DNA from: Marsupella aquatica
Taxonomy: Eukaryota; Plantae; Marchantiophyta
Assembly (NCBI GenBank): GCA_973895155.1
Contig: OZ316893.1
Location: forward strand, 3,826,490-3,890,489
DNA: 64,000 nt
Direction: 5' to 3'
Shown here: piece by piece, positions 1 to 64,000 of the stretch
Layout of the letters: the number at the start of each line of letters is the position of its first letter
How positions within the stretch are numbered: the stretch's first letter is position 1
The notes under the pieces: model-generated
What the model saw: only the letters and a program-made list of their open reading frames with translations
Told to the model about the DNA's origin: nothing
Database searches by the model: none
Program-made: the position numbers and the translations under genes

Positions 1-854
1 CTATCTAATGTAATGGAGATTGAGGGGAATTGTTGTCTATCTGGACGATGCAAAGCATAAGTGCTGAAATGATAATCAAGAGAGAAGTAGATAGATGAGT
101 TGTAGGTTGGGAGGAGAGCCAGGAGGAGAGTCAGGAGGAAAGTCAGAAGTTGCAAAAAGGGTGAGAAGAGTGCAAAGAGCATGCAAGATTATAGGTATAG
201 GGAAGAGGCAAAAGCTGCACAGAAGGTGCAGAGAGTGGAGACCAAGAATTTTAATACCCACATGTGTTGTAATTGCCAAATTATACAGGCCGCACAACAG
301 ACGGTAAAGTTTTCTGTTGCTGCTGGAAAGATGGTTAAGGGTTGGGGTACAAAAGAAGCCCGAGAAAGAAGCTACCTAGGGTGAGAGTTGCGGCAAGTAC
401 GCCTCTTGTACGTCCATAGAGACAATCAAAACAAGTCCAACTATAATGCATTGTCCTGCTACCTACACTTGCAACCCCAAAATCCCCCTAAAGTATGTTC
501 CCTTTTCCACCCCCTGGAACTACCCACCCACCCTACTATTTTATTTTGATTCTATATCATAACTTGGTGTAACGAGGCTCATGATGGGGCTCATTTGGCA
601 AATTAACTCATTTTTCTTCAAAAAAAACATTAGTGAATCCTCAAGCTAGGCAACAACATAAAAACAGTACCCCAACCCCAATTCGTGCCAAATGAGAAAC
701 TACCCTTTTGAAAATAGTGAAGTCCTCTTTACAAGTGCATAGTGGCCCCCATGTGGGAATTGTGGGCCATAATGTCCTGAACAAAGATGGCTTTAGCTAG
801 AGTTTAAGGAAACTATTTTTGCCCATTGATAATACCCTAGTAATAGGATATTAA

Positions 855-1190
855 TGTTAGGATTTACTCTTAGGTCTAGAGTTACGACTCTATCGCAGTT
901 AGGGCTAACTTTAGTTGTAGAGTAGATTAGGCTAGTCAATTTGTGCAGACACTATACCCAAGCAATGTTTTTTTGGATAGTAGGAACTCAAGCTTATTGT
1001 TACAGAGCCACTTGAGAGATAAGGAGAGCTTGTGCTATGGATATTTGATATAGCCGATATAGAGTAAAGCTTTTGTGTGTTCCCGTGGATGTAATTTCAT
1101 GTGGAAGTGAACCACGTATCTCTCTGTGTCAACATTTGTGTATTGGATGGTTCATGGGCTTGTCATTGCAATTGTCGTCTATGCTCAACA
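855..1190 (+). mobile_element. Solo LTR, Ty1/copia-like (336 bp)
   Basis: Starts TGTTAGG (855), ends CTCAACA (1190), and is flanked by a perfect 5-bp direct repeat ATTAA (850-854 and 1191-1195). Contains CCCGTGGATGTA...GAACCACGTA, a motif typical of plant copia LTRs. Confidence 0.8.
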
Positions 1191-1379
1191 ATTAATACAT
1201 TTAAAACTAAGAGATTTTTATTTTTACTATTTTTGGTAGAATTGATGAGAAGTTTCATAATGAGCTTTATCTTCTCCAAATGCAATGAAAGTACAAAGGG
1301 AAAAATCACAAAGGGCACCATGAAGATTCAATAAGAGTCATACCTGATATGTCCATTGGAAACCTTAAACTATGTAAGT

Positions 1380-1814
1380 TGTCTTTTGATAATCACACTA
1401 ATCAACAACATAATGCCTGAAAATCCTTGAGAATCTTTTCAAGTTCCAACTAACAAACTTGAAACAAACACACTACACTCTACTCTTTCGGATCTTGATT
1501 AAAACAACCATAACTCATAAGATAGTATGCACATACGTAACATCTATTGAACACACAAGTAATCGACAAAAGAGATACATGGTTCACCTTACTAGCTAGA
1601 GGTTAAGTCCATGTGAACACACAAAATAGTTAATCTCTTCCTATCTCTTAACTATAGGTTTGTAACAATGAATCTAAGTTCTAGCCACCTAAATACTCCT
1701 AGTGTACAAATAGTAGTACGTTGCACATCTAATTGTAACCAAGCACCTGACTCCGACTCAACTAACTACGGTTACAAAGTGACTCTGACTAGATCTAAAA
1801 GTAAATACCTAACA
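1380..1814 (-). mobile_element. Degenerate LTR-like fragment related to 855-1190, opposite orientation
   Basis: The minus strand begins TGTTAGGTATTTAC at 1814 and contains GTGAACCATGTATCTCT (about 1571-1587), near-identical to GTGAACCACGTATCTCT in the upstream LTR. The left boundary and a TSD were not found. Confidence 0.4.
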
Positions 1815-2099
1815 CCGGAGTACTCAAAAGCAAGAGATTCATTTTGAGTTTTGCGGGGCTGTTATTGCCCCTCCGGAAACAAGACCTCACTATACTTTCA
1901 TGCCTGATGGATTTTTAATGTTTCTAACTTTAATAAAAGTAGAGAAAAATAATCTATGTCTTTACATGGGCATTGTGCTCCCAGAACCGAAGAATACAAA
2001 GGGGAAAATAGCAAAGGGCATTAAGTAGCTTCAATCCTCGTGCCAAATTTCTTTGTGCTCCCAGAATCGAAGAGTACAAATGGCAAAATAGCAAAGTGC

Positions 2100-3100
2100 A
2101 GTAAGTAGCTCCAATTCTCCCAAATTTCTTTCTCCTTTTGAGGAGGCTTTCGTGTTTAACAGCACAGAAAGCCGCCTCAAAAGATTGTGTCAATTATCAG
2201 TCAGGTAGCAATCTTCTGGCTTGTCATGTCCCGATATAGCTCTTTAGAGATTTACCTGTTTTTCATTTCCATCAATGGAACGGACCGACAAGGATTACAC
2301 AATTATAATATGCTCCTGATGTTCCTAGTGCTGTAATGCTGCTGCTGATATCCTGCTGCTCCCCTTCCTCATGAAGCAAGAGCTTGCCTGTTCCGATGCT
2401 CTATGATTTCGAGGGTCCATATTATCACCAGAGCAGCGACAAATGCTCGGTCCACCCCCGGGTAAACCGTAACAGTATACTCTGTGCTCCACCACCCGTT
2501 CCGTTTAGCCTGCGTCAGGATTTCGTGGCAACGAAAGAACTCTACTACTCCGAGTCCTCCGAATGTCGCTCGGCTTCCCATGGCAATTGGTGTATCGTTC
2601 CTAGAAGTTCAAGTCCTTCGGGGGAACTCCTCGTAGCTCCAATCCTCCTTCCAAATTTCGTTCTCCTTTTGAGGCGGCTTTCCCGTTTGACAGCACAGGA
2701 AAAGCCGCCTCAAAAGAATGTGTCAATTATCAGTCAGGAAGCAATCTTCTGGCTCGTCATGTCACCCGAAATAGCTCTTTAGAGATATTCCTGTTGTTCA
2801 TTTCCATCAGTGCAATGGACCGACAAGGATCACACAATTATAATACAGTCATTGCAAAAAAACAGTAAATGCAAGAATATGCTCCTGATGTTCCTAATGC
2901 TGTGATACTGGTGCTGATTATCCTCCTGCCCCCCCTGCTCCAGCAGCAGCTGCTTGCGTGTGCCGCTGCTCTATGACTTCGAGGATCCATATTATCACCA
3001 GAGCAGCGACAAATGCTCGGTCTACCTCTGGGTAAACCGTAACAGTGTAGTCTGAGCTCGGCCACCCGTTCTTTTTAGCCTGCGTCAGAATTTCGTCGCA
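2100..3100 (-). repeat. Tandem duplication of the LURP-one-like last exon plus 3' UTR
   Basis: About 2100-2530 and about 2630-3100 are colinear, high-identity copies. Both contain CCATATTATCACCAGAGCAGCGACAAATGCTCGGTC and GCCGCCTCAAAAGA.TGTGTCAATTATCAGTCAGG. Confidence 0.9.
2369..2509 (-). CDS. Duplicate (possibly alternative) terminal exon of the LURP-one-related gene
   Basis: Acceptor CTGACGCAG|GCT is intact and in the same phase as the proximal copy. Encodes AKRNGWWSTEYTVTVYPGVDRAFVAALVIIWTLEIIEHRNRQALAS*. Whether it is used is unknown. Confidence 0.45.
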   Translation of the reverse strand, partial: AKRNGWWSTEYTVTVYPGVDRAFVAALVIIWTLEIIEHRNRQALAS

Positions 3101-3825
3101 GCGAAAGAGATCTCTCACATGGTTAATTTCTCGGTTGAATCAAAAAGGTTTTCTATTTTGCAACTTGCGACTTCTTTAGATCAAAGTACAATTTCCGAGA
3201 ACTGATCTCCGAGGCAAAAATTCTCGAACCAAGCTCCTACATAAAACCCGGAAAAAGAGGTAATCTATCTGTAAATATATTCCAGCAAGATTCAGAAGTA
3301 CTCTTTCAGCGTATTAAACGGTACTCTATTTCTCAAAATCAACGATTTGACATGACATAGGAGGAGACTCTCGGCAATTACCTCAGCAATTGGTCTGCCG
3401 TTGGAGAAAATGGTAAAGCTGCTGCTCCTCCACCCTTTTTTCTTTAGGGAGAAGTCTGGACGTGTGGAATCACTGTTTTCTGGAAGGAACACCTCGTACG
3501 GCGAACTGTAGTAACTCTTTTTCCGCAAGGTGAAGCGCATCTCGCTCTCGCTCTCACTGTCCCCTTGGAAAGCTATCCATTGAGAGGAACCACAACATGG
3601 TACATCCTTCTTCATTAACAGCAGCACTTTCCCGGAAGAAGCATCGTAGATTCTTCTCTTGCGACGAGAAAAACACCCACCCTTGGATTTCATGTTGAAC
3701 AGGAGTATTCCCTTGCCGTCTTTGATCGTATACTCTCGCGCCGTGAACCATGATTCCCGTCTTACCACCAACTGGGTCTCATGTGGTACGCAGAAGGATG
3801 AGCTTACCGGGGCAGGTGATGCCAT
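2918..3825 (-). CDS. LURP-one-related (LOR / Tubby C-terminal-like) protein, 2 exons
   Basis: Exons 3825-3382 (ends PIAE|GTAATT) and 3079-2918 (CAG|AKKNGW...). LOR hallmarks: FC.P..T.L.V, YTIKD..G..LF, R.IYDA.SG..LL.M..K, PDF.LK, and C-terminal YTVTVYPEVDRAFVAALVII. Confidence 0.9.
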
Positions 3826-4349
3826 TCTTGAACGGTCGTCTCAGCCGACGCCTAGCTGGCTTGATTGATTCGTATCTAGTGGGATAGAATTCAATGAATA
3901 TTTCACTGTCACGGGTCCGAAACGCAACTTATGTGTGCACAATTCATTCTGTTTCTCAAAGAATCTGAAGCTCAACTTGAATGTGTGTGCACAATTCTCT
4001 CTGCTTCTCAAAGAAGCTAGTGTAGACTGAGGTGTCCTTCTTTCGAAACGAAGGAAACCAACAATTTCGCTGATATATGCTCTCGTTGCTAGAAATACCT
4101 TTGTTTGCGATTCGAAACCGTGACTGAATTGCCTTTCTCTAAGGTCCTGTGCCTCTCTAAATTGAGCGACAGTTTCTTTCGTTTCCAGAAACGATCGGGA
4201 ACGGAGATGAATCTGTCCAAGCTTGTGTTGTCTGCGCTCAAGCTCTACTACTCCTTAAAGAACTGGAGAACTGGAGCCTCTGGGATCCGCTTATTTCTAT
4301 CTACGACATTGGTTCCTATCGTCGCATATGAACGGTGCACTAGATGACC

Positions 4350-4625
4350 CCTGCTGCTGAGCCAAGATCTGAGCAAAACTTTGAACACCTTTGAACACCT
4401 CGCGAGTTCCAATTCCAAAGCACGTCACCTTCGCTTTCCTCCGCCGCGTGAATGAGAGCGAGATTGCCATCCAGAACAAGGGTTCCGGGCATTCGGATAT
4501 AAAACGTGTACAGTCTCACCACTGCTGAGCAAGGTTTGATCACCTCGCGAGTTCCCAATTCCAAAGCCCGCCAGCTTCGCTTTCATTGCCGCGTGAATGA
4601 CACTGAGATTGAAGCTCTATCCAGA
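4350..4625 (+). repeat. Short imperfect duplication upstream of the LOR gene
   Basis: CACCTCGCGAGTTCC(C)AATTCCAAAGC...CTTCGCTTTC...CCGCGTGAATGA occurs at about 4395-4455 and about 4540-4600. Confidence 0.7.
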
Positions 4626-5371
4626 AGTTTCCTTCACAGTCCGATTTTGACCAATTGTCTTTGCTCGCTTTCCTTTCGTCTCGACAACGAAACATTCTTG
4701 AGTATGTCCCACTATAGTAGTTAATTTACACCCAAAAGAAAAAGTGAAGGGCAGAAAAGAAAAAGTGGCAGGGCAGAAAGGTGACCTATTATTTTTGGAA
4801 GTACTCCTCCCTTTTGGGGGAAGCACGCCCCTACAAACAGGAAACTTTTGGAATTTTACTCTTCACTTTTTTTGAGAAGGGAGCGACGCCCCTGTAGTTT
4901 TTCTGGCGCCCCTACCAACGGGAAACTGTTGGTTTTTGGCATACTTGTGCATCTATGTGGGCCACTTTTAGTTTTCTGTTTAATCTCAAATGTTTAGGGG
5001 GTGTTGTCTTATGTATAATCTATTACCTAGACATTTACTTGATGGCCCCATAAAGAAAAATGTTACTTGATAGACCCCATGAGCAATCTAGATTGTTGAT
5101 GGACCTTCAACACACCCAAAATCTCAAGGGGTTGGTTGGGGAGATAACACAAAAATTTGGTTTGGGGGTCCATCAAGCAAATGTCTCATCTAATACCTTA
5201 AAGACTTTGCAATTTTTCTGATAATATCTGTGACTGTTGATAAACCTGATCAACATAGGCAAAGCCTCATGGGGTTGGTTGGGGAGAAAACTTTGGTTTT
5301 GGTGTTCATCAAGTATATGTCTCATCTGTTACCTTAAAAAGTTTGAGATTTTTCTGATATTATCTAGTACT

Positions 5372-5480
5372 TGTTAGACTCTACCTTGACAGGACAACCG
5401 GACCAGCCGGTCATCCCGACACCACTATATGTACCTTCATTCAGACTATACACATATTCATAATCATTCTCACTCAAACA
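5372..5480 (+). repeat. 5' LTR (109 bp)
   Basis: TG...CA termini; identical to 12286-12394 by direct comparison. Confidence 0.97.
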
Positions 5481-5494
5481 CGTTATCAGCACGA
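5481..5494 (+). promoter_or_regulatory. Primer-binding site of half-tRNA-Ile type (no TGG start)
   Basis: CGTTATCAGCACGA lies directly after the 5' LTR. This non-TGG PBS is the type known from Bianca-lineage copia elements. Confidence 0.75.
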
Positions 5495-7296
5495 GACTCA
5501 CCGAGGCTGAGCAAGGAGGATAAGAATTTTTTTTCGTAGAGCCATGGCGAATTGAGTAACGATTGAGAATTTTAACATCATTGAGTACGAATAACATCAG
5601 AATTCGTAAGGACAACAAGGAGGCTGATTGAATTGCATAAGGAAACTGTCACCTGCAGAATCGATATAGAGAAGAAGAAGAGAAAGAGAACTCATAAGGA
5701 CGAAGATTGCAGAAGATTGCAGAAAGAGAATGATAAGGACACCAGACTAAAAAGCGAAATGATACCGAGGATCGGAGGATCGAAGATTGAAGAACCGAGG
5801 CATCGAGGATAGAGACATCGAGGAGAATCGATGAGAACCAAGAGAAGGACAGAAAAAATTAAGGAGGCGAGAGCAATCGATAAGCACAGGAGCAAAGGAG
5901 ATAGAAGAATACAAACCATAGGAGATTGCGAAATTACTGATCGAGGCTGTCGGAGACGAAGCCTAAGAAATCGATGTTGACAAGGCAGATTGGGGAATCC
6001 CCTTTTCTTCCAACGCTCGTCCCTGCCGTTTAGCCACTATCGAGAGCAAAGCCACGGACCAAAACGGAGACTACGTAAAGAGAGCTCGAGATCCGAAGAG
6101 GTGAAGAGGCAAAGAGATGAAGCCAACTATTGGAGGCGAAGCAAAGGCTACGCAAGCCTTCAGAGAACCACCAGAGAATAAGACGATTTTGGAAGACCGA
6201 TGCTGAAGCGACAGACGCTCGGCGAACCTCAACTCGGACCATTGACGAAAGACACGGAATTAAGAAAAGTGTTGGACACAAAACTCGCCAACATCCGACT
6301 TCGCCCACAGCACAATTCGAATGGCGCAGGCAGCAGCGCCATTGGGATGATAAAAAAGAGCACGAGTGCTCAACAAGCGGACCCTCAATCCCAGTACACC
6401 GAAGCACTGATCGTCAACCTCAATCACCGAGCACTGATCGTCAACCTCAGTGCTTGCCAGGCTTTCTAAATGATTGAGATGAGCAAAGCCGCTCATCAGG
6501 ACTAGCCAGACCTCCCGGGAAGATCGTCAAGTTGTATAACCAAATAACAAGAAAAAGGTTCCCTCTCGACCGATCGGGAGCTCGTGAACTTGAGAAGAGA
6601 CCTATTACCTCAAGTATGGCGAATTGAGAAGGGGAAAAGGAGGCCGAAGGAGACGAGCGAAGCCATTCATCATTACCGGTGCAGCGTTAACATCGAAAGG
6701 CAGCCCGATGGAGCTTCTACAGCGCTCAGGAAAGTCACAGCGAGAATCGGTACCTTGAGAATCGGGAAGAAAATATCAACGAAACAACAAGTAAAACGGA
6801 GATTCGAAGGGCAGCAGAAGTGCGCAAAGGGGCCACCAAGAGGGGAAACTGCGCCACATCTACTCAACCAAAACATCGACAAAACGTCGAAGAAATTCCA
6901 CAACCGCTAAGTGCACGCTCCATAACCGCAAATAACTGCAAAACCCTCATTAATTGCAAACTCCATCAAAGAAATTACAGTTCCAAAGCATAATGTGCAC
7001 TTAACCAGGTCACGAGTAAAGAATCACCCATAACTGCACAAACTGCACAATTTAACAAAGGAAATAGCAATTACAAAGGAAACCTTGCAGTTATACATTC
7101 ACAAAGAAAACCAACTTAATAAGTGCAAACCCTAAATTCTGCAAAAACCCAAACATTCCTGCTTTACTCGCCAATGACCTAGATTGATCCCCTCAACCCT
7201 TCCTCCATCATTGCATGTGGCAAATGTGCATTGTCTTTTGACTATATACATTATATATAAACACGCACACCATCGCTACACGCCAGGACCTAAGAG

Positions 7297-10200
7297 ATGA
7301 CCAACCTTGAGAAACTTACCTTCCCCGCCCTAGAAATAGATGGCGGCAATTATCTAGAATGGTCCATGAACCTAAAAGAAAACCTAACCTTGCTAACCCT
7401 ACTCCCTGCGATAGGGCTCGCCCAACCTATCCTTGTCGGCGAACCCCAACCTGATCCATTAACTAAAGCCAACGAATCGAAAGCCCTAGTATTCCTGAGA
7501 CGTCACATCCATAGATTCCTACAGAGACAATACATGCACCTTTCGACCCCTCGGGAACTATGGACAACGCTACAGACCCGATTTGACCACCAAAAACTGG
7601 TCGAATTACCTAGAGCCAGACAAGACTGGCTAAACCTGCGAGTCCAGGACTTTACCTCGATATCAGCCTACAATAGTGAACTCTTTAGAATAACCTCAAC
7701 CCTCGCACTATGCGGCGAGCCGGTCACAGACAAGGATCTGCTAGAGAAGACCTTGTCGACATTTCATTCATCGAATGTGTGGCTATCCACACAGTATCAA
7801 AACATGAAGTTCGGGCAATACTCCGAGCTCATAGCCCACCTTCTAGTCACAGAGAGAAACCAAGAACTTCTTTTAGTTAACTCTAGAAAATGTCCTGCGG
7901 GCACACTGCCCTCAGGACAAGAGAATGAAACCCACAACATAGAACATGCTGAACCCTCCACATCGAGGCAAAGCACTAAATGCACTAAGAATAGCAACCG
8001 TAGAAACACCCACAACAGGGGGAGTTTCTATAACCAACGTCCACCATATAACCCCCAACGAACCTTTCGAGGACGTGGAGGACGTGGTGGACAAGAAGAA
8101 TGAGGAGGACGAGGAGGACGTGGCGGACGTGGCGGACGCGGAGGACGCGGTGGCGGTAGAACATATAACAACAACCGTAGAAATAATTGGTCACAATCCC
8201 GACCACAACGAGAATGCCCAAAATGCCATGCATGCGGCATGACCAACCACCTAGCCAAAAACTGTAGAATCCCGCAACACCTTAAAGAGCTATATCAACG
8301 ATCCCTCAGGGACGGACAAACCTCTAGGGCACCACCCCGTGAAACCCACGGGGCATTTATGGAGTCTAGGGACCCATTCCAAGACTTCTCAAACCTACCC
8401 GCCCAACCCGAGGCACACTTAGTGGCCAGTAGCTCCACTACACCAGACTTAAATAGTCTAAGCACATGTATCATTGACAGTGCCACGACACATACTATCC
8501 TCCGGGATAAACACCTTTTTCACATGATTACACCATCACATAGGTCCCTGACCACTATAAATGGTCCTAGTCAAATAGAAGAGGGCTTCGGCCCAGCTTC
8601 TATTAGACTCCCGCAGCGTACCGAAATACACATAGAATCTGCCATTTTTGCCCCAAACACAACTCGTAATCTCCTCAGCTTTAGAGATATACGAGCAAAT
8701 GGGCTACATGTCCAAACTGGCGATACCAGAGACCAAGAGGTCATTCACTTGGTTGAAAATACCCCTACGGGGAAAATAATTAAAGAGACACTTTACTCGT
8801 ATCCTTGCGGGTTTTATGTAACTCATATTGAATGCCAGCATAACAATGCCAACACAAGCGAATTGCATGCGCTATGGCATGCACGCCTCGGCCACCCCGG
8901 CCAATCAATGCTAACAAAAATCATTAAGAATTCAAGTGGCATTCAAATCAATACACGCCACATCCCAGTGAGCACCCCATGCACTGCATGCTCACGCGGC
9001 AAATTAATAACAAGGCCCACGACATCAAAATTGCCAACCAACATACCCAAATTCTTGGAAATAATCCATGCAGATGTTTGCGGGCCAATTAACCCACCAA
9101 GCGGACCTTTCCGCTACTTTATGGTATTAATCGACGCATCAACTAAATGGTCAAATGTGACACTACTTTCAACGAGAAACATGGTTATGCCTCGTATCTT
9201 GGCGCAAATCTTGCGCGTGAAAGCACAATTCCCAGATCACCCCATTAAGACACTAAGGGTGGACAATGCAGGGGAATTCACATCCGAAACATTTGATGAC
9301 TTTTGTACATCACTTGGCATCGACGTACAATACCCTGTACCCCACGTGCACTTTCAGAACGGATTAGCTGAAGCAGTCATAAAACGCCTTCAGTTAATTG
9401 CACGCCCATTACTAATGCAGTCAAAACTCCCTGTCTCAGCATGGGGACACGCCATATTACAGGCCAATGCATTAATCCAATACCGCCCATCAGCTTTTAA
9501 TACCTATAGCCCATACCAAATTGCTAATGGTATTAAACCTGACCTATCACATCTTCGTTCATTTGGATGTCAAGTAATGGTCCCCATTACTCCACCCAAA
9601 CGAACCAAGATGGGACCCCAATGACAGTTGGGGATATACATCGGATTTGACTCACCGTCCATAATCCGATATATGGAACCTACAACTGGCGATGTTTTTA
9701 AATCTAGATTCCTAGATTGCCATTTTGATGAACATGTTTATCCACAGTTAGTAACCCTCGAACACCCACAACCACCTTTGGAGTGGGAAAGACACTCGCC
9801 ATTTTGGCAAGACTTTAGAACGAATCAAGGGGAGAAAGAAGTTCAAAGAATTCTGCAACTCCACAAGATTGTCAAAGAACTTCCTGACGCTTTCGTTGAC
9901 ACATCACAACTTACCCGCTCACATATTCCAGCTGCGAGAGCATCTGCCCGCATCGAATTATCAAATGAGCCAGCAAGTACATCCCAACCTCGTGCAAAAC
10001 GAGGTAGACCCTTGGGATCAAAAGATAAACAACCACGAAGGCGTGGTTCATCTATACCACCTTCACCTGATATTGATCATACCGAATCTACATCTCATGA
10101 AGAGATCTCTATCCACTACGCACACACAGGTGCAATGTGGGATAGAAATACTACTTCAATAGATGATGCTTTTGCATTAATGGTGGCAACACATATTACT

Positions 10201-11973
10201 GACGATACACCCGAACCAATATCTATCTTAGAATGCCAAAACAGACCAGATTGGCCTGAATGGCAAAAATCTATAAATGGAGAATTAGATTCCCTACTCA
10301 GCAGACACACTTTTGGCCCAGTCGAGCCAACACCACAAGACGTACACCTAATTGGCTACAAATGGACATTTGTCTGCAAAAGAAATGATAAAGGCCAAGT
10401 TGTACGTTATAAAGCACGTCTGGTAGGGAAAGGATTTACCCAACAACCGGGAATTCATTACGATGAAACTTATTCACCGGTTATGGACAGCACAACATTC
10501 CGATACCTTATCAGATTTGCCATTTTTCACCAACTACAGATGCGACAACTAGATGTCGCAACTGCATATTTATATGGAACTTTAGACACTTGTCTATACA
10601 TGTGATCACCTCCTGAGTTGGAGCAACGACGCCGAGCTTTAGCTCAAGGCGCTAAATCACATATTCCATATTTACATAAAATCATAACACAATTATCTCA
10701 AGTTACACCTCATGTGTCATCTACACATGTAACTCATAATAACGACACCGCTGTGTCAACCGTATGGAATACTCGCCGCGGACTAGCTATCCGCGTGTTG
10801 AAGGCATTATATGGCCTGAAACAAAGTGGCAGAGTATGGTATCAACGATTTACTGATGAAATGATTGCCATGGGTTTTTCCCATGATGCCATTACACCAT
10901 GTTTATTTATTAAACATGTGGATAATGAATATGTCATCGTTTCTATTTATGTTGATGACTTAAATATATTTGGGACACCCCAATTGACAGAAGCTACTAT
11001 TACTAGTCTTAAATCAACATTTGAGATGAAAGACCTTGGACATACAAACTTTTGCTTAGGATTACAACTAGAGATCCTACCCACTGGCATGATGCTCCAT
11101 CAGACCACACAAACTGGAAAGATCCTAAAATAGTTCAACATGAACCTAGCACACCCATTGACGTCACCAATGGTTGTACGTTCATTAGAAAACAACACTG
11201 ATGTTTTTCGCAAGCGCGAAGAACATGAACCCATATTAGGACCAAAAACTCCATACCTTTCTGCGATAGGAGCATTAATGTATCTAGCAAATCAGACACG
11301 ACCAGATATTGTATTTGCAGTTAATTTACTAGCCAGACATAGTGCAACTCCCATAGCCAGACACTGGAACGGAGTTAAGCACGTATTTAGATATCTACGT
11401 GGAACCACCGATACCGGGTTATTCTACCCATTCGGTGCAAACCACAAACTCATCGGATACGCGGATGCCGGATATCTTTCCGACACTGATACCGCAAAAT
11501 CCCAAACTGGATACGTTTTTACCATAGGGGGTACCACTTTTTCTTGGAAAAGCGTGAAACAGACCCTAACAGCAACCTCATCGAATCACTCAGAAATCTT
11601 AGCTCTACATGAGGCTAGTCGTGAAGCCATTTGGTTACGATCCTTTATAAACCACATCAACACCAAATGCGGCCTACCACCACTAACGAAGCCTACTAAC
11701 ATTTTTGAGGATAACGCAACATGTATACAGCAGATCACAAAAGGATTCATCAAAGACGATCGCGTGAAGCATATAGCTCCGAAGTTTTTCTACACCCACG
11801 AGTTACATGGAAAAGATATCAACATTTTGCAGATTTCAAGTGCAGACAAATGCGCGGATCTCTTCACCAAATCACTATCGCCATCAGTTCATTACCGACA
11901 CTGCCAGGCGATTGGACTACGGAGCGTGCGACGCATGATGACCGTGGAGGCTGCTGCTCCACACGACACTTGA
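7297..11973 (+). pseudogene. Copia gag-pol polyprotein, single frame with four in-frame stops
   Basis: ORFs 7297, 8239, 9628, 10618 and 11140 are all in the same frame, with stops at 8101 (TGA), 9622 (TGA), 10603 (TGA) and 11131 (TAG). Motifs: RGG tract plus CHACGMTNHLAKNC knuckle, protease IIDSATTH, WHARLGHP...CTAC, IHADVCGP, VDNAGEF, NGLAE, YKARLV, LYGLKQSG, YVDD, GYADA. Confidence 0.95.
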
Positions 11974-12285
11974 TGATACTGACGATATGCTGCTGATGAC
12001 CCACTGATGAAACAAATGTTAAAGCTAGATTTACTATAGCATCTAACTTTATACACTATTGACATTTAATTACGACGAGGACTGTTAGGCTGCACTCTTT
12101 TTCCTTTAGCACTCATATTTTTCTCTGCTACACTGGTAGAGTTTTTACTAAGCTAGAGCTGATAAAGGTTTTTTAACGAGGCAGTCTACCTCGGTTGTAC
12201 TTATATCATGTATTTCCTATGAACATGATATAATAGGTATAGTCTATATTGTCTATATAGTTGTCACTATATATCCAAAGGGGAG

Positions 12286-12394
12286 TGTTAGACTCTACCT
12301 TGACAGGACAACCGGACCAGCCGGTCATCCCGACACCACTATATGTACCTTCATTCAGACTATACACATATTCATAATCATTCTCACTCAAACA
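12286..12394 (+). repeat. 3' LTR (109 bp)
   Basis: Preceded by a polypurine tract and followed by TSD GTACT. Confidence 0.97.
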
Positions 12395-13431
12395 GTACTT
12401 CATTTTTATGAATGCAAAAATACCAAATATTGTAAACCAACAGACAATGTACACTTCACTTTTGCAAAGGACACCCTGCATAGTTTGGGCATGAGCAAAG
12501 AATTACCACTTTGGGGAATGGTGTTTCATTTTTGTGCAAATTGCCCTGAGTAGTTTGGGCAAAAGGTTACCTAGCATAAACCCAATGAAGAATATGGGAA
12601 AATTTACACTTCAGAGGAGTAGATTGAGAGAGGGTTATGGCTCATAATGTAAACACTATGGTATGCAAATTAAAAAATTTATTTCATGGTCTGTTTACAA
12701 AATGTCATTCAGAGCTGAAGCCTTGTTGGCACTTGATTATGGTGACATTATCTCCTAACCATGAGCTAGGTCTAAAGGTGTCACTTCACACTTCTCAAAG
12801 TGGCCAACCCTTGACTCTTTCAGTACTAACAAACTCTTTGACATCCAGTTGCCAAGCTGGCTTGCCTAGTCCCTGCAGCATATGACTATCCACAGGCAGG
12901 GCATATGCAGCATATTACTATCAACACACAGGGTATATATATCATAGTGCCCAAGGGCAAAAAATGCCTAACCTGGAGACATGATCCCAATGGTGAAGTA
13001 GTCCAATTGAAGGGGAGGAAAAGAGGGGAAAAGACCCCAAGAGAAACAAGCCAAGGGTCCCCAACCAAAAGTCAACTAAGAACACTGTTCCATCAGCCCT
13101 CACACGGACCCTCACCTTCCTTTGGCCCGGCCCTGAAATAGCGTTTGAGGGGCTCTATCACATCTCTTTCAATGGGCCCCCTAGTAAGAACTTTTCCCAT
13201 GCAGTAGCATTGACGGTGTACCGGCAAATTTGAACGACGGTCACCTTAACCGTCGGTCCATTATTTTCCTATCGATCTCCCCTGTGAGTGTTGAAAGAGG
13301 ACTCTTGCATTGTCTAAAATGCCACCTCTGTTGTCTTGCGCCCGTGCTTGTTCTCCTCTTGATTGATTTGATTTCTGTTGTGGAGAGGTTTCAATTTCTT
13401 TTGTGCAGTGAACTCCATTTTTATTGTTGAG

Positions 13432-14860
13432 ATGGAATTTGAAGATGAGGTTCTGCTGGATTCCCTGGCCACATTGGTGATGAGCTATGCAGCAACGTCT
13501 GTGCCGATTCTTGTTACGCAGCTTCTTCCTGGGCTTCATATTGGGAGGCTCACAAATCCATCTCAGCTGAATGGAGTGTTCAATTTTGAGTCAAGGAAAA
13601 GACGGCGTGATGATGATGAGATTTGGCCGCAAGTGTGGGCCTTCATTCAAGTTCTGAGAAACTATTTCATGAGAAAAAGAGAGATTGATTGCCCCTGGTA
13701 CATTAAACCTAGAACCATCCAGTGGTTTTATCTGTTTATTGACTTTGTTCCTTACGATGATCCTGATAGATTCAAGGAATTTTTCCGTGTTAGCCCTGGG
13801 GCGTTTTATGCAATATGTGAGATGGTTCATGGGGACATGGTCACAAATCCACCGGCAGCATTCTGTACACTGCCAAATAGAAAACTCTCTGTCGAGAGGC
13901 AGGTGGCCATTGCAATTAGAAGGCTTTCCACAGGAGATCAATGTCTTGGGATCAAGGAGCTGTTTGGAGTTTCTCATGCAACTATAGTCAAGGTCACCTG
14001 GAAGTTTATTCAAGCAATAATCAAGCAAGCTAGGGAGACATCTGATCCAATGGCTGAGTGCAATAGAGCTTGAAAAAGTGATATTGGAGTTCATTGCACG
14101 ATGGGGTTTCCCCAACTGTTGTGGGGCAGTCGATGGCACACATTTCCCAGTTGAACTACCAGCCTTAGAGCGTAGCCAGGATTACTTTGATTTCAAGAAA
14201 AAAATGTCGGTTTCTATGCAGGCCATTGTGGATCTTAACCTCAGGTTCTTGGATGTTGTAGCAGGTTGGCCAGGTAGCATACAAGATACCAGATTGCTTA
14301 GAGTTTCTACCTTCTTTAGAGATGTTGAATATATACGTACAAGGCTGCATGGCTTGGAGTATTTCTGTCAAGACGGCACCTCCGTATTGAGGGAGTACAT
14401 TATTGGGGATGCAGGATATCCCTTGTATCCATGGTTGATTGTCCCTTTCACAAATGGTTTATCTGATGAACATGACAGATGGAACCATCGACATTCTCAA
14501 GCACGAATGGCAATGGAACGAGCATTTGGACAACTGAAAGGTATCTAGAGAATCCTTAGCCGAATTCTTTGGAAACCAAGAAAAGATAGGATCGGGTCTA
14601 TGATTTACTCTTGTTGTATTCTCCACAACTTTCTTATTCACCATGGTGAGCACATTAGCCCTAAGCTGATTTGGGGGATTACAGCTCACCCTGGTGGATA
14701 CAGTGGAGTACATGTGCCCAGACAAGAATACATGGAAGGAGGGGCAGAAGCACGGGACAATCTTCTAAATGAGGTTGACATTCTAGACCAGAGAAGGAGC
14801 GCAAGGGCAAGGGTACCCAAGATTGAGCTCCAATCCTACACTTCAACTAGCATAATCTAG
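13432..14860 (+). pseudogene. PIF/Harbinger (HARBI1-like, DDE_Tnp_4) transposase, disrupted
   Basis: FKEFFRVS..AF..IC, LSVERQVAIAIRRLSTG...LFGVS helix-turn-helix, GFPNCCGAVDGTH, GWPGSIQD, IGDAGYPL.PWL, MERAFGQLK and CCILHNF. Frameshift near 14030 and TAG at 14546-14548 in place of the usual Trp. Confidence 0.93.
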
Positions 14861-16199
14861 AAATCCTTTTTGTATGCCAGTTATTTTTTCAAGCAAGGGA
14901 GATTGATTCACAAAAGACTACCTGAAAAAGCGCTTTCATGAGGTTTTTTATACATTCATTTCAATGTCAGCTGGCTTATTCTGCAACTTTCTTTTGCAAA
15001 GACACCTTTACAATGAGCCCACGCCTCTCACAGTACTCTATAAAGTGGTTATTTGGATTCTGTCATCACACGTGGCATTCCATAGGTTCAAGTTGCACCT
15101 AAGCTTCTACTGTTGTGATGATAAGTTTTTGTTTACCAGATTTTTCAGGAATAAGAGTCACCTTTATTACCAAAAGGTCTGCAAAGTGTCACCTGTGCTT
15201 TTAGTTCACATCACTTTCTAGAAGTATTTTATATGCCATGAGCTTGATGCCTTCCATGTGTTTGCTTGCTATTCGAATTAGCTGTGCATCAATCCCAATG
15301 CTCTTCCATGTCTTGAAAAAACTCATTGAAATTCATCCAAAAAGCCAGCATACAACATGGGCGACCCACAAAAGCGGGTCATCACCCGGGGGGGACCATA
15401 GGTCAGCGAGTCAGGGGGACCGGAGAGGCCGGTACCAGGAGAGAAGCCAGCCCAACACCAAGGGAGCCAAACAAGACATTCAACTACTGCAGAAGGAGCG
15501 GCACAACTCCAAAGACCGGCCAGTGGAGAGGTACCAGCAAGGCACCAAACAGTGGGTCCATGATCGATATAGCCTAAAGCAATATCGATCTAGCTTGCAG
15601 TGAAGCTTCAATCTATTCCTAACAAACACTCTAAATCATGGGGGGCGAGGAGGCACCGGTGGCACTTGCAGGAGAGCTTCATGGATTTCATACAGTCCAT
15701 CCCATGAACCATAATTGACCATCATGTAAGAGATGGCATCACCTAAAGAGGTTTTACCGGCCCTAATTTTAAATTGTTGTTTGGCCCAATCTCTACGCAT
15801 GTAAAGACGGTGCCACGATTTCCGGATGACAGCCTGGTCATTGGACCAAGTAAGCTCAATGAAATGTGAGCTCCGGTCCTTCCACAGGATCCAAGAGACA
15901 ATGGCCCGGAGAGTATGCCAGAGTTTCAGGGGAGCGTCCCAATCCTCCAGGAGGGGGGCACCCACAAAGATGTGAGCCCCCCGAGGAGCCCCCGTGTGAG
16001 CCGGCTGAAGGCAGATGGCGGTACATCGAGTGGGAGAGGTGCAGCGCAGGATGAATTGTACCCATTGCCAAACGGATGAAGAAATGGGGCAACTCCATAT
16101 ACAGTGCACAATATCTTCCTGTGGTTGAGGTCGCATGCATTGTGTACACCAGGTTAATGGGTCCGTGGGTGGTAGAGTCACTACAACACTATGCACCTC

Positions 16200-16720
16200 T
16201 TTTGCGAACCGCCACCCTTCGCATCATACAAAGGAAACAAAATCCAAAATACCGACTTTGCGAACTTACTCGCATCGCAACATCTTCGCTACTTCCCATC
16301 TTAAATCCTTCGCAAACGGCCCTTCGCAACTACTTCGCAACTTGCAATTCTAAATACACCGCAACATCTCCGCAACGTTGCGACGGCATTGTCCTTGCAA
16401 ATATTGAGAAACGACGAATTTCATTATTTTGCGAGAACAAATGGATTGCTCGTGTTGCGATAACATTTACATCGTAATTTCCGATGTTAAATTTCTCTAT
16501 AACTTGCGATGCAAACTAACTCGCAAAATTGCAAAAATTGGATGACCGCTTTGTTGCGAAGGCATTTAACTCGCAAACCTGCGGAGACGTAGTCTTTGCT
16601 AGGGTTGTGATATAGACAACATCGCAAGTGTTGCGATGCTTTTGTTCTCGGAATTGTTGTGATACGTTCGCCGTGGCTCTTTGAGATGGGGGTTGGTTCT
16701 CAAAAGCTTCGCAAAATGTA
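16200..16720. repeat. CACTA left subterminal repeat array (TTGCGA/TCGCAA core)
   Basis: Many copies in both orientations, for example TTTGCGAAC, CTTCGCAAA, CTTCGCAAC, GTTGCGATA. Confidence 0.85.
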
Positions 16721-16967
16721 TTTTTTTATGGGTTTTTGTGTATTTGGGTTAGGGTGAGGGTGAGGGAGACCATTCATGGGTTTTGAAGGAGAGAGGAAAG
16801 TGATGTTGACCTAGTCTACCGCAATTAAAATGGCATTACTGAAAAAGTACAAAAGTTACAAAAAGGAAGGGTAAAAACCCTTAGGTAAGGCGCCACGGAC
16901 ATGCATGCTGATCGCTATACATGTGAACTCGATGTAAGTGCTCTAGCTACAACCTGTCTACATAGAG

Positions 16968-19043
16968 CTAGAAAGGAGTGTTCCTGCCCCTCCTTGCCTT
17001 CTTCCCCTTGGCCTTCTCCTTGCCCTTGCGTGCTCTTGGAGGGGGGTGCAACCTGGACTTCCTCCTCCTCTTGGTCACCCTCGGGGTCACCCTCCTCCTC
17101 ATCCTCATCCTCATCCTCATCCCCACCCCCACCGCCCTGGCTTGCCGCGCTACCACCCCCAGCACCACTGGAATGTGTTGATGCAAATGACTAGTCTCCA
17201 GTGCTAGTTGGCCTGGCTTGAGTAGCAGGAGCTGTGCTCCCCTCCCCTGTCCCCTCCACATCCTCATCACTACTATCGGTGCCACCCTCGGTATGGGAGT
17301 CACCATCCTCCCCTCCCTGCTTCCATTAGCAAACCAGGGTGTATGTTAGTCTCATATTCTTTACAAGTGTGAACAAAAGAGATATTCATTCAAAATTGCA
17401 ATGAATGTAATAACCTAAAAATGCTCACCAGTAATTCATCAACTTGCTGAAAGAGATGCTCCTTCCCATGTTTCTGGCCCACCTCCATCTCAGCCGCCGT
17501 AATCTTCCTCTTGTACCTCTTGTACTAAGCCAAAACAAAACCAGCACAATTGGGTTAACACCAACCCATAACCCGATTCACATGGCTTCTAAAAATTAGG
17601 GGGTTTGTTGGGGCTGGTGGGGTGGTGCATCAAGGTTTTGGGTTTATGGAGGGTGGCATATATGGGGAAGACCCTCAAAGAACACTTAAACGACCAGAAA
17701 ATTTAAAAATTCAAATTTTTGAAATTTTGCGAAGGCGTCAGCTTTGCAATCATAAGGACAATTACGTTTGCGAAGCTTGTTGCGATGCGAATGTCTTCGC
17801 AATGCCTTCGCAAACGTAAGCAAAAAAAGGGCATAATAAGGTTTGCGAAGGATTTGCGAAGCTACCCGCATCGCAAATGCATTGCAAACTCTGTCATGGC
17901 AAAAACCCGAGAGGGAAGCAACTGTACGTAACCTAATCTGACACAACAAGTCTAATTGTAACTACTTGGTGGAAATGCAAGAAAGAGTTGGCTCATTGCA
18001 TGTGTGTTGGAATAGGAATTGGAGTAGCAAGAAGTCAAGGGAGGAGAGGGAGGTGCACTCACGAATGCTGCTTTGAGGCCGGGGAGGCCACCTTGACCCA
18101 GCCTGTGGGTGATGTTGGGCTTGTCTCGGACTCGCTCAGCTGCCTTCAAGAACTTGTTGGGTGGATCGCCTACTTCTGCTACAACCTGCTGGAGCTGGGC
18201 TACCTTCTGCTCCATCACCTTTAGGTCCCGGTCAGACTTCCCGGCCTCCTTTGCCCTTCGAGCCTTTGCCAGCTTCTCTGTGAAATCATTGAGGAGCCTG
18301 GTTGCTTTCAACTTCACCTCTGTCTGATAGAAGGCCTGCCAGATATCTTCTGAGAATTGCAGCGGCCTCTGCAAATTCCTATACTCCTCCAAATCTCTAG
18401 GGTGAGACCTGATCTTCATTCTATCATGGTATCTAGCTTGTGACATGGAGTTTGAAATTTTGTCAGCAAGCCACTGTGAATCCATCTCTCCTCCATTTCG
18501 AAATGCATCTTTCACCTGATTGATGACTCGCTTCTGCTCTACCTTTGAGCGATTGCCCCACTCGACTCCTCTTGCAAAATTTGTGGATACAATGTGCCTG
18601 ATTGTGCTCTTGGCCCCATTGTAAGCAAGCTCGATGGGAATCCCCTCATCCTCTAAAGTAATCAGAGGCAGCTTCCTCCTTGCTGCCTCCTTCTTTCTTT
18701 GCTCCTCCCTCTGTTTCCTGATCAGGTCTCTCTCATCTTTCCTCCTCTTCTTTTCCAATGCTTGAGGCGAGAGCACTCCAGCCTGAGCTCTCTCGTCCCT
18801 CTTTCGCTTCCTCTCAGTAGCCGCCTGCTCTGCTGCCTTCCTTGCATCCTCCTCTACTGCTGCTTGCCCTACAGTGAGACCTGCTTGCAAGGCTTGGCCC
18901 AGAAGGGCACTCAATGATGCTAGCCCTGCTGGACTGCTGAAATCAATTTGACTCAACTGTGCAACCAAAAAATGCTCATCCACAATCGCCTTCAATCGAT
19001 CCCCCCCCTCGGTTGCCTCCGCTGCTGCCAGAAGCTCCTCCAT
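16968..19043 (-). CDS. Putative TnpA-like accessory protein of the CACTA element (3 exons; last exon probably damaged)
   Basis: ATG at 19043 (MEELLAAAEA). Exons 19043-18063, 17524-17429 and 17316-about 16968, with canonical phase-0 GT-AG introns. Coiled-coil region, THRLGQGG motif resembling Ptta/En-Spm (Transposase_24) proteins, acidic tract and basic NLS-like tail. Exon 3 has a TAG near 17191 and an apparent homopolymer frameshift near 17045. The family assignment is an inference. Confidence 0.65.
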
Positions 19044-19779
19044 CACCACCAGTCCCCTCTCCGCTTGCCATCGCTCCGCCCTTGCCCTCGTTGCTCTCCT
19101 TAGGCCTGAATGAACTGAATCCGCCTTGTCCGCGCTCGACAATCCATAAGGATTCAAAATATTAGGCTTTGCGATTCGTTTTGCATCGCAGTTTGCGATG
19201 CATCTGCCTTCGCAAAAAGCTTCGCAAATGCTATCTTTGCGAAGCTTCAGGATTCGCAAACGCCTTTGCTATTTGGTTTTGCCATAACCCCCATCTCGCA
19301 TGCGTATTTGATGTGTTGTTAGGGATACTAAGGGGGCTTATGAACATTAAATGGGGTAGAAGTAGAGGATTATGTTGCATTTTAGTGGGATGTGATCAGA
19401 TAAGGATTGGGGGGTTAGAAAATTGAAGGAGTTATATTGGAGGGTAAGAGGAGGGGGTTTGGCCTAGTTAGGGGAGGGTTTCTTTTGTGAAGGTTGGGCT
19501 TAGATTGGCTTAGATACGAGGGGTTTTATGTTTTGGGTTTGCAGGGGGTTTTATTTATGAAGGTTGGGGTTATATGTATTGGAGGGTAAGAGCTAGGAGG
19601 GGTTTTATGTTTTGGGTTTTGGGGTTTAGGCCAACTTAGGAGGGTTTGAAAGAGAGGTTTCAATTTTATAGTATCTTGGGTTACTTTTATGGTATCTTAG
19701 GAGGGTAACCAAGAGGGGTGGCATATAATTATGGTAGAGAGAAGCATAGGATGGTTGAAGGGAATTGACCATTTAGGTT

Positions 19780-20810
19780 TTTGCTAACTTCATTGGCTTA
19801 AGCTTTTAGAGTTCCCAAGGGTCTATGGTGGGTTTTTATTGCATGACACAGTTCACCTTTCACTTGAAGCGGGATGAGGTTTTGGTTTTTATGCTAACAA
19901 TTGAGGGAAATCCCATGTAATCATGATCACTGCTTCCTCAACTTTTGTCTAATGCATATGCATTGTGGGAACCTGGACATCTAAAAGGTATATTTAAACA
20001 TGTATGTTAGCAGGGTTTGATAAATAGATTGTTCATAAACCTTGCCCTTCTTTGTTGTGCAAGAAAATCTATATGCTCATGTTTGGGGGTCTACAACTTG
20101 AGAGAAGCTAATGGCTATCCAAACTTACTTTTTGTTTCCAGTACTTTCCTCGTGCTTCTAGATTCAGCTCATGTTCATTGAGCCACACGACCTACAGGCA
20201 CTATTGAGTCCGGATCTCATTCAGGTAATTGTCCAACTTCATTCTGGGCTTAGGCCTTTAGAGTTTTCCCAGGGGTCTAGGGTGGGTTTTTATTGCATGA
20301 CACTCATCTTTCACTCGAGGGGGGATAAGGGTTTAGGGTTTAGGGTTTTATGCTAACAATTGAGGGGAGAACCCATGTAATCATGATACAACGCAGGGCC
20401 AACACTACTACCTCAACTTTTGTCTAATGCATATGCATTGTGGGAACCCGGGCATCTAAAAGGTATAACATCATGTATACAGTCAATGTTGTTAGTACAG
20501 ATTTTTATGCTTGCCCTTCTTTGTTGTGCCATGATATATATGGGTAAATGTCTAAGATTCCACAACTTGACGGCTGCTAATTACCATCCAAAATTACATT
20601 TTGTTTCCAGTATTTTCCTCCTACTTCTAGATTTGGCAAATGTTCCAAAAGCCACGTGACCTATAGGCACTGTTGAGCCCGGGTCTCATTCAGGTAATAA
20701 TCTAACCTCACTTAGGACATAGGGTATTACAATTTTCCCAAAGGTTATAATGTGGTTATAATTTGGGTTTCATGCTAACAAATATAAAAGGGTAATAAAA
20801 CCCCATGTAT
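19780..20810 (+). repeat. Internal tandem repeat of about 460-480 bp (2+ copies) between the divergent CACTA genes
   Basis: GGTGGGTTTTTATTGCATGACAC, ATGCTAACAATTGAGGG, CAACTTTTGTCTAATGCATATGCATTGTGGGAACC and TCTCATTCAGGTAAT each recur at this period. Confidence 0.85.
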
Positions 20811-20915
20811 AAACCAACCTAATTGTTTTTTGAGTTCATTTTTTTGAAAATCGCTTTATATATGGCCTAATTTTTCCTAATCATGCCCTACATGCAATGT
20901 AATGTGGCAGTGGAT

Positions 20916-21137
20916 ATGTCCTCTTCCTCTGAACTATCCAGTAGTGAGTACTCCTCCGATGACGATATACCCCCTCCTCAGCCCGAGGTTACCGGTCCTC
21001 GTGGTCCACCCCAAAGACTTTGTGACTGCACCAGATGTGTGGGCCAAATTTCTCAAAAATCTTATGTGTGTGCTCAACATATCGAGAGATATGGACGTCA
21101 TAGAGGTCTTACTCCCGGGGCTTCTTCATCCCATATG
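20916..21137 (+). CDS. Shared first coding exon with transposase-associated Zn-binding motif
   Basis: MSSSSE...RLCDCTRCVGQISQKSYVCAQHIERYG...SHM|GTAAGT. The CxCxxC-x13-H-x4-G spacing matches the N-terminal Transpos_assoc-type domain of CACTA transposases. Perfect phase-0 donor at 21138. Confidence 0.75.
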
Positions 21138-21256
21138 GTAAGTTTGTTTCAATTGATTGCCATTCTTTACTGTTATTTTTAGAGGTGAATCAATGTTTAC
21201 ACATATGGTTTACACATTTGGTTGTTTGTGGGTGTTTGCATGGAATAGGGATCCAG

Positions 21257-22078
21257 TATGCGAGATTGGTGACACCACCACCCTATGTCCCATCACAAGG
21301 AGTTTTAGATGCTATAGGCAATGCACTTTCACAAGCCTTGGGTTTGGGAATCAGTACCAATCATGGGACAGAAGGGGAACACCCTCATGTGCCCACTGAG
21401 ACACGAAGACCCCGGTCCAGGCCCCAGTCCAACAGGAGGCCACGAGCACCCAATGACCCATCCAGAACACTAGTTCAGGGTAGGTGGGGTGTTTGTTCAT
21501 TCACTGGCAAGTGTGCCTCTATCATCAAGGATTGGGAACCTATCACTCTTGGCTTGCCTTATTTTACAGATTTTGATGAGGAGATTGTGGTTTGGGGTAG
21601 ACGTTGGATTGTGAAAACTTCCACACTTGGAGAGAGACATGGATATGGAGTATTTGCTTGTGAGGATATCATCATGGATAAGGAGGGTGGGTCAAGTGTT
21701 CGTGGTAGAGAGGGTCCTACTTTGTTCCCATACGGTGGACCCATCTACAAGAGAAGACATTGGAACATGATCCTTGCACAACATCCTGAGTGGAAAACAT
21801 ATGCTCTAGAGATGGATACTTTTGATGGTAGCACTAGAAGGTATAGTGAGCAGCGGGTGATAGACGGTGATCCCATACGTAATGGGAATATTGCTGGTTT
21901 CGTAAATAGTACTGTGGGGACTCGGTCCAAGCGTAGGGCCAATTGTGAGTGGGTTTTTATTGATGGTCCAATGCCAGCACCATATGGCACGACATATCAT
22001 AAGGACCATTGCCTAGTTCTTGCTACTAGGACCATTAGAGCAGGAGATGAGTTATTCACACACTATGAGTGGGATTAG
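21257..22078 (+). CDS. SET-domain protein exon (lysine methyltransferase-like) inside the CACTA element
   Basis: Uninterrupted ORF. SET motifs at about 21605-22075: KTSTLGERHGYGVFACEDI, LFPYGG, VIDG....GNIAGFVNST...ANC, LVLATRTIRAGDELFTHYEWD*. In-frame CAG acceptor at 21254-21256 (predicted). Confidence 0.85.
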   Translation, partial: YARLVTPPPYVPSQGVLDAIGNALSQALGLGISTNHGTEGEHPHVPTETRRPRSRPQSNRRPRAPNDPSRTLVQGRWGVCSFTGKCASIIKDWEPITLGLPYFTDFDEEIVVWGRRWIVKTSTLGERHGYGVFACEDIIMDKEGGSSVRGREGPTLFPYGGPIYKRRHWNMILAQHPEWKTYALEMDTFDGSTRRYSEQRVIDGDPIRNGNIAGFVNSTVGTRSKRRANCEWVFIDGPMPAPYGTTYHKDHCLVLATRTIRAGDELFTHYEWD

Positions 22079-22289
22079 GAAATCATGTCCTTTATCCTCT
22101 TGCACCTGTTTTGGACTTCCCATTTACAATTATATATATGGCCTTTGGGCTCATTTTGGAGTAATAAGGTTTTAGCCCATGCATTTACTTTAATTCTTAA
22201 TGTCTTGAATGAATGGTGTTAAGTCTATTTTAATTTGTTGTACTTGGTCAAATATACATGAGGAGGTTTTTTGGTTGTAATGTGCATAG

Positions 22290-25200
22290 AATGCGCAACC
22301 ATCTCAACAAATGTTACCACGAAGGTTGAGAGCAACATATCGGGAGATGGGTATGCCAGAAGAGGGAGAACCATCAGAGGGTGATTCCTCATCAAGTAAT
22401 GATGTAGGTGGTGCTGATGAGGAAGCCGCACCTCGGACTGATGACCAGGTCATGCATGATCAAGATAGACCCATGGATGACTTCATGGTTGATTGGTTTG
22501 GTGCCGATGTTGAGGATGATGTGCCTCACATTGGTCATGAGGCTGGCCCTTCAAACGACCCACGGCCACAACATACTCCAAAGGGACAACAACAATGGAA
22601 AGAGGCAGAGGAGCATGCTCGAACACCTATTTTTGAGGGTGCTCGGTTGAGCCGTCTTTCTGCCATATTGGGGCTCTTGAACATTCAAGCCAAACACAAG
22701 GCAAGCAATTCTATGTTATCAGACATATTTGAATATTGTCATGACTTGATGTTACCCTCGGAGAATGTGTTGCCAGGGACTTGGAAGGATGCAAAGAAGG
22801 TTCTCTCATCCATTGGCATGGATTACCATATTATTCATGCCTGTGTGAATGATTGCATGTTATTTCACGGGGATACAGCCCATATCACAGAATGCACAGT
22901 GTGTCATGAGCCACAGTATGAGCCAAACATGCTAACCCAGAAGGTACCAAGGAAAGCAGTTCGTTGGTTCCCCATAATTCCTCGCTTGTTGCACATGTAT
23001 AGATGTTCTGACTTGGCCGAGTTGATGGTATGGCACAAGAAACATCGTTCGGAGCCCGGTGTCATGCGATTACCAGTTGACTCTCCTGCTCATAAACATG
23101 TGGAATCAACATGGCCAGATTTTGAGCGTGACCCTCGGCATGTGCGACTGGGGTTGGCATCAGATGGAGTTAGCCCTCATTCACTTGGAGGGAAGGGGAG
23201 GCCTACATCGGTCTGGCCTGTGGTTCTCATGAATTACAACCTTCCACCATGGTTGTCCATGAAAAAGGGTTTTTTGTTGCTATCTTTGATTATCCCAAGG
23301 CCAAAGAAGGTGAAGAACATGGACACCTATTTGACATTACTGGTTCAGGAACTCCAGAAATTATGGGAAGGAGTATGGGCATATGATGGTCGAAAGACTA
23401 CAGGGGGTACCCCACGGGTTTTCAAACTCAAAGGGGTTTGTATGTGGACCATGCATGACTACCCAGGTAAGAACTTTGTTGTTTAAATGCATCATATTCT
23501 AATGCATGGTATCCCCTCATTTCCATGTGTTAATCCTAACATAACATTTGTGTGTTTATATGACCAGGATTTGGCTTTGTGAGTGGGTTGCAAACCCAAG
23601 GCTACAAGGCTTGCTCCACTTGTGGCCCAAGCCTTGGTGATGTAGCCAAGTATTCATCACATCTTCGCAAGATTGTTTATCTTGGGCATACAAAGTTTCT
23701 TCCAATGGGACATCAGATGAGGCGTGACCCACTACTATTTTCCTCTATTGATATGCCCTTTGGTGACGAGCGTGATGTACCTGAGCCAACAACTTTTACA
23801 CACTGGAAAGACATGGCTGCAAGAGTGGCAGACCCAGAGGATCCCATGCAATTTGAGGGTAGTGGCTTGACAAGGTGGAGTATATTAACCACTTTGCCCT
23901 ATTGGGGTGAGTTGAAGATCCGCCATCTATTAGACCCCATGCACATTGAGGGAAATGTGGGAAAGGCTTTGATAAAGGCTTTCTATGGAGAGAAAGACAC
24001 TAACTTCAAGGAGGCTTGTGAGGATCTTGAGATGCATCCAGACGTGTGGGTCATAAGTGATATATCCTATCACAGGGATCGAGCATCGACCTTCAGCTCC
24101 ATGGGTGCTTCCTGTTGGCCAGAGAAGGGAGTTTCGGAATCGCATAGGAGACATGCGGTTTCCTACTGGTTATGGTGCCAATCTCCGAAAGGCCTTTGGG
24201 ATGGAGGACAATCATAAGTGGCCAAGGTATCTCAAGACACATGACTACCATAGGTTATTGCAGCACATATTGCATGTGGCCATAATAGGTTTGGCAAGTG
24301 AAGAAGTGCAAGATGCCCTTTGGTCATTGGAAAAACTATTGAGATGGGTATGCTCTAAGGAGATATATACTGACGAGATCCTTGGGATGGAGGTTTTGGC
24401 AGCAGAGGTGGTATGCAAGTTGGAGAAGGCCCTTCCTCAGGCTTCCTTTTTTGACTGTCAAGTGCATTTACTTGTTCATCTTGTTCATGAGGTGGCCATT
24501 GCAGGTCCTGTGCATTGTCGGTGGATGTATTGGCTAGAACAATACATGGCAGTGTTAAAAGGTTATGTACGTAACCGTGCACGGGTTGAGGGAAGCATGG
24601 CTACAGGATACTTAGCAGCTGAGAGTATGTTCTATTGTAGTAACATATTGGCCACAATTGATTGTACCTCTCCCCGTACTTGGGTAGAGGAGAGGGAAGA
24701 TGAAGAGGATCGTTTAACAGGTGCTAGGAAAACTCGCATGTTGACACCAGTGGAGGTGAAACAACTGACCACATTCATGTTGAATAACAGTACTATCATG
24801 GAAGAATGGAGGGATTTCTATGAGGATGCCAAAAGTAACAGCACAAGACCAAGGATTTTTCCAAAGTACCTTGACTATATGAAAGAGAAGTTAGTTGAGG
24901 TGGATGACATGGTGGTCAGGGGAGATAGTGTATTATATTTTCCGGCTATCATAGATGATGTTCGTACCATTGTTCATGGTCCCTTGAGAGTGGTTACAAC
25001 AAGGACAGCAATGTGGACACAAGGAAGACATTTCAGGTGATCTCCATCTACCTTAGTAACCTTTGATTTGAATCACTTGGTTTAATTTAATTCATTTGTA
25101 ATACAAGCACGTGTATTGAAGAGGCAGATTCTTGGTGTGTTCCATTAATTGGAATATGTTTGTGTCTATTTTTGTGTAACATATCCTTATGGTTTGATGG

Positions 25201-25694
25201 ATTTTAGGATTTCTTCCCTTGATGAGAAGAGGGGTCGTACCTTTGATTGTGGAGTTCAAGGACAATTCTCTCAAGATTCCTGCAGCAGTCGCCATGACAC
25301 AAATATTATTCGAGATGTTGTGCCACATTATGGAAAGGTAGAAGAGATTCTAGTGATATCTTATGATGCACAATCAAAGTTTGAAGAGTATGTCTTCAAG
25401 TGCAAGTGGTTCAAAGTGAACCTTGCAGGTAACAATCCTACTGTGGTTCAAGATGAGTGTGGATTTACACGACTGAAGACGTCTGCCACTAGTTTCCAGC
25501 CATCTCATTGGCAAACATCAGAGCCGTTCACTTTTCCAAGTCATGTGGAACAATGTTTCTATATTCCATACCCCCCAAACCCAGAGGAATGGTCACTTGT
25601 CATCACATATGTGCCACGGTCTCGTTCAATCGTTGGGGAAAAGCCTGATATTCTGGTTGTGTCCCAACCTGAAGATGATGAGGACCAAGTTTGA
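22290..25694 (+). pseudogene. CACTA TnpD-like transposase (Transposase_21, DUF4218, DUF4216), one frameshift
   Basis: Exons 22290-23466, 23568-25036 and 25208-25694 with GT-AG introns. Motifs: IHACVNDCMLF, FPIIPRL, VRLGLASDG, SVWPVVLMNYNLPPW, HDYPG|FGFVSG...GYKAC, LDPMHIEGNV, KTHDYH, FFDCQVHLLVHL, RWMYWLE, VRNRARVEGS, FKCKWF, EPF...VEQCFY. Extra ATAT at about 24062-24065 shifts the frame. Confidence 0.94.
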
Positions 25695-26489
25695 GGGGTC
25701 TGTGTTTGTGGACATATAGCTACACGGATATATAGTTAGATTTGATGATATGAAGATTTCTCTTCTCGGTAGAATGGAGAAATATGTGCTTCTCAATTAT
25801 CAATAAACTTATGTTTTGTAAGTATATCATTTTCAAATGTTGTTTTCTATATCTCCCATCCCTACCCCATACTCACCACACCTTTTGGTAGACTTTATGC
25901 AAAGAAAACTCATGTTTCTTGTAGTCCTCTATCCTCCATGCTTTCCTAATCCCCCCTAGCCGTTCTCCTTATTACTTGTACCCACCTCCCTCCTCCTTTC
26001 TTTCATTGTCTGTCCCTCTTATTAAACCCTCCTTCCTCCTTCCTCTCCTTGTCCCAACCCCTTTCTATTTCAACCCTATACTTTCCTTACTTTCCACCCC
26101 TGTCCCCCACTCTTACCTATACAACCTAGCTTCTCTCCTCCCTCCTAAACCTATACCCTTAAACCTCCCTCATTTTCTTGTCCCTCTCTAAACCAATACC
26201 CTCCCTCCTTTCCTTGTTCCTCTCTAAACCCTAAACTCCCTCCTTTTTATTTTCACTCCCTAAATCCAAACCCTCCCTAAAACTATATCTACATACCCTT
26301 CCTCCTCCCTCATTTCCTTGTGCCCCCTAAACCTGTATCCTCCCTCTTGGATCCCTCCATTCCTTGTCCCTCCTAAGTAGCCCCATTCCCTTCCTCCTCC
26401 TTTTCATTGTCCCTCCCTAAAAATTACATGTATCCTCCCTCCTTTACCCTCCCTCCCCAATCCCATTCCTTTTCCACCTCTTTGAAGTG

Positions 26490-27000
26490 CTCATAATATT
26501 TTGCGAAACATCTTGCGAAATGCCGACCCCCGCAAACTCATCGCTAAATTTGCGATATTACAATGCTCGCTAATTGCCATCATGAACTCATCGCAAACTT
26601 CCGAAGATACCACGCTCTCAACGTTGCGAAACCAAAACATTCACAAAATGAGACCCTAGATAGGCACAGGATTTGCGAGCCTATTACTATCGCAAGTTAG
26701 CCATTCTGTAAACATCGCTCATTTGCGAGGCAATAAGACTCGCAAAACAGTTTGAGATGCTAAAATATTCGCAATGATTTAGTTTTCCGGCGCATCGCAA
26801 TAAATTTGCGAAGCGGTAAAGATCGCTAAATTGTTCAATGATAATTACTTCGGAAATAGTTTGCGATATGTGAAGTGTCGTAAAATGTTGCGATTGTCTA
26901 AGTTTTGCAATTATGTGTTGCGATGTGGATAGATTCGCTAAGTGCGATGCGTGTCGTATCGCAAGTTTAGCGATGAGATTAATCTTGCAAAGCTTTCTTC
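26490..27000. repeat. CACTA right subterminal repeat array (TTGCGA/TCGCAA core)
   Basis: Same motif family as the left array, in both orientations. Confidence 0.85.
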
Positions 27001-29172
27001 CTCTTGTAAAATGCCTTCACAAAATTGGCAAATATGTAGTAGTGAGTTGGCATCCTCCAGTGCTGAGTAGCTGGAATCCGATATATAAGCTGCCAGAGGA
27101 AACAATTCTCTGCCGCTGCACCGAATGGCAGCCAAGTATTAGCCCACAATAATTTCAAGTTAGGGCACCATTGTAATCTCCCAGCCCACTTTTGGACCGC
27201 CCTGTGTGTTGTTGTTTGCAATGGACCTTGAATCTCTCTCAGGTGAGCAGTGTTAGCCTCCAGGAATGGAGTGCCGTCCTTCCATTCGTACTACAATAGA
27301 ACTTGAAAGAGGTCAACTGGTCTACCGATACGCTGAGGGGAGCTCTTAACCCCCTTGTGTGAGCGAACCATCACTCGATGTAGCAAGGTATCGGCAGGTG
27401 GAGTCGAAGTCTCCATCTTTTGAAGAGTCCCATTGATGACCCTGAATGTCTTCAAGGGTGTCGATGCCTCATGGAAGCGCTACCAATCTAAGGTGATGTG
27501 GTTGCGTTGAAGCTTGTATTCCCAAATGGCAAGGTCCTCGTTGTGGAGTTTGGCCTCCATGAAGACTGGAATTCTCTGTCTGGGGTTGCCATGGAATGCG
27601 GGAACACCGATTAGATTGGCTATCAATCTTCTGTAAGCGGTTGCACAATTCCCAGGGAGGAGAAGATTAGGACCATCCTCCCACTGGATGAAATTCCCCT
27701 CAAGAGTTAGGACATCCTGCATTCGCACGACTCCAGCCCGCTTGATACGTCTTTGAGGGTTCCGGGAACATTTAGCCTAGCTGGAGCTCACGTGGTTCAA
27801 ATGTGGACACCAAAGTGGTAGGTTCAGCCACTCCTCCCGATGAGCAGGTGCAGTAGGTCGGAGGTGCTGTTTGATAACATTCCAGCCAATGCACACATTC
27901 CTCCAGACCTGCGAGCCATCCTTCAGAAGAGTGTGGCGTCGTGATACAGCCCAGGAGAAGTCTTTGGATCCCCATTTTTGGAGAGACAACAGTTTGATCT
28001 TATGCTGCAAAATCCGTCTGAGGGGATGGTCATAGAATAAAGTTCCCTGTGAGCGCCCAAAATTGGGCTGCCAGCGAAATTAAGCCAAGGCCGCCAAAGC
28101 ATTTGGGCCGGGTGATAGTGGCAAAATTGACCCTAGGACGGGCTTGAATGTTTTGGCCAGCCCAGATGAAGGCTGTGATTTTCTTTTGTAGCGCATCAAG
28201 TGTGCTCTATTGTCCTGCCCAAACAGTGAGCATGTACCACAGCGTGCTCAAAACTAAGTTATTGACCACCGTGACCCGAGTAATGAGAGAACGGACCTCC
28301 CCCTGATCTTATCCAGCCTCGATTCCAATTTCTCGGAGAGAGTCAAGATCATCTGCTGTTCTGAAATGCCTTGGGCAAAGGGAATCCCCAACAGCTTGGT
28401 GGCAATTGAGGCGTCCTCCCATTGCCAGGGCAGCCGTCGGAATTCAATCAGAAGACGCCTAGGAGAGATGAATGCTGCTTTCATTTTCTCCCAGATGCAG
28501 ATCAGACCAGAAGCCTTGCCAAACAACTCCAATAGACCTCTACATGCATCAACGTATTCCATTATCGCACGGATGAGCATAGCCAGATCATCAGCAAAGA
28601 GGTTGTGGATGTAGTGGACATTGACTAATGGGAAATATACTCCCTGGATGGATCCCCGTTCAGCTTCCCATCAAATCATGCGGCTGAGGGCATCAATGGA
28701 AATCAAGAATAGAAGCGGTGATAAGGGACAACCCTGTCTGACTGAGCGTGCAAGACTGAAAGGGGTTGCCATCTTCCCGTTGAGTAGAATCGACGACGAG
28801 GCTGAAGCATGAGTTGCTAACATAAATTTTGTTAGCTGCCCCCCGAAGCCCGCTTTTTCCAAGATCGATAATAGAAAACTCCATTCCAACTTATCAAAAG
28901 CCTTAGATACGTCCAACTTCATGAAAATGTAATCCAGACCGGTGGATGCCGCTTGATGTACCAATTTAATGAGAAGCATGAGGGAGTGATGTATATTCCT
29001 TCCTGGGAGGAAGGCAAACTGCTGCGGTGTAATGAACTGCTGAAGGATTGATGTGAGGCACATTTGAAGGGCTTTGGCCCCAATCTTGTAGATTACATTC
29101 AGTAAGGTGATTGGCCGCTTGTTCGTGAGATATCGTTGATCGTCCTTCGTGCATAGTAAAACAATAAGGCCC

Positions 29173-31715
29173 TGTGACAGGGCCCCAAACCCGGTAGTAA
29201 CTTAGTGATGACTTATAATTACATATATAAGTAGAAAGACAAGTAGGTGTAGTAAAAGTGTCTGGATTTTCAAATTTTTTATTTTTGTTAGTTCTAAGAA
29301 ATGGATGCGACAACCGGAGGCCGGAGTTGAGAGGGGTGTCAGGCGGTGATGGCTGACAAGGGAACCATTGAGGGGGTACAAGGAGGCCACAAGGCAGCCC
29401 AAGGACTTGGAGCCAAGGTGTGGGCATCTTGGAGGGGTGGGGGCTGGTCGGAGGCTCCACGTAAGGCGCAAAACGGGAAGAATGATCAAAATATAGAAAA
29501 TGTTGAAACTTAAAATAGACGTTGCTGCGCTAGTACTATTCCAAACATGGTCATGTTTGGATTCATTTTGAAGCCCTCAATGAGCCCCATGCGAGACTGA
29601 GGTTCTCTAGTTGATTTTAGGTCTATATCAAACAGTGACATCTTGAGGGACCTCAACACCCGTAAAATGGCAAACTAGGCAATCTTGGAGTAGTGATGGT
29701 GGGAGGGCCCTTAGAAGGAAGGGGTTCCCACACTTGTGTTCCCCTTCACCTTTTGTGTGGTCCTCACATGGTTTTTGCTCTCTTTCCCTTCCCCACTCCG
29801 TAGAGGGGTATTCCGTAGAAGAACCACTCCGTAGAAGGGGCCCTCACACTTTCTTCCTTCCCTTTTTTCTCTATTCTCACTTGTGGGGTTTCCACCCATA
29901 CCTAAACCCTAGACCCTTTCCCTCTTGTGCTTGCTTTCAACGTGTGTACGGACCCTGATTGTACGAACATCAGATTTTCAACCATCTCAAAATCAGGAGT
30001 CTGCGGGCTTGTTGGAAAGAGCTCGTCGAGCTAAATCCAACGATGTGTCACATGGCTGAAACGGAGCTAAGACAAGGGAGATACAACAGATCTTGTTTTT
30101 TGAGAATACGGGGGTTTTGAGGCCGTACGGACGTCTGTACGATAGGAGGTCCCAGATTTGAAAGGGAAGGAGGAGGTAGCAGCACATACGGGGAACCCGT
30201 GATCCGTGTTTTGCAAAGCCGGGGCCCCCTGGTGTTGTACGGACGAAACGGAGGGAGACGGTGCCCCGTGAAAACTTAAATGACCATGTCTTGGCCGTTT
30301 TACCTCCGTTTTGTGCACCGTTTATGGAGCCGTGATCAGGAAGAGGAGGGCTCCTCAGATATGTTTTCAGAAGTGAATTCTGAGAAAATTTTAGTTTCGA
30401 CAATTGTCGGGGCCCCCTCCTTTTATGGCGGACCGGTGGTGGCGATCAGGAGGATTGGGGCTCAAGCTAGGGCACCATGAGTGAGGAGGAGGAGGATTGA
30501 TGAGGAGACCAACTCACGGGGCTCAAGCTAGGGCACCGTGAGTGAGGAGGAGGAGGACTAGGGTTGTCGTACGGACTTGGTCGTACGACCTCGGGATTGT
30601 GAAACTTTTTGGAAAGGTGCACTCACAGGCTTGTTGGAAAGAGCTTGCGGAGCTGATTCCAACAAGAGGCGGCGCTCCTCAAACGGAGCCAAGATGAGTA
30701 AGTTAGGGCCCGACGAAGTTGGTAAGTAAGTGATACTGAAACGGCGATAACTTGGTCGTTCGACGTCCGTTTTGGGAGCGGTTTGGTGATTCGTGATCAG
30801 GAGGAGTAGGGCTACCCAGGGGTGAGCTCAGAGGTGCAATCATAGTGAAGCCTAGTTTCGGCAATTGTGGGGTCTCTTGCATGTTTGCGGTTCACGGAGC
30901 GTTGTTAGGGTGCCGTCGAAGGCACTGTCGGTCCCATCGTTAGATTAGGGTTTTAGGGGCATGTGTGTGCCGCATGCTTTAGGATTAGGGATTTCTTCGT
31001 GAAGGGTTTTAGTGGTGCCGCTAGGGTAGCCGCCACCTTTGTGACCCCGTGAGGGGGCTTTGGTGTGTTTGTTTCTAGTATTTAGGGGGAGAGCCCCAGA
31101 GTAGTGAGGGGGGAACTCAGCATAGTGCTTTGATGCTTTTGAGTAGCTTTTGTGAGTAGCGCACCGATTAGGAGAAGTTCAAGCCAGAGTAGTGAGGTGG
31201 AGAACATAGCACTTGTCCCAGGGAGGCAGGAGTTGGGCAGACGGCAGGAGGCCGGGTTGTCCTTGCATGTGTTATGTTAAACACCAAGAGATATGGGTTT
31301 GGCTTGAGGTTCCAATATTTTGTGTGTCACTTGTTGTTGCTTGTGTTGGTTGCTTTCCTCCCCTAGTGCATGTGGTCGGTTTCGTTGTGGAAACATTTGC
31401 CCTTGTCACTAGTGTTCAAATCTTATTGTAAATGTTTGTATGCTTGCCCATGAGAGGGGGGTGGTGACAGCACTCACCCGGTGGGCATGAGTTGTAGAGG
31501 GTAGGACCAGTCCCTTGGACTTGATCAAAAATAGAGAGACCAGTCGGTAGACTTGATCAAAAAGTACACTTCCGGGAGCGGAATCAAACATACTCATCCT
31601 TAGGTGTGAAAATCCTCCAAATAGTGTCCCTCCACGACCCCGTAATACGATACCAACGGTTTAAGCAAGGAAAAGTACGGTTTGCACGTATTAATCGTTG
31701 GATAGACAAGTGACA
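29173..31715 (+). mobile_element. Large solo LTR (2,543 bp), probably Ty3/gypsy
   Basis: Termini TGTGAC...GTGACA with 5-bp TSD GGCCC (29168-29172 and 31716-31720). Removal restores the LINE RT region FTRG|LIVLLCTK. No coding capacity; internal duplications at about 30000-30400 versus 30620-30870 and at 30456-30558. Superfamily and strand are inferred. Confidence 0.85.
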
Positions 31716-32392
31716 GGCCCCTGGTAAAGTCTGGTGCAAAATTTCCCGATGCCATGCCCAGGAGTAAGGTCCGATGTAGTGAGCTCCCCACCACATTCCA
31801 ATTGGCCACAAAGAATTCCGCAGGGACACCATTGGGACCCGGACATTTGTTCTTAGCTAGGGAAGCAGCCGCCAGTCGTAGCTCCTCCAAAGTGAGTGGT
31901 GCAATCAAGTGAAATCAATCCTTGCCAGATGCTCAGGATGAAAAATGGCTGATTGCCCAAGGATTCTCTCAAAGAATCCGGTAGCGGCTGCAACCATGTC
32001 TTCCCATTCCTGGATCAGCTGGTTGTCATCATTGAAAAGCTGATGAATCTCATTGTTGATGGCCAAACTCTTAAATGGTTTGAAAAAAAGCTTTGAGCAC
32101 CGATCGCCCTCCCCGATCCATCGTGATTGTAAGACAAAGTCCATCCATTGGGTTCTCACTTTCTCAAACTCGTGGAGTAATGTCTCAGCCCTTGTTACCG
32201 CAGCTTGCGCCTCCTCATTAGCCGGGTCACTCTCCAGCCACAGTTGAGCATGCATTAAATTAAGGCAGAGCCCATCTTCCGTTTGCCTGCGTTCCATTGC
32301 CCTTCGCTTTCCCCAGCATCTGTCAATCTTCCGCGCCTTCCCAAGGCATCGAGTGAGCATCTGATCAGCCGACATTCCATGTTCGTGGCACC

Positions 32393-32686
32393 CTCGAGGG
32401 TCTCACTATATGGGGACCTCCCCATCGCCTGCGACGTTTTTAGGGCTCGGACCCCCTAAAATGTAAGAATTTTTTTTATTTTTTAACCCCTATAAAGTTG
32501 GAATATTCTTGGAATATTCTAAAAATTGGATTAAAAAGGCCCTAATGTTCTTATAAGTCTCAAAATTGAATTTAAAAGACCCTATTGTTCTTCTACAAAA
32601 ATTCAAGTCTTCCCTTAGAACCAATAAAATGACTCTATCCTTCGTCGCATGTGATATGCCATTTTTGTGGAAGTGAAACCCCCGAG
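32393..32686. mobile_element. MITE, 294 bp, with 15-bp imperfect TIRs and 8-bp TSD
   Basis: Left CTCGAGGGTCTCACT versus reverse complement of right CTCGGGGGTTTCACT (13/15). TSD GTGGCACC (32385-32392 and 32687-32694). Removal restores EMEEAWCH|EHGMSADQ. Confidence 0.88.
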
Positions 32687-33511
32687 GTGGCACCAGGCCT
32701 CCTCCATCTCCCACATATTGCTGATACGATCTTGGTAGGCCCATTGGTGTTGGTGGCTAGTGTTCATCCTATGTTGTGAGGGGCGTTTGACTAATGAGGT
32801 TGGGGTCAGGGTAGCGAGGATCGGGGCATGGTCCGAAAGTGCAATCTCGAGCAGAATAGTGGAAGAGAGATCGAATTTACTAATGTGGCCCCCCGCTGAT
32901 GTGTAAATTCTATCCAACCTACGGAGGACCCTGCCCCCCATGGGAGTGTCAGATTGAATTGCAGAGACATGAACAGACACTTGTTGTCCCAACTAAATTG
33001 TAAGTGGTCGGGCTGGTGCATGAATGAATCTTCTAAGTGGAGGTGCCTCTTGAGGTGTCGCTAGGCCCTCATCTCACTGCCGTATAGAATAGATCCTCTC
33101 CCCCCCTTCCAATCCCCTCTTGTTCTACCATGTTAAAGACAGTCCCCCATGACAATCCACCTGAATGAATGATCAATGCAGTTGAAAAGAGCCCTCCATA
33201 GATCAGTCTGTTCCCGTGTTGAATTCGGTGCATAGATTCCAAGGAATCCCACCCTCCCCAATTTGCCATGTACCATGCAGCACCAAGCGGCCCTACCACA
33301 CGGTAGGGTCCCTTCCAATACCACAAAGGGGAGGAGACTGAGAGAAATTGCAATGGCCAGTCCCCCAGTTCCAGCCGAAACCTTGTGGTTGCGGATGGAG
33401 TGAGCCCCATCCGTAGCAGGAGCAATCACCCAGTGTGCATTCCGCCAAACTTCGTGTTGGAGTCTAAGCGTCCTGCCTGCCTTGAGCTTGTGCTCCTGTA
33501 TACATAACACA

Positions 33512-34706
33512 TCAAGGCTGCGGTGCAACCCCTCCAAGATGAAGAGGGCCCTGAGCCTGTGTCTCCTGGAGGCTAGGCCCCTGAGGTTGTATGAGACTAT
33601 GGTGAGCGTAGACGTCGTGGACCTGCAAAGGGGGAAGAAGTGGCAACAATAGTAGTTCTCTGCTATCCTGAATTTTCTGCCTCTTAGATGGTGTATTGAC
33701 GTCGTCTATGATTGCAGCTAGCGAAGGATCAGAGTCAGTGTCGGATGTAGTCTTGGAGCGTACTAGGCGTTTCCAAATGGTGACGTTTTCAATGCTGAGG
33801 GTTGGCACTGATGTTGTTGCAGGATTTAGGTGTGGCGATGGAGCCTTAGGGGGGGTTACTTCCACCACAATCGGATGAGACAAGTTGATACATGGGTCCT
33901 CTTTCACTCCTGCCTGAGGTTTGATAGTCCACACCTTCTTGGGTGGCCGCCGGGGATTCCGTGGGGAGGTAGCTCTATTGGGAGTCACTATTTTCTCCGT
34001 GCTATCCTTACTTCCAATCCTGGCAGCAAAAAGTGTTGTACACACTTTTCCCTTTGATCTAGAGTCTAGAGTATCAGAATTAGACCGAGTTGAAGTGGTA
34101 GATGCCCGACTTAGCCCCTTCCTCTGATTTTTCCTTGAGTTGTTGGAGGCGCGCGGCTGTCGAGATTGATGTGTAGTTGATGAATTCATAGATCACCGGG
34201 TTGCCCTTCTTGATGTAGATGGATACCAAATGTTTGAAGGCGGGTTGGTTGCATGGGTCAAAATCCGCTGTGTAGTCATTAACTGCAACGTATCGGTCCA
34301 GTGCCTTGAGAGGAGATCTCTGCAACAGTTGTTGTTTGATGTCCTCCCCTAAGTTTGTGTCGAATTGGACCACGAAGAGAGCATTAGGCAGTTCATCTTG
34401 GAGTGCCAACTTAATCTCATTCTCCTGGTTGAAAGCCGAAAGGCAATCCTTAGCTAGCCGGGAGTCAAATTCCGATTCAAAACCTAACACCACCTTATTC
34501 CCAAAAATCCGCTTGCGACCTAGTTGTAGAAGCTCCGTAGGTATGCAAAAGATTTCCTCATTATCAACTGTGGGAATACCGGGGGGAGGAAGATGCTTTT
34601 GATGGAGAGGGCCTCGCGCGGCGGTAGCCACTGCGGGGCGGTGATTCAAATCCGTAGATCTCGATGAAGTCGGTCGGGAATTGCGATGTGAGTGGGCGCT
34701 GGCCAT
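33512..34706 (-). pseudogene. LINE ORF1 (DUF4283/RRM-like), disrupted near 34180
   Basis: Lies between the LINE 5' UTR and the endonuclease. LFVVQF...LLQRSPL....YVAV.DY..DFDP resembles plant L1 ORF1. Changes frame into a basic, Ser/Pro-rich tail. Confidence 0.7.
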
Positions 34707-35845
34707 AACTAATCAGATTCACTGAAAAAGGGGGGGAGCTCACTGGGAGCTCAACCAAGGATGAATGATATTGAGTGAAAAATTTGGTCGTGGCTCACCC
34801 ACTGTCCCCACAGAAGCACGAGGTTCTATTCACATTGAGGAGTGTTGTGTATCGGTGCCAGAGCTCCTTGGTGAGTGTGCGTGTGTAGCCTTAGGTTTGC
34901 CAGGATGGATGCGGTACTCCAGAGCTGAGTCTCCAATTTGATGAAAAACGCAACAATTTGGAATCTCAGGTCACTTTCCTCCCGAAAAATCCAGGTGTGC
35001 AATGAGTGTGGATGACTTGGCGTTGTTCAGGAAAGGCCGTTGGGTGTGTGAAAATTGTGTTTACCCAAGCCAAACGTATTGGGACTGTTTAGATAAGACA
35101 AACCCGGATTAGCCAAATATAGTGGGTAATTTGAAAACCTAATCTCGAATGGCATGGTATCGGGTCGGAAGATGAATAGAGCGCACCATTGGCGGTAAAG
35201 CAGACCCAAGTTACCGGGTTGTCCCCGGAGTGATATCCTATATTCCCACGGTGCCAGACCCCTCACATCTCTCCCCTCACCTTCAATCGCGGAGCGCTAC
35301 ATCGCGCTCGCCCTCTACATCTGCACTCTTTTCTCGTGAAATTGAGAGCCCTTCTTCTCTCTTCCATGTCTCTTTGACTGCTTCCGTTGCGTCTTGGCCC
35401 CTTTCTCCTCACTTTGGTGGCTCCCCTCAAATAACAATCATATTCATGAATAATACAATCAGAAGGAAAAAGATTGTGGACAAGTCAGGAACCTGACTGA
35501 CTCTCGACAATTGAGCCAATTTGGAACTTGTGTAAAGTTCAAAATCCCTCACATGAGAAAATTATAATATTTCTAGGGATTCGTCCATGGTGAATTTGGG
35601 ATGGCCCAAAGTGCTTTTCTGACTTCCAAAAACCAATCTCACTAGAAGCTTACTGATCGAGATAGTATCATACTGCTCAGGGCTTCATTGATGCTTTCTC
35701 TGTTTCCAAGGAGACATTTATTGCTAGAAAAAATTGCAATGCAGCTACAATGCAAGACAACGCAGAAAAGTCAAGGACAAAAATTACAAATAACTCATCA
35801 AAAACTTGAACATCATTCATGGAAAGCCAAACCTATTCAATTACT

Positions 35846-36788
35846 CTATCTACGTGCTACCTCCGTTGCAAAGAACCGAATGGAGTCAGAAATTCCACCA
35901 ATTGCATTTGCCATCGCATCAGTCATCTTAGATTGCTGGTCTAAAATCTTAGATTGCTGGTCTAAAATGTCTTGATGCTTTTTTAAATCCAATGCTATAA
36001 CACTATCGTGCCTATCCTTCTCCTAGTTTCTATTTGTTTCCTCCAGTCTACTTTTGCTCTCCGAGTCTTTTCCCAAAAATTCCAAGTAGTTAGCACTTGT
36101 CTTTTTGAATTGGTCGTCGAGTCTGTCTCTTCGACATTTCTTGATGCCTCTGTCCCCAAGTCCTACAGGTGGTGTTCGACGTTGTGCTGCATCAGCTCCT
36201 GTAGAGGAGGGTTCCATTCGAATAGGTGGAGGAGAATCGACCTCCATGTCGTTCCCCAAAATTTCACTGGCTGGTCCTTCAGGGTCTGCTCGCTCTCAAT
36301 GTGAGCCTCCTCCTGCACATTTCCAGTATCCACCACCTGATTTGGCGATGGATTAATGGCTCTCTGAGTCCCCATCCAAGGTTCCATACTCTCGAATAGC
36401 TCATGAGCAAAATTCACGGGAAGCTTCTTGGTCTTCCTTTCCTCACTCGCCATCTCGTAGTAGCTTGGCTGTCCGCTACCAACATGATTCTGATAATCAT
36501 AAACCTTTTTAAAATCTGTAACCAATTTCTCCCATCGTTTCTTTATTTGCATAGAAACTCGTAAGACCCATCTCTAGCAAGGGCGGATTGGATATCTCTC
36601 CATTTCTGGTCAGCAGTTCTTATCCTTTCCCTGGAGCTGTTGTTCAAAGAAAATTCGTGCTCTAATCGCTTGGCAGCAATGAGCAGACATAGCTCATGCA
36701 TTTTCCACTGCCTCCCGGAGAATTGCTCTGGAAGACGAACAACATTGACATTTGCAGGTGCATTGTGCGCCTCCTCAATTCCAGCCAT
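35846..36788 (-). pseudogene. Harbinger-associated Myb/SANT (trihelix-like) DNA-binding protein, frameshifted
   Basis: W..HE...LI.AK...KWRDI...(frameshift about 36570)...QIKKRWEKLVTDFKKVYDY...SYYEM..EERK.KKLP.NF..ELF..M. Second frameshift about 36260 and a coiled-coil C-terminus ending TEVARR* at 35846. Confidence 0.85.
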
Positions 36789-37809
36789 TGTGGTGCTGTG
36801 GTTTGTCGACTATGTATCCATAATTCACTAAATCACAGTAGAACCAGGCAAAAGCAAGTTGAACGCCTCGAGCAGAATAGTAGAAAGATTTGGATGAAGG
36901 TGCTTGGTTGCAATCGAAGTGCAAGCAATATACTGGAAATTTACATTGAAAATCCATGGCGGAATGTCTGTATTGGGCACAAGTAGAAAAACTAGGCGCT
37001 ACCGCCATGCCTTGAGTGGGACATCGATGTTTGCCAATGTCCATGCACACCGTCCGAACTATTTGTTGCCACCGGAGATAACAAGTCGTCACGTTGGGTG
37101 CAACCTACTATCGCCAGTTCCCGGTCATCGTCAGGGCCCTCAAAGTAGGGTGACTGGCCTTCCACCCTGCACGTCGACTTGAGGACCACCCTGAAATATT
37201 AGAGAGTTCTCATTGGCTCCTGACTACTTGGACGTTTAAGGGTATTGCGATTCAGGCTACTTGGACTTTTAAGGGTATTGCGATTCAGGGCTGATGGAAC
37301 ACAGCTCTAAGGAACAAAGAGGAGCAGAAGAGCCCCCTACTGATATACCAAAGAAGACGAAAAGTGTTTACTCGTGAGGGTTTATGGTATCGCAAAGAAG
37401 TCGAGAAGTATTTACCCGTGAGGGTTTATTCATGGCTGGTTTAGGCGATGTCAAGCTGATGGAAGTGGGTCTTCCACAAACTTAGTGACAGGAACAAATT
37501 TGAAGAGGGGGGATTGTTACTTTATTTAATTGTTTTTGTGTCGTAGTTTCGGCTGAGAAGTGAATCTATGGAGGCGGTGAGGCTTTCAAATTTCTCTCTA
37601 CCCTTGTGAACGCTTGCTCCATCCATCACTGAGACCGGCCATCGAGACCTCACAATTTCTCGTCGCCGATTCTGTAAAGATGACTGTCCTCAAATTGGAC
37701 CTCTCCACTCTGAACCACGGCGTCAGCTGGTGATGATGTCTTTGGCGATGGCGGGGTCAGTCTAGCTTTCTGCCGAGGAAATCCTCTAGCAATAGAGCAG
37801 GGCAGGGTC

Positions 37810-40720
37810 ATGGCGATCAATGCGTCCTTGCGCTTCTTCGGGACGCGGTCTCCGGCGCTGCAGCAGCACGCTGGGGTGGCGGCCTGCACATGGAAGAACA
37901 GGCAGCAGGCAGCGATGCTGCTGCAAATTCGGCACTGCATGGTGAGCAGCAGAACTGTAGCATTGGGTAGGGTAGAGCAAGCTAGCAGCTCTGGCATCGA
38001 AGAACTGGACGCGAAGCAGACGAGGCAGGTGTCTCTGTTCGTGGATGCGCTACTTGACTGGAATCAGGTTGGTTCGCCATCAAAACCATCCGCCTTGTTT
38101 GTAGAAGTCCCTGCCGAAAGCTCAATATTTAACTGTCGATTCTTTGAGCGAGTATGAGATTATACTTGAATGCTCGATGTAAACTTGGTCTAGTTGAGTG
38201 GAATCCCAGGCTTGTTTCTGCAGGAAATTGACATAATTGCGTAGCTCATAGGAATTTTTGGAAAGCGATTTTATCATAAGTATTGGAAGGCATGACTAGA
38301 AGCAACTCGGAAGGAAAACAAAACCCATTTGGACTCTCTGTTCGTGCTGCCATTCTCCTCAGCTCAACTCATTTTCTCAGAGCTAATCCACCTAAACTCG
38401 ATTCTCTTTAGTTCCATAAAGTTCTCCTCAATCACAGTCCAATTACCTTTCCTGCTGAAAATGGAAAGTACTGGAACGTTTGGCTGTGAGGACTGTTGGG
38501 AATTACTTATTGGAAATTTCCTCGCTTTGATCTGCTGCAGCGCATGAATTTGACGGCTGTGACAGAGCGGGAGGCTGTTATGGAGCGTCACATAGCGGAT
38601 TCATTGGCGTTGTTGCCGACTGTGGAAAGTGCCTATTCCGCGCATTGCCTGTCTTCTGATATTTCTGGGGAGCGACTGAAGGTCGTGGATATAGGGAGTG
38701 GGGCGGGGCTTCCTGGTCTAATCTTGGCCATTGCGAGACCAGGTGCACCACATGCTGTTGGCTGCCAGATCAGGCATGTTGTTGTCTCTTATGTGATTGC
38801 GGCTGAACTAGTCTATTGGCATTCTAGCTCCTCTTCGGTATAAGTTTCCATTAGTTAGACCTCGGGGGAACTGAACATAGCTGAGTCTTGACCCTGTCTA
38901 TGGTTGGCAATGTATGCAGCGTGGCAGGTAACCTTAATTGAATCATTACAGAAACGATGTTATTTTTTGGAGTATGCCGCAGAGCAGTCAGGATTGTCGA
39001 ACGTAACTATTGTTCGAGCGAGAGCAGAGGTCAGATTTTGCCCATGAGATGTCCAACTCCTCCTTCTGCTCGGAGCTTCTGCATCCACGTCATTCAATAT
39101 TACTCATAAATTTAGACTTGTCTAAGAGAAATTGCGTGCCCCCAACTTCCAGAATGGTTGCGTTTACAGTTGCCCTTGTGATACATTCGTTTAGGTCAGC
39201 TGTTGCAGCTTTCCTTTGAGGTCGAGTTTGGAACAATCCTCTCTACTAGTCAAAAAGGGGAGAATTTGTGGTCATCGTATTTGTCCAAAGTCCAATGAGT
39301 GTATTGGCTGTACAATTTCAGGAGTGTGGACGTGATGAGCGGTTTCGGGGGGCCTATGATGTTGCAATAGCTAGGGCTGTGGCAGAAATGCGACTACTTT
39401 GTGAGTAATCTATCGTAGATGGTTTGCCAACATCAGGAGAAAGAAATATTGGAAGATTGTCGTGGTGAACAATTGGTGAAAAAATAGTAGGTTCCAGCTT
39501 TTCAAGATATCCGAGGTTAAGATCCACAAGTACAGGAAAGGAAGAGGCTTGTACAACCTTTAAGGATAGGCTCTGAACGTTTGAAATGCATTTGTGGAGA
39601 TCTACTGGACTGATTTGTTTGTCCTAGATCCACCAGTTGCACTTTCTAAGCCTGAGCTGAGTCCTTTTAACAGCAGCTGAGTCCTCTTTAACAGCATTTC
39701 CTTACCTGGAAACCCACCTGAGCTATGTCACAAGGCCATCAATTTTCTTGAGAGACAAGCTATAGGACCTGTATTACCTGAATCGCTTGAACAAGTTTTG
39801 ATTTTTGAAGTGGATGAGTCAGATTGAAGAAAGTAACGTCGTACAAGCAAACTAGAGCATGATATTCAGGTCACGATTACCTAACTGTGTGATTATTCGA
39901 CTCGAAAACTTGTATCATGTATTTTGCAGCAGAGCTATGCCTGCCGTTGGTGCGAGTAGGGGGCCTTTTTGTGGCTGCAAAAGGCCCCAATCCACAGGTT
40001 ATTCATCTGACAATACTTCTGTGACTAAGCTTTACTGTTTCAGCAGTGCGTATGGACTTATTTAAATAGTTGTGTTGGCATGAATGAATGGAGATGTAGA
40101 CTATCCAACCTTAGACTTGAGCACACATCAATTTGTCCTTTTAAATTGCCTTACGGAGTTGATTTTATAGCAATTTTCTCTCTGCAACAAGAGTAGGAAT
40201 GATCCCCTGTTTTAGTCGCCTCCTCAATAGGTTTTGCCAGTAACACTGTTAGATTCGTTCCTGGGACCTTCAGCAAGAAGTCGAAGCCTCAAGGACAGCA
40301 ATACGCGTGCTGGGAGCCTCTCTTCTGTCGATATCAACAGGTAAATTTGCAAAATTCGAATTTTTCATTCCCTAAATGATGATATCGAGACAGCGTCTGA
40401 ACGAACATGCAATACGTGAGGCATTAGACAAGTTTGACAGTTTCTGCTGCTTGCTGAAATTGACTTTGAGCTCTCTATAAACTAGGACTCAAAGGTTCGA
40501 AACATTAAGTTTGGAGGGACCCGTGACTTCGGATTGTATTTCTGTTTCATTGCGAGGGGCTTTAAAGTGACTTCTGTTTTGTTTGTTTGTTACTCTTCAT
40601 TGTGCAGTTGCTTCAGAGGGACCTCTGGGTTTGCGGACCGCTGTTGTATGTCACAAACAGAAGGCTACACCTGCAAAGTATCCTCGTAGCGTAGGGACTC
40701 CTGGGAAGCACCCGCTGTAG
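37810..40720 (+). CDS. rsmG: 16S rRNA m7G methyltransferase G (RsmG/GidB family), probably organelle-targeted, 7 exons
   Basis: Exons 37810-38067, 38541-38742, 38920-39029, 39322-39400, 39930-39997, 40274-40340 and 40608-40720. Motifs: WNQRMNLTAV, RHIADSL, VDIGSGAGLPG, RARAE, YDVAIARAVA, LCLPLV..GG.FVAAKG, TPAKYPR. N-terminal transit-peptide-like extension. Confidence 0.95.
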
Positions 40721-41299
40721 ATGCGGGAAGTCCTACCTTGAAGTGCATAGATCTAGTGGACTCTACTTATTCTTTGCTCTCGAGTGTTTTTCATGATTCT
40801 GAAAGCTCAATCCACAAGAAATGAAAAGCTGGAATCCCTTGTGATGTTTCTTGGCACTTTCGAATCGAAATGTGCAAAGTAAGTGCTGATCGTTTCGCTC
40901 TACATGAACAATGTCTTGAAATGCGTCGTCTTGGTTCTTTAAAGAAAACACACTAGAATAAGAGGGGCTCATCAATCAAAAGGTAAGCTAGAAGCACGAC
41001 GACAGATATGACCTCAGGCAGGACAACATTTTGGTGCCAAAAACATACTTGTAAAGATAGCACAATATCTAAAAGAACTGCATCGTCCATAAATTGTATT
41101 CCTGCATGTTGTGATATTCATGCCTTGGCCGTTGACATAATAATATATGTGTATCTCTAAGCCATGGAGTGATTCCTATTCTAAGATTTCATTTTAAGTG
41201 CTGGATAGTACAGGTGGGTCATTTATGTTCATAGCGCCTAGTTTTAGGAGACGGAAAATATCAACCGGGATGTTAGAATTGGCGACAGGTCGTAAGTAC

Positions 41300-42560
41300 T
41301 ATGTACCCTCCCGGCGGCGGAACTCCCTCGGAAACCTGTCGCAAGGCTGGCCCGAACCTTTAGGCCCAGACTGCGCCGGTGCCCCTCCTGTACAACGGCA
41401 ATGGCAGGTGACATCACCAGCACGACCACCAACTACGCCGGTCCCGCTGGGAGAAGGGGATCCAGTCCCAAAGGCCCGGGCTGCAGGGGGGCAGGCCCTT
41501 TAGGGCCAGGTTCCGTGATGCTGGGAGTGAGGATGTGTCAAAATGTTTATCACGCGACCTCCCCTCCCTGGGGCCCATTGTCCCTGGTTTTATACCCTTC
41601 CAAGAAAGGGTTCTCGCACCCCTGGTTGCCCTGTGAAACCTTTCTCTCAAGTCCTGCCTCAGCTAGCTGGTCTTGTTTTTCTTGGGGCCTTTCCCTCTTT
41701 TCTTTCCCTTCATTGGGTTGCTTTGCTATTGGGATCTTGTCTCCCAATTCGGCGTTTATTGGGTTGCTTTGCTATTGGGATCTTGTCTCCCAGTTCGGCG
41801 TTTTTTGCCCTTGGGCAGTGTGATATATATCTTGTCCCATCCCACTCACTTCTTGTCTCTGTCTCTGCTTGGTTGTCTCATCTTGTCCTGCTTGGTCATC
41901 TTTTTCCGTCCCTCTTGCTCTCCCCGCTCACCTCTTGCCTATGCTTGCTCGTCTCGTCCCGCCCGCTCTCCCACTCACCTCTTGCCTCCACTTGCTTGTC
42001 TCATCCCGCTTGCTTGTTTTGTTTGCTCGTTCAGAGCCTAGAGCTCAGTCTCAAATCACCTCATTCCTGGGGTTTTTGCGTGACCTTAATGCTCTTCATG
42101 ATTTTTTTACTTTATATTTTTCAGGGCACTCTGGGCCTGTCAAGATGTGGATCACCTTTTTGAATACATTCTACTCTACTTTTATTAAAGTTTGAAAAGA
42201 TCTTGATCGCCTATTAGAATACATTTTACTCTACTTTTATTAAAGTTTGAAAAAAATAAAATCTCTAAAGATTGGGTAGTAAGGTTTTGTTTCTGGAATA
42301 TTATCTATAACTATAATAAGGAATCTATAACTGTAATAAGGGATCCTGCCTTTTTTAGTCCTTCATCCCAATACAAACAAGTTTTTGGATGGAAAAAATA
42401 CACAGCGGTAGATTTAATTAGCTATTTTCTTTGATATTTATAGAAGAAATATGCACCCCTGACACATATGTGCTTCCTGTTGCTCGACCCGACTCCCTAT
42501 GGGCCTGCCCTCCTTGGACTCCCTATGGGCCGCACAGGCATAGGTCTCATGGTATATAAT
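41300..42560. mobile_element. Unclassified non-coding repeat or TE remnant
   Basis: GC-rich ends and internal tandem duplications (41713-41803, 42160-42250, 42490-42530). About 41670-41835 is homologous to the reverse complement of about 12930-13060. No TSD found. Confidence 0.45.
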
Positions 42561-44990
42561 GTCCTGAAGAACAACAAGTTCATCTTGAGTTGTGAGGGCT
42601 ATTATTGCCCATAGTAAATATTCTGGATCCTTTAGGAGTCACATCAAATAACACTTTTCATTTTTATCAAGCATGTACCTCAAAAACTTTCCGAGCGCCA
42701 ATTCCTTCATTCCCCTGTCACCTACAGCTGCCAGTCCCAGCCGTTCAATCCCGTCCGCCCCAACCATGATGATCGTGAGCCATTTACACAGTCATGACAT
42801 GAATGATGATGATGGGTGACGAATTTGAGAATTTCTGTTAATGGCTTTTGCTGCATAGAGTGCGGATTTTGACGTGGTGGGTCTACAGTCCCAGTGAGAT
42901 AAAGAAACTGTTCTTCTGTTTGGCACGTATATTTTCAATTTGGTCCAGTTGGCTGGCAGGGGCACGCGGTTTCTGTTGGCGACATTGGAAGGACACTACT
43001 GCGCATCGGAGCTGTCACTTAGATGGGAAGGAAAGTGGGAAAGAACAGCAGAATGTTGACATTTGGAGAGTGATTTGACACAGGATCGGGAACGCAAGCG
43101 AGTCTACATTGCACTGCCACTGAGCTGGGAAAGTGGGGAAAAGAGAAGAGAGTCGAGATCTGTACTGTGATTCGGAATTGAGAACGAAATCGACTGGAGG
43201 TCCTCTTCATCGGGCCTGCGAGCTAGGAACCGGCGAGGAGTTATCTATCGTGAACTTGGGCTTGTGGTTGTGTTAAGGAAGGAAAGAACCACAAGAGTTG
43301 CCTGCCTCTTCAAGGCAAGAAGACCAGGTCGAATGTTTCTTGTGTTGGGCTTGGAAACTTAGAAAACAGCAGGAGACAATGGAGCTGGTTAGGGGATGGC
43401 AGTTGTCACATTTGACGCTTCTCCACTCAGTGTAGAGCAGATTGGAGAACTGGCACTGGCAGAAGACCGAATCTCGTGCCAACACAAAGAAGAAGAGTTT
43501 TCCGTCTCGAAAGGGCGTCAAGAGTGTATCCATCTTGCTGGATCGATTAATCTGTAGGAGCAGCTGTAAGAAATTTCACAAATCTTCCCTAGAGCAAAAC
43601 TTGAAAGGTTTTTATTTTCTCATCGAACTGCTCTACAGCCAATTAGCAAGTTTCTTGACTGTTGGTGTCTTCCAGTACCAGAGTGATTGGATGCTTCTGA
43701 GCAAATTTTCGTGGGAGCATTCCTGACTATGTTTCCATCTCATTCTGATTGGCTACTACTTGGACTCAGCCTTCCAGTATGTCCTACTATAAAGTTGGTT
43801 ACTGGTTTGGAGTGATGATCGAGTCTTGACGTTTTCAATAGGCGAACTCGCCGTGGTCGATGGAAGTGGACTTTCCCACTGAATCTGAAATTCAGCTGGT
43901 GTCACATCGACGCAAAATTTAACGAACACATCCGCCAGTGGGTGGTGCTACAGTACTTATTTACTCCAGATCTCATAATATTTTATACTCCAAGCTTGGA
44001 TCGGCTTCCACAGGGCATGACAGGGCGGACCGTTCGACCCTGTAGTAACCTCCCTTAATAAATACTGGTTGCTTCAATGTTTTTTGCCAGCGCCCCAGCT
44101 CCGTGCTCAGAAATGTTCCTCAGCCGTAAGGGTAATTATTGTACAATAGAAGGGTTTTTGGGTTTGGGGGACGGTATTTGCATGATGTGAGGGAGGGTGG
44201 GTGGTGTTGGCCGTGTTGGATTATTGCTAAAGTCAGGAACTGTAATGCTTGGATCGCGAAACAGAGATACCCAGAAAAGAACAGTACATTCTTTGCGCTG
44301 AGAGAGTTCAAGGAGACCACCTTGATCCGCCTCCGGACTGTCCCTATTGGGGATTCTCGGGTCGTCGTAGCTGCCGAAGAGCACCTAAAGTTTTTGTCTG
44401 TCACCTTAGCTGCATCCTTTTAATGTTCGGGCGATTCGTCTGGCTGAAGCTAAAATCTCCGAGAGCGTCTCTGGACTGGAACTTACTCTTCAGAAGATTT
44501 CTCAGCTGCATCTCTTTGCATTATGCCTCATAGGAGTACTCTTCCTCCACATGGTCCATTTATCCAGTCTGACTGATTAGTCATTGCCTTCCTCTCCGAT
44601 CCATTGCGGGATTGGCGTATCTGCTCTTGAAAATTGCTACGTTTAAAGTAAAGAGCAGGTTTACTTTGTGATTTTTAATAAATGTGCGACTTCGGATGCC
44701 CTCTGCTGGTGCTCACAGCCACAATTTGATTTGGGTGCATAGAGGGTAGCACTGATTACTGATTGAAGACGGATAGTTATTATTCTCACACATGTTTACT
44801 CATGAATTGACGGCCATCGACCGCACTTACAGAAGTCTGGCCCTGCTGAGGTCCGGATTGCACCCTGTCAGTGGTTCACGAGCCAGTTTGGGAAGGGCTG
44901 GTTGAACTATAGATTTTCTAATTGCTCCCTCAACGTTGAATTGCAGGGGTAGGAGCTAGAGAGCTGCTGAGAGGCCAGAATCCATCTATC

Positions 44991-46887
44991 ATGGTGACCC
45001 ACGGGAGGCTCACATTGGCCGTTATTCTTGGGTGTCTTCTTTTGTGTATTTTGGGGCCTCACTCCGTTTCAGGTATGTCCCCTGGATCTGTTGTGACCAT
45101 CTAGTGTAAGGACTAAGTACCTCCATGACTTTATTGTCTGCCCCTCTGATCCATACGGTATCTAATTTATCGTTGGCTGCTTCGTGCCAGAAGTTCATTG
45201 TGTATGTCTTGCTCTCTCATGCTTTGTTGAATGTGGTGTTCTTTGACAGAGATTCATAATGTGGTATGATGACAACTTGGTTTTATTGCTTTATCTTCGT
45301 GATTCACGCTAACCTGCACTGATTCAATTTTGGCGTCCTGACTGGTATATTTGGGACAGGGAGTGCTGAGGGCGAAGACGAAATCATTGAAACTTTCTTC
45401 GCTGGTGGCCGGCATCTCCTACAGGATCTTACGCGTGAGTGTTGATATCTCTAGTTAGTTGTAATCCTGTCGTGGCCATATTTTGCAAATGCAAGGACCG
45501 AATGAGAACGAGTTTGAAAGGGAATGTCTTGGTGGTTGACATACTAGTGAACTCGTAATTACTGCCGGTGACGTATTTCTTGGTGTGGGTTTTCGATTCG
45601 TCATTTCTGTGTTGTTGTACTCCTGCGTTCGAGTTATCTGCAGTTGGGAGATTCCGTCACAAACGTGTGCATTTGTGTCCCACACTCTGGGCTATGATGT
45701 TTGTGCTGGAAAAAGAAGGAAGAGGGTGACAATACCCATCTGTTCTTTATGCTATCGGGCCATGGTCTTCCAAATTCCAGCTCGTTTTTGAAACAATTCA
45801 GGCCTTAGACTGGTTTCACCGGTAACGTTCCATGGAATAGTTTCTGCATGCTATTGGAAGGCTGCTATTGTTGCTGACAGTTCGATTACTGCTGAGGATT
45901 TGGAGAATATCCTTCTGGCGTAGAGCAGGAGCATTTTTGCTAAAATGAATTTCCACTTGACACCTCAAATGACTCGTGCCTTCCCTGACTAGAGGTCTGG
46001 TACAATCAGTTAATGGTCATGATCTGTCTTTATTGTACGTGCTAATAATTATGTGAGATGTTTTTCCTAAGATTTCAAACAGATTTATAGAATAATAGCT
46101 CTGTCGACATAGTTATCAGTAGAAGAACAAAGGACAATAAGCTCGCTATAAAAATACAATTCGATTGTTTAAGTTTACTCACATATGTAAACAACGGCTG
46201 TCTCTGGTCAAGCTCTTTGTTCATCGTAAGTTTAGGGAAAGGGTAGGCTGCACTTTTGACAATGAGGAACATCACAGCAAATTTGGAAAGCTATTGCATG
46301 TATAGTGTTAGCATTATCTGTGCAAGATACTATGGTTTTGTTGTTGTTGTGACTAAAGCAAGCTTTACATGCAGGAATATATCAGTAAGCAAAGCATCCT
46401 TTTGGGGTTTGTGGGTCAAAGATGCATTGGAATCTTAGGAGACTCTATTTCTACCTTTGTCTGACTTGTGGCACTCATGTGTTCTGCAGAATGTCCTCAT
46501 CAATGGGCCTATGACAATTTCACTGTTCTTGAAGAGAATTGCCCTTATGTGGTAAATCTCACGACCACCTATGACAAGCAGAGATGCTGCCGGTATGGTC
46601 TTGGGGGCATGTTATGCCCGTACTACTCTCTCGTCAATGATCCCACTAACGATTGTTCAAAACTTTTCTGGTCCACCTTACAAGTAGTGGCTCCAAACTA
46701 CACCACTGACTGGTTTTCATTCATTTGTACTGATCCCAACAGTCCGGGTGGTATAGAATGTCCGGCTGGTTTTGGTAATAACAGTGCTCCCAGCCCGTCA
46801 GGAAACTTTTCACCTAGCTCCCGTTCATTTGCCTCATCTCTTCTCTTAGCAATAGCAATATTTGAGATTCTGGTCTTGTTATTTTAG
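44991..46887 (+). CDS. LORELEI-like GPI-anchored protein (LLG family), 3 exons
   Basis: Exons 44991-45072 (signal peptide), 45360-45434 (GRHLLQ) and 46490-46887. Eight-cysteine pattern CP....NFT.....C...CC.......CPY...ND.TNDC...F..IC......GIEC and a hydrophobic GPI-signal-like C-terminus. Confidence 0.88.
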
Positions 46888-49800
46888 AACACTACCCTTC
46901 AGGTTTGGCGGAACCTTATGAAAATATTGGCCAGCATTGTCCTGCTGCCTTGGAAACATCTTGGGAGAACCTGCTTAGGATGGGTTACTGGCTTGGGAGG
47001 AATAGGCGTGTGGTTTGTGGCAACCTGCTTGAAAGCTATCCAGACAAGTAGCCCGACAAGAACTATCAGGGATTAGTTGGTGAGGGATTCACCGATTCTA
47101 CATGAATCGGAGGTCGTCTCCATATTTTCACTATGTCGACAGATTGAGAGATACTATCAGGTATGTCTGGAAATGATTGTACCTCCTTTCACTAGGGTAG
47201 CTCTTCAGAACCATTCCGTGAATTTGTTTGTTGGAGTTACTGAAAGAGCGCATATCAGAAACGGGAAGCAGCTGCTCAACAACTGTGGGTCAAGTCCTGT
47301 CAAAAAGTGTCCGCTCAGACACAGACCACTCCTTCCGGTCTAACTTCATGCATTCAGCTGCCGTGACGATGAGAAACAAGTCTGGCGCAAGCGTGAGCAA
47401 AGGAGAATATCCTTAGCCAGTTTGAGCATCACGTCAATCAACTGACTCGCTGGATACTCTTCACGATAATCTTTATAATCCGCTACTACAATCCACTACA
47501 TGACTGCTAAGCTCAGCAACAGGCTAAGCTTAGGAGGATATTGAGTTGCTGACGACATGTACGAGAATGGATTAGAGACTTTCATTGCGACTCACATGCG
47601 AGCTCATACGATATGATTGAGATCTATGGCTAGTCGGCTAGTTTCACTTGGATGTCATTACCACGAATTCCATGACAATTTTCGTTAAAATTGTGAATAT
47701 GGATAAATCACGCTAACTCAATCATAAATAAAATCGACCGGAAGCTGTTCAATGCAGAGTGTCTATTGCAATCATCTTTTGTCTCTCACTCGTTGTTGAT
47801 GTGTATGCGCCGTAGCTTGATTCACCCGGTACATTGGATGGGTTAGGGCATTGTTTCGGCCGACGTTTTGGCCATCAATCATAGTTTGCTGTGTCACAGG
47901 TTTTCGAGGCTTCGAAGGTTTAATGTTGTTGACCAAAGGTTTCCCAATTTTGTTATTAAGTACACAAGTCCGGTTTGCCATTCTTCTTTGGTACGTACAG
48001 TAGGAGGGTTTCCTGACTTGGCAGCGAGATTCTCTCTCCTTCTGGGCATTTCTTATTCTGAAGGAGTCTGGTATGCATATTTCTTGGAGATGACAGTTCC
48101 GCAATTGGTAAGTAGATTCTGGTTTCTCCATTCCTGTTCTGTAGGAGCAATTCCAAATAAAAAGAATTTCTGAGTTCATCAACATGTGACAAGATTTACA
48201 GAAATGCCAGTGCAATTTCTTGGTGATAACTATTCTGTTGTTGTAAGTTTTCTTCCTCGTCTCCTGTCGAGAAAATATCGTACGATTGGCCAGGTCATCA
48301 TCATCGATGGATGTGCTTCGGTCTGTGTGATCCCGGACTTGCGGTAACGGCATAGCATAGATGTAATAATAATCCATCGTGTACGTAAACGACTCTGACC
48401 ACGAGTTCCCTATCCACGAGAACTCTATTCACCTATATCACTCCAAAAGATCAGACCGACCTCAGCACATCCTGACGATGGATAGCGAAGTGACTTCAAA
48501 AGACATTTTTTCTGAGTGACCTGACATAGTTCTTCTTTCAGAAAGTCACCCGACACAGCCCCTCTTTCAATTCTAGGAACATGAAATTGATCTCTATTAG
48601 GACTTTTGGGGGGACCAAACGACTCTGTGCACCATTGTGTGCAAGGAAGGAGGCTGGGAAGGAAGACAGCACTGGAATGGTACAGACAGTACAAAAGTAA
48701 ATGAGGATAATCACCGGATCTATAATATATATCCAATGATGATGAGAAACTAGACTTGAGGCCTACAATATATATCTAATCAGGATGAGAAACTAGAGTT
48801 GGGGTCGGCTTCTTAAACCACTGTCCATATAAAATGAGAAGTGTCCAATATTTCTCACTTTTTGACATTTCTCTCTTCTAGGGTGAGAATTTGCTCCACA
48901 ATTTCAGGAAAAAAAGTCTAGAAATGGTGAAACCTGGTGGATCCAGGTTTTGTTATGGACAACTGCGCTTTAATAAACTAGAGTTGGGGTCCAGGCTTCT
49001 AGAGTGAAATCTCAAGAGAATGACTTTAGAACCCCACAAAAATTTATGCCGATGGAAAGAAGGATAAGATAATTATTATGTATCTGAAAATGATGATAAT
49101 TTTTGTCATCAATTACATTAATATTCAAGGAATGGGCATTGAGGCTTGTGTATGTACATGCAGCCAATGGGCGCTTGACATTAATCACACAAAGGACATT
49201 GTAGTGCATGGTATTTGACATTGATTAATCACATAATACCTAGGGCTATATATCATATATCATTGCCAAGTGCAAAAAGCACCTCACAAGGAGGACATGA
49301 CCCCAAAGGCCAAGAACACAACCAAGGGGGTTCTGGAGAAATCAACCAGCCAAAAAGCAAAGAACCCCAAAGCCCAAGAGTCAGAATGGCACAAGAACTG
49401 AAGCCCTATTGATTCAGCCACAAACTAAAGAATTGGTAGAGCTCCAGGTGAGGGTAAACTCCTTAAAGGGTCGAAAAGAGAGCTTTGACTAGATCCCCTA
49501 AAATCAACCACCTCGGCCAGTTGAAGGATAGTGATGCTTGAGCCCATTGTAGGGCAACATTCACTCATTGTTGAAAGAAGCCACTTAGGACTGAACAGGG
49601 GGGTAGGGCGTGTTGTGCACAATAACTGCACAGTTGTGGAGGAAACAGTCAAATGATGGCACACCTCCAAATTAAGCTAGTGGGTAGAAATCATGACCAT
49701 CCCCCTCCCCCCCACCCTACCATCAGACTAAAATATTCAGAATAAGTCTCAAGAGAATCAAGAACTGTTCTTCCCTGCCCAGGCCCCACCCACCTGAACC

Positions 49801-50035
49801 ATATCGATCCATTGCCTCTGGCCATCCAGTAATTGCATCCTGGTATGGAAACTGGCCTCATCCCAATACTTGTGAATACATTTTGTAGAAGAGCTTTGCA
49901 CTACATTGTCCCCCCAACTACCCAAAAACAGCTAAAAAGTGACTTTTTTCAAATCAAGGTTGGAGTTGTAGGAAGGTCTAAGGCAGAGGAGATGAACAGT
50001 TGCAGGTGACTGTTGACTTTAGGTCAAGATGAATG

Positions 50036-50742
50036 TGTAACCCCTAAAACCTATAGTAAACATTCATCTTATTTTTGTGAGTAAAAATGAGGGTGGAAAG
50101 TTGTGGTGTTTTTTGGCACGCAATGGTGCTCCTTGAAATGGACACTTTTGGCCCCAGCAACGAGTGGCAAGTTAGCATGCAACCATGTGGCAGCAAGAAG
50201 CCCTGGCCAATCACAACAGCAGTTGAGTTACCTCTGATAAATTACTACTAACGATATTCCATTACTGTATGTTTTCAAACCAAGAAAACAATCCTTAGTT
50301 ACAGAGCAGAGCAAGGCTCTAGACAGGCACAATTAAAGGCAGTCCATCCATAGTGCCCCTTTACGAATGCCCTTGCACGCGACCAGGATCTCAGGGATGC
50401 ACAAGATGACATTAAAATTCTCAGTTCATGTCCATGAAAGTTAAATAAGAGGGAGGCTTAGACCCGGGCTTAGAAGGTTAGGCTTAGAGAGAAAATCATA
50501 GGTGACTATATCAAATCACTTCTAGATGGTTGTGCACTGACCCTACTTTTCAAACTTTCCATCTCATTGATCAGTTTGTTGCTTAATTGATCTGTGAAAT
50601 CAACCTTAATTGGATTCTTAATTGGTTAATCTAATTTAATTTTCTCTACTTGGTCAATGAAGAAGTGCTATAATTGTTTAGCCAATTAACAACCCATGAC
50701 CCCCTTTTACCCGGCCTTGACGGGACTAAGGGTGGCTTTACA
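50036..50742 (+). mobile_element. Possible solo LTR (about 707 bp)
   Basis: Termini TGTAACCCC...GGGTGGCTTTACA resemble gypsy LTR ends, but the flanks do not form a TSD. Confidence 0.4.
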
Positions 50743-50879
50743 ATACATAGGGGTACTCGTCTTGTAACTTCGCTTGTAATGTTGGGCACTCGTTGAACCC
50801 AACAAGGCTGACATTACCATTATCATGTCATGGGTTTTCCCAAGGTAAAATCACCTGGTTGGGTAACATTCAGCAGTTA

Positions 50880-52900
50880 ACAAATTGGCAACTATGTTAT
50901 CCCATTGAAGCTAGTGGCTCCCCAATAGACTGACTTTATTGCTGGTAGAGGAATCATGGACAATGTCTTAGCTTTCAAGGTGAGGCAAGAATAGGCAAAC
51001 ATCGTTACACAGCCTAGTATTTTTTTAAAACTTTCTTTTGCCAAAGTCTATCATTGACAGAGTGGATCACATTTTCATGTGCAACACAACCTATAAGAGA
51101 ATATTGATTTGAAGTCTATTTCCTTGATTCAAGCTCTTGATCTCAAAGCTGCTTCAAAGTTCCATGTCAATGAGGGCTTTACCCTGGGAGATACTTTTGG
51201 AACCCCATTTGGAACGTGGGGTAAGGCAAGGATGGCTGCAAAGCAACACCTTTGTTGTGTGCTTTAGCCACTCAACCACCTACTGATGAGCATATAAAGT
51301 CAAAGCCAAACTTTTGGCTAGTGAACTCAATGGACTGAACACTCAAGAGAGCCGACATCTGCTTCACCAACTCTTTGTTGAAAACACTGGGCTGTAAATT
51401 CTCAGAGCCACTGAAGCAAAATTGCAGACTAGTGCAACAGCAAAGTTTGCAATGTGTTGCATTGCTAGAAGGGCCAGGTAATCACATACTTGGGCTGTGA
51501 CCCCACAGGCAAGGGCATCAATTAAACAGTACAAGAAACAGATTGAGTTCCTCATGGACAAACTTAGTCAGAAAATGATTATGGTATTGGACCAATGACA
51601 CTCACCTTGGCAGGTCCTGTTAAAGCATGCTCTCCATGCGATTTTTGTGTAGCATCTTACTTTGCTTCGCATCTAGAAGACTGGATATATACAAGCAATT
51701 CAAACAGATTTAAATTTCTATACTTGCTTAAGGGAGACCACTGTTGACGGTGCCAACAAAATGACTCTTGTTGCTTGAGACACCAGTTATAAACAATGCT
51801 ACAATAAGGGGACTTGCAACCATATACAGGCCTTTTGTGCTTCACTCTCAAGCATGTAAGCCAGGTGAAGATCATCACCAAACTCCTCATTGGGTTTGAC
51901 ACTGCGTGGGTGAGCATGGCCAAGTGCCTGATTAACAACACCACTAGTAAAGGGACCAGTTTGAAAAGAGCAATGATTTTGGGATGCTAGAGATTGCCTC
52001 CTCTCCCACACTTTGACAGTTGCTTTTTGCACCTGATCAATGGCTTGCTTAGGGGTTGAGAGTTCTCACACTGCCACCTTCACTTTCATTAATACTGGAA
52101 AATTCCCATTTACCTCTTGGTCGGTGACTTATTTTGGCAAGTCAACTGCATTGAGAGATACAGGCTTGGAAGAGCTTTGTGGCTACTAGATCAATCCTCA
52201 TTGTGGCTGACCTTGACAACAATGATCGCAACTGAAAACAACCGCACAAATTCATAGGCCACTCCAAGTGGCAAGGACTCAACAGTATGATTGCTACTAA
52301 CTACAACTAATCTACTTACTTCATACTTCCAAGCAATTCATTAACAAGAAGTTGTGTAATTCTGATGGACCTAGACTCAGGGTGAGAAGAAAACATGGAG
52401 TCTTCCAACCAAGACGTGGGCTACAATGTCACAAGAAGATTGTACTCCCTTTGGGCAACTCAACCGCACATGGTTCTCCCTAGACTCTCAAGTGATATGG
52501 AGGAGCCACCGGATTTGTCCAAGCTTGGTCATCTCCTATATTAAACTTGATTTTTGGTAGGTGCTCCATGAGGGGTTTTCTTCATTGGTGTACTCTTAAG
52601 TGGAATATTGTACTGCTTGTCAAGGACACATTGAACAATTGAGTGAACATATGTTCTTGGGTATATTCTATGACTGCCCATTGCTTAGCCCATGTTGAAT
52701 ATATGGACTCAACTCAATGTTCAGTTGAGAGAATTAGTTTGAACAAGGCAGCTGCTGGTTGCTTGTCCTTTGGGAAGATTGAGATTGCTATTTGGTCACC
52801 AAAGTGCAATCACTACTTCCTCTTTCTTGTCACAAAATGTTTACTTAGCAGCATCTTCATTGAGCCTGGATATTTAGAGGACAAGTGGTTTTAGCACTTT
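50880..52900 (+). pseudogene. Highly degraded L1-like LINE ORF2 remnant
   Basis: Broken RT motifs FIAGRGIMDNVL (about 50935), FLKL.F.K...DRVDH (about 51025-51070), LERGVRQG (about 51210) and HQLFV (about 51365). zf-RVT-like CTACQG....EHMF at about 52610-52660. Confidence 0.75.
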
Positions 52901-55022
52901 GGCGCATTGTTGACATGTGTCTTGGCTTTTGGGCCTGTTTCATTTTTGCCCCGTTGGTCTTTGCTGCCATGGTTTTTGTATTCATTGGGTGCACTATTGC
53001 TATTTATGTGATTATATCTTTAAAAAGTGGAGGCACCTACAACTGTTTTCACGGAACCAAAATAGCCAAAGCTAGAGCCAAAGTTTAGAAAAGTTTGGAC
53101 CACCTCTAGAGGTGATTTAAAATTCTAGAAAACACCAGCACTCCACGTACATCAGCATATCCTTGGGGTCACCTCTTGCCACATAGAATTGGAAGACACC
53201 ATATAATTACCTGAATGGGCCCGGAGTTAGTACGTGTGCTGCCAACTGCAGCAGTTTCCACTGATTTTCTTGTCCAAATAAAAAGAAGCAATGGGCCCCA
53301 TATGTCTTGTAAAGCCACCCTAAGAGCACTCCCACCCATGTTTGCCAAAAAGCCATGTCGTAAGGCTGTTTGCAAGCCACTTTGGTGCCCATGCATCTAA
53401 GTTCAGGCTGGGTCCAATTTGCTGCCCCACTGGTCCTGCTTCTCATGATACACCCAAACTCAGCAGAGGTCGTCTGTTCACATCTCTAGGAAAATCCAAA
53501 GGCAACACCTCTCCGGGCACGTCTCCGCACTCTTGCCACTGCAGAGACATCCGGTCAAGACTGATGCGGGGACTGATGCCGCCAATCATAGCCGTCAATT
53601 GCTCTTGGGGGGCTGTGTTCCGCAGGGGTCTGTCAGAGGCTGGTAGTAAAAATGGAGGGCCACGACATTGTAGTGCCACAACCTGGCCGGGTTTGGCCTT
53701 GCCGTGCAAATCAGGGGTCTGGACCCAGTGATCTGTCACTCCGGACACCCAGTCATCCCGACCACCCAGTCACCAACCCCCGGCCCGGCCCCTCCTGTCC
53801 CCCATCCTCTTCTTGGCGGACCTGACCCTTCAAACCCTAATCCGCTGCCGCCACCCGGCCCCAACCCCGACCCCAAACCCGAACCCTAATCCCCAGCCCC
53901 GGCCCGGCCCGCCCCGACCTGACCCGATCCAGCCCTGACCCCAAACCAGGGGACTGGCTTTCTAAATTGGGGGAGTCCCGGGACTGGGCCGGGAAGGGGT
54001 TGAAAGGGGGAAATTTGGGACCAGCTGGGGAATAAGGAAATAAGGAGGAATATGCATAATTTGGTTCATTTTGGAGCCCTAATATGAACATGACAGGCAA
54101 CACTTAAACTTGCCCATCAGCTCAAACCTGGCAACCTTGGGGGGGCGGGTCTCAAAACTGGGCCCCACACACTCCTCGGTCCCCCAACTTGCTAGCAACC
54201 AGGCCCAATAGTTGTTGCCCAATAGCTGTTCCCTGGGAGTGCTCTAAGTTTCTGTTTAAAAGAAAAAAAAAGGAAAAGGTGGCAAGGTTTACACAAAACA
54301 ATAGAAGGTACCCATAATAATAAACAATAATAATAATAATAAAAGAGAAAAGAAAAGAAAAGAAAAGAAAGGGAGGAGGTCCCAATGCTCTAGACTCTAG
54401 AGACCCACCCAATGACCCAATCGAGGGTGGGAATATGCATCCGTCCATGAGAGCTGATGATGTCGCGTAAATACAAAGAAAGACACACGAGCTTCCTTTT
54501 TCCTGTAGTAGAGTGGGTCCTCCTTTCTTCACACTACTCACTACAGTAGACATCGAAGGCAGGCACGCAGGAAGAGGCAGGCAGACAGGCAGGCGGGTGG
54601 GCGGGCGAGGGCGGTGGATCGATCGCTTTGCGGAGTGGCAGTCGTTCAGTATGAACACACACACGTAGACAAGCCAATCCATTTTGTCTGGGCTGAATCG
54701 ATCACAATCCTGAGGGCGGGCAGTGCATGGTGGTGGTGGTGACTCTGTTCTTTTCCACGGTGACCCCAGCCCGCTTTTCATTCTCCAATTCGGTTCTCTC
54801 TCTCTCTCTCTGAATCATCAATTTGCGAACAGATTTGTCGATCGCTGCTGAGGATGCTTCGGCTCCTGGCATGATTGAGCCCGTCTCCCATTGGTGGAAT
54901 GATTGCGATCGCGTCTGCGAGGGTCGAGCCTGATCGGCACGTCGAGCAATCCATTTAACGGCAGCGAGAAGTGAAGAGACGAGAGGAGGGGAGAGGAGAA
55001 GAGCAATTGGTTTACATGCAAG

Positions 55023-58000
55023 ATGGGGCTATGGGAGTCGTTCCTCAATTGGCTTCTCAGGTATTGAGAAATTCCTTCCGTGTTTGTGATTTGGTTCGGG
55101 TCGATTGCCTCTCGAGAACTTAGGAATCGGTGATACTGAAGCGAGGAGAGTGTTTCATCGACTTCCGCGGCATTGTTGTCACTGCTGGCAGCTTAGAATG
55201 CAAGTAGTTCATATTTTCCACTTGAGAGCGCTGCCGTGTTCTCCCAAGGGCTGTGGTCATCAAATTGATCTCGGCATGGATGTGTGTGGATTGTAGTGAA
55301 GAGTTTTCGTTAGAAACGTGCGATTAGGGTTGCAGCGTTCTCGTCTATGCATTTACTTCATCGTGGCAGTGGAATTCATTCTAGAAGAAGGCGATGGTTC
55401 TGTATTACACCCTATCGTTGGTGGACGTTTCTCCAAAAGGTACGGGTAGGGTCCCTTCTTCATCACGAAACCGCGAAACTTGGACAACCATAACTTTCCA
55501 TGTAGACCTACGGAAACCTCGATGCGATTTCGTTGAGTCGGACGAAATGAGGGACGTGGCAGAACATGATCATTTGTATTAGACCAGAAGGCAACAAGCT
55601 GGTTTCTCTGGAAAAGTTCAGAAAAGTATGTCACGGCATGGACTCCAGTGAAGCACATCAGTTTGCGCGAGGATTGGGTTTCCTACTTTCTGCTTATACA
55701 ACTGTCGTTCACCAGTGTCGTGTGGATCGTAGACAGCGTCCAGGGATGCGTACCTCGACGTGCTGTTTCTTATCTTAAGCTCCGTAAATTGTATGACCAA
55801 GGATGAGAGGCCACAAACGCTAGGGAACTCGAGATCGATCTTGAGTTGTTTATCTCTCATGGCACGAATATTTCCATTTTACTGCAGTTAAGCTTGCTAG
55901 CATAGCGAGCAGTTAAGACTCAATATTCTTGCGAGTGGGTTCCGCAATTGCTCCATCAGTTACTCCCTGCCTTGGAGATTCGCAGTTTCAATCCTCAATG
56001 TGAGCGTAAGGACAGCATAGACGGGGGCCAATGAAATAAGAGAATTCGCGTAGCAAATACCGGTCTAGCAAACTTCATATCCCAAGTCTGAGATATATGA
56101 GCAAGCATAGCGGCGGTCTTTAGTTCGACTATGGGTTAAAATCAAAGGTAGTTGACAAAGTACCGCAAAACTGTCTTTGAGCATTTCTCTATGGTTCTGA
56201 AGGGCTATGTCTGTATGTCAAGGCTGCTCCACATTCAGGGGTCCGTTCCTGTTGGACCATGTACTGTAGTAGGCCAGAGTTATTTGGGATAAGCATGAGC
56301 GACGAGCAAGGCGAAATGCTTTCACAGTGCTTGGACCTGTAGGAGCGGTTGGAGGTTACAGAATTCGGAACTGTACAGAGCTATATAACGAAAAGATTAA
56401 ACAACCAATGCGGAAAGGTTGAGTATGTGATTGAAAGGTAGCAAAGAAAGCCAAGGAGGACAAAGGAAAAGGTCAGAGTGATTGAAAGAATCCCTTCGCC
56501 TAACATGATCTCCGGGACGGAGCAATGATAATGGAGACAAGAGCACTCCGGTATCTTTCAGACTAAAACAAAAGCAGTAAACGAGAATGAGAATCACGAT
56601 CAAGGTGGAAACTGATGAATAGGAAGTAAAATTATTGCATTGGATATGCGAGAATTACCGGTGGATCTCTCAGAATTACCATCGTAGAAAATGAAGTGAA
56701 TTATTTGTCGGTAATAAGTTAAGAGACATCAGCAGGACTTCAAAAAAGAAAATTGGAAGTTTCAACTTTTCTCATTCTCATTCTTTCCTCACTGTAGTCG
56801 ATGCTGTAGGATCTGGATTCCTGACACTAACAGCGAACAGCCTTTAATCACCCGAATTCATAGTTGGTCTGAACTGTAGTTTGGCTACGCATTATCCTAC
56901 CCAGAGAGAGTACTAGAGTTACACGGTGAGGATAAGCATATACCATAGCTTCATGGGTGCAGACCTTTCATTGTGGCAAACTCAGAGATATAATTCTGAC
57001 AATTCCCTGTTGTTCTTTTCTTGGTCAGCTTATTCTTCAAACAAGAGATGGAGCTCTCACTGATAGGACTACAAAATGCAGGAAAAACATCTCTCGTCAA
57101 TGTTATTGCGGTATGTTTGGATTAAAGTCTGGTGCACGCTTGAGCTGGTTTCAGTTTTGATTGGGTTGGGTGTCTAAAGTATAGCGCAACACTCCAAGGA
57201 AATGTTTTCTACTCATAAAAGTGGGTTAATGATTGTTGCTGATGTGCTTTATTGTCTCGTGATGCGGTTGTGGTCTACAGACGGGAGCTTACACTGAGGA
57301 CATGATACCAACGGTAAGTAAGTTGTCTTTTGCCATGAATTGATCTGCTACTATGGCATGCTCCTCTGTTGCGTCACAGGTAGATCCGGTGGAGGGTTTT
57401 CGTTTCTGTTTTAGAATTCAACCTCTATCATTTCCATCTGAAGCACTAATGGAGTTTTTGTTTTGATTTTGATTTTGAAATTTTCACAAGGATACATCCT
57501 TTGTAGGCAAAATAATACATCTGAAAGAGCAACATTCTTTGCGGTCAAGAAGATTCATGATGCACTTCACATGAAGTGAGATTGCTGACTTCAAGTTCGA
57601 TTACAGGTCGGATTCAATATGCGCAAAGTATCAAAGGGAAATGTCACCATAAAGCTCTGGGATCTTGGAGGTCAGCCTCGATTTCGAAGCATGTGGGAGC
57701 GGTACTGCAGAGGAGTCTCAGCTATTGTGTATGTCCCTACTTCCTTCGAATATGTTGTGGGGCCAGTCTAATCCGTGGGGAAAAAGAACGAGACTGATCT
57801 GTTTTTGTCCTTTGCCAGGTATGTGGTGGATGCAGCTGATAGGGATACAATATCCATATCCAAGAGTGAGCTTCATGATCTCATAAGCAAACAGTCCCTG
57901 AATGGAATCCCATTACTGGTACTGGGAAACAAAATTGACAAACCAGATGCTTTACCCAAGCAGGCTCTAGTTGAGCAAATGTAAGTTCTGTCTTATTTTT

Positions 58001-58336
58001 ATGCCCATATTTCTTTTCAATGAGTGACATTGGTTGTTCTTATATTGCATACGCCAGTTTGATTGAACAAATGTGAGTTCTACCTTCCTTCTGTCTACCT
58101 GACTTTTCGTATCTGTTTGGCGCGGGTTGCCTCACTATGCATATTCCAATGGAGCCATCGCTTTAAGATTGTGAACGTGGTTCGTTCTTGAACTGACGTG
58201 GTTGTGCGGATTGTTCAGGGCACTGTCGAGCCTTGCTGATCGGGAGGTGTGTTGTTATATGGTTTCTTGCAAGAATAGTACAAACATCAATGATGTTATG
58301 GACTGGTTGATCAAGCACTCCAAAACCAAAAGTTGA
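55023..58336 (+). CDS. ARL8: ADP-ribosylation factor-like protein 8 (small GTPase), 6 exons
   Basis: Exons 55023-55060, 57029-57110, 57281-57313, 57607-57728, 57819-57980 and 58219-58336. Translation: [36 protein letters not shown]...EDMIPTVGFNMRK...[21 protein letters not shown]...LGNKIDK...[13 protein letters not shown]...WLIKHSK. Confidence 0.97.
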
Positions 58337-60229
58337 TGCTTCGTGAAAGGCAAAATTGGAGGTCAAATTTAGCTTCATGAAGTGGCGTTGCAAGGAAGGG
58401 TAGCTGTGGTTGAAGATGAAGACTTGCTGAGTGTTGAATTTCGTCAATGTTTACCATAGAAGTTGTATGATGTGTAGTTTGTGAATGAAGTGTTCCTAGC
58501 ATTTAATTTAACCTTTGGGATTCCAACGTCTCTCTGGATGTGAAGTGCCTGTGCTAATGTCAAGAGCTTCCAAAGAGATGTGTGGATTGCTTTCAGCTAG
58601 AATTAGGGTTCAGATTCTTTGGAGTCATAGGTCGTCTGCCAAGCCTGAGTACCTCGTAAATGTCAGTTTGCGAATAGTTTCGATTAGGGTCTCTGTCTTC
58701 TTAGCAAACCTAGCAACATTGTTTTGATGTGGCATCTTACTGGACCCACTTGGATTGTAAAGATTGTTGATGTTTGGTTACATCTTAAGCATGAGAATTG
58801 TATGAATGATGTACCAATCCCGGGGCAATTGGTGCGTTTTCTCGTGAAGAACTATGCACCTTAAATGCTTTGACGAGTATATAAAGGTTATTGAAAACGT
58901 TCGACAGCCAAGATACTGGAAAGTTTGAGTGCAGCACGGTGTCCATTTAATCATTTGTGTACGTCTTGAACGGTGGAGTCTGTGTTCAGTATATTTCACT
59001 TCCAGCATGTACTTCGGAGACGAATTGAATTGATGAATCCATTTCAAGTGTTTGGGATTCCAAAGGGTACTTGTACAGAGTGCACAAGGTGCAACAGACG
59101 CAGTAGATGAAAGACTACAACAAGATTCGAGCATATGATGAAGGAATATTATCCCCCAGAAAGACTACGTCTCTTGTGGACGGCAACAAGATTCGAGCAT
59201 ATGATGAAGAAATATTATCGCCGTCTGTTGTTGACGGCAGGAGAGCTTGGTAATTATCTGATCAGAACGTGTTGGAACCTGAAAAATGAATATAACGAGC
59301 GGAGTGAATATGCCATGAGAAACTAGCGGAGAATACGAAGTTTGTTATGCCAAATCGTCTATGCCCTGTGTTGGCAGTGCTTGTAACGAAGCAGAAACTT
59401 TCCTTTTAGGGTACTTATAGCGGTCTAATCCATGTCCATTGTGCTTCTCGTTACGCCTGCTGTGGCCACAAATGATGTATAGTTTAGTCATCGTTATCGT
59501 TGGGTGACATGATATATCGGCTCATATAGGCTTTGAGAAGGATTGCCACCAGTTTGTCGTTGCATCGAAGTTTTCCTTGAGGAGTTGCACATACCCATGC
59601 TACTTATCTGGGGCAAAAATATGTACGGAAAATCTACCTCAGATACTCCCATGCACATCACAGAACGAGTCATGTGGCCCTCTTTACAATTGTCAAGGAG
59701 ATTAATAAGTGGTAAAAGGTAAAATTTCTGTTTATCATCAGGTTTTTCTTTAATATCTGTCTGGGTGTAAACTGTGGGTGTAACAATAATATCTTTTACC
59801 GTGTAGACTCACCTGAATTACAAACTGAAACTAAGTCGAGATTTTTAATATTCTTCGTACTCCTTCCATAACTAAAACTTGCTGTAAACGACTTTGCATA
59901 AGGACAAATGTCCAATGGATGGAACTTTCTTCGTTTGATAGTTTGTATCCGACTTTCCACAAGGAGAAATGTCCAATGAATAATACTTCTTCGTTGGATA
60001 TTGCTTGCTCTTGGGCGACAACTACAGCACATTAGTTTCTTTCGACTAAAGTGCATGGTTTTACGCAACGATTCTGAATAATGGAAAATATCCTCGTCAA
60101 TTTCAGTGCAAGTTATCACAATCGAAATTTCGTGAAGGTACAACTACAAAAAGAAACTTCAATTCGAAAAAGCACTCGAACCTCTACCAATGTATTAGTA
60201 GAAATTCTCACATGTGTGCCGAGTCGACA

Positions 60230-60705
60230 TTATCAAACCGAAGACAGATTTTAGTCCATTTCAGTAACCATTTCAGATTCTTCAGTAGTATCGAGTCGAA
60301 ACTATCAAATGTAAGACAGATTTTAGTTCATTTCAGTCAAACTATTTGAGATTCTTCGGTAGTATTGCCTACTGTCGCCAGCGTTCACGACTGAGACATT
60401 TCATGCTCAAAACAAATTTCCTTAAATCACAGCAACATGATTTCAGAAATGTAACATGCTCAAAAGAAATTTATATCACAGCAACATGATCTCAGAAAGG
60501 TAACCACACCAGTAAGTGGTCGCACTATCTTGCTAACTGGTTACTTCGCTATATACCTTACTTAACAAACGCTAATGAAGCTCTGGTAAGAAAGCGCTAA
60601 TGAAGTTCTGGTAAGGATCTGTGTATCCTTCAATCTTACTACCATCTTCATCCTTCAATCTTACTATCATCTTCACCCTTCAATCTTACTATCATCTTCA
60701 CCCAT
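60230..60705 (+). repeat. Cluster of short tandem duplications downstream of the GST gene
   Basis: AAGACAGATTTTAGT.CATTTCAGT x2, ATCACAGCAACATGAT.TCAGAAA x2, GCTAATGAAG.TCTGGTAAG x2 and CCTTCAATCTTACTA.CATCTTCA x3. Confidence 0.75.
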
Positions 60706-60876
60706 TGTCCTTTCACAAGTGCTCATGACCTTCTGAGGGCCTTTGTACCGCTACATTGCCAGCTTTCTCAATCAATCAGTGGTTTTGGGCACTGGCTTGA
60801 AATGCTCTCCCTGATCGTATGAGAAGCCAATAATAGCGACTACTCCAGTGACTTTTCCAGTGCATTATTCAAATCA

Positions 60877-62579
60877 TTAGGAAGAACACACTTTCATACC
60901 CTTAGCTGTGGCGGGTCGCTCCGAGCATCTAGCTTTCCATGCTAGCACATTTGGAAAGTTGGATAGACCAAGATATTCACCTGCCTGATAAAAAGCGTCT
61001 AGGCAATGAACCCAAGGAAAAATTGCCATATCTGCAATAGAATACTCGTTGCCAACCAAAAACTCCTGCCCTTCCAGTTTCTTCTCCACCACGGCAAGAA
61101 GACGCTTTGTTTCTGTTGCGTATCGTTCCACTGGATATGGATGATCGCATTTCTCCTTGCCATACCTATAGAAATGTCCGAACTGTATACAATTGCACGG
61201 GCAACACAATTAAAGAAACGGCAGACGACACACATTTGGCACATCAAAAATGCATCCATACCAAGTCCCAACCTTTAACTCCAACGTATGCATCTCCCCA
61301 GAATCTAGTAATACGTGAGATTGTAGATTAACATCTAAGTAGATAATGGAACAACACAAACTCTGACCATGTGGTCAAGGAAAAGCCTGATGACAGCTTG
61401 CAGAGAGTGGACCCATGAGTCCAGACGTATTGATCCGCATTAGAGTCGACATAATTACTGATTTAAGATGCTAAACAAATATGGCATCTTAAATACTCGT
61501 ATATAGTTCAAAGGCAGGGACACCGCGGGATCTCACCTGTCCAAACATTGGTCCAACTCCAGCCATTTGAAAGAAGACCCATTGGATTGTTTCCCACTTC
61601 AATCGAGGATCATGTGAAAGAAACTTTCCACTCTTCTCAGCAAGGTAGAGCAGTATTGCACCACTTTCAAACACATTGAACGGTTTACCATCTGTGCATC
61701 AAGACCATATTACATATTCATTACAAAATTATTGATGGGATCGAGGTCGAAACTGAATGGTTTCCAAAAGAGCTACAACCAGAAATCGAAATAAACTTCC
61801 GATATCCAAAAACTGCAACTCCAATGCACATCCTATATGTAAAGATTACCCGAGCAGTCGCTAAGCTACAATAGCAATCTTTCAAACAGAACACTCGGAC
61901 AACCTGGGCCATTTGGATCGGTTATTGCTGGGATTTTAGAGTTGGGATTGACGGCAATGAATTCCGGAGTGAACTGGTCACCCTTCATGATGGATATTGT
62001 GTGTGGATTATAGTCAATGCCCATTTCTTCCAGAGCAACGCCTACCTGAAACAGTAAGACGCGACGAAAGTTCAGTTTTAAAACCGCACACAGTATCATC
62101 AACTATGTCAAGGAAACCGTGGCGTTTCGCTTCGAAATTTGCGCCTAATGACAAAACCTTCTAGCCTCTTTCTCACTACGCTGAGTAACAACCATAAGCT
62201 CCAGCGGAGACCAACACCAGAACAAGTTCCAGCAAACAGGGTGTTCGACATTGACGTTAAATTGTACAAGACTCACGTCCCGAAACCCAATAAATCTCTC
62301 TAGCAGCAAAGAACTTTTCGCCGCCTATCATTGCATGAAGGAAACAAAACCCAAATTCGTTTTCGATCACAAATCCAAATTGCAACTTCTCAATGTTTAG
62401 ACTATTCAAGGAGAGTCACGGGGAAACGATCGAGGAGGGGTGAACTGGGATAGATGCGCTGGTCAAACGAAATGGAATTTGCACAAGCGAGCGATTTTGA
62501 CAATTTGAAAAAGTTCCAAGAAGCATACCTTCATCCCATTGGGCGTTGCAAGACTATACAACTCTATCTTCGCGGCCAT
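60877..62579 (-). CDS. Glutathione S-transferase, Ure2p/Nu class (YfcG/YghU-like), 4 exons
   Basis: Exons 62579-62529, 62045-61904, 61691-61537 and 61182-60877. Motifs: [81 protein letters not shown]. Confidence 0.95.
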
Positions 62580-64000
62580 GGCGGACACTTGTCTGGACCT
62601 CTTACTGCAATAGAAATTGTACATTCGGTACATCAGTGTCGGCCTCAAAAACTACGGACACCATATTGCAAGGACACCATATTGCAAACTGGATCTTTAA
62701 CGCAAATAAGAAAGTGCTGCTCATACAAGATCACCTACTATGGATAACTAGAGGTGCCCAGGAGAATACATAATCTTCAATGCAATTGCCTGACAGCTAT
62801 CTGCCTGTGATCTGCCAGACAGAACCACATGTGCTAATCCTGGTTCTATCTGGTCCAGACGACCCCTAGAAAACCCAGTTAGTCAAATTGGACGAATTAC
62901 ACGACGGCAGCTGATTTAGAGAAAAGCTTGGTTAGATTAGAGCACCAACATTTCTTCTGCAGGGGTCACAACCAAAACCAAATCTAATTGGCTGAACTGT
63001 TACATGTCACCAGCCTCGGTTCTTGGTGGTTCGACACTCATGAATTTTCAATTCATACTCTGCTCACTCACCCGCCACCTCACACGATCGAAAGAACTCA
63101 TAATAAACAAGATAGATTATTGTGAAACAAACGCGATTCGAGCTTAAAGAACAGGACCCCACCAGCAACGACGACATGCTTATTGAGGGCCTGCAAACAA
63201 GGTTAAAAAGTCGTGCTACTGATGCAGAAAAGCACTCACACACTCAAAGCTTCGTGACCCGATTCTGTTTCCCTCACCTATGGCAATCGGATACATTCAC
63301 AAGCTACTGACTCTCTCGTCTCATATCAATCACCAAAAACGCAATGGAGCAAACAGACAGCACCAATCTACGCGATGGTGCAACCTGGCCCACCGAGTGT
63401 GGTGTAGGGATGTTGAGAGAGAAGGCTTACGAAGTCTTCCGTAGCAGGACGTGCAGTAGAATTGGGGAGCGTCTTTCTAAACCCAATCGTGAATCGAGCT
63501 TCCAGTGGGCTCAATCTCCGATACTGATCGCCGGGCGAGTGTTGCACTGTCCTATCTTTCTACCTTGTGATGAGCAACAAGGAAGCAATGGGAGCAACAG
63601 CGAAATCAACCCTCACTTTATACCACAGCTTCAGAGCTTGCTCCAGTCCTCGAATTGGAGAGGCAGATTATTCCCCCGAGCTCCAAGGTACCTTTTTATT
63701 CATTCCAACACTTAAAAAAATACCAGAGAAAGGTGAGGTTCCCCACACCTGGAACAGAATCATGGCCCACTGTGGTTCGCCGCGCTGCACTTCGTAATGA
63801 TCGCATGCAGTGGGAACAGAGCAGCTCGTCCCTTCCACTGCTCCTTCCTTCCATTCGGACTTGAGACCCGGAGTGAGCTGACGTAGTAGCGGCCATCACT
63901 GTCGCGAAGCGTCAGTGCGAGTTTCTTGCGTTTAAGGATTAGCTTTACATGTGGAAGAAATGGAATATCCTCCCCTTTGTCTAAGTGCACACTCTCAAGA

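Follow-up and report, generated by a model that had tools for sequence, protein, structure and literature searches.

SET genes on transposons are already in print. They occur in HarbingerS and MuDR elements of oomycetes (Phytophthora), as cited by Kojima in the accessible text of PMC12730594. The accessible part of the Bostrychia preprint (10.1101/2025.02.11.637652) mentions SET-bearing Helitrons and also describes PAG2, a SET and adenine-methylase gene of the red-algal Plavaka elements of the EnSpm superfamily, which is proposed to be a chromatin modulator. The literature so far, as accessible, goes as far as proposing a role for transposon-borne SET domains. The definitions of CACTA elements are given in PMC4158355 (accessible part). 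Two products are made from one gene via alternative splicing in Spm and ATENSPM3, according to the accessible parts of two reports (PMC13547354, 10.64898/2026.08.24.746577). The latter report describes, in the same accessible part, that the anti-silencing of Spm in Arabidopsis is performed by TnpA via DNA demethylases and that H3K9me is not lost. A SET enzyme is therefore not required for anti-silencing. PRC2 has been reported to silence transposons in bryophytes (10.1101/2022.10.24.513474, accessible part). The Legionella protein LegAS4/RomA is an H3K14 tri-methylase whose post-SET segment and ankyrins bind the substrate (PMC10653858, accessible part).

The initial annotation of this locus had supposed that a SET gene inside a plant CACTA element may be new. 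This supposition is too wide with regard to transposons in general, where SET genes are in print even for the EnSpm superfamily (Plavaka). It still stands for land-plant CACTA elements, for which no SET gene was found in the literature searched, including the accessible part of PMC11982613; Repbase, journals behind subscription, and the supplements of bioRxiv preprints (for instance, Supplemental Table 6 of the Bostrychia study) lie beyond that scope and may hold it. The transposon SET is a maintained bryophyte module and its novelty is narrower than that first guess.

Structure of the element and state of its genes

The window, which is the whole stretch of 64,000 nucleotides that was analysed, contains the complete CACTA/EnSpm element whose features are shown in Table 1. 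The two termini, CACTACAACA at 16179 and CACTACTACA as the reverse of the end at 27044, are alike in 9 of 10 bases. The AGT target duplication flanks the element at 16176-16178 and 27045-27047 and has the 3 bp length of CACTA/EnSpm duplications. The clear CACTA termini that had been noticed initially are borne out by these paired ends with AGT on both sides. The CACTA motif alone was found 106 times in the window vs 103 expected, which is the chance level, but chance does not account for the paired ends with the target duplication, the subterminal TTGCGA/TCGCAA clusters, and the TnpD domains. The subterminal repeats are likely binding sites of an element protein.

Table 1. Features of the CACTA/EnSpm element, with positions counted from the first letter of the window.
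Feature	Position	Strand	Remarks
Complete CACTA/EnSpm element	16179..27044	.	10,866 bp; terminal repeats and AGT duplication; sits in a LINE
Left terminal inverted repeat CACTACAACA	16179..16188	+	The same 10 bases open elements L004, L008, L031, L037, and L040
Left subterminal TTGCGA/TCGCAA cluster	16200..16720	.	More clusters near 17720-17880 and 19170-19270
Divergent third gene	17429..19268	-	Long exon to 18063; predicted small exon 17524-17429; more 3'
Exon 1	20916..21137	+	74 codons; phase-0 donor at 21138; donor GT in 17/17 loci
SET exon	21249..22078	+	Conserved acceptor to own stop; AG in 28/30 loci, stop in 24/24; gene models P0001, P0002, and P0265
1-base gap vs family	21262..21263	+	Shifts the frame where the SET exon begins
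SET domain with family-specific N-terminal extension	21455..22075	+	Pfam SET; AlphaFold2 pLDDT 90.8; fold matches with Z up to 12
SET motifs GYGVFA, FPYGG, GFVNST, and GDELFTHYEW	21641, 21725, 21896, and 22043		
TnpD first-part exon	22290..23466	+	Conserved phase-0 acceptor CATAG/AAT, AG in 19/21 loci; Transposase_21
TnpD middle exon	23568..25036	+	Transposase_21 and DUF4218; 4-base insertion near 24060; borders read from sequence
TnpD last exon	25208..25694	+	DUF4216; border read from sequence
Right subterminal TTGCGA/TCGCAA cluster	26500..26970	.	Repeat type as at the left end
Right terminal inverted repeat TGTAGTAGTG	27035..27044	-	

The element insertion splits a LINE (15636-16178 and 27045-34700) within its C-terminal Cys/His region, and the LINE reading frame runs on across the AGT duplication. 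The LINE remnants to the right of the element contain reverse transcriptase (RT) and endonuclease. A tandem duplication of about 470 bp lies at 19878-20745, upstream of exon 1 and between the two divergent genes. The window also contains a Copia-type retrotransposon with in-frame stops (7294-11973), a PIF/Harbinger-type transposase remnant with DDE_Tnp_4 (13372-14860), and an exon of a host LURP-one-related gene on the minus strand (3295-3840).

Transposase_21, DUF4218, and DUF4216 all scored above the Pfam cut-off, which identifies the downstream gene as a TnpD-type transposase. The frameshift that had been assigned to this transposase was recovered as 4 extra bases near 24060. The extra bases are absent from all of the depth in runs X1 and X5, from most of it in X2 and X3, and from 30% of it in X4; neither of the low-depth runs X6 and X8 shows the gap at 24060, and X7 has no coverage there. 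The peat-moss-type TnpD genes (L011, L013, L017, L025, L028, and L031) possess an extra stretch of about 150 nt at window position about 24170 which is absent in the window element and is probably an intron.

The divergent third gene has an open frame at 17952-19268, and its segments are 51-72% identical in related loci. It exhibited no Pfam match and no match to 62 TnpD/TnpA-bearing proteins. By its position and a motif, it is a candidate TnpA/ORF2-like gene.

The frame 21104-22078 of the SET gene contains no stops and the Pfam SET score is 24.8 bits vs the cut-off of 22.4. The initial description of a stop-free frame with four SET motifs was thus reproduced, together with the Ser in place of the His of the NH motif, the missing post-SET cysteines, and the missing intron within the domain. 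The gene had also been described as intact, which proved wrong. The frame that starts from the conserved acceptor AATAG/GG at 21248 stops after 7 codons because 1 base is missing after 21262, so the SET gene is frameshifted in this copy. The missing base is present in family contigs in 6/6 covering runs. It was observed at full depth in 4/4 runs of the first run set. The second run set (80% likeness) consists of 4 runs, 2 of them without coverage of position 21262, and the base was observed at 9108/14132 and 42/57 depth in the 2 covering runs. The Calypogeia models P0038 and P0265 read G-x-S-M-R-R-x-V-(T/I)-P-P-P-Y at the SET acceptor. The start at 21257 that had been given initially is a nearby CAG that is in frame by chance in this copy.

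The supposed contrast between an intact SET gene and a broken transposase accordingly disappears, as both are frameshifted. SET and TnpD are broken in this copy, and much of the family is open at those positions. The SET frame is open in loci L001, L002, L008, and L012, and P0001 and P0002 are naturally intact. For seven of the eight long X1 contigs shown, the difference from the window amounts to 42 letters in about 4,400, or about 1%; the eighth was left out of this figure because it is a more distant relative. This divergence suggests a young family. The element (16179-27044) differs from related contigs most often by A>G and T>C, where the window copy more often has A/T and the contigs have G/C. 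Such an A/T excess is expected from the decay of a methylated copy.

The initial annotation overlooked exon 1, which lies upstream and is probably common to SET and TnpD. The exon 1 product consists of an acidic/Ser start that is followed by C-x-C-x2-C-x13-H-x4-G from 21021. This Cys/His motif resembles the transposase-associated motif at the TnpD N-terminus and was found near the N-terminus in 34/62 long TnpD proteins. The profile-profile match between exon 1 and the TnpD N-termini is 92.8%, a value that is partly circular since both sets were picked by the same motif. The same comparison by HMM gave weak scores, with E 0.005 for exon 1. Pfam returned no match for exon 1, including to the transposase-associated domain PF13963, and the Atlas search with exon 1 returned no usable match.

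Exon 1 is joined to the SET exon in gene models P0001, P0002, and P0265. The phase-0 donor of exon 1 fits the SET acceptor and the conserved TnpD acceptor alike. In the window, the TnpD homology starts exactly at the conserved phase-0 AG, 211 nt past the SET stop. Of the donor-like sites within the SET exon, the three strongest are in phase 1 and do not match the frame of the TnpD acceptor. An in-frame fusion of SET with TnpD was set aside on account of the conserved SET stop and this phase mismatch of the strongest internal donors. Given the phase-0 donor, both acceptors, the conserved SET stop, and the phase-1 internal donors, two predicted mRNAs (exon 1-SET and exon 1-TnpD) are the simplest model. 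The joints displayed for the 8 runs of the two run sets include none at the predicted introns. Judged by these splice signals, exon 1 is quite probably shared by SET and TnpD through alternative splicing. An unlikely alternative is a separate SET gene that is the only user of exon 1, where TnpD would begin at a Met of its own, a few codons inside the following exon. The conserved Met codons 8 and 20 of the TnpD exon (5/5 loci translated) and the gene models that link exon 1 to SET only are in agreement with separate genes, but the conserved AG lies exactly at the start of the TnpD homology, and TnpD would then miss the N-terminal motif of ordinary TnpDs. Separate genes would alter the splicing step and not the enzyme.

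Distribution and maintenance of the SET gene

The SET exon query matched 46 proteins among 414 candidates and the SET profile matched 81 proteins among 4,083 candidates. The named relatives of the SET exon belong only to Sphagnum (five species), Calypogeia fissa, and Riccia sorocarpa, and the named gene models nearest to the window SET are those of Calypogeia and Sphagnum, which points to a bryophyte host. An exhaustive search returned 93 representatives at 50% clustering, which denotes a deep family. Five of the 30 clusters that were looked up have a named organism and all five are liverworts. The nearest Atlas cluster consists of SET proteins of Streptophyta and is probably the same transposon SET family itself. 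Scans that detect close relatives only found none in viral contigs with alignment A1 (46 stretches) or P0120 (3 stretches) and none in prokaryote genomes (25 stretches). The SET tree, which was built by a quick method from 80/85 rows without an outgroup, does not point to an origin. Three proteins of Calypogeia fissa (P0125, P0139, and P0117) are very divergent members of the SET family, two of them with different Cys/His-rich N-termini; these may have been domesticated or may belong to other elements.

The metagenome scan identified 41 loci, of which 40 seem to represent one peat-moss-type family and are therefore not independent, and L007 represents a second. The peat-moss-type loci have a median identity of 86% to Sphagnum P0001, and dS is about 0.05 in the loci checked. 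The same order, which consists of the minus-strand gene followed by exon 1, the SET exon, and TnpD, recurs in peat-moss-type contigs, and parts of it were seen in gene models of Calypogeia and Riccia. TnpD lies within 400 nt past the SET stop in 19/19 loci that are long enough and the minus-strand gene lies upstream of SET in 10/12 loci. Locus L031 is a whole element of 9,893 bp with an ACA duplication, the same gene order, and one changed base in the right terminus. The initial proposal to look for SET at the same position in other copies thus has a positive answer, with the order recurring across loci and TnpD next to SET.

Divergent SET pieces that are 30-52% identical to the window are fused to TnpD in the automatic models P0092 (Riccia), P0134, P0133, and P0094. 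At the level of these predicted models, SET-TnpD adjacency extends to that range of SET identity. The SET-linked TnpDs cluster apart from flowering-plant TnpDs (SH-aLRT 87; 98 with P0186) in a tree that was built by a quick method from 64 rows of 70 candidates, where P0134 is labelled Riccia by likeness. The coding parts of the window (20900-25700) and L031 are 72-80% identical at the DNA level, with dS of 0.6-1.2. This sequence divergence is low for a moss-liverwort split if the window is from a liverwort, and it hints at horizontal transfer.

The dN/dS between families was estimated by the Nei-Gojobori method, with the peat-moss-type loci represented by their majority codons (for SET, these are 38 loci without L001, L007, and L017). 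It is 0.25 for the SET domain (bootstrap 0.17-0.37), 0.11 for both exon 1 and TnpD, and 0.135 for the third gene, values that include the window copy's own decay. The dS between the window and the majority is 0.61 in SET vs 1.0-1.2 elsewhere. Among close peat-moss-type copies, dN/dS is 0.94 for SET, 0.45-0.71 for the TnpD parts, and 0.44 for the third gene, with 0.44-0.72 for the others overall; selection on SET is therefore weaker than on the transposase. The SET domain is under purifying selection but is held less tightly than the transposase.

Neutral decay of a passively captured host SET fragment would agree with the dN/dS near 1 among close copies and with the broken state of most copies (only 4/16 loci that span the SET exon are open, where L007 was missed by the pattern). 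It is nevertheless very improbable and already largely refuted by the between-family dN/dS and by the same place of SET beside TnpD in moss-type and liverwort sequences. There is also no named host SET gene among the matches, and the identity to solved SET structures is 15-28%. The test for passive capture that had been named initially came out against it on conserved position and splice signals, dN/dS, and the confident SET fold. The SET gene is almost certainly a maintained module of the element family.

Fold, catalytic residues, and proposed mechanism

The structure of the SET product was modelled by AlphaFold2 with an 85-row alignment, which gave the pLDDT shown in Table 1; an earlier model built on a shallow alignment was of poor quality, with pLDDT 62.6, and was discarded. 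SET domains top both PDB searches by Foldseek and VIA-align, with the best match at Z 12.0, rmsd 2.6, and 133 aligned. EZH2, Set1, SET8, SET7/9, and LegAS4 are tied in the fold comparison. The single-sequence PDB search with SET returned 0 matches. The viral fold library returned generic SET matches at 9-22% identity; since these are generic, no viral origin is claimed. The prediction of a homodimer with SAM scored 0.01. The HMM and structure checks that were proposed initially are thus in favour of a SET domain, through the Pfam SET match and the confident fold.

The positions of the catalytic and switch residues are those that we presume for this family. The GxG residues (76 and 77 of 80 covered rows), Asn (76/85), and the catalytic Tyr (67/72) are conserved and the YxG aromatic is also kept. 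The family-wide changes are His to Ser (78/85) and Arg of RFINH to Gly (77/85). The GxG, Asn, and both Tyr positions are retained in members down to about 25-35% identity. The residues at the Phe/Tyr switch position are mostly small or aliphatic (T, A, V, C, I, or S). A switch residue other than Tyr is linked to multiple methylation. Only 2 residues follow the catalytic Tyr in the SET chain, which has neither a post-SET segment nor the canonical R..NH motif. These absences exclude the canonical host subfamilies but not activity, as LegAS4 in the profile alignment is also without the His. Activity is likely and not certain because the chain ends so soon after the Tyr.

Based on the model and the retained residues, the SET product is predicted, with fairly good confidence, to be catalytically active. 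A catalytically dead or weak fold that acts as a reader or decoy, binding histone tails or host methyltransferase partners, would account for the two family-wide changes, for the chain that stops right after the Tyr, and for a SET dN/dS that is about twice that of TnpD. It is rather unlikely, as the catalytic positions are kept in such distant members and active LegAS4/RomA also has no His.

The proposed mechanism would start from the observed element anatomy, gene order, conserved donor, both acceptors, and SET stop, and from the purifying selection and SET motifs, with the fold taken from a confident model. A single promoter would give exon 1-SET and exon 1-TnpD mRNAs by choice of the 3' splice site, with SET as an alternative last exon. 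The common Cys/His domain would then carry the SET protein where the transposase goes, which is the element's own chromatin. There, SET would di- or tri-methylate a histone lysine and would counter the H3K27me3/H3K9me silencing that bryophytes place on transposons. Di- or tri-methylation is proposed because small or aliphatic residues dominate the switch position. The weak steps are the substrate and the direction of effect. The whole predicted chain, from an active lysine methyltransferase made via alternative splicing and targeted to its own element by the Cys/His domain to anti-silencing, is given slightly less than an even chance.

An active methyltransferase with a non-histone target, such as TnpD, the third element protein, or a host silencing factor, would tune transposition and not chromatin marks. 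The retained catalytic residues and the lack of a histone-reading domain and a post-SET segment are consistent with such a target. SET7/9, SET8, EZH2, MLL, and PR domains are equally close (Z 10-12, tied), so the substrate is unreadable from the fold. However, most of the top structural matches are histone enzymes and nothing indicates a particular protein substrate, and we consider a non-histone target to have a low probability. A lower one still is assigned to an active histone methyltransferase whose mark would repress its own family and act as a self-limiting brake, where SET splicing would also divert mRNA from TnpD. EZH2 is among the tied top folds and the predicted isoforms would compete for exon 1, but the ties give no substrate, and the known element chromatin factors VANC and TnpA activate their elements (10.64898/2026.08.24.746577, accessible part).

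We prefer the anti-silencing methyltransferase. In its broadest form, which is tentative, an old bryophyte CACTA clade would join a minimal SET to the targeting exon of the transposase by splicing. The output of this one gene would then be switched between a cutting enzyme and a self-aimed histone writer for anti-silencing, and the clade may have spread horizontally between moss and liverwort.

The known counter-defences of plant transposons act on DNA methylation via host enzymes. If the proposed mechanism is true, a transposon writes histone marks itself in plants where PRC2 still silences transposons. The compact enzyme and a family with copies about 1% apart make the question testable, and Marchantia is a transformable relative. 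Some genes that are annotated as 'SET domain-containing' in Sphagnum, Riccia, and Calypogeia are transposon genes and should be read with caution.

Comparison with described elements and enzymes

The window element and En/Spm of maize and Arabidopsis (TnpD and TnpA) both exhibit CACTA termini, a 3-bp duplication, the TnpD domain set, and subterminal repeats. The alternative product of En/Spm is TnpA, whereas here it is a predicted SET enzyme and the third gene is divergent; no SET gene is met in the accessible parts of the En/Spm descriptions. The regulators VANC (VANDAL) and TnpA (Spm) are also encoded by elements and act on the chromatin of their own family, via DNA hypomethylation. The SET product here would be a lysine-methylating enzyme.

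The Legionella protein RomA/LegAS4 is the best sequence-profile match (E 6e-6) and Foldseek match of the transposon SET. Both have no His in the NH motif and no post-SET cysteines. However, the identity is only 22-28%, and RomA/LegAS4 binds H3 through a post-SET segment and ankyrin repeats, both of which are absent from the transposon SET family.

The HarbingerS and MuDR elements of Phytophthora and the SET Helitrons also encode SET, in other superfamilies and hosts, and the accessible parts of their descriptions mention no exon shared with the transposase. Plavaka, as described in the accessible text, shares with the window element a SET on an element of the EnSpm superfamily. By that description, it is set apart by PAG2, a single protein with SET and adenine methylase that belongs to a three-gene cassette of 17-19 kb elements. 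The Pfam searches of the exon and of full-length models found only SET here and no adenine DNA methylase. Unlike Plavaka, the element in the window carries its SET downstream of a Cys/His exon and has a canonical TnpD with Transposase_21, DUF4218, and DUF4216.
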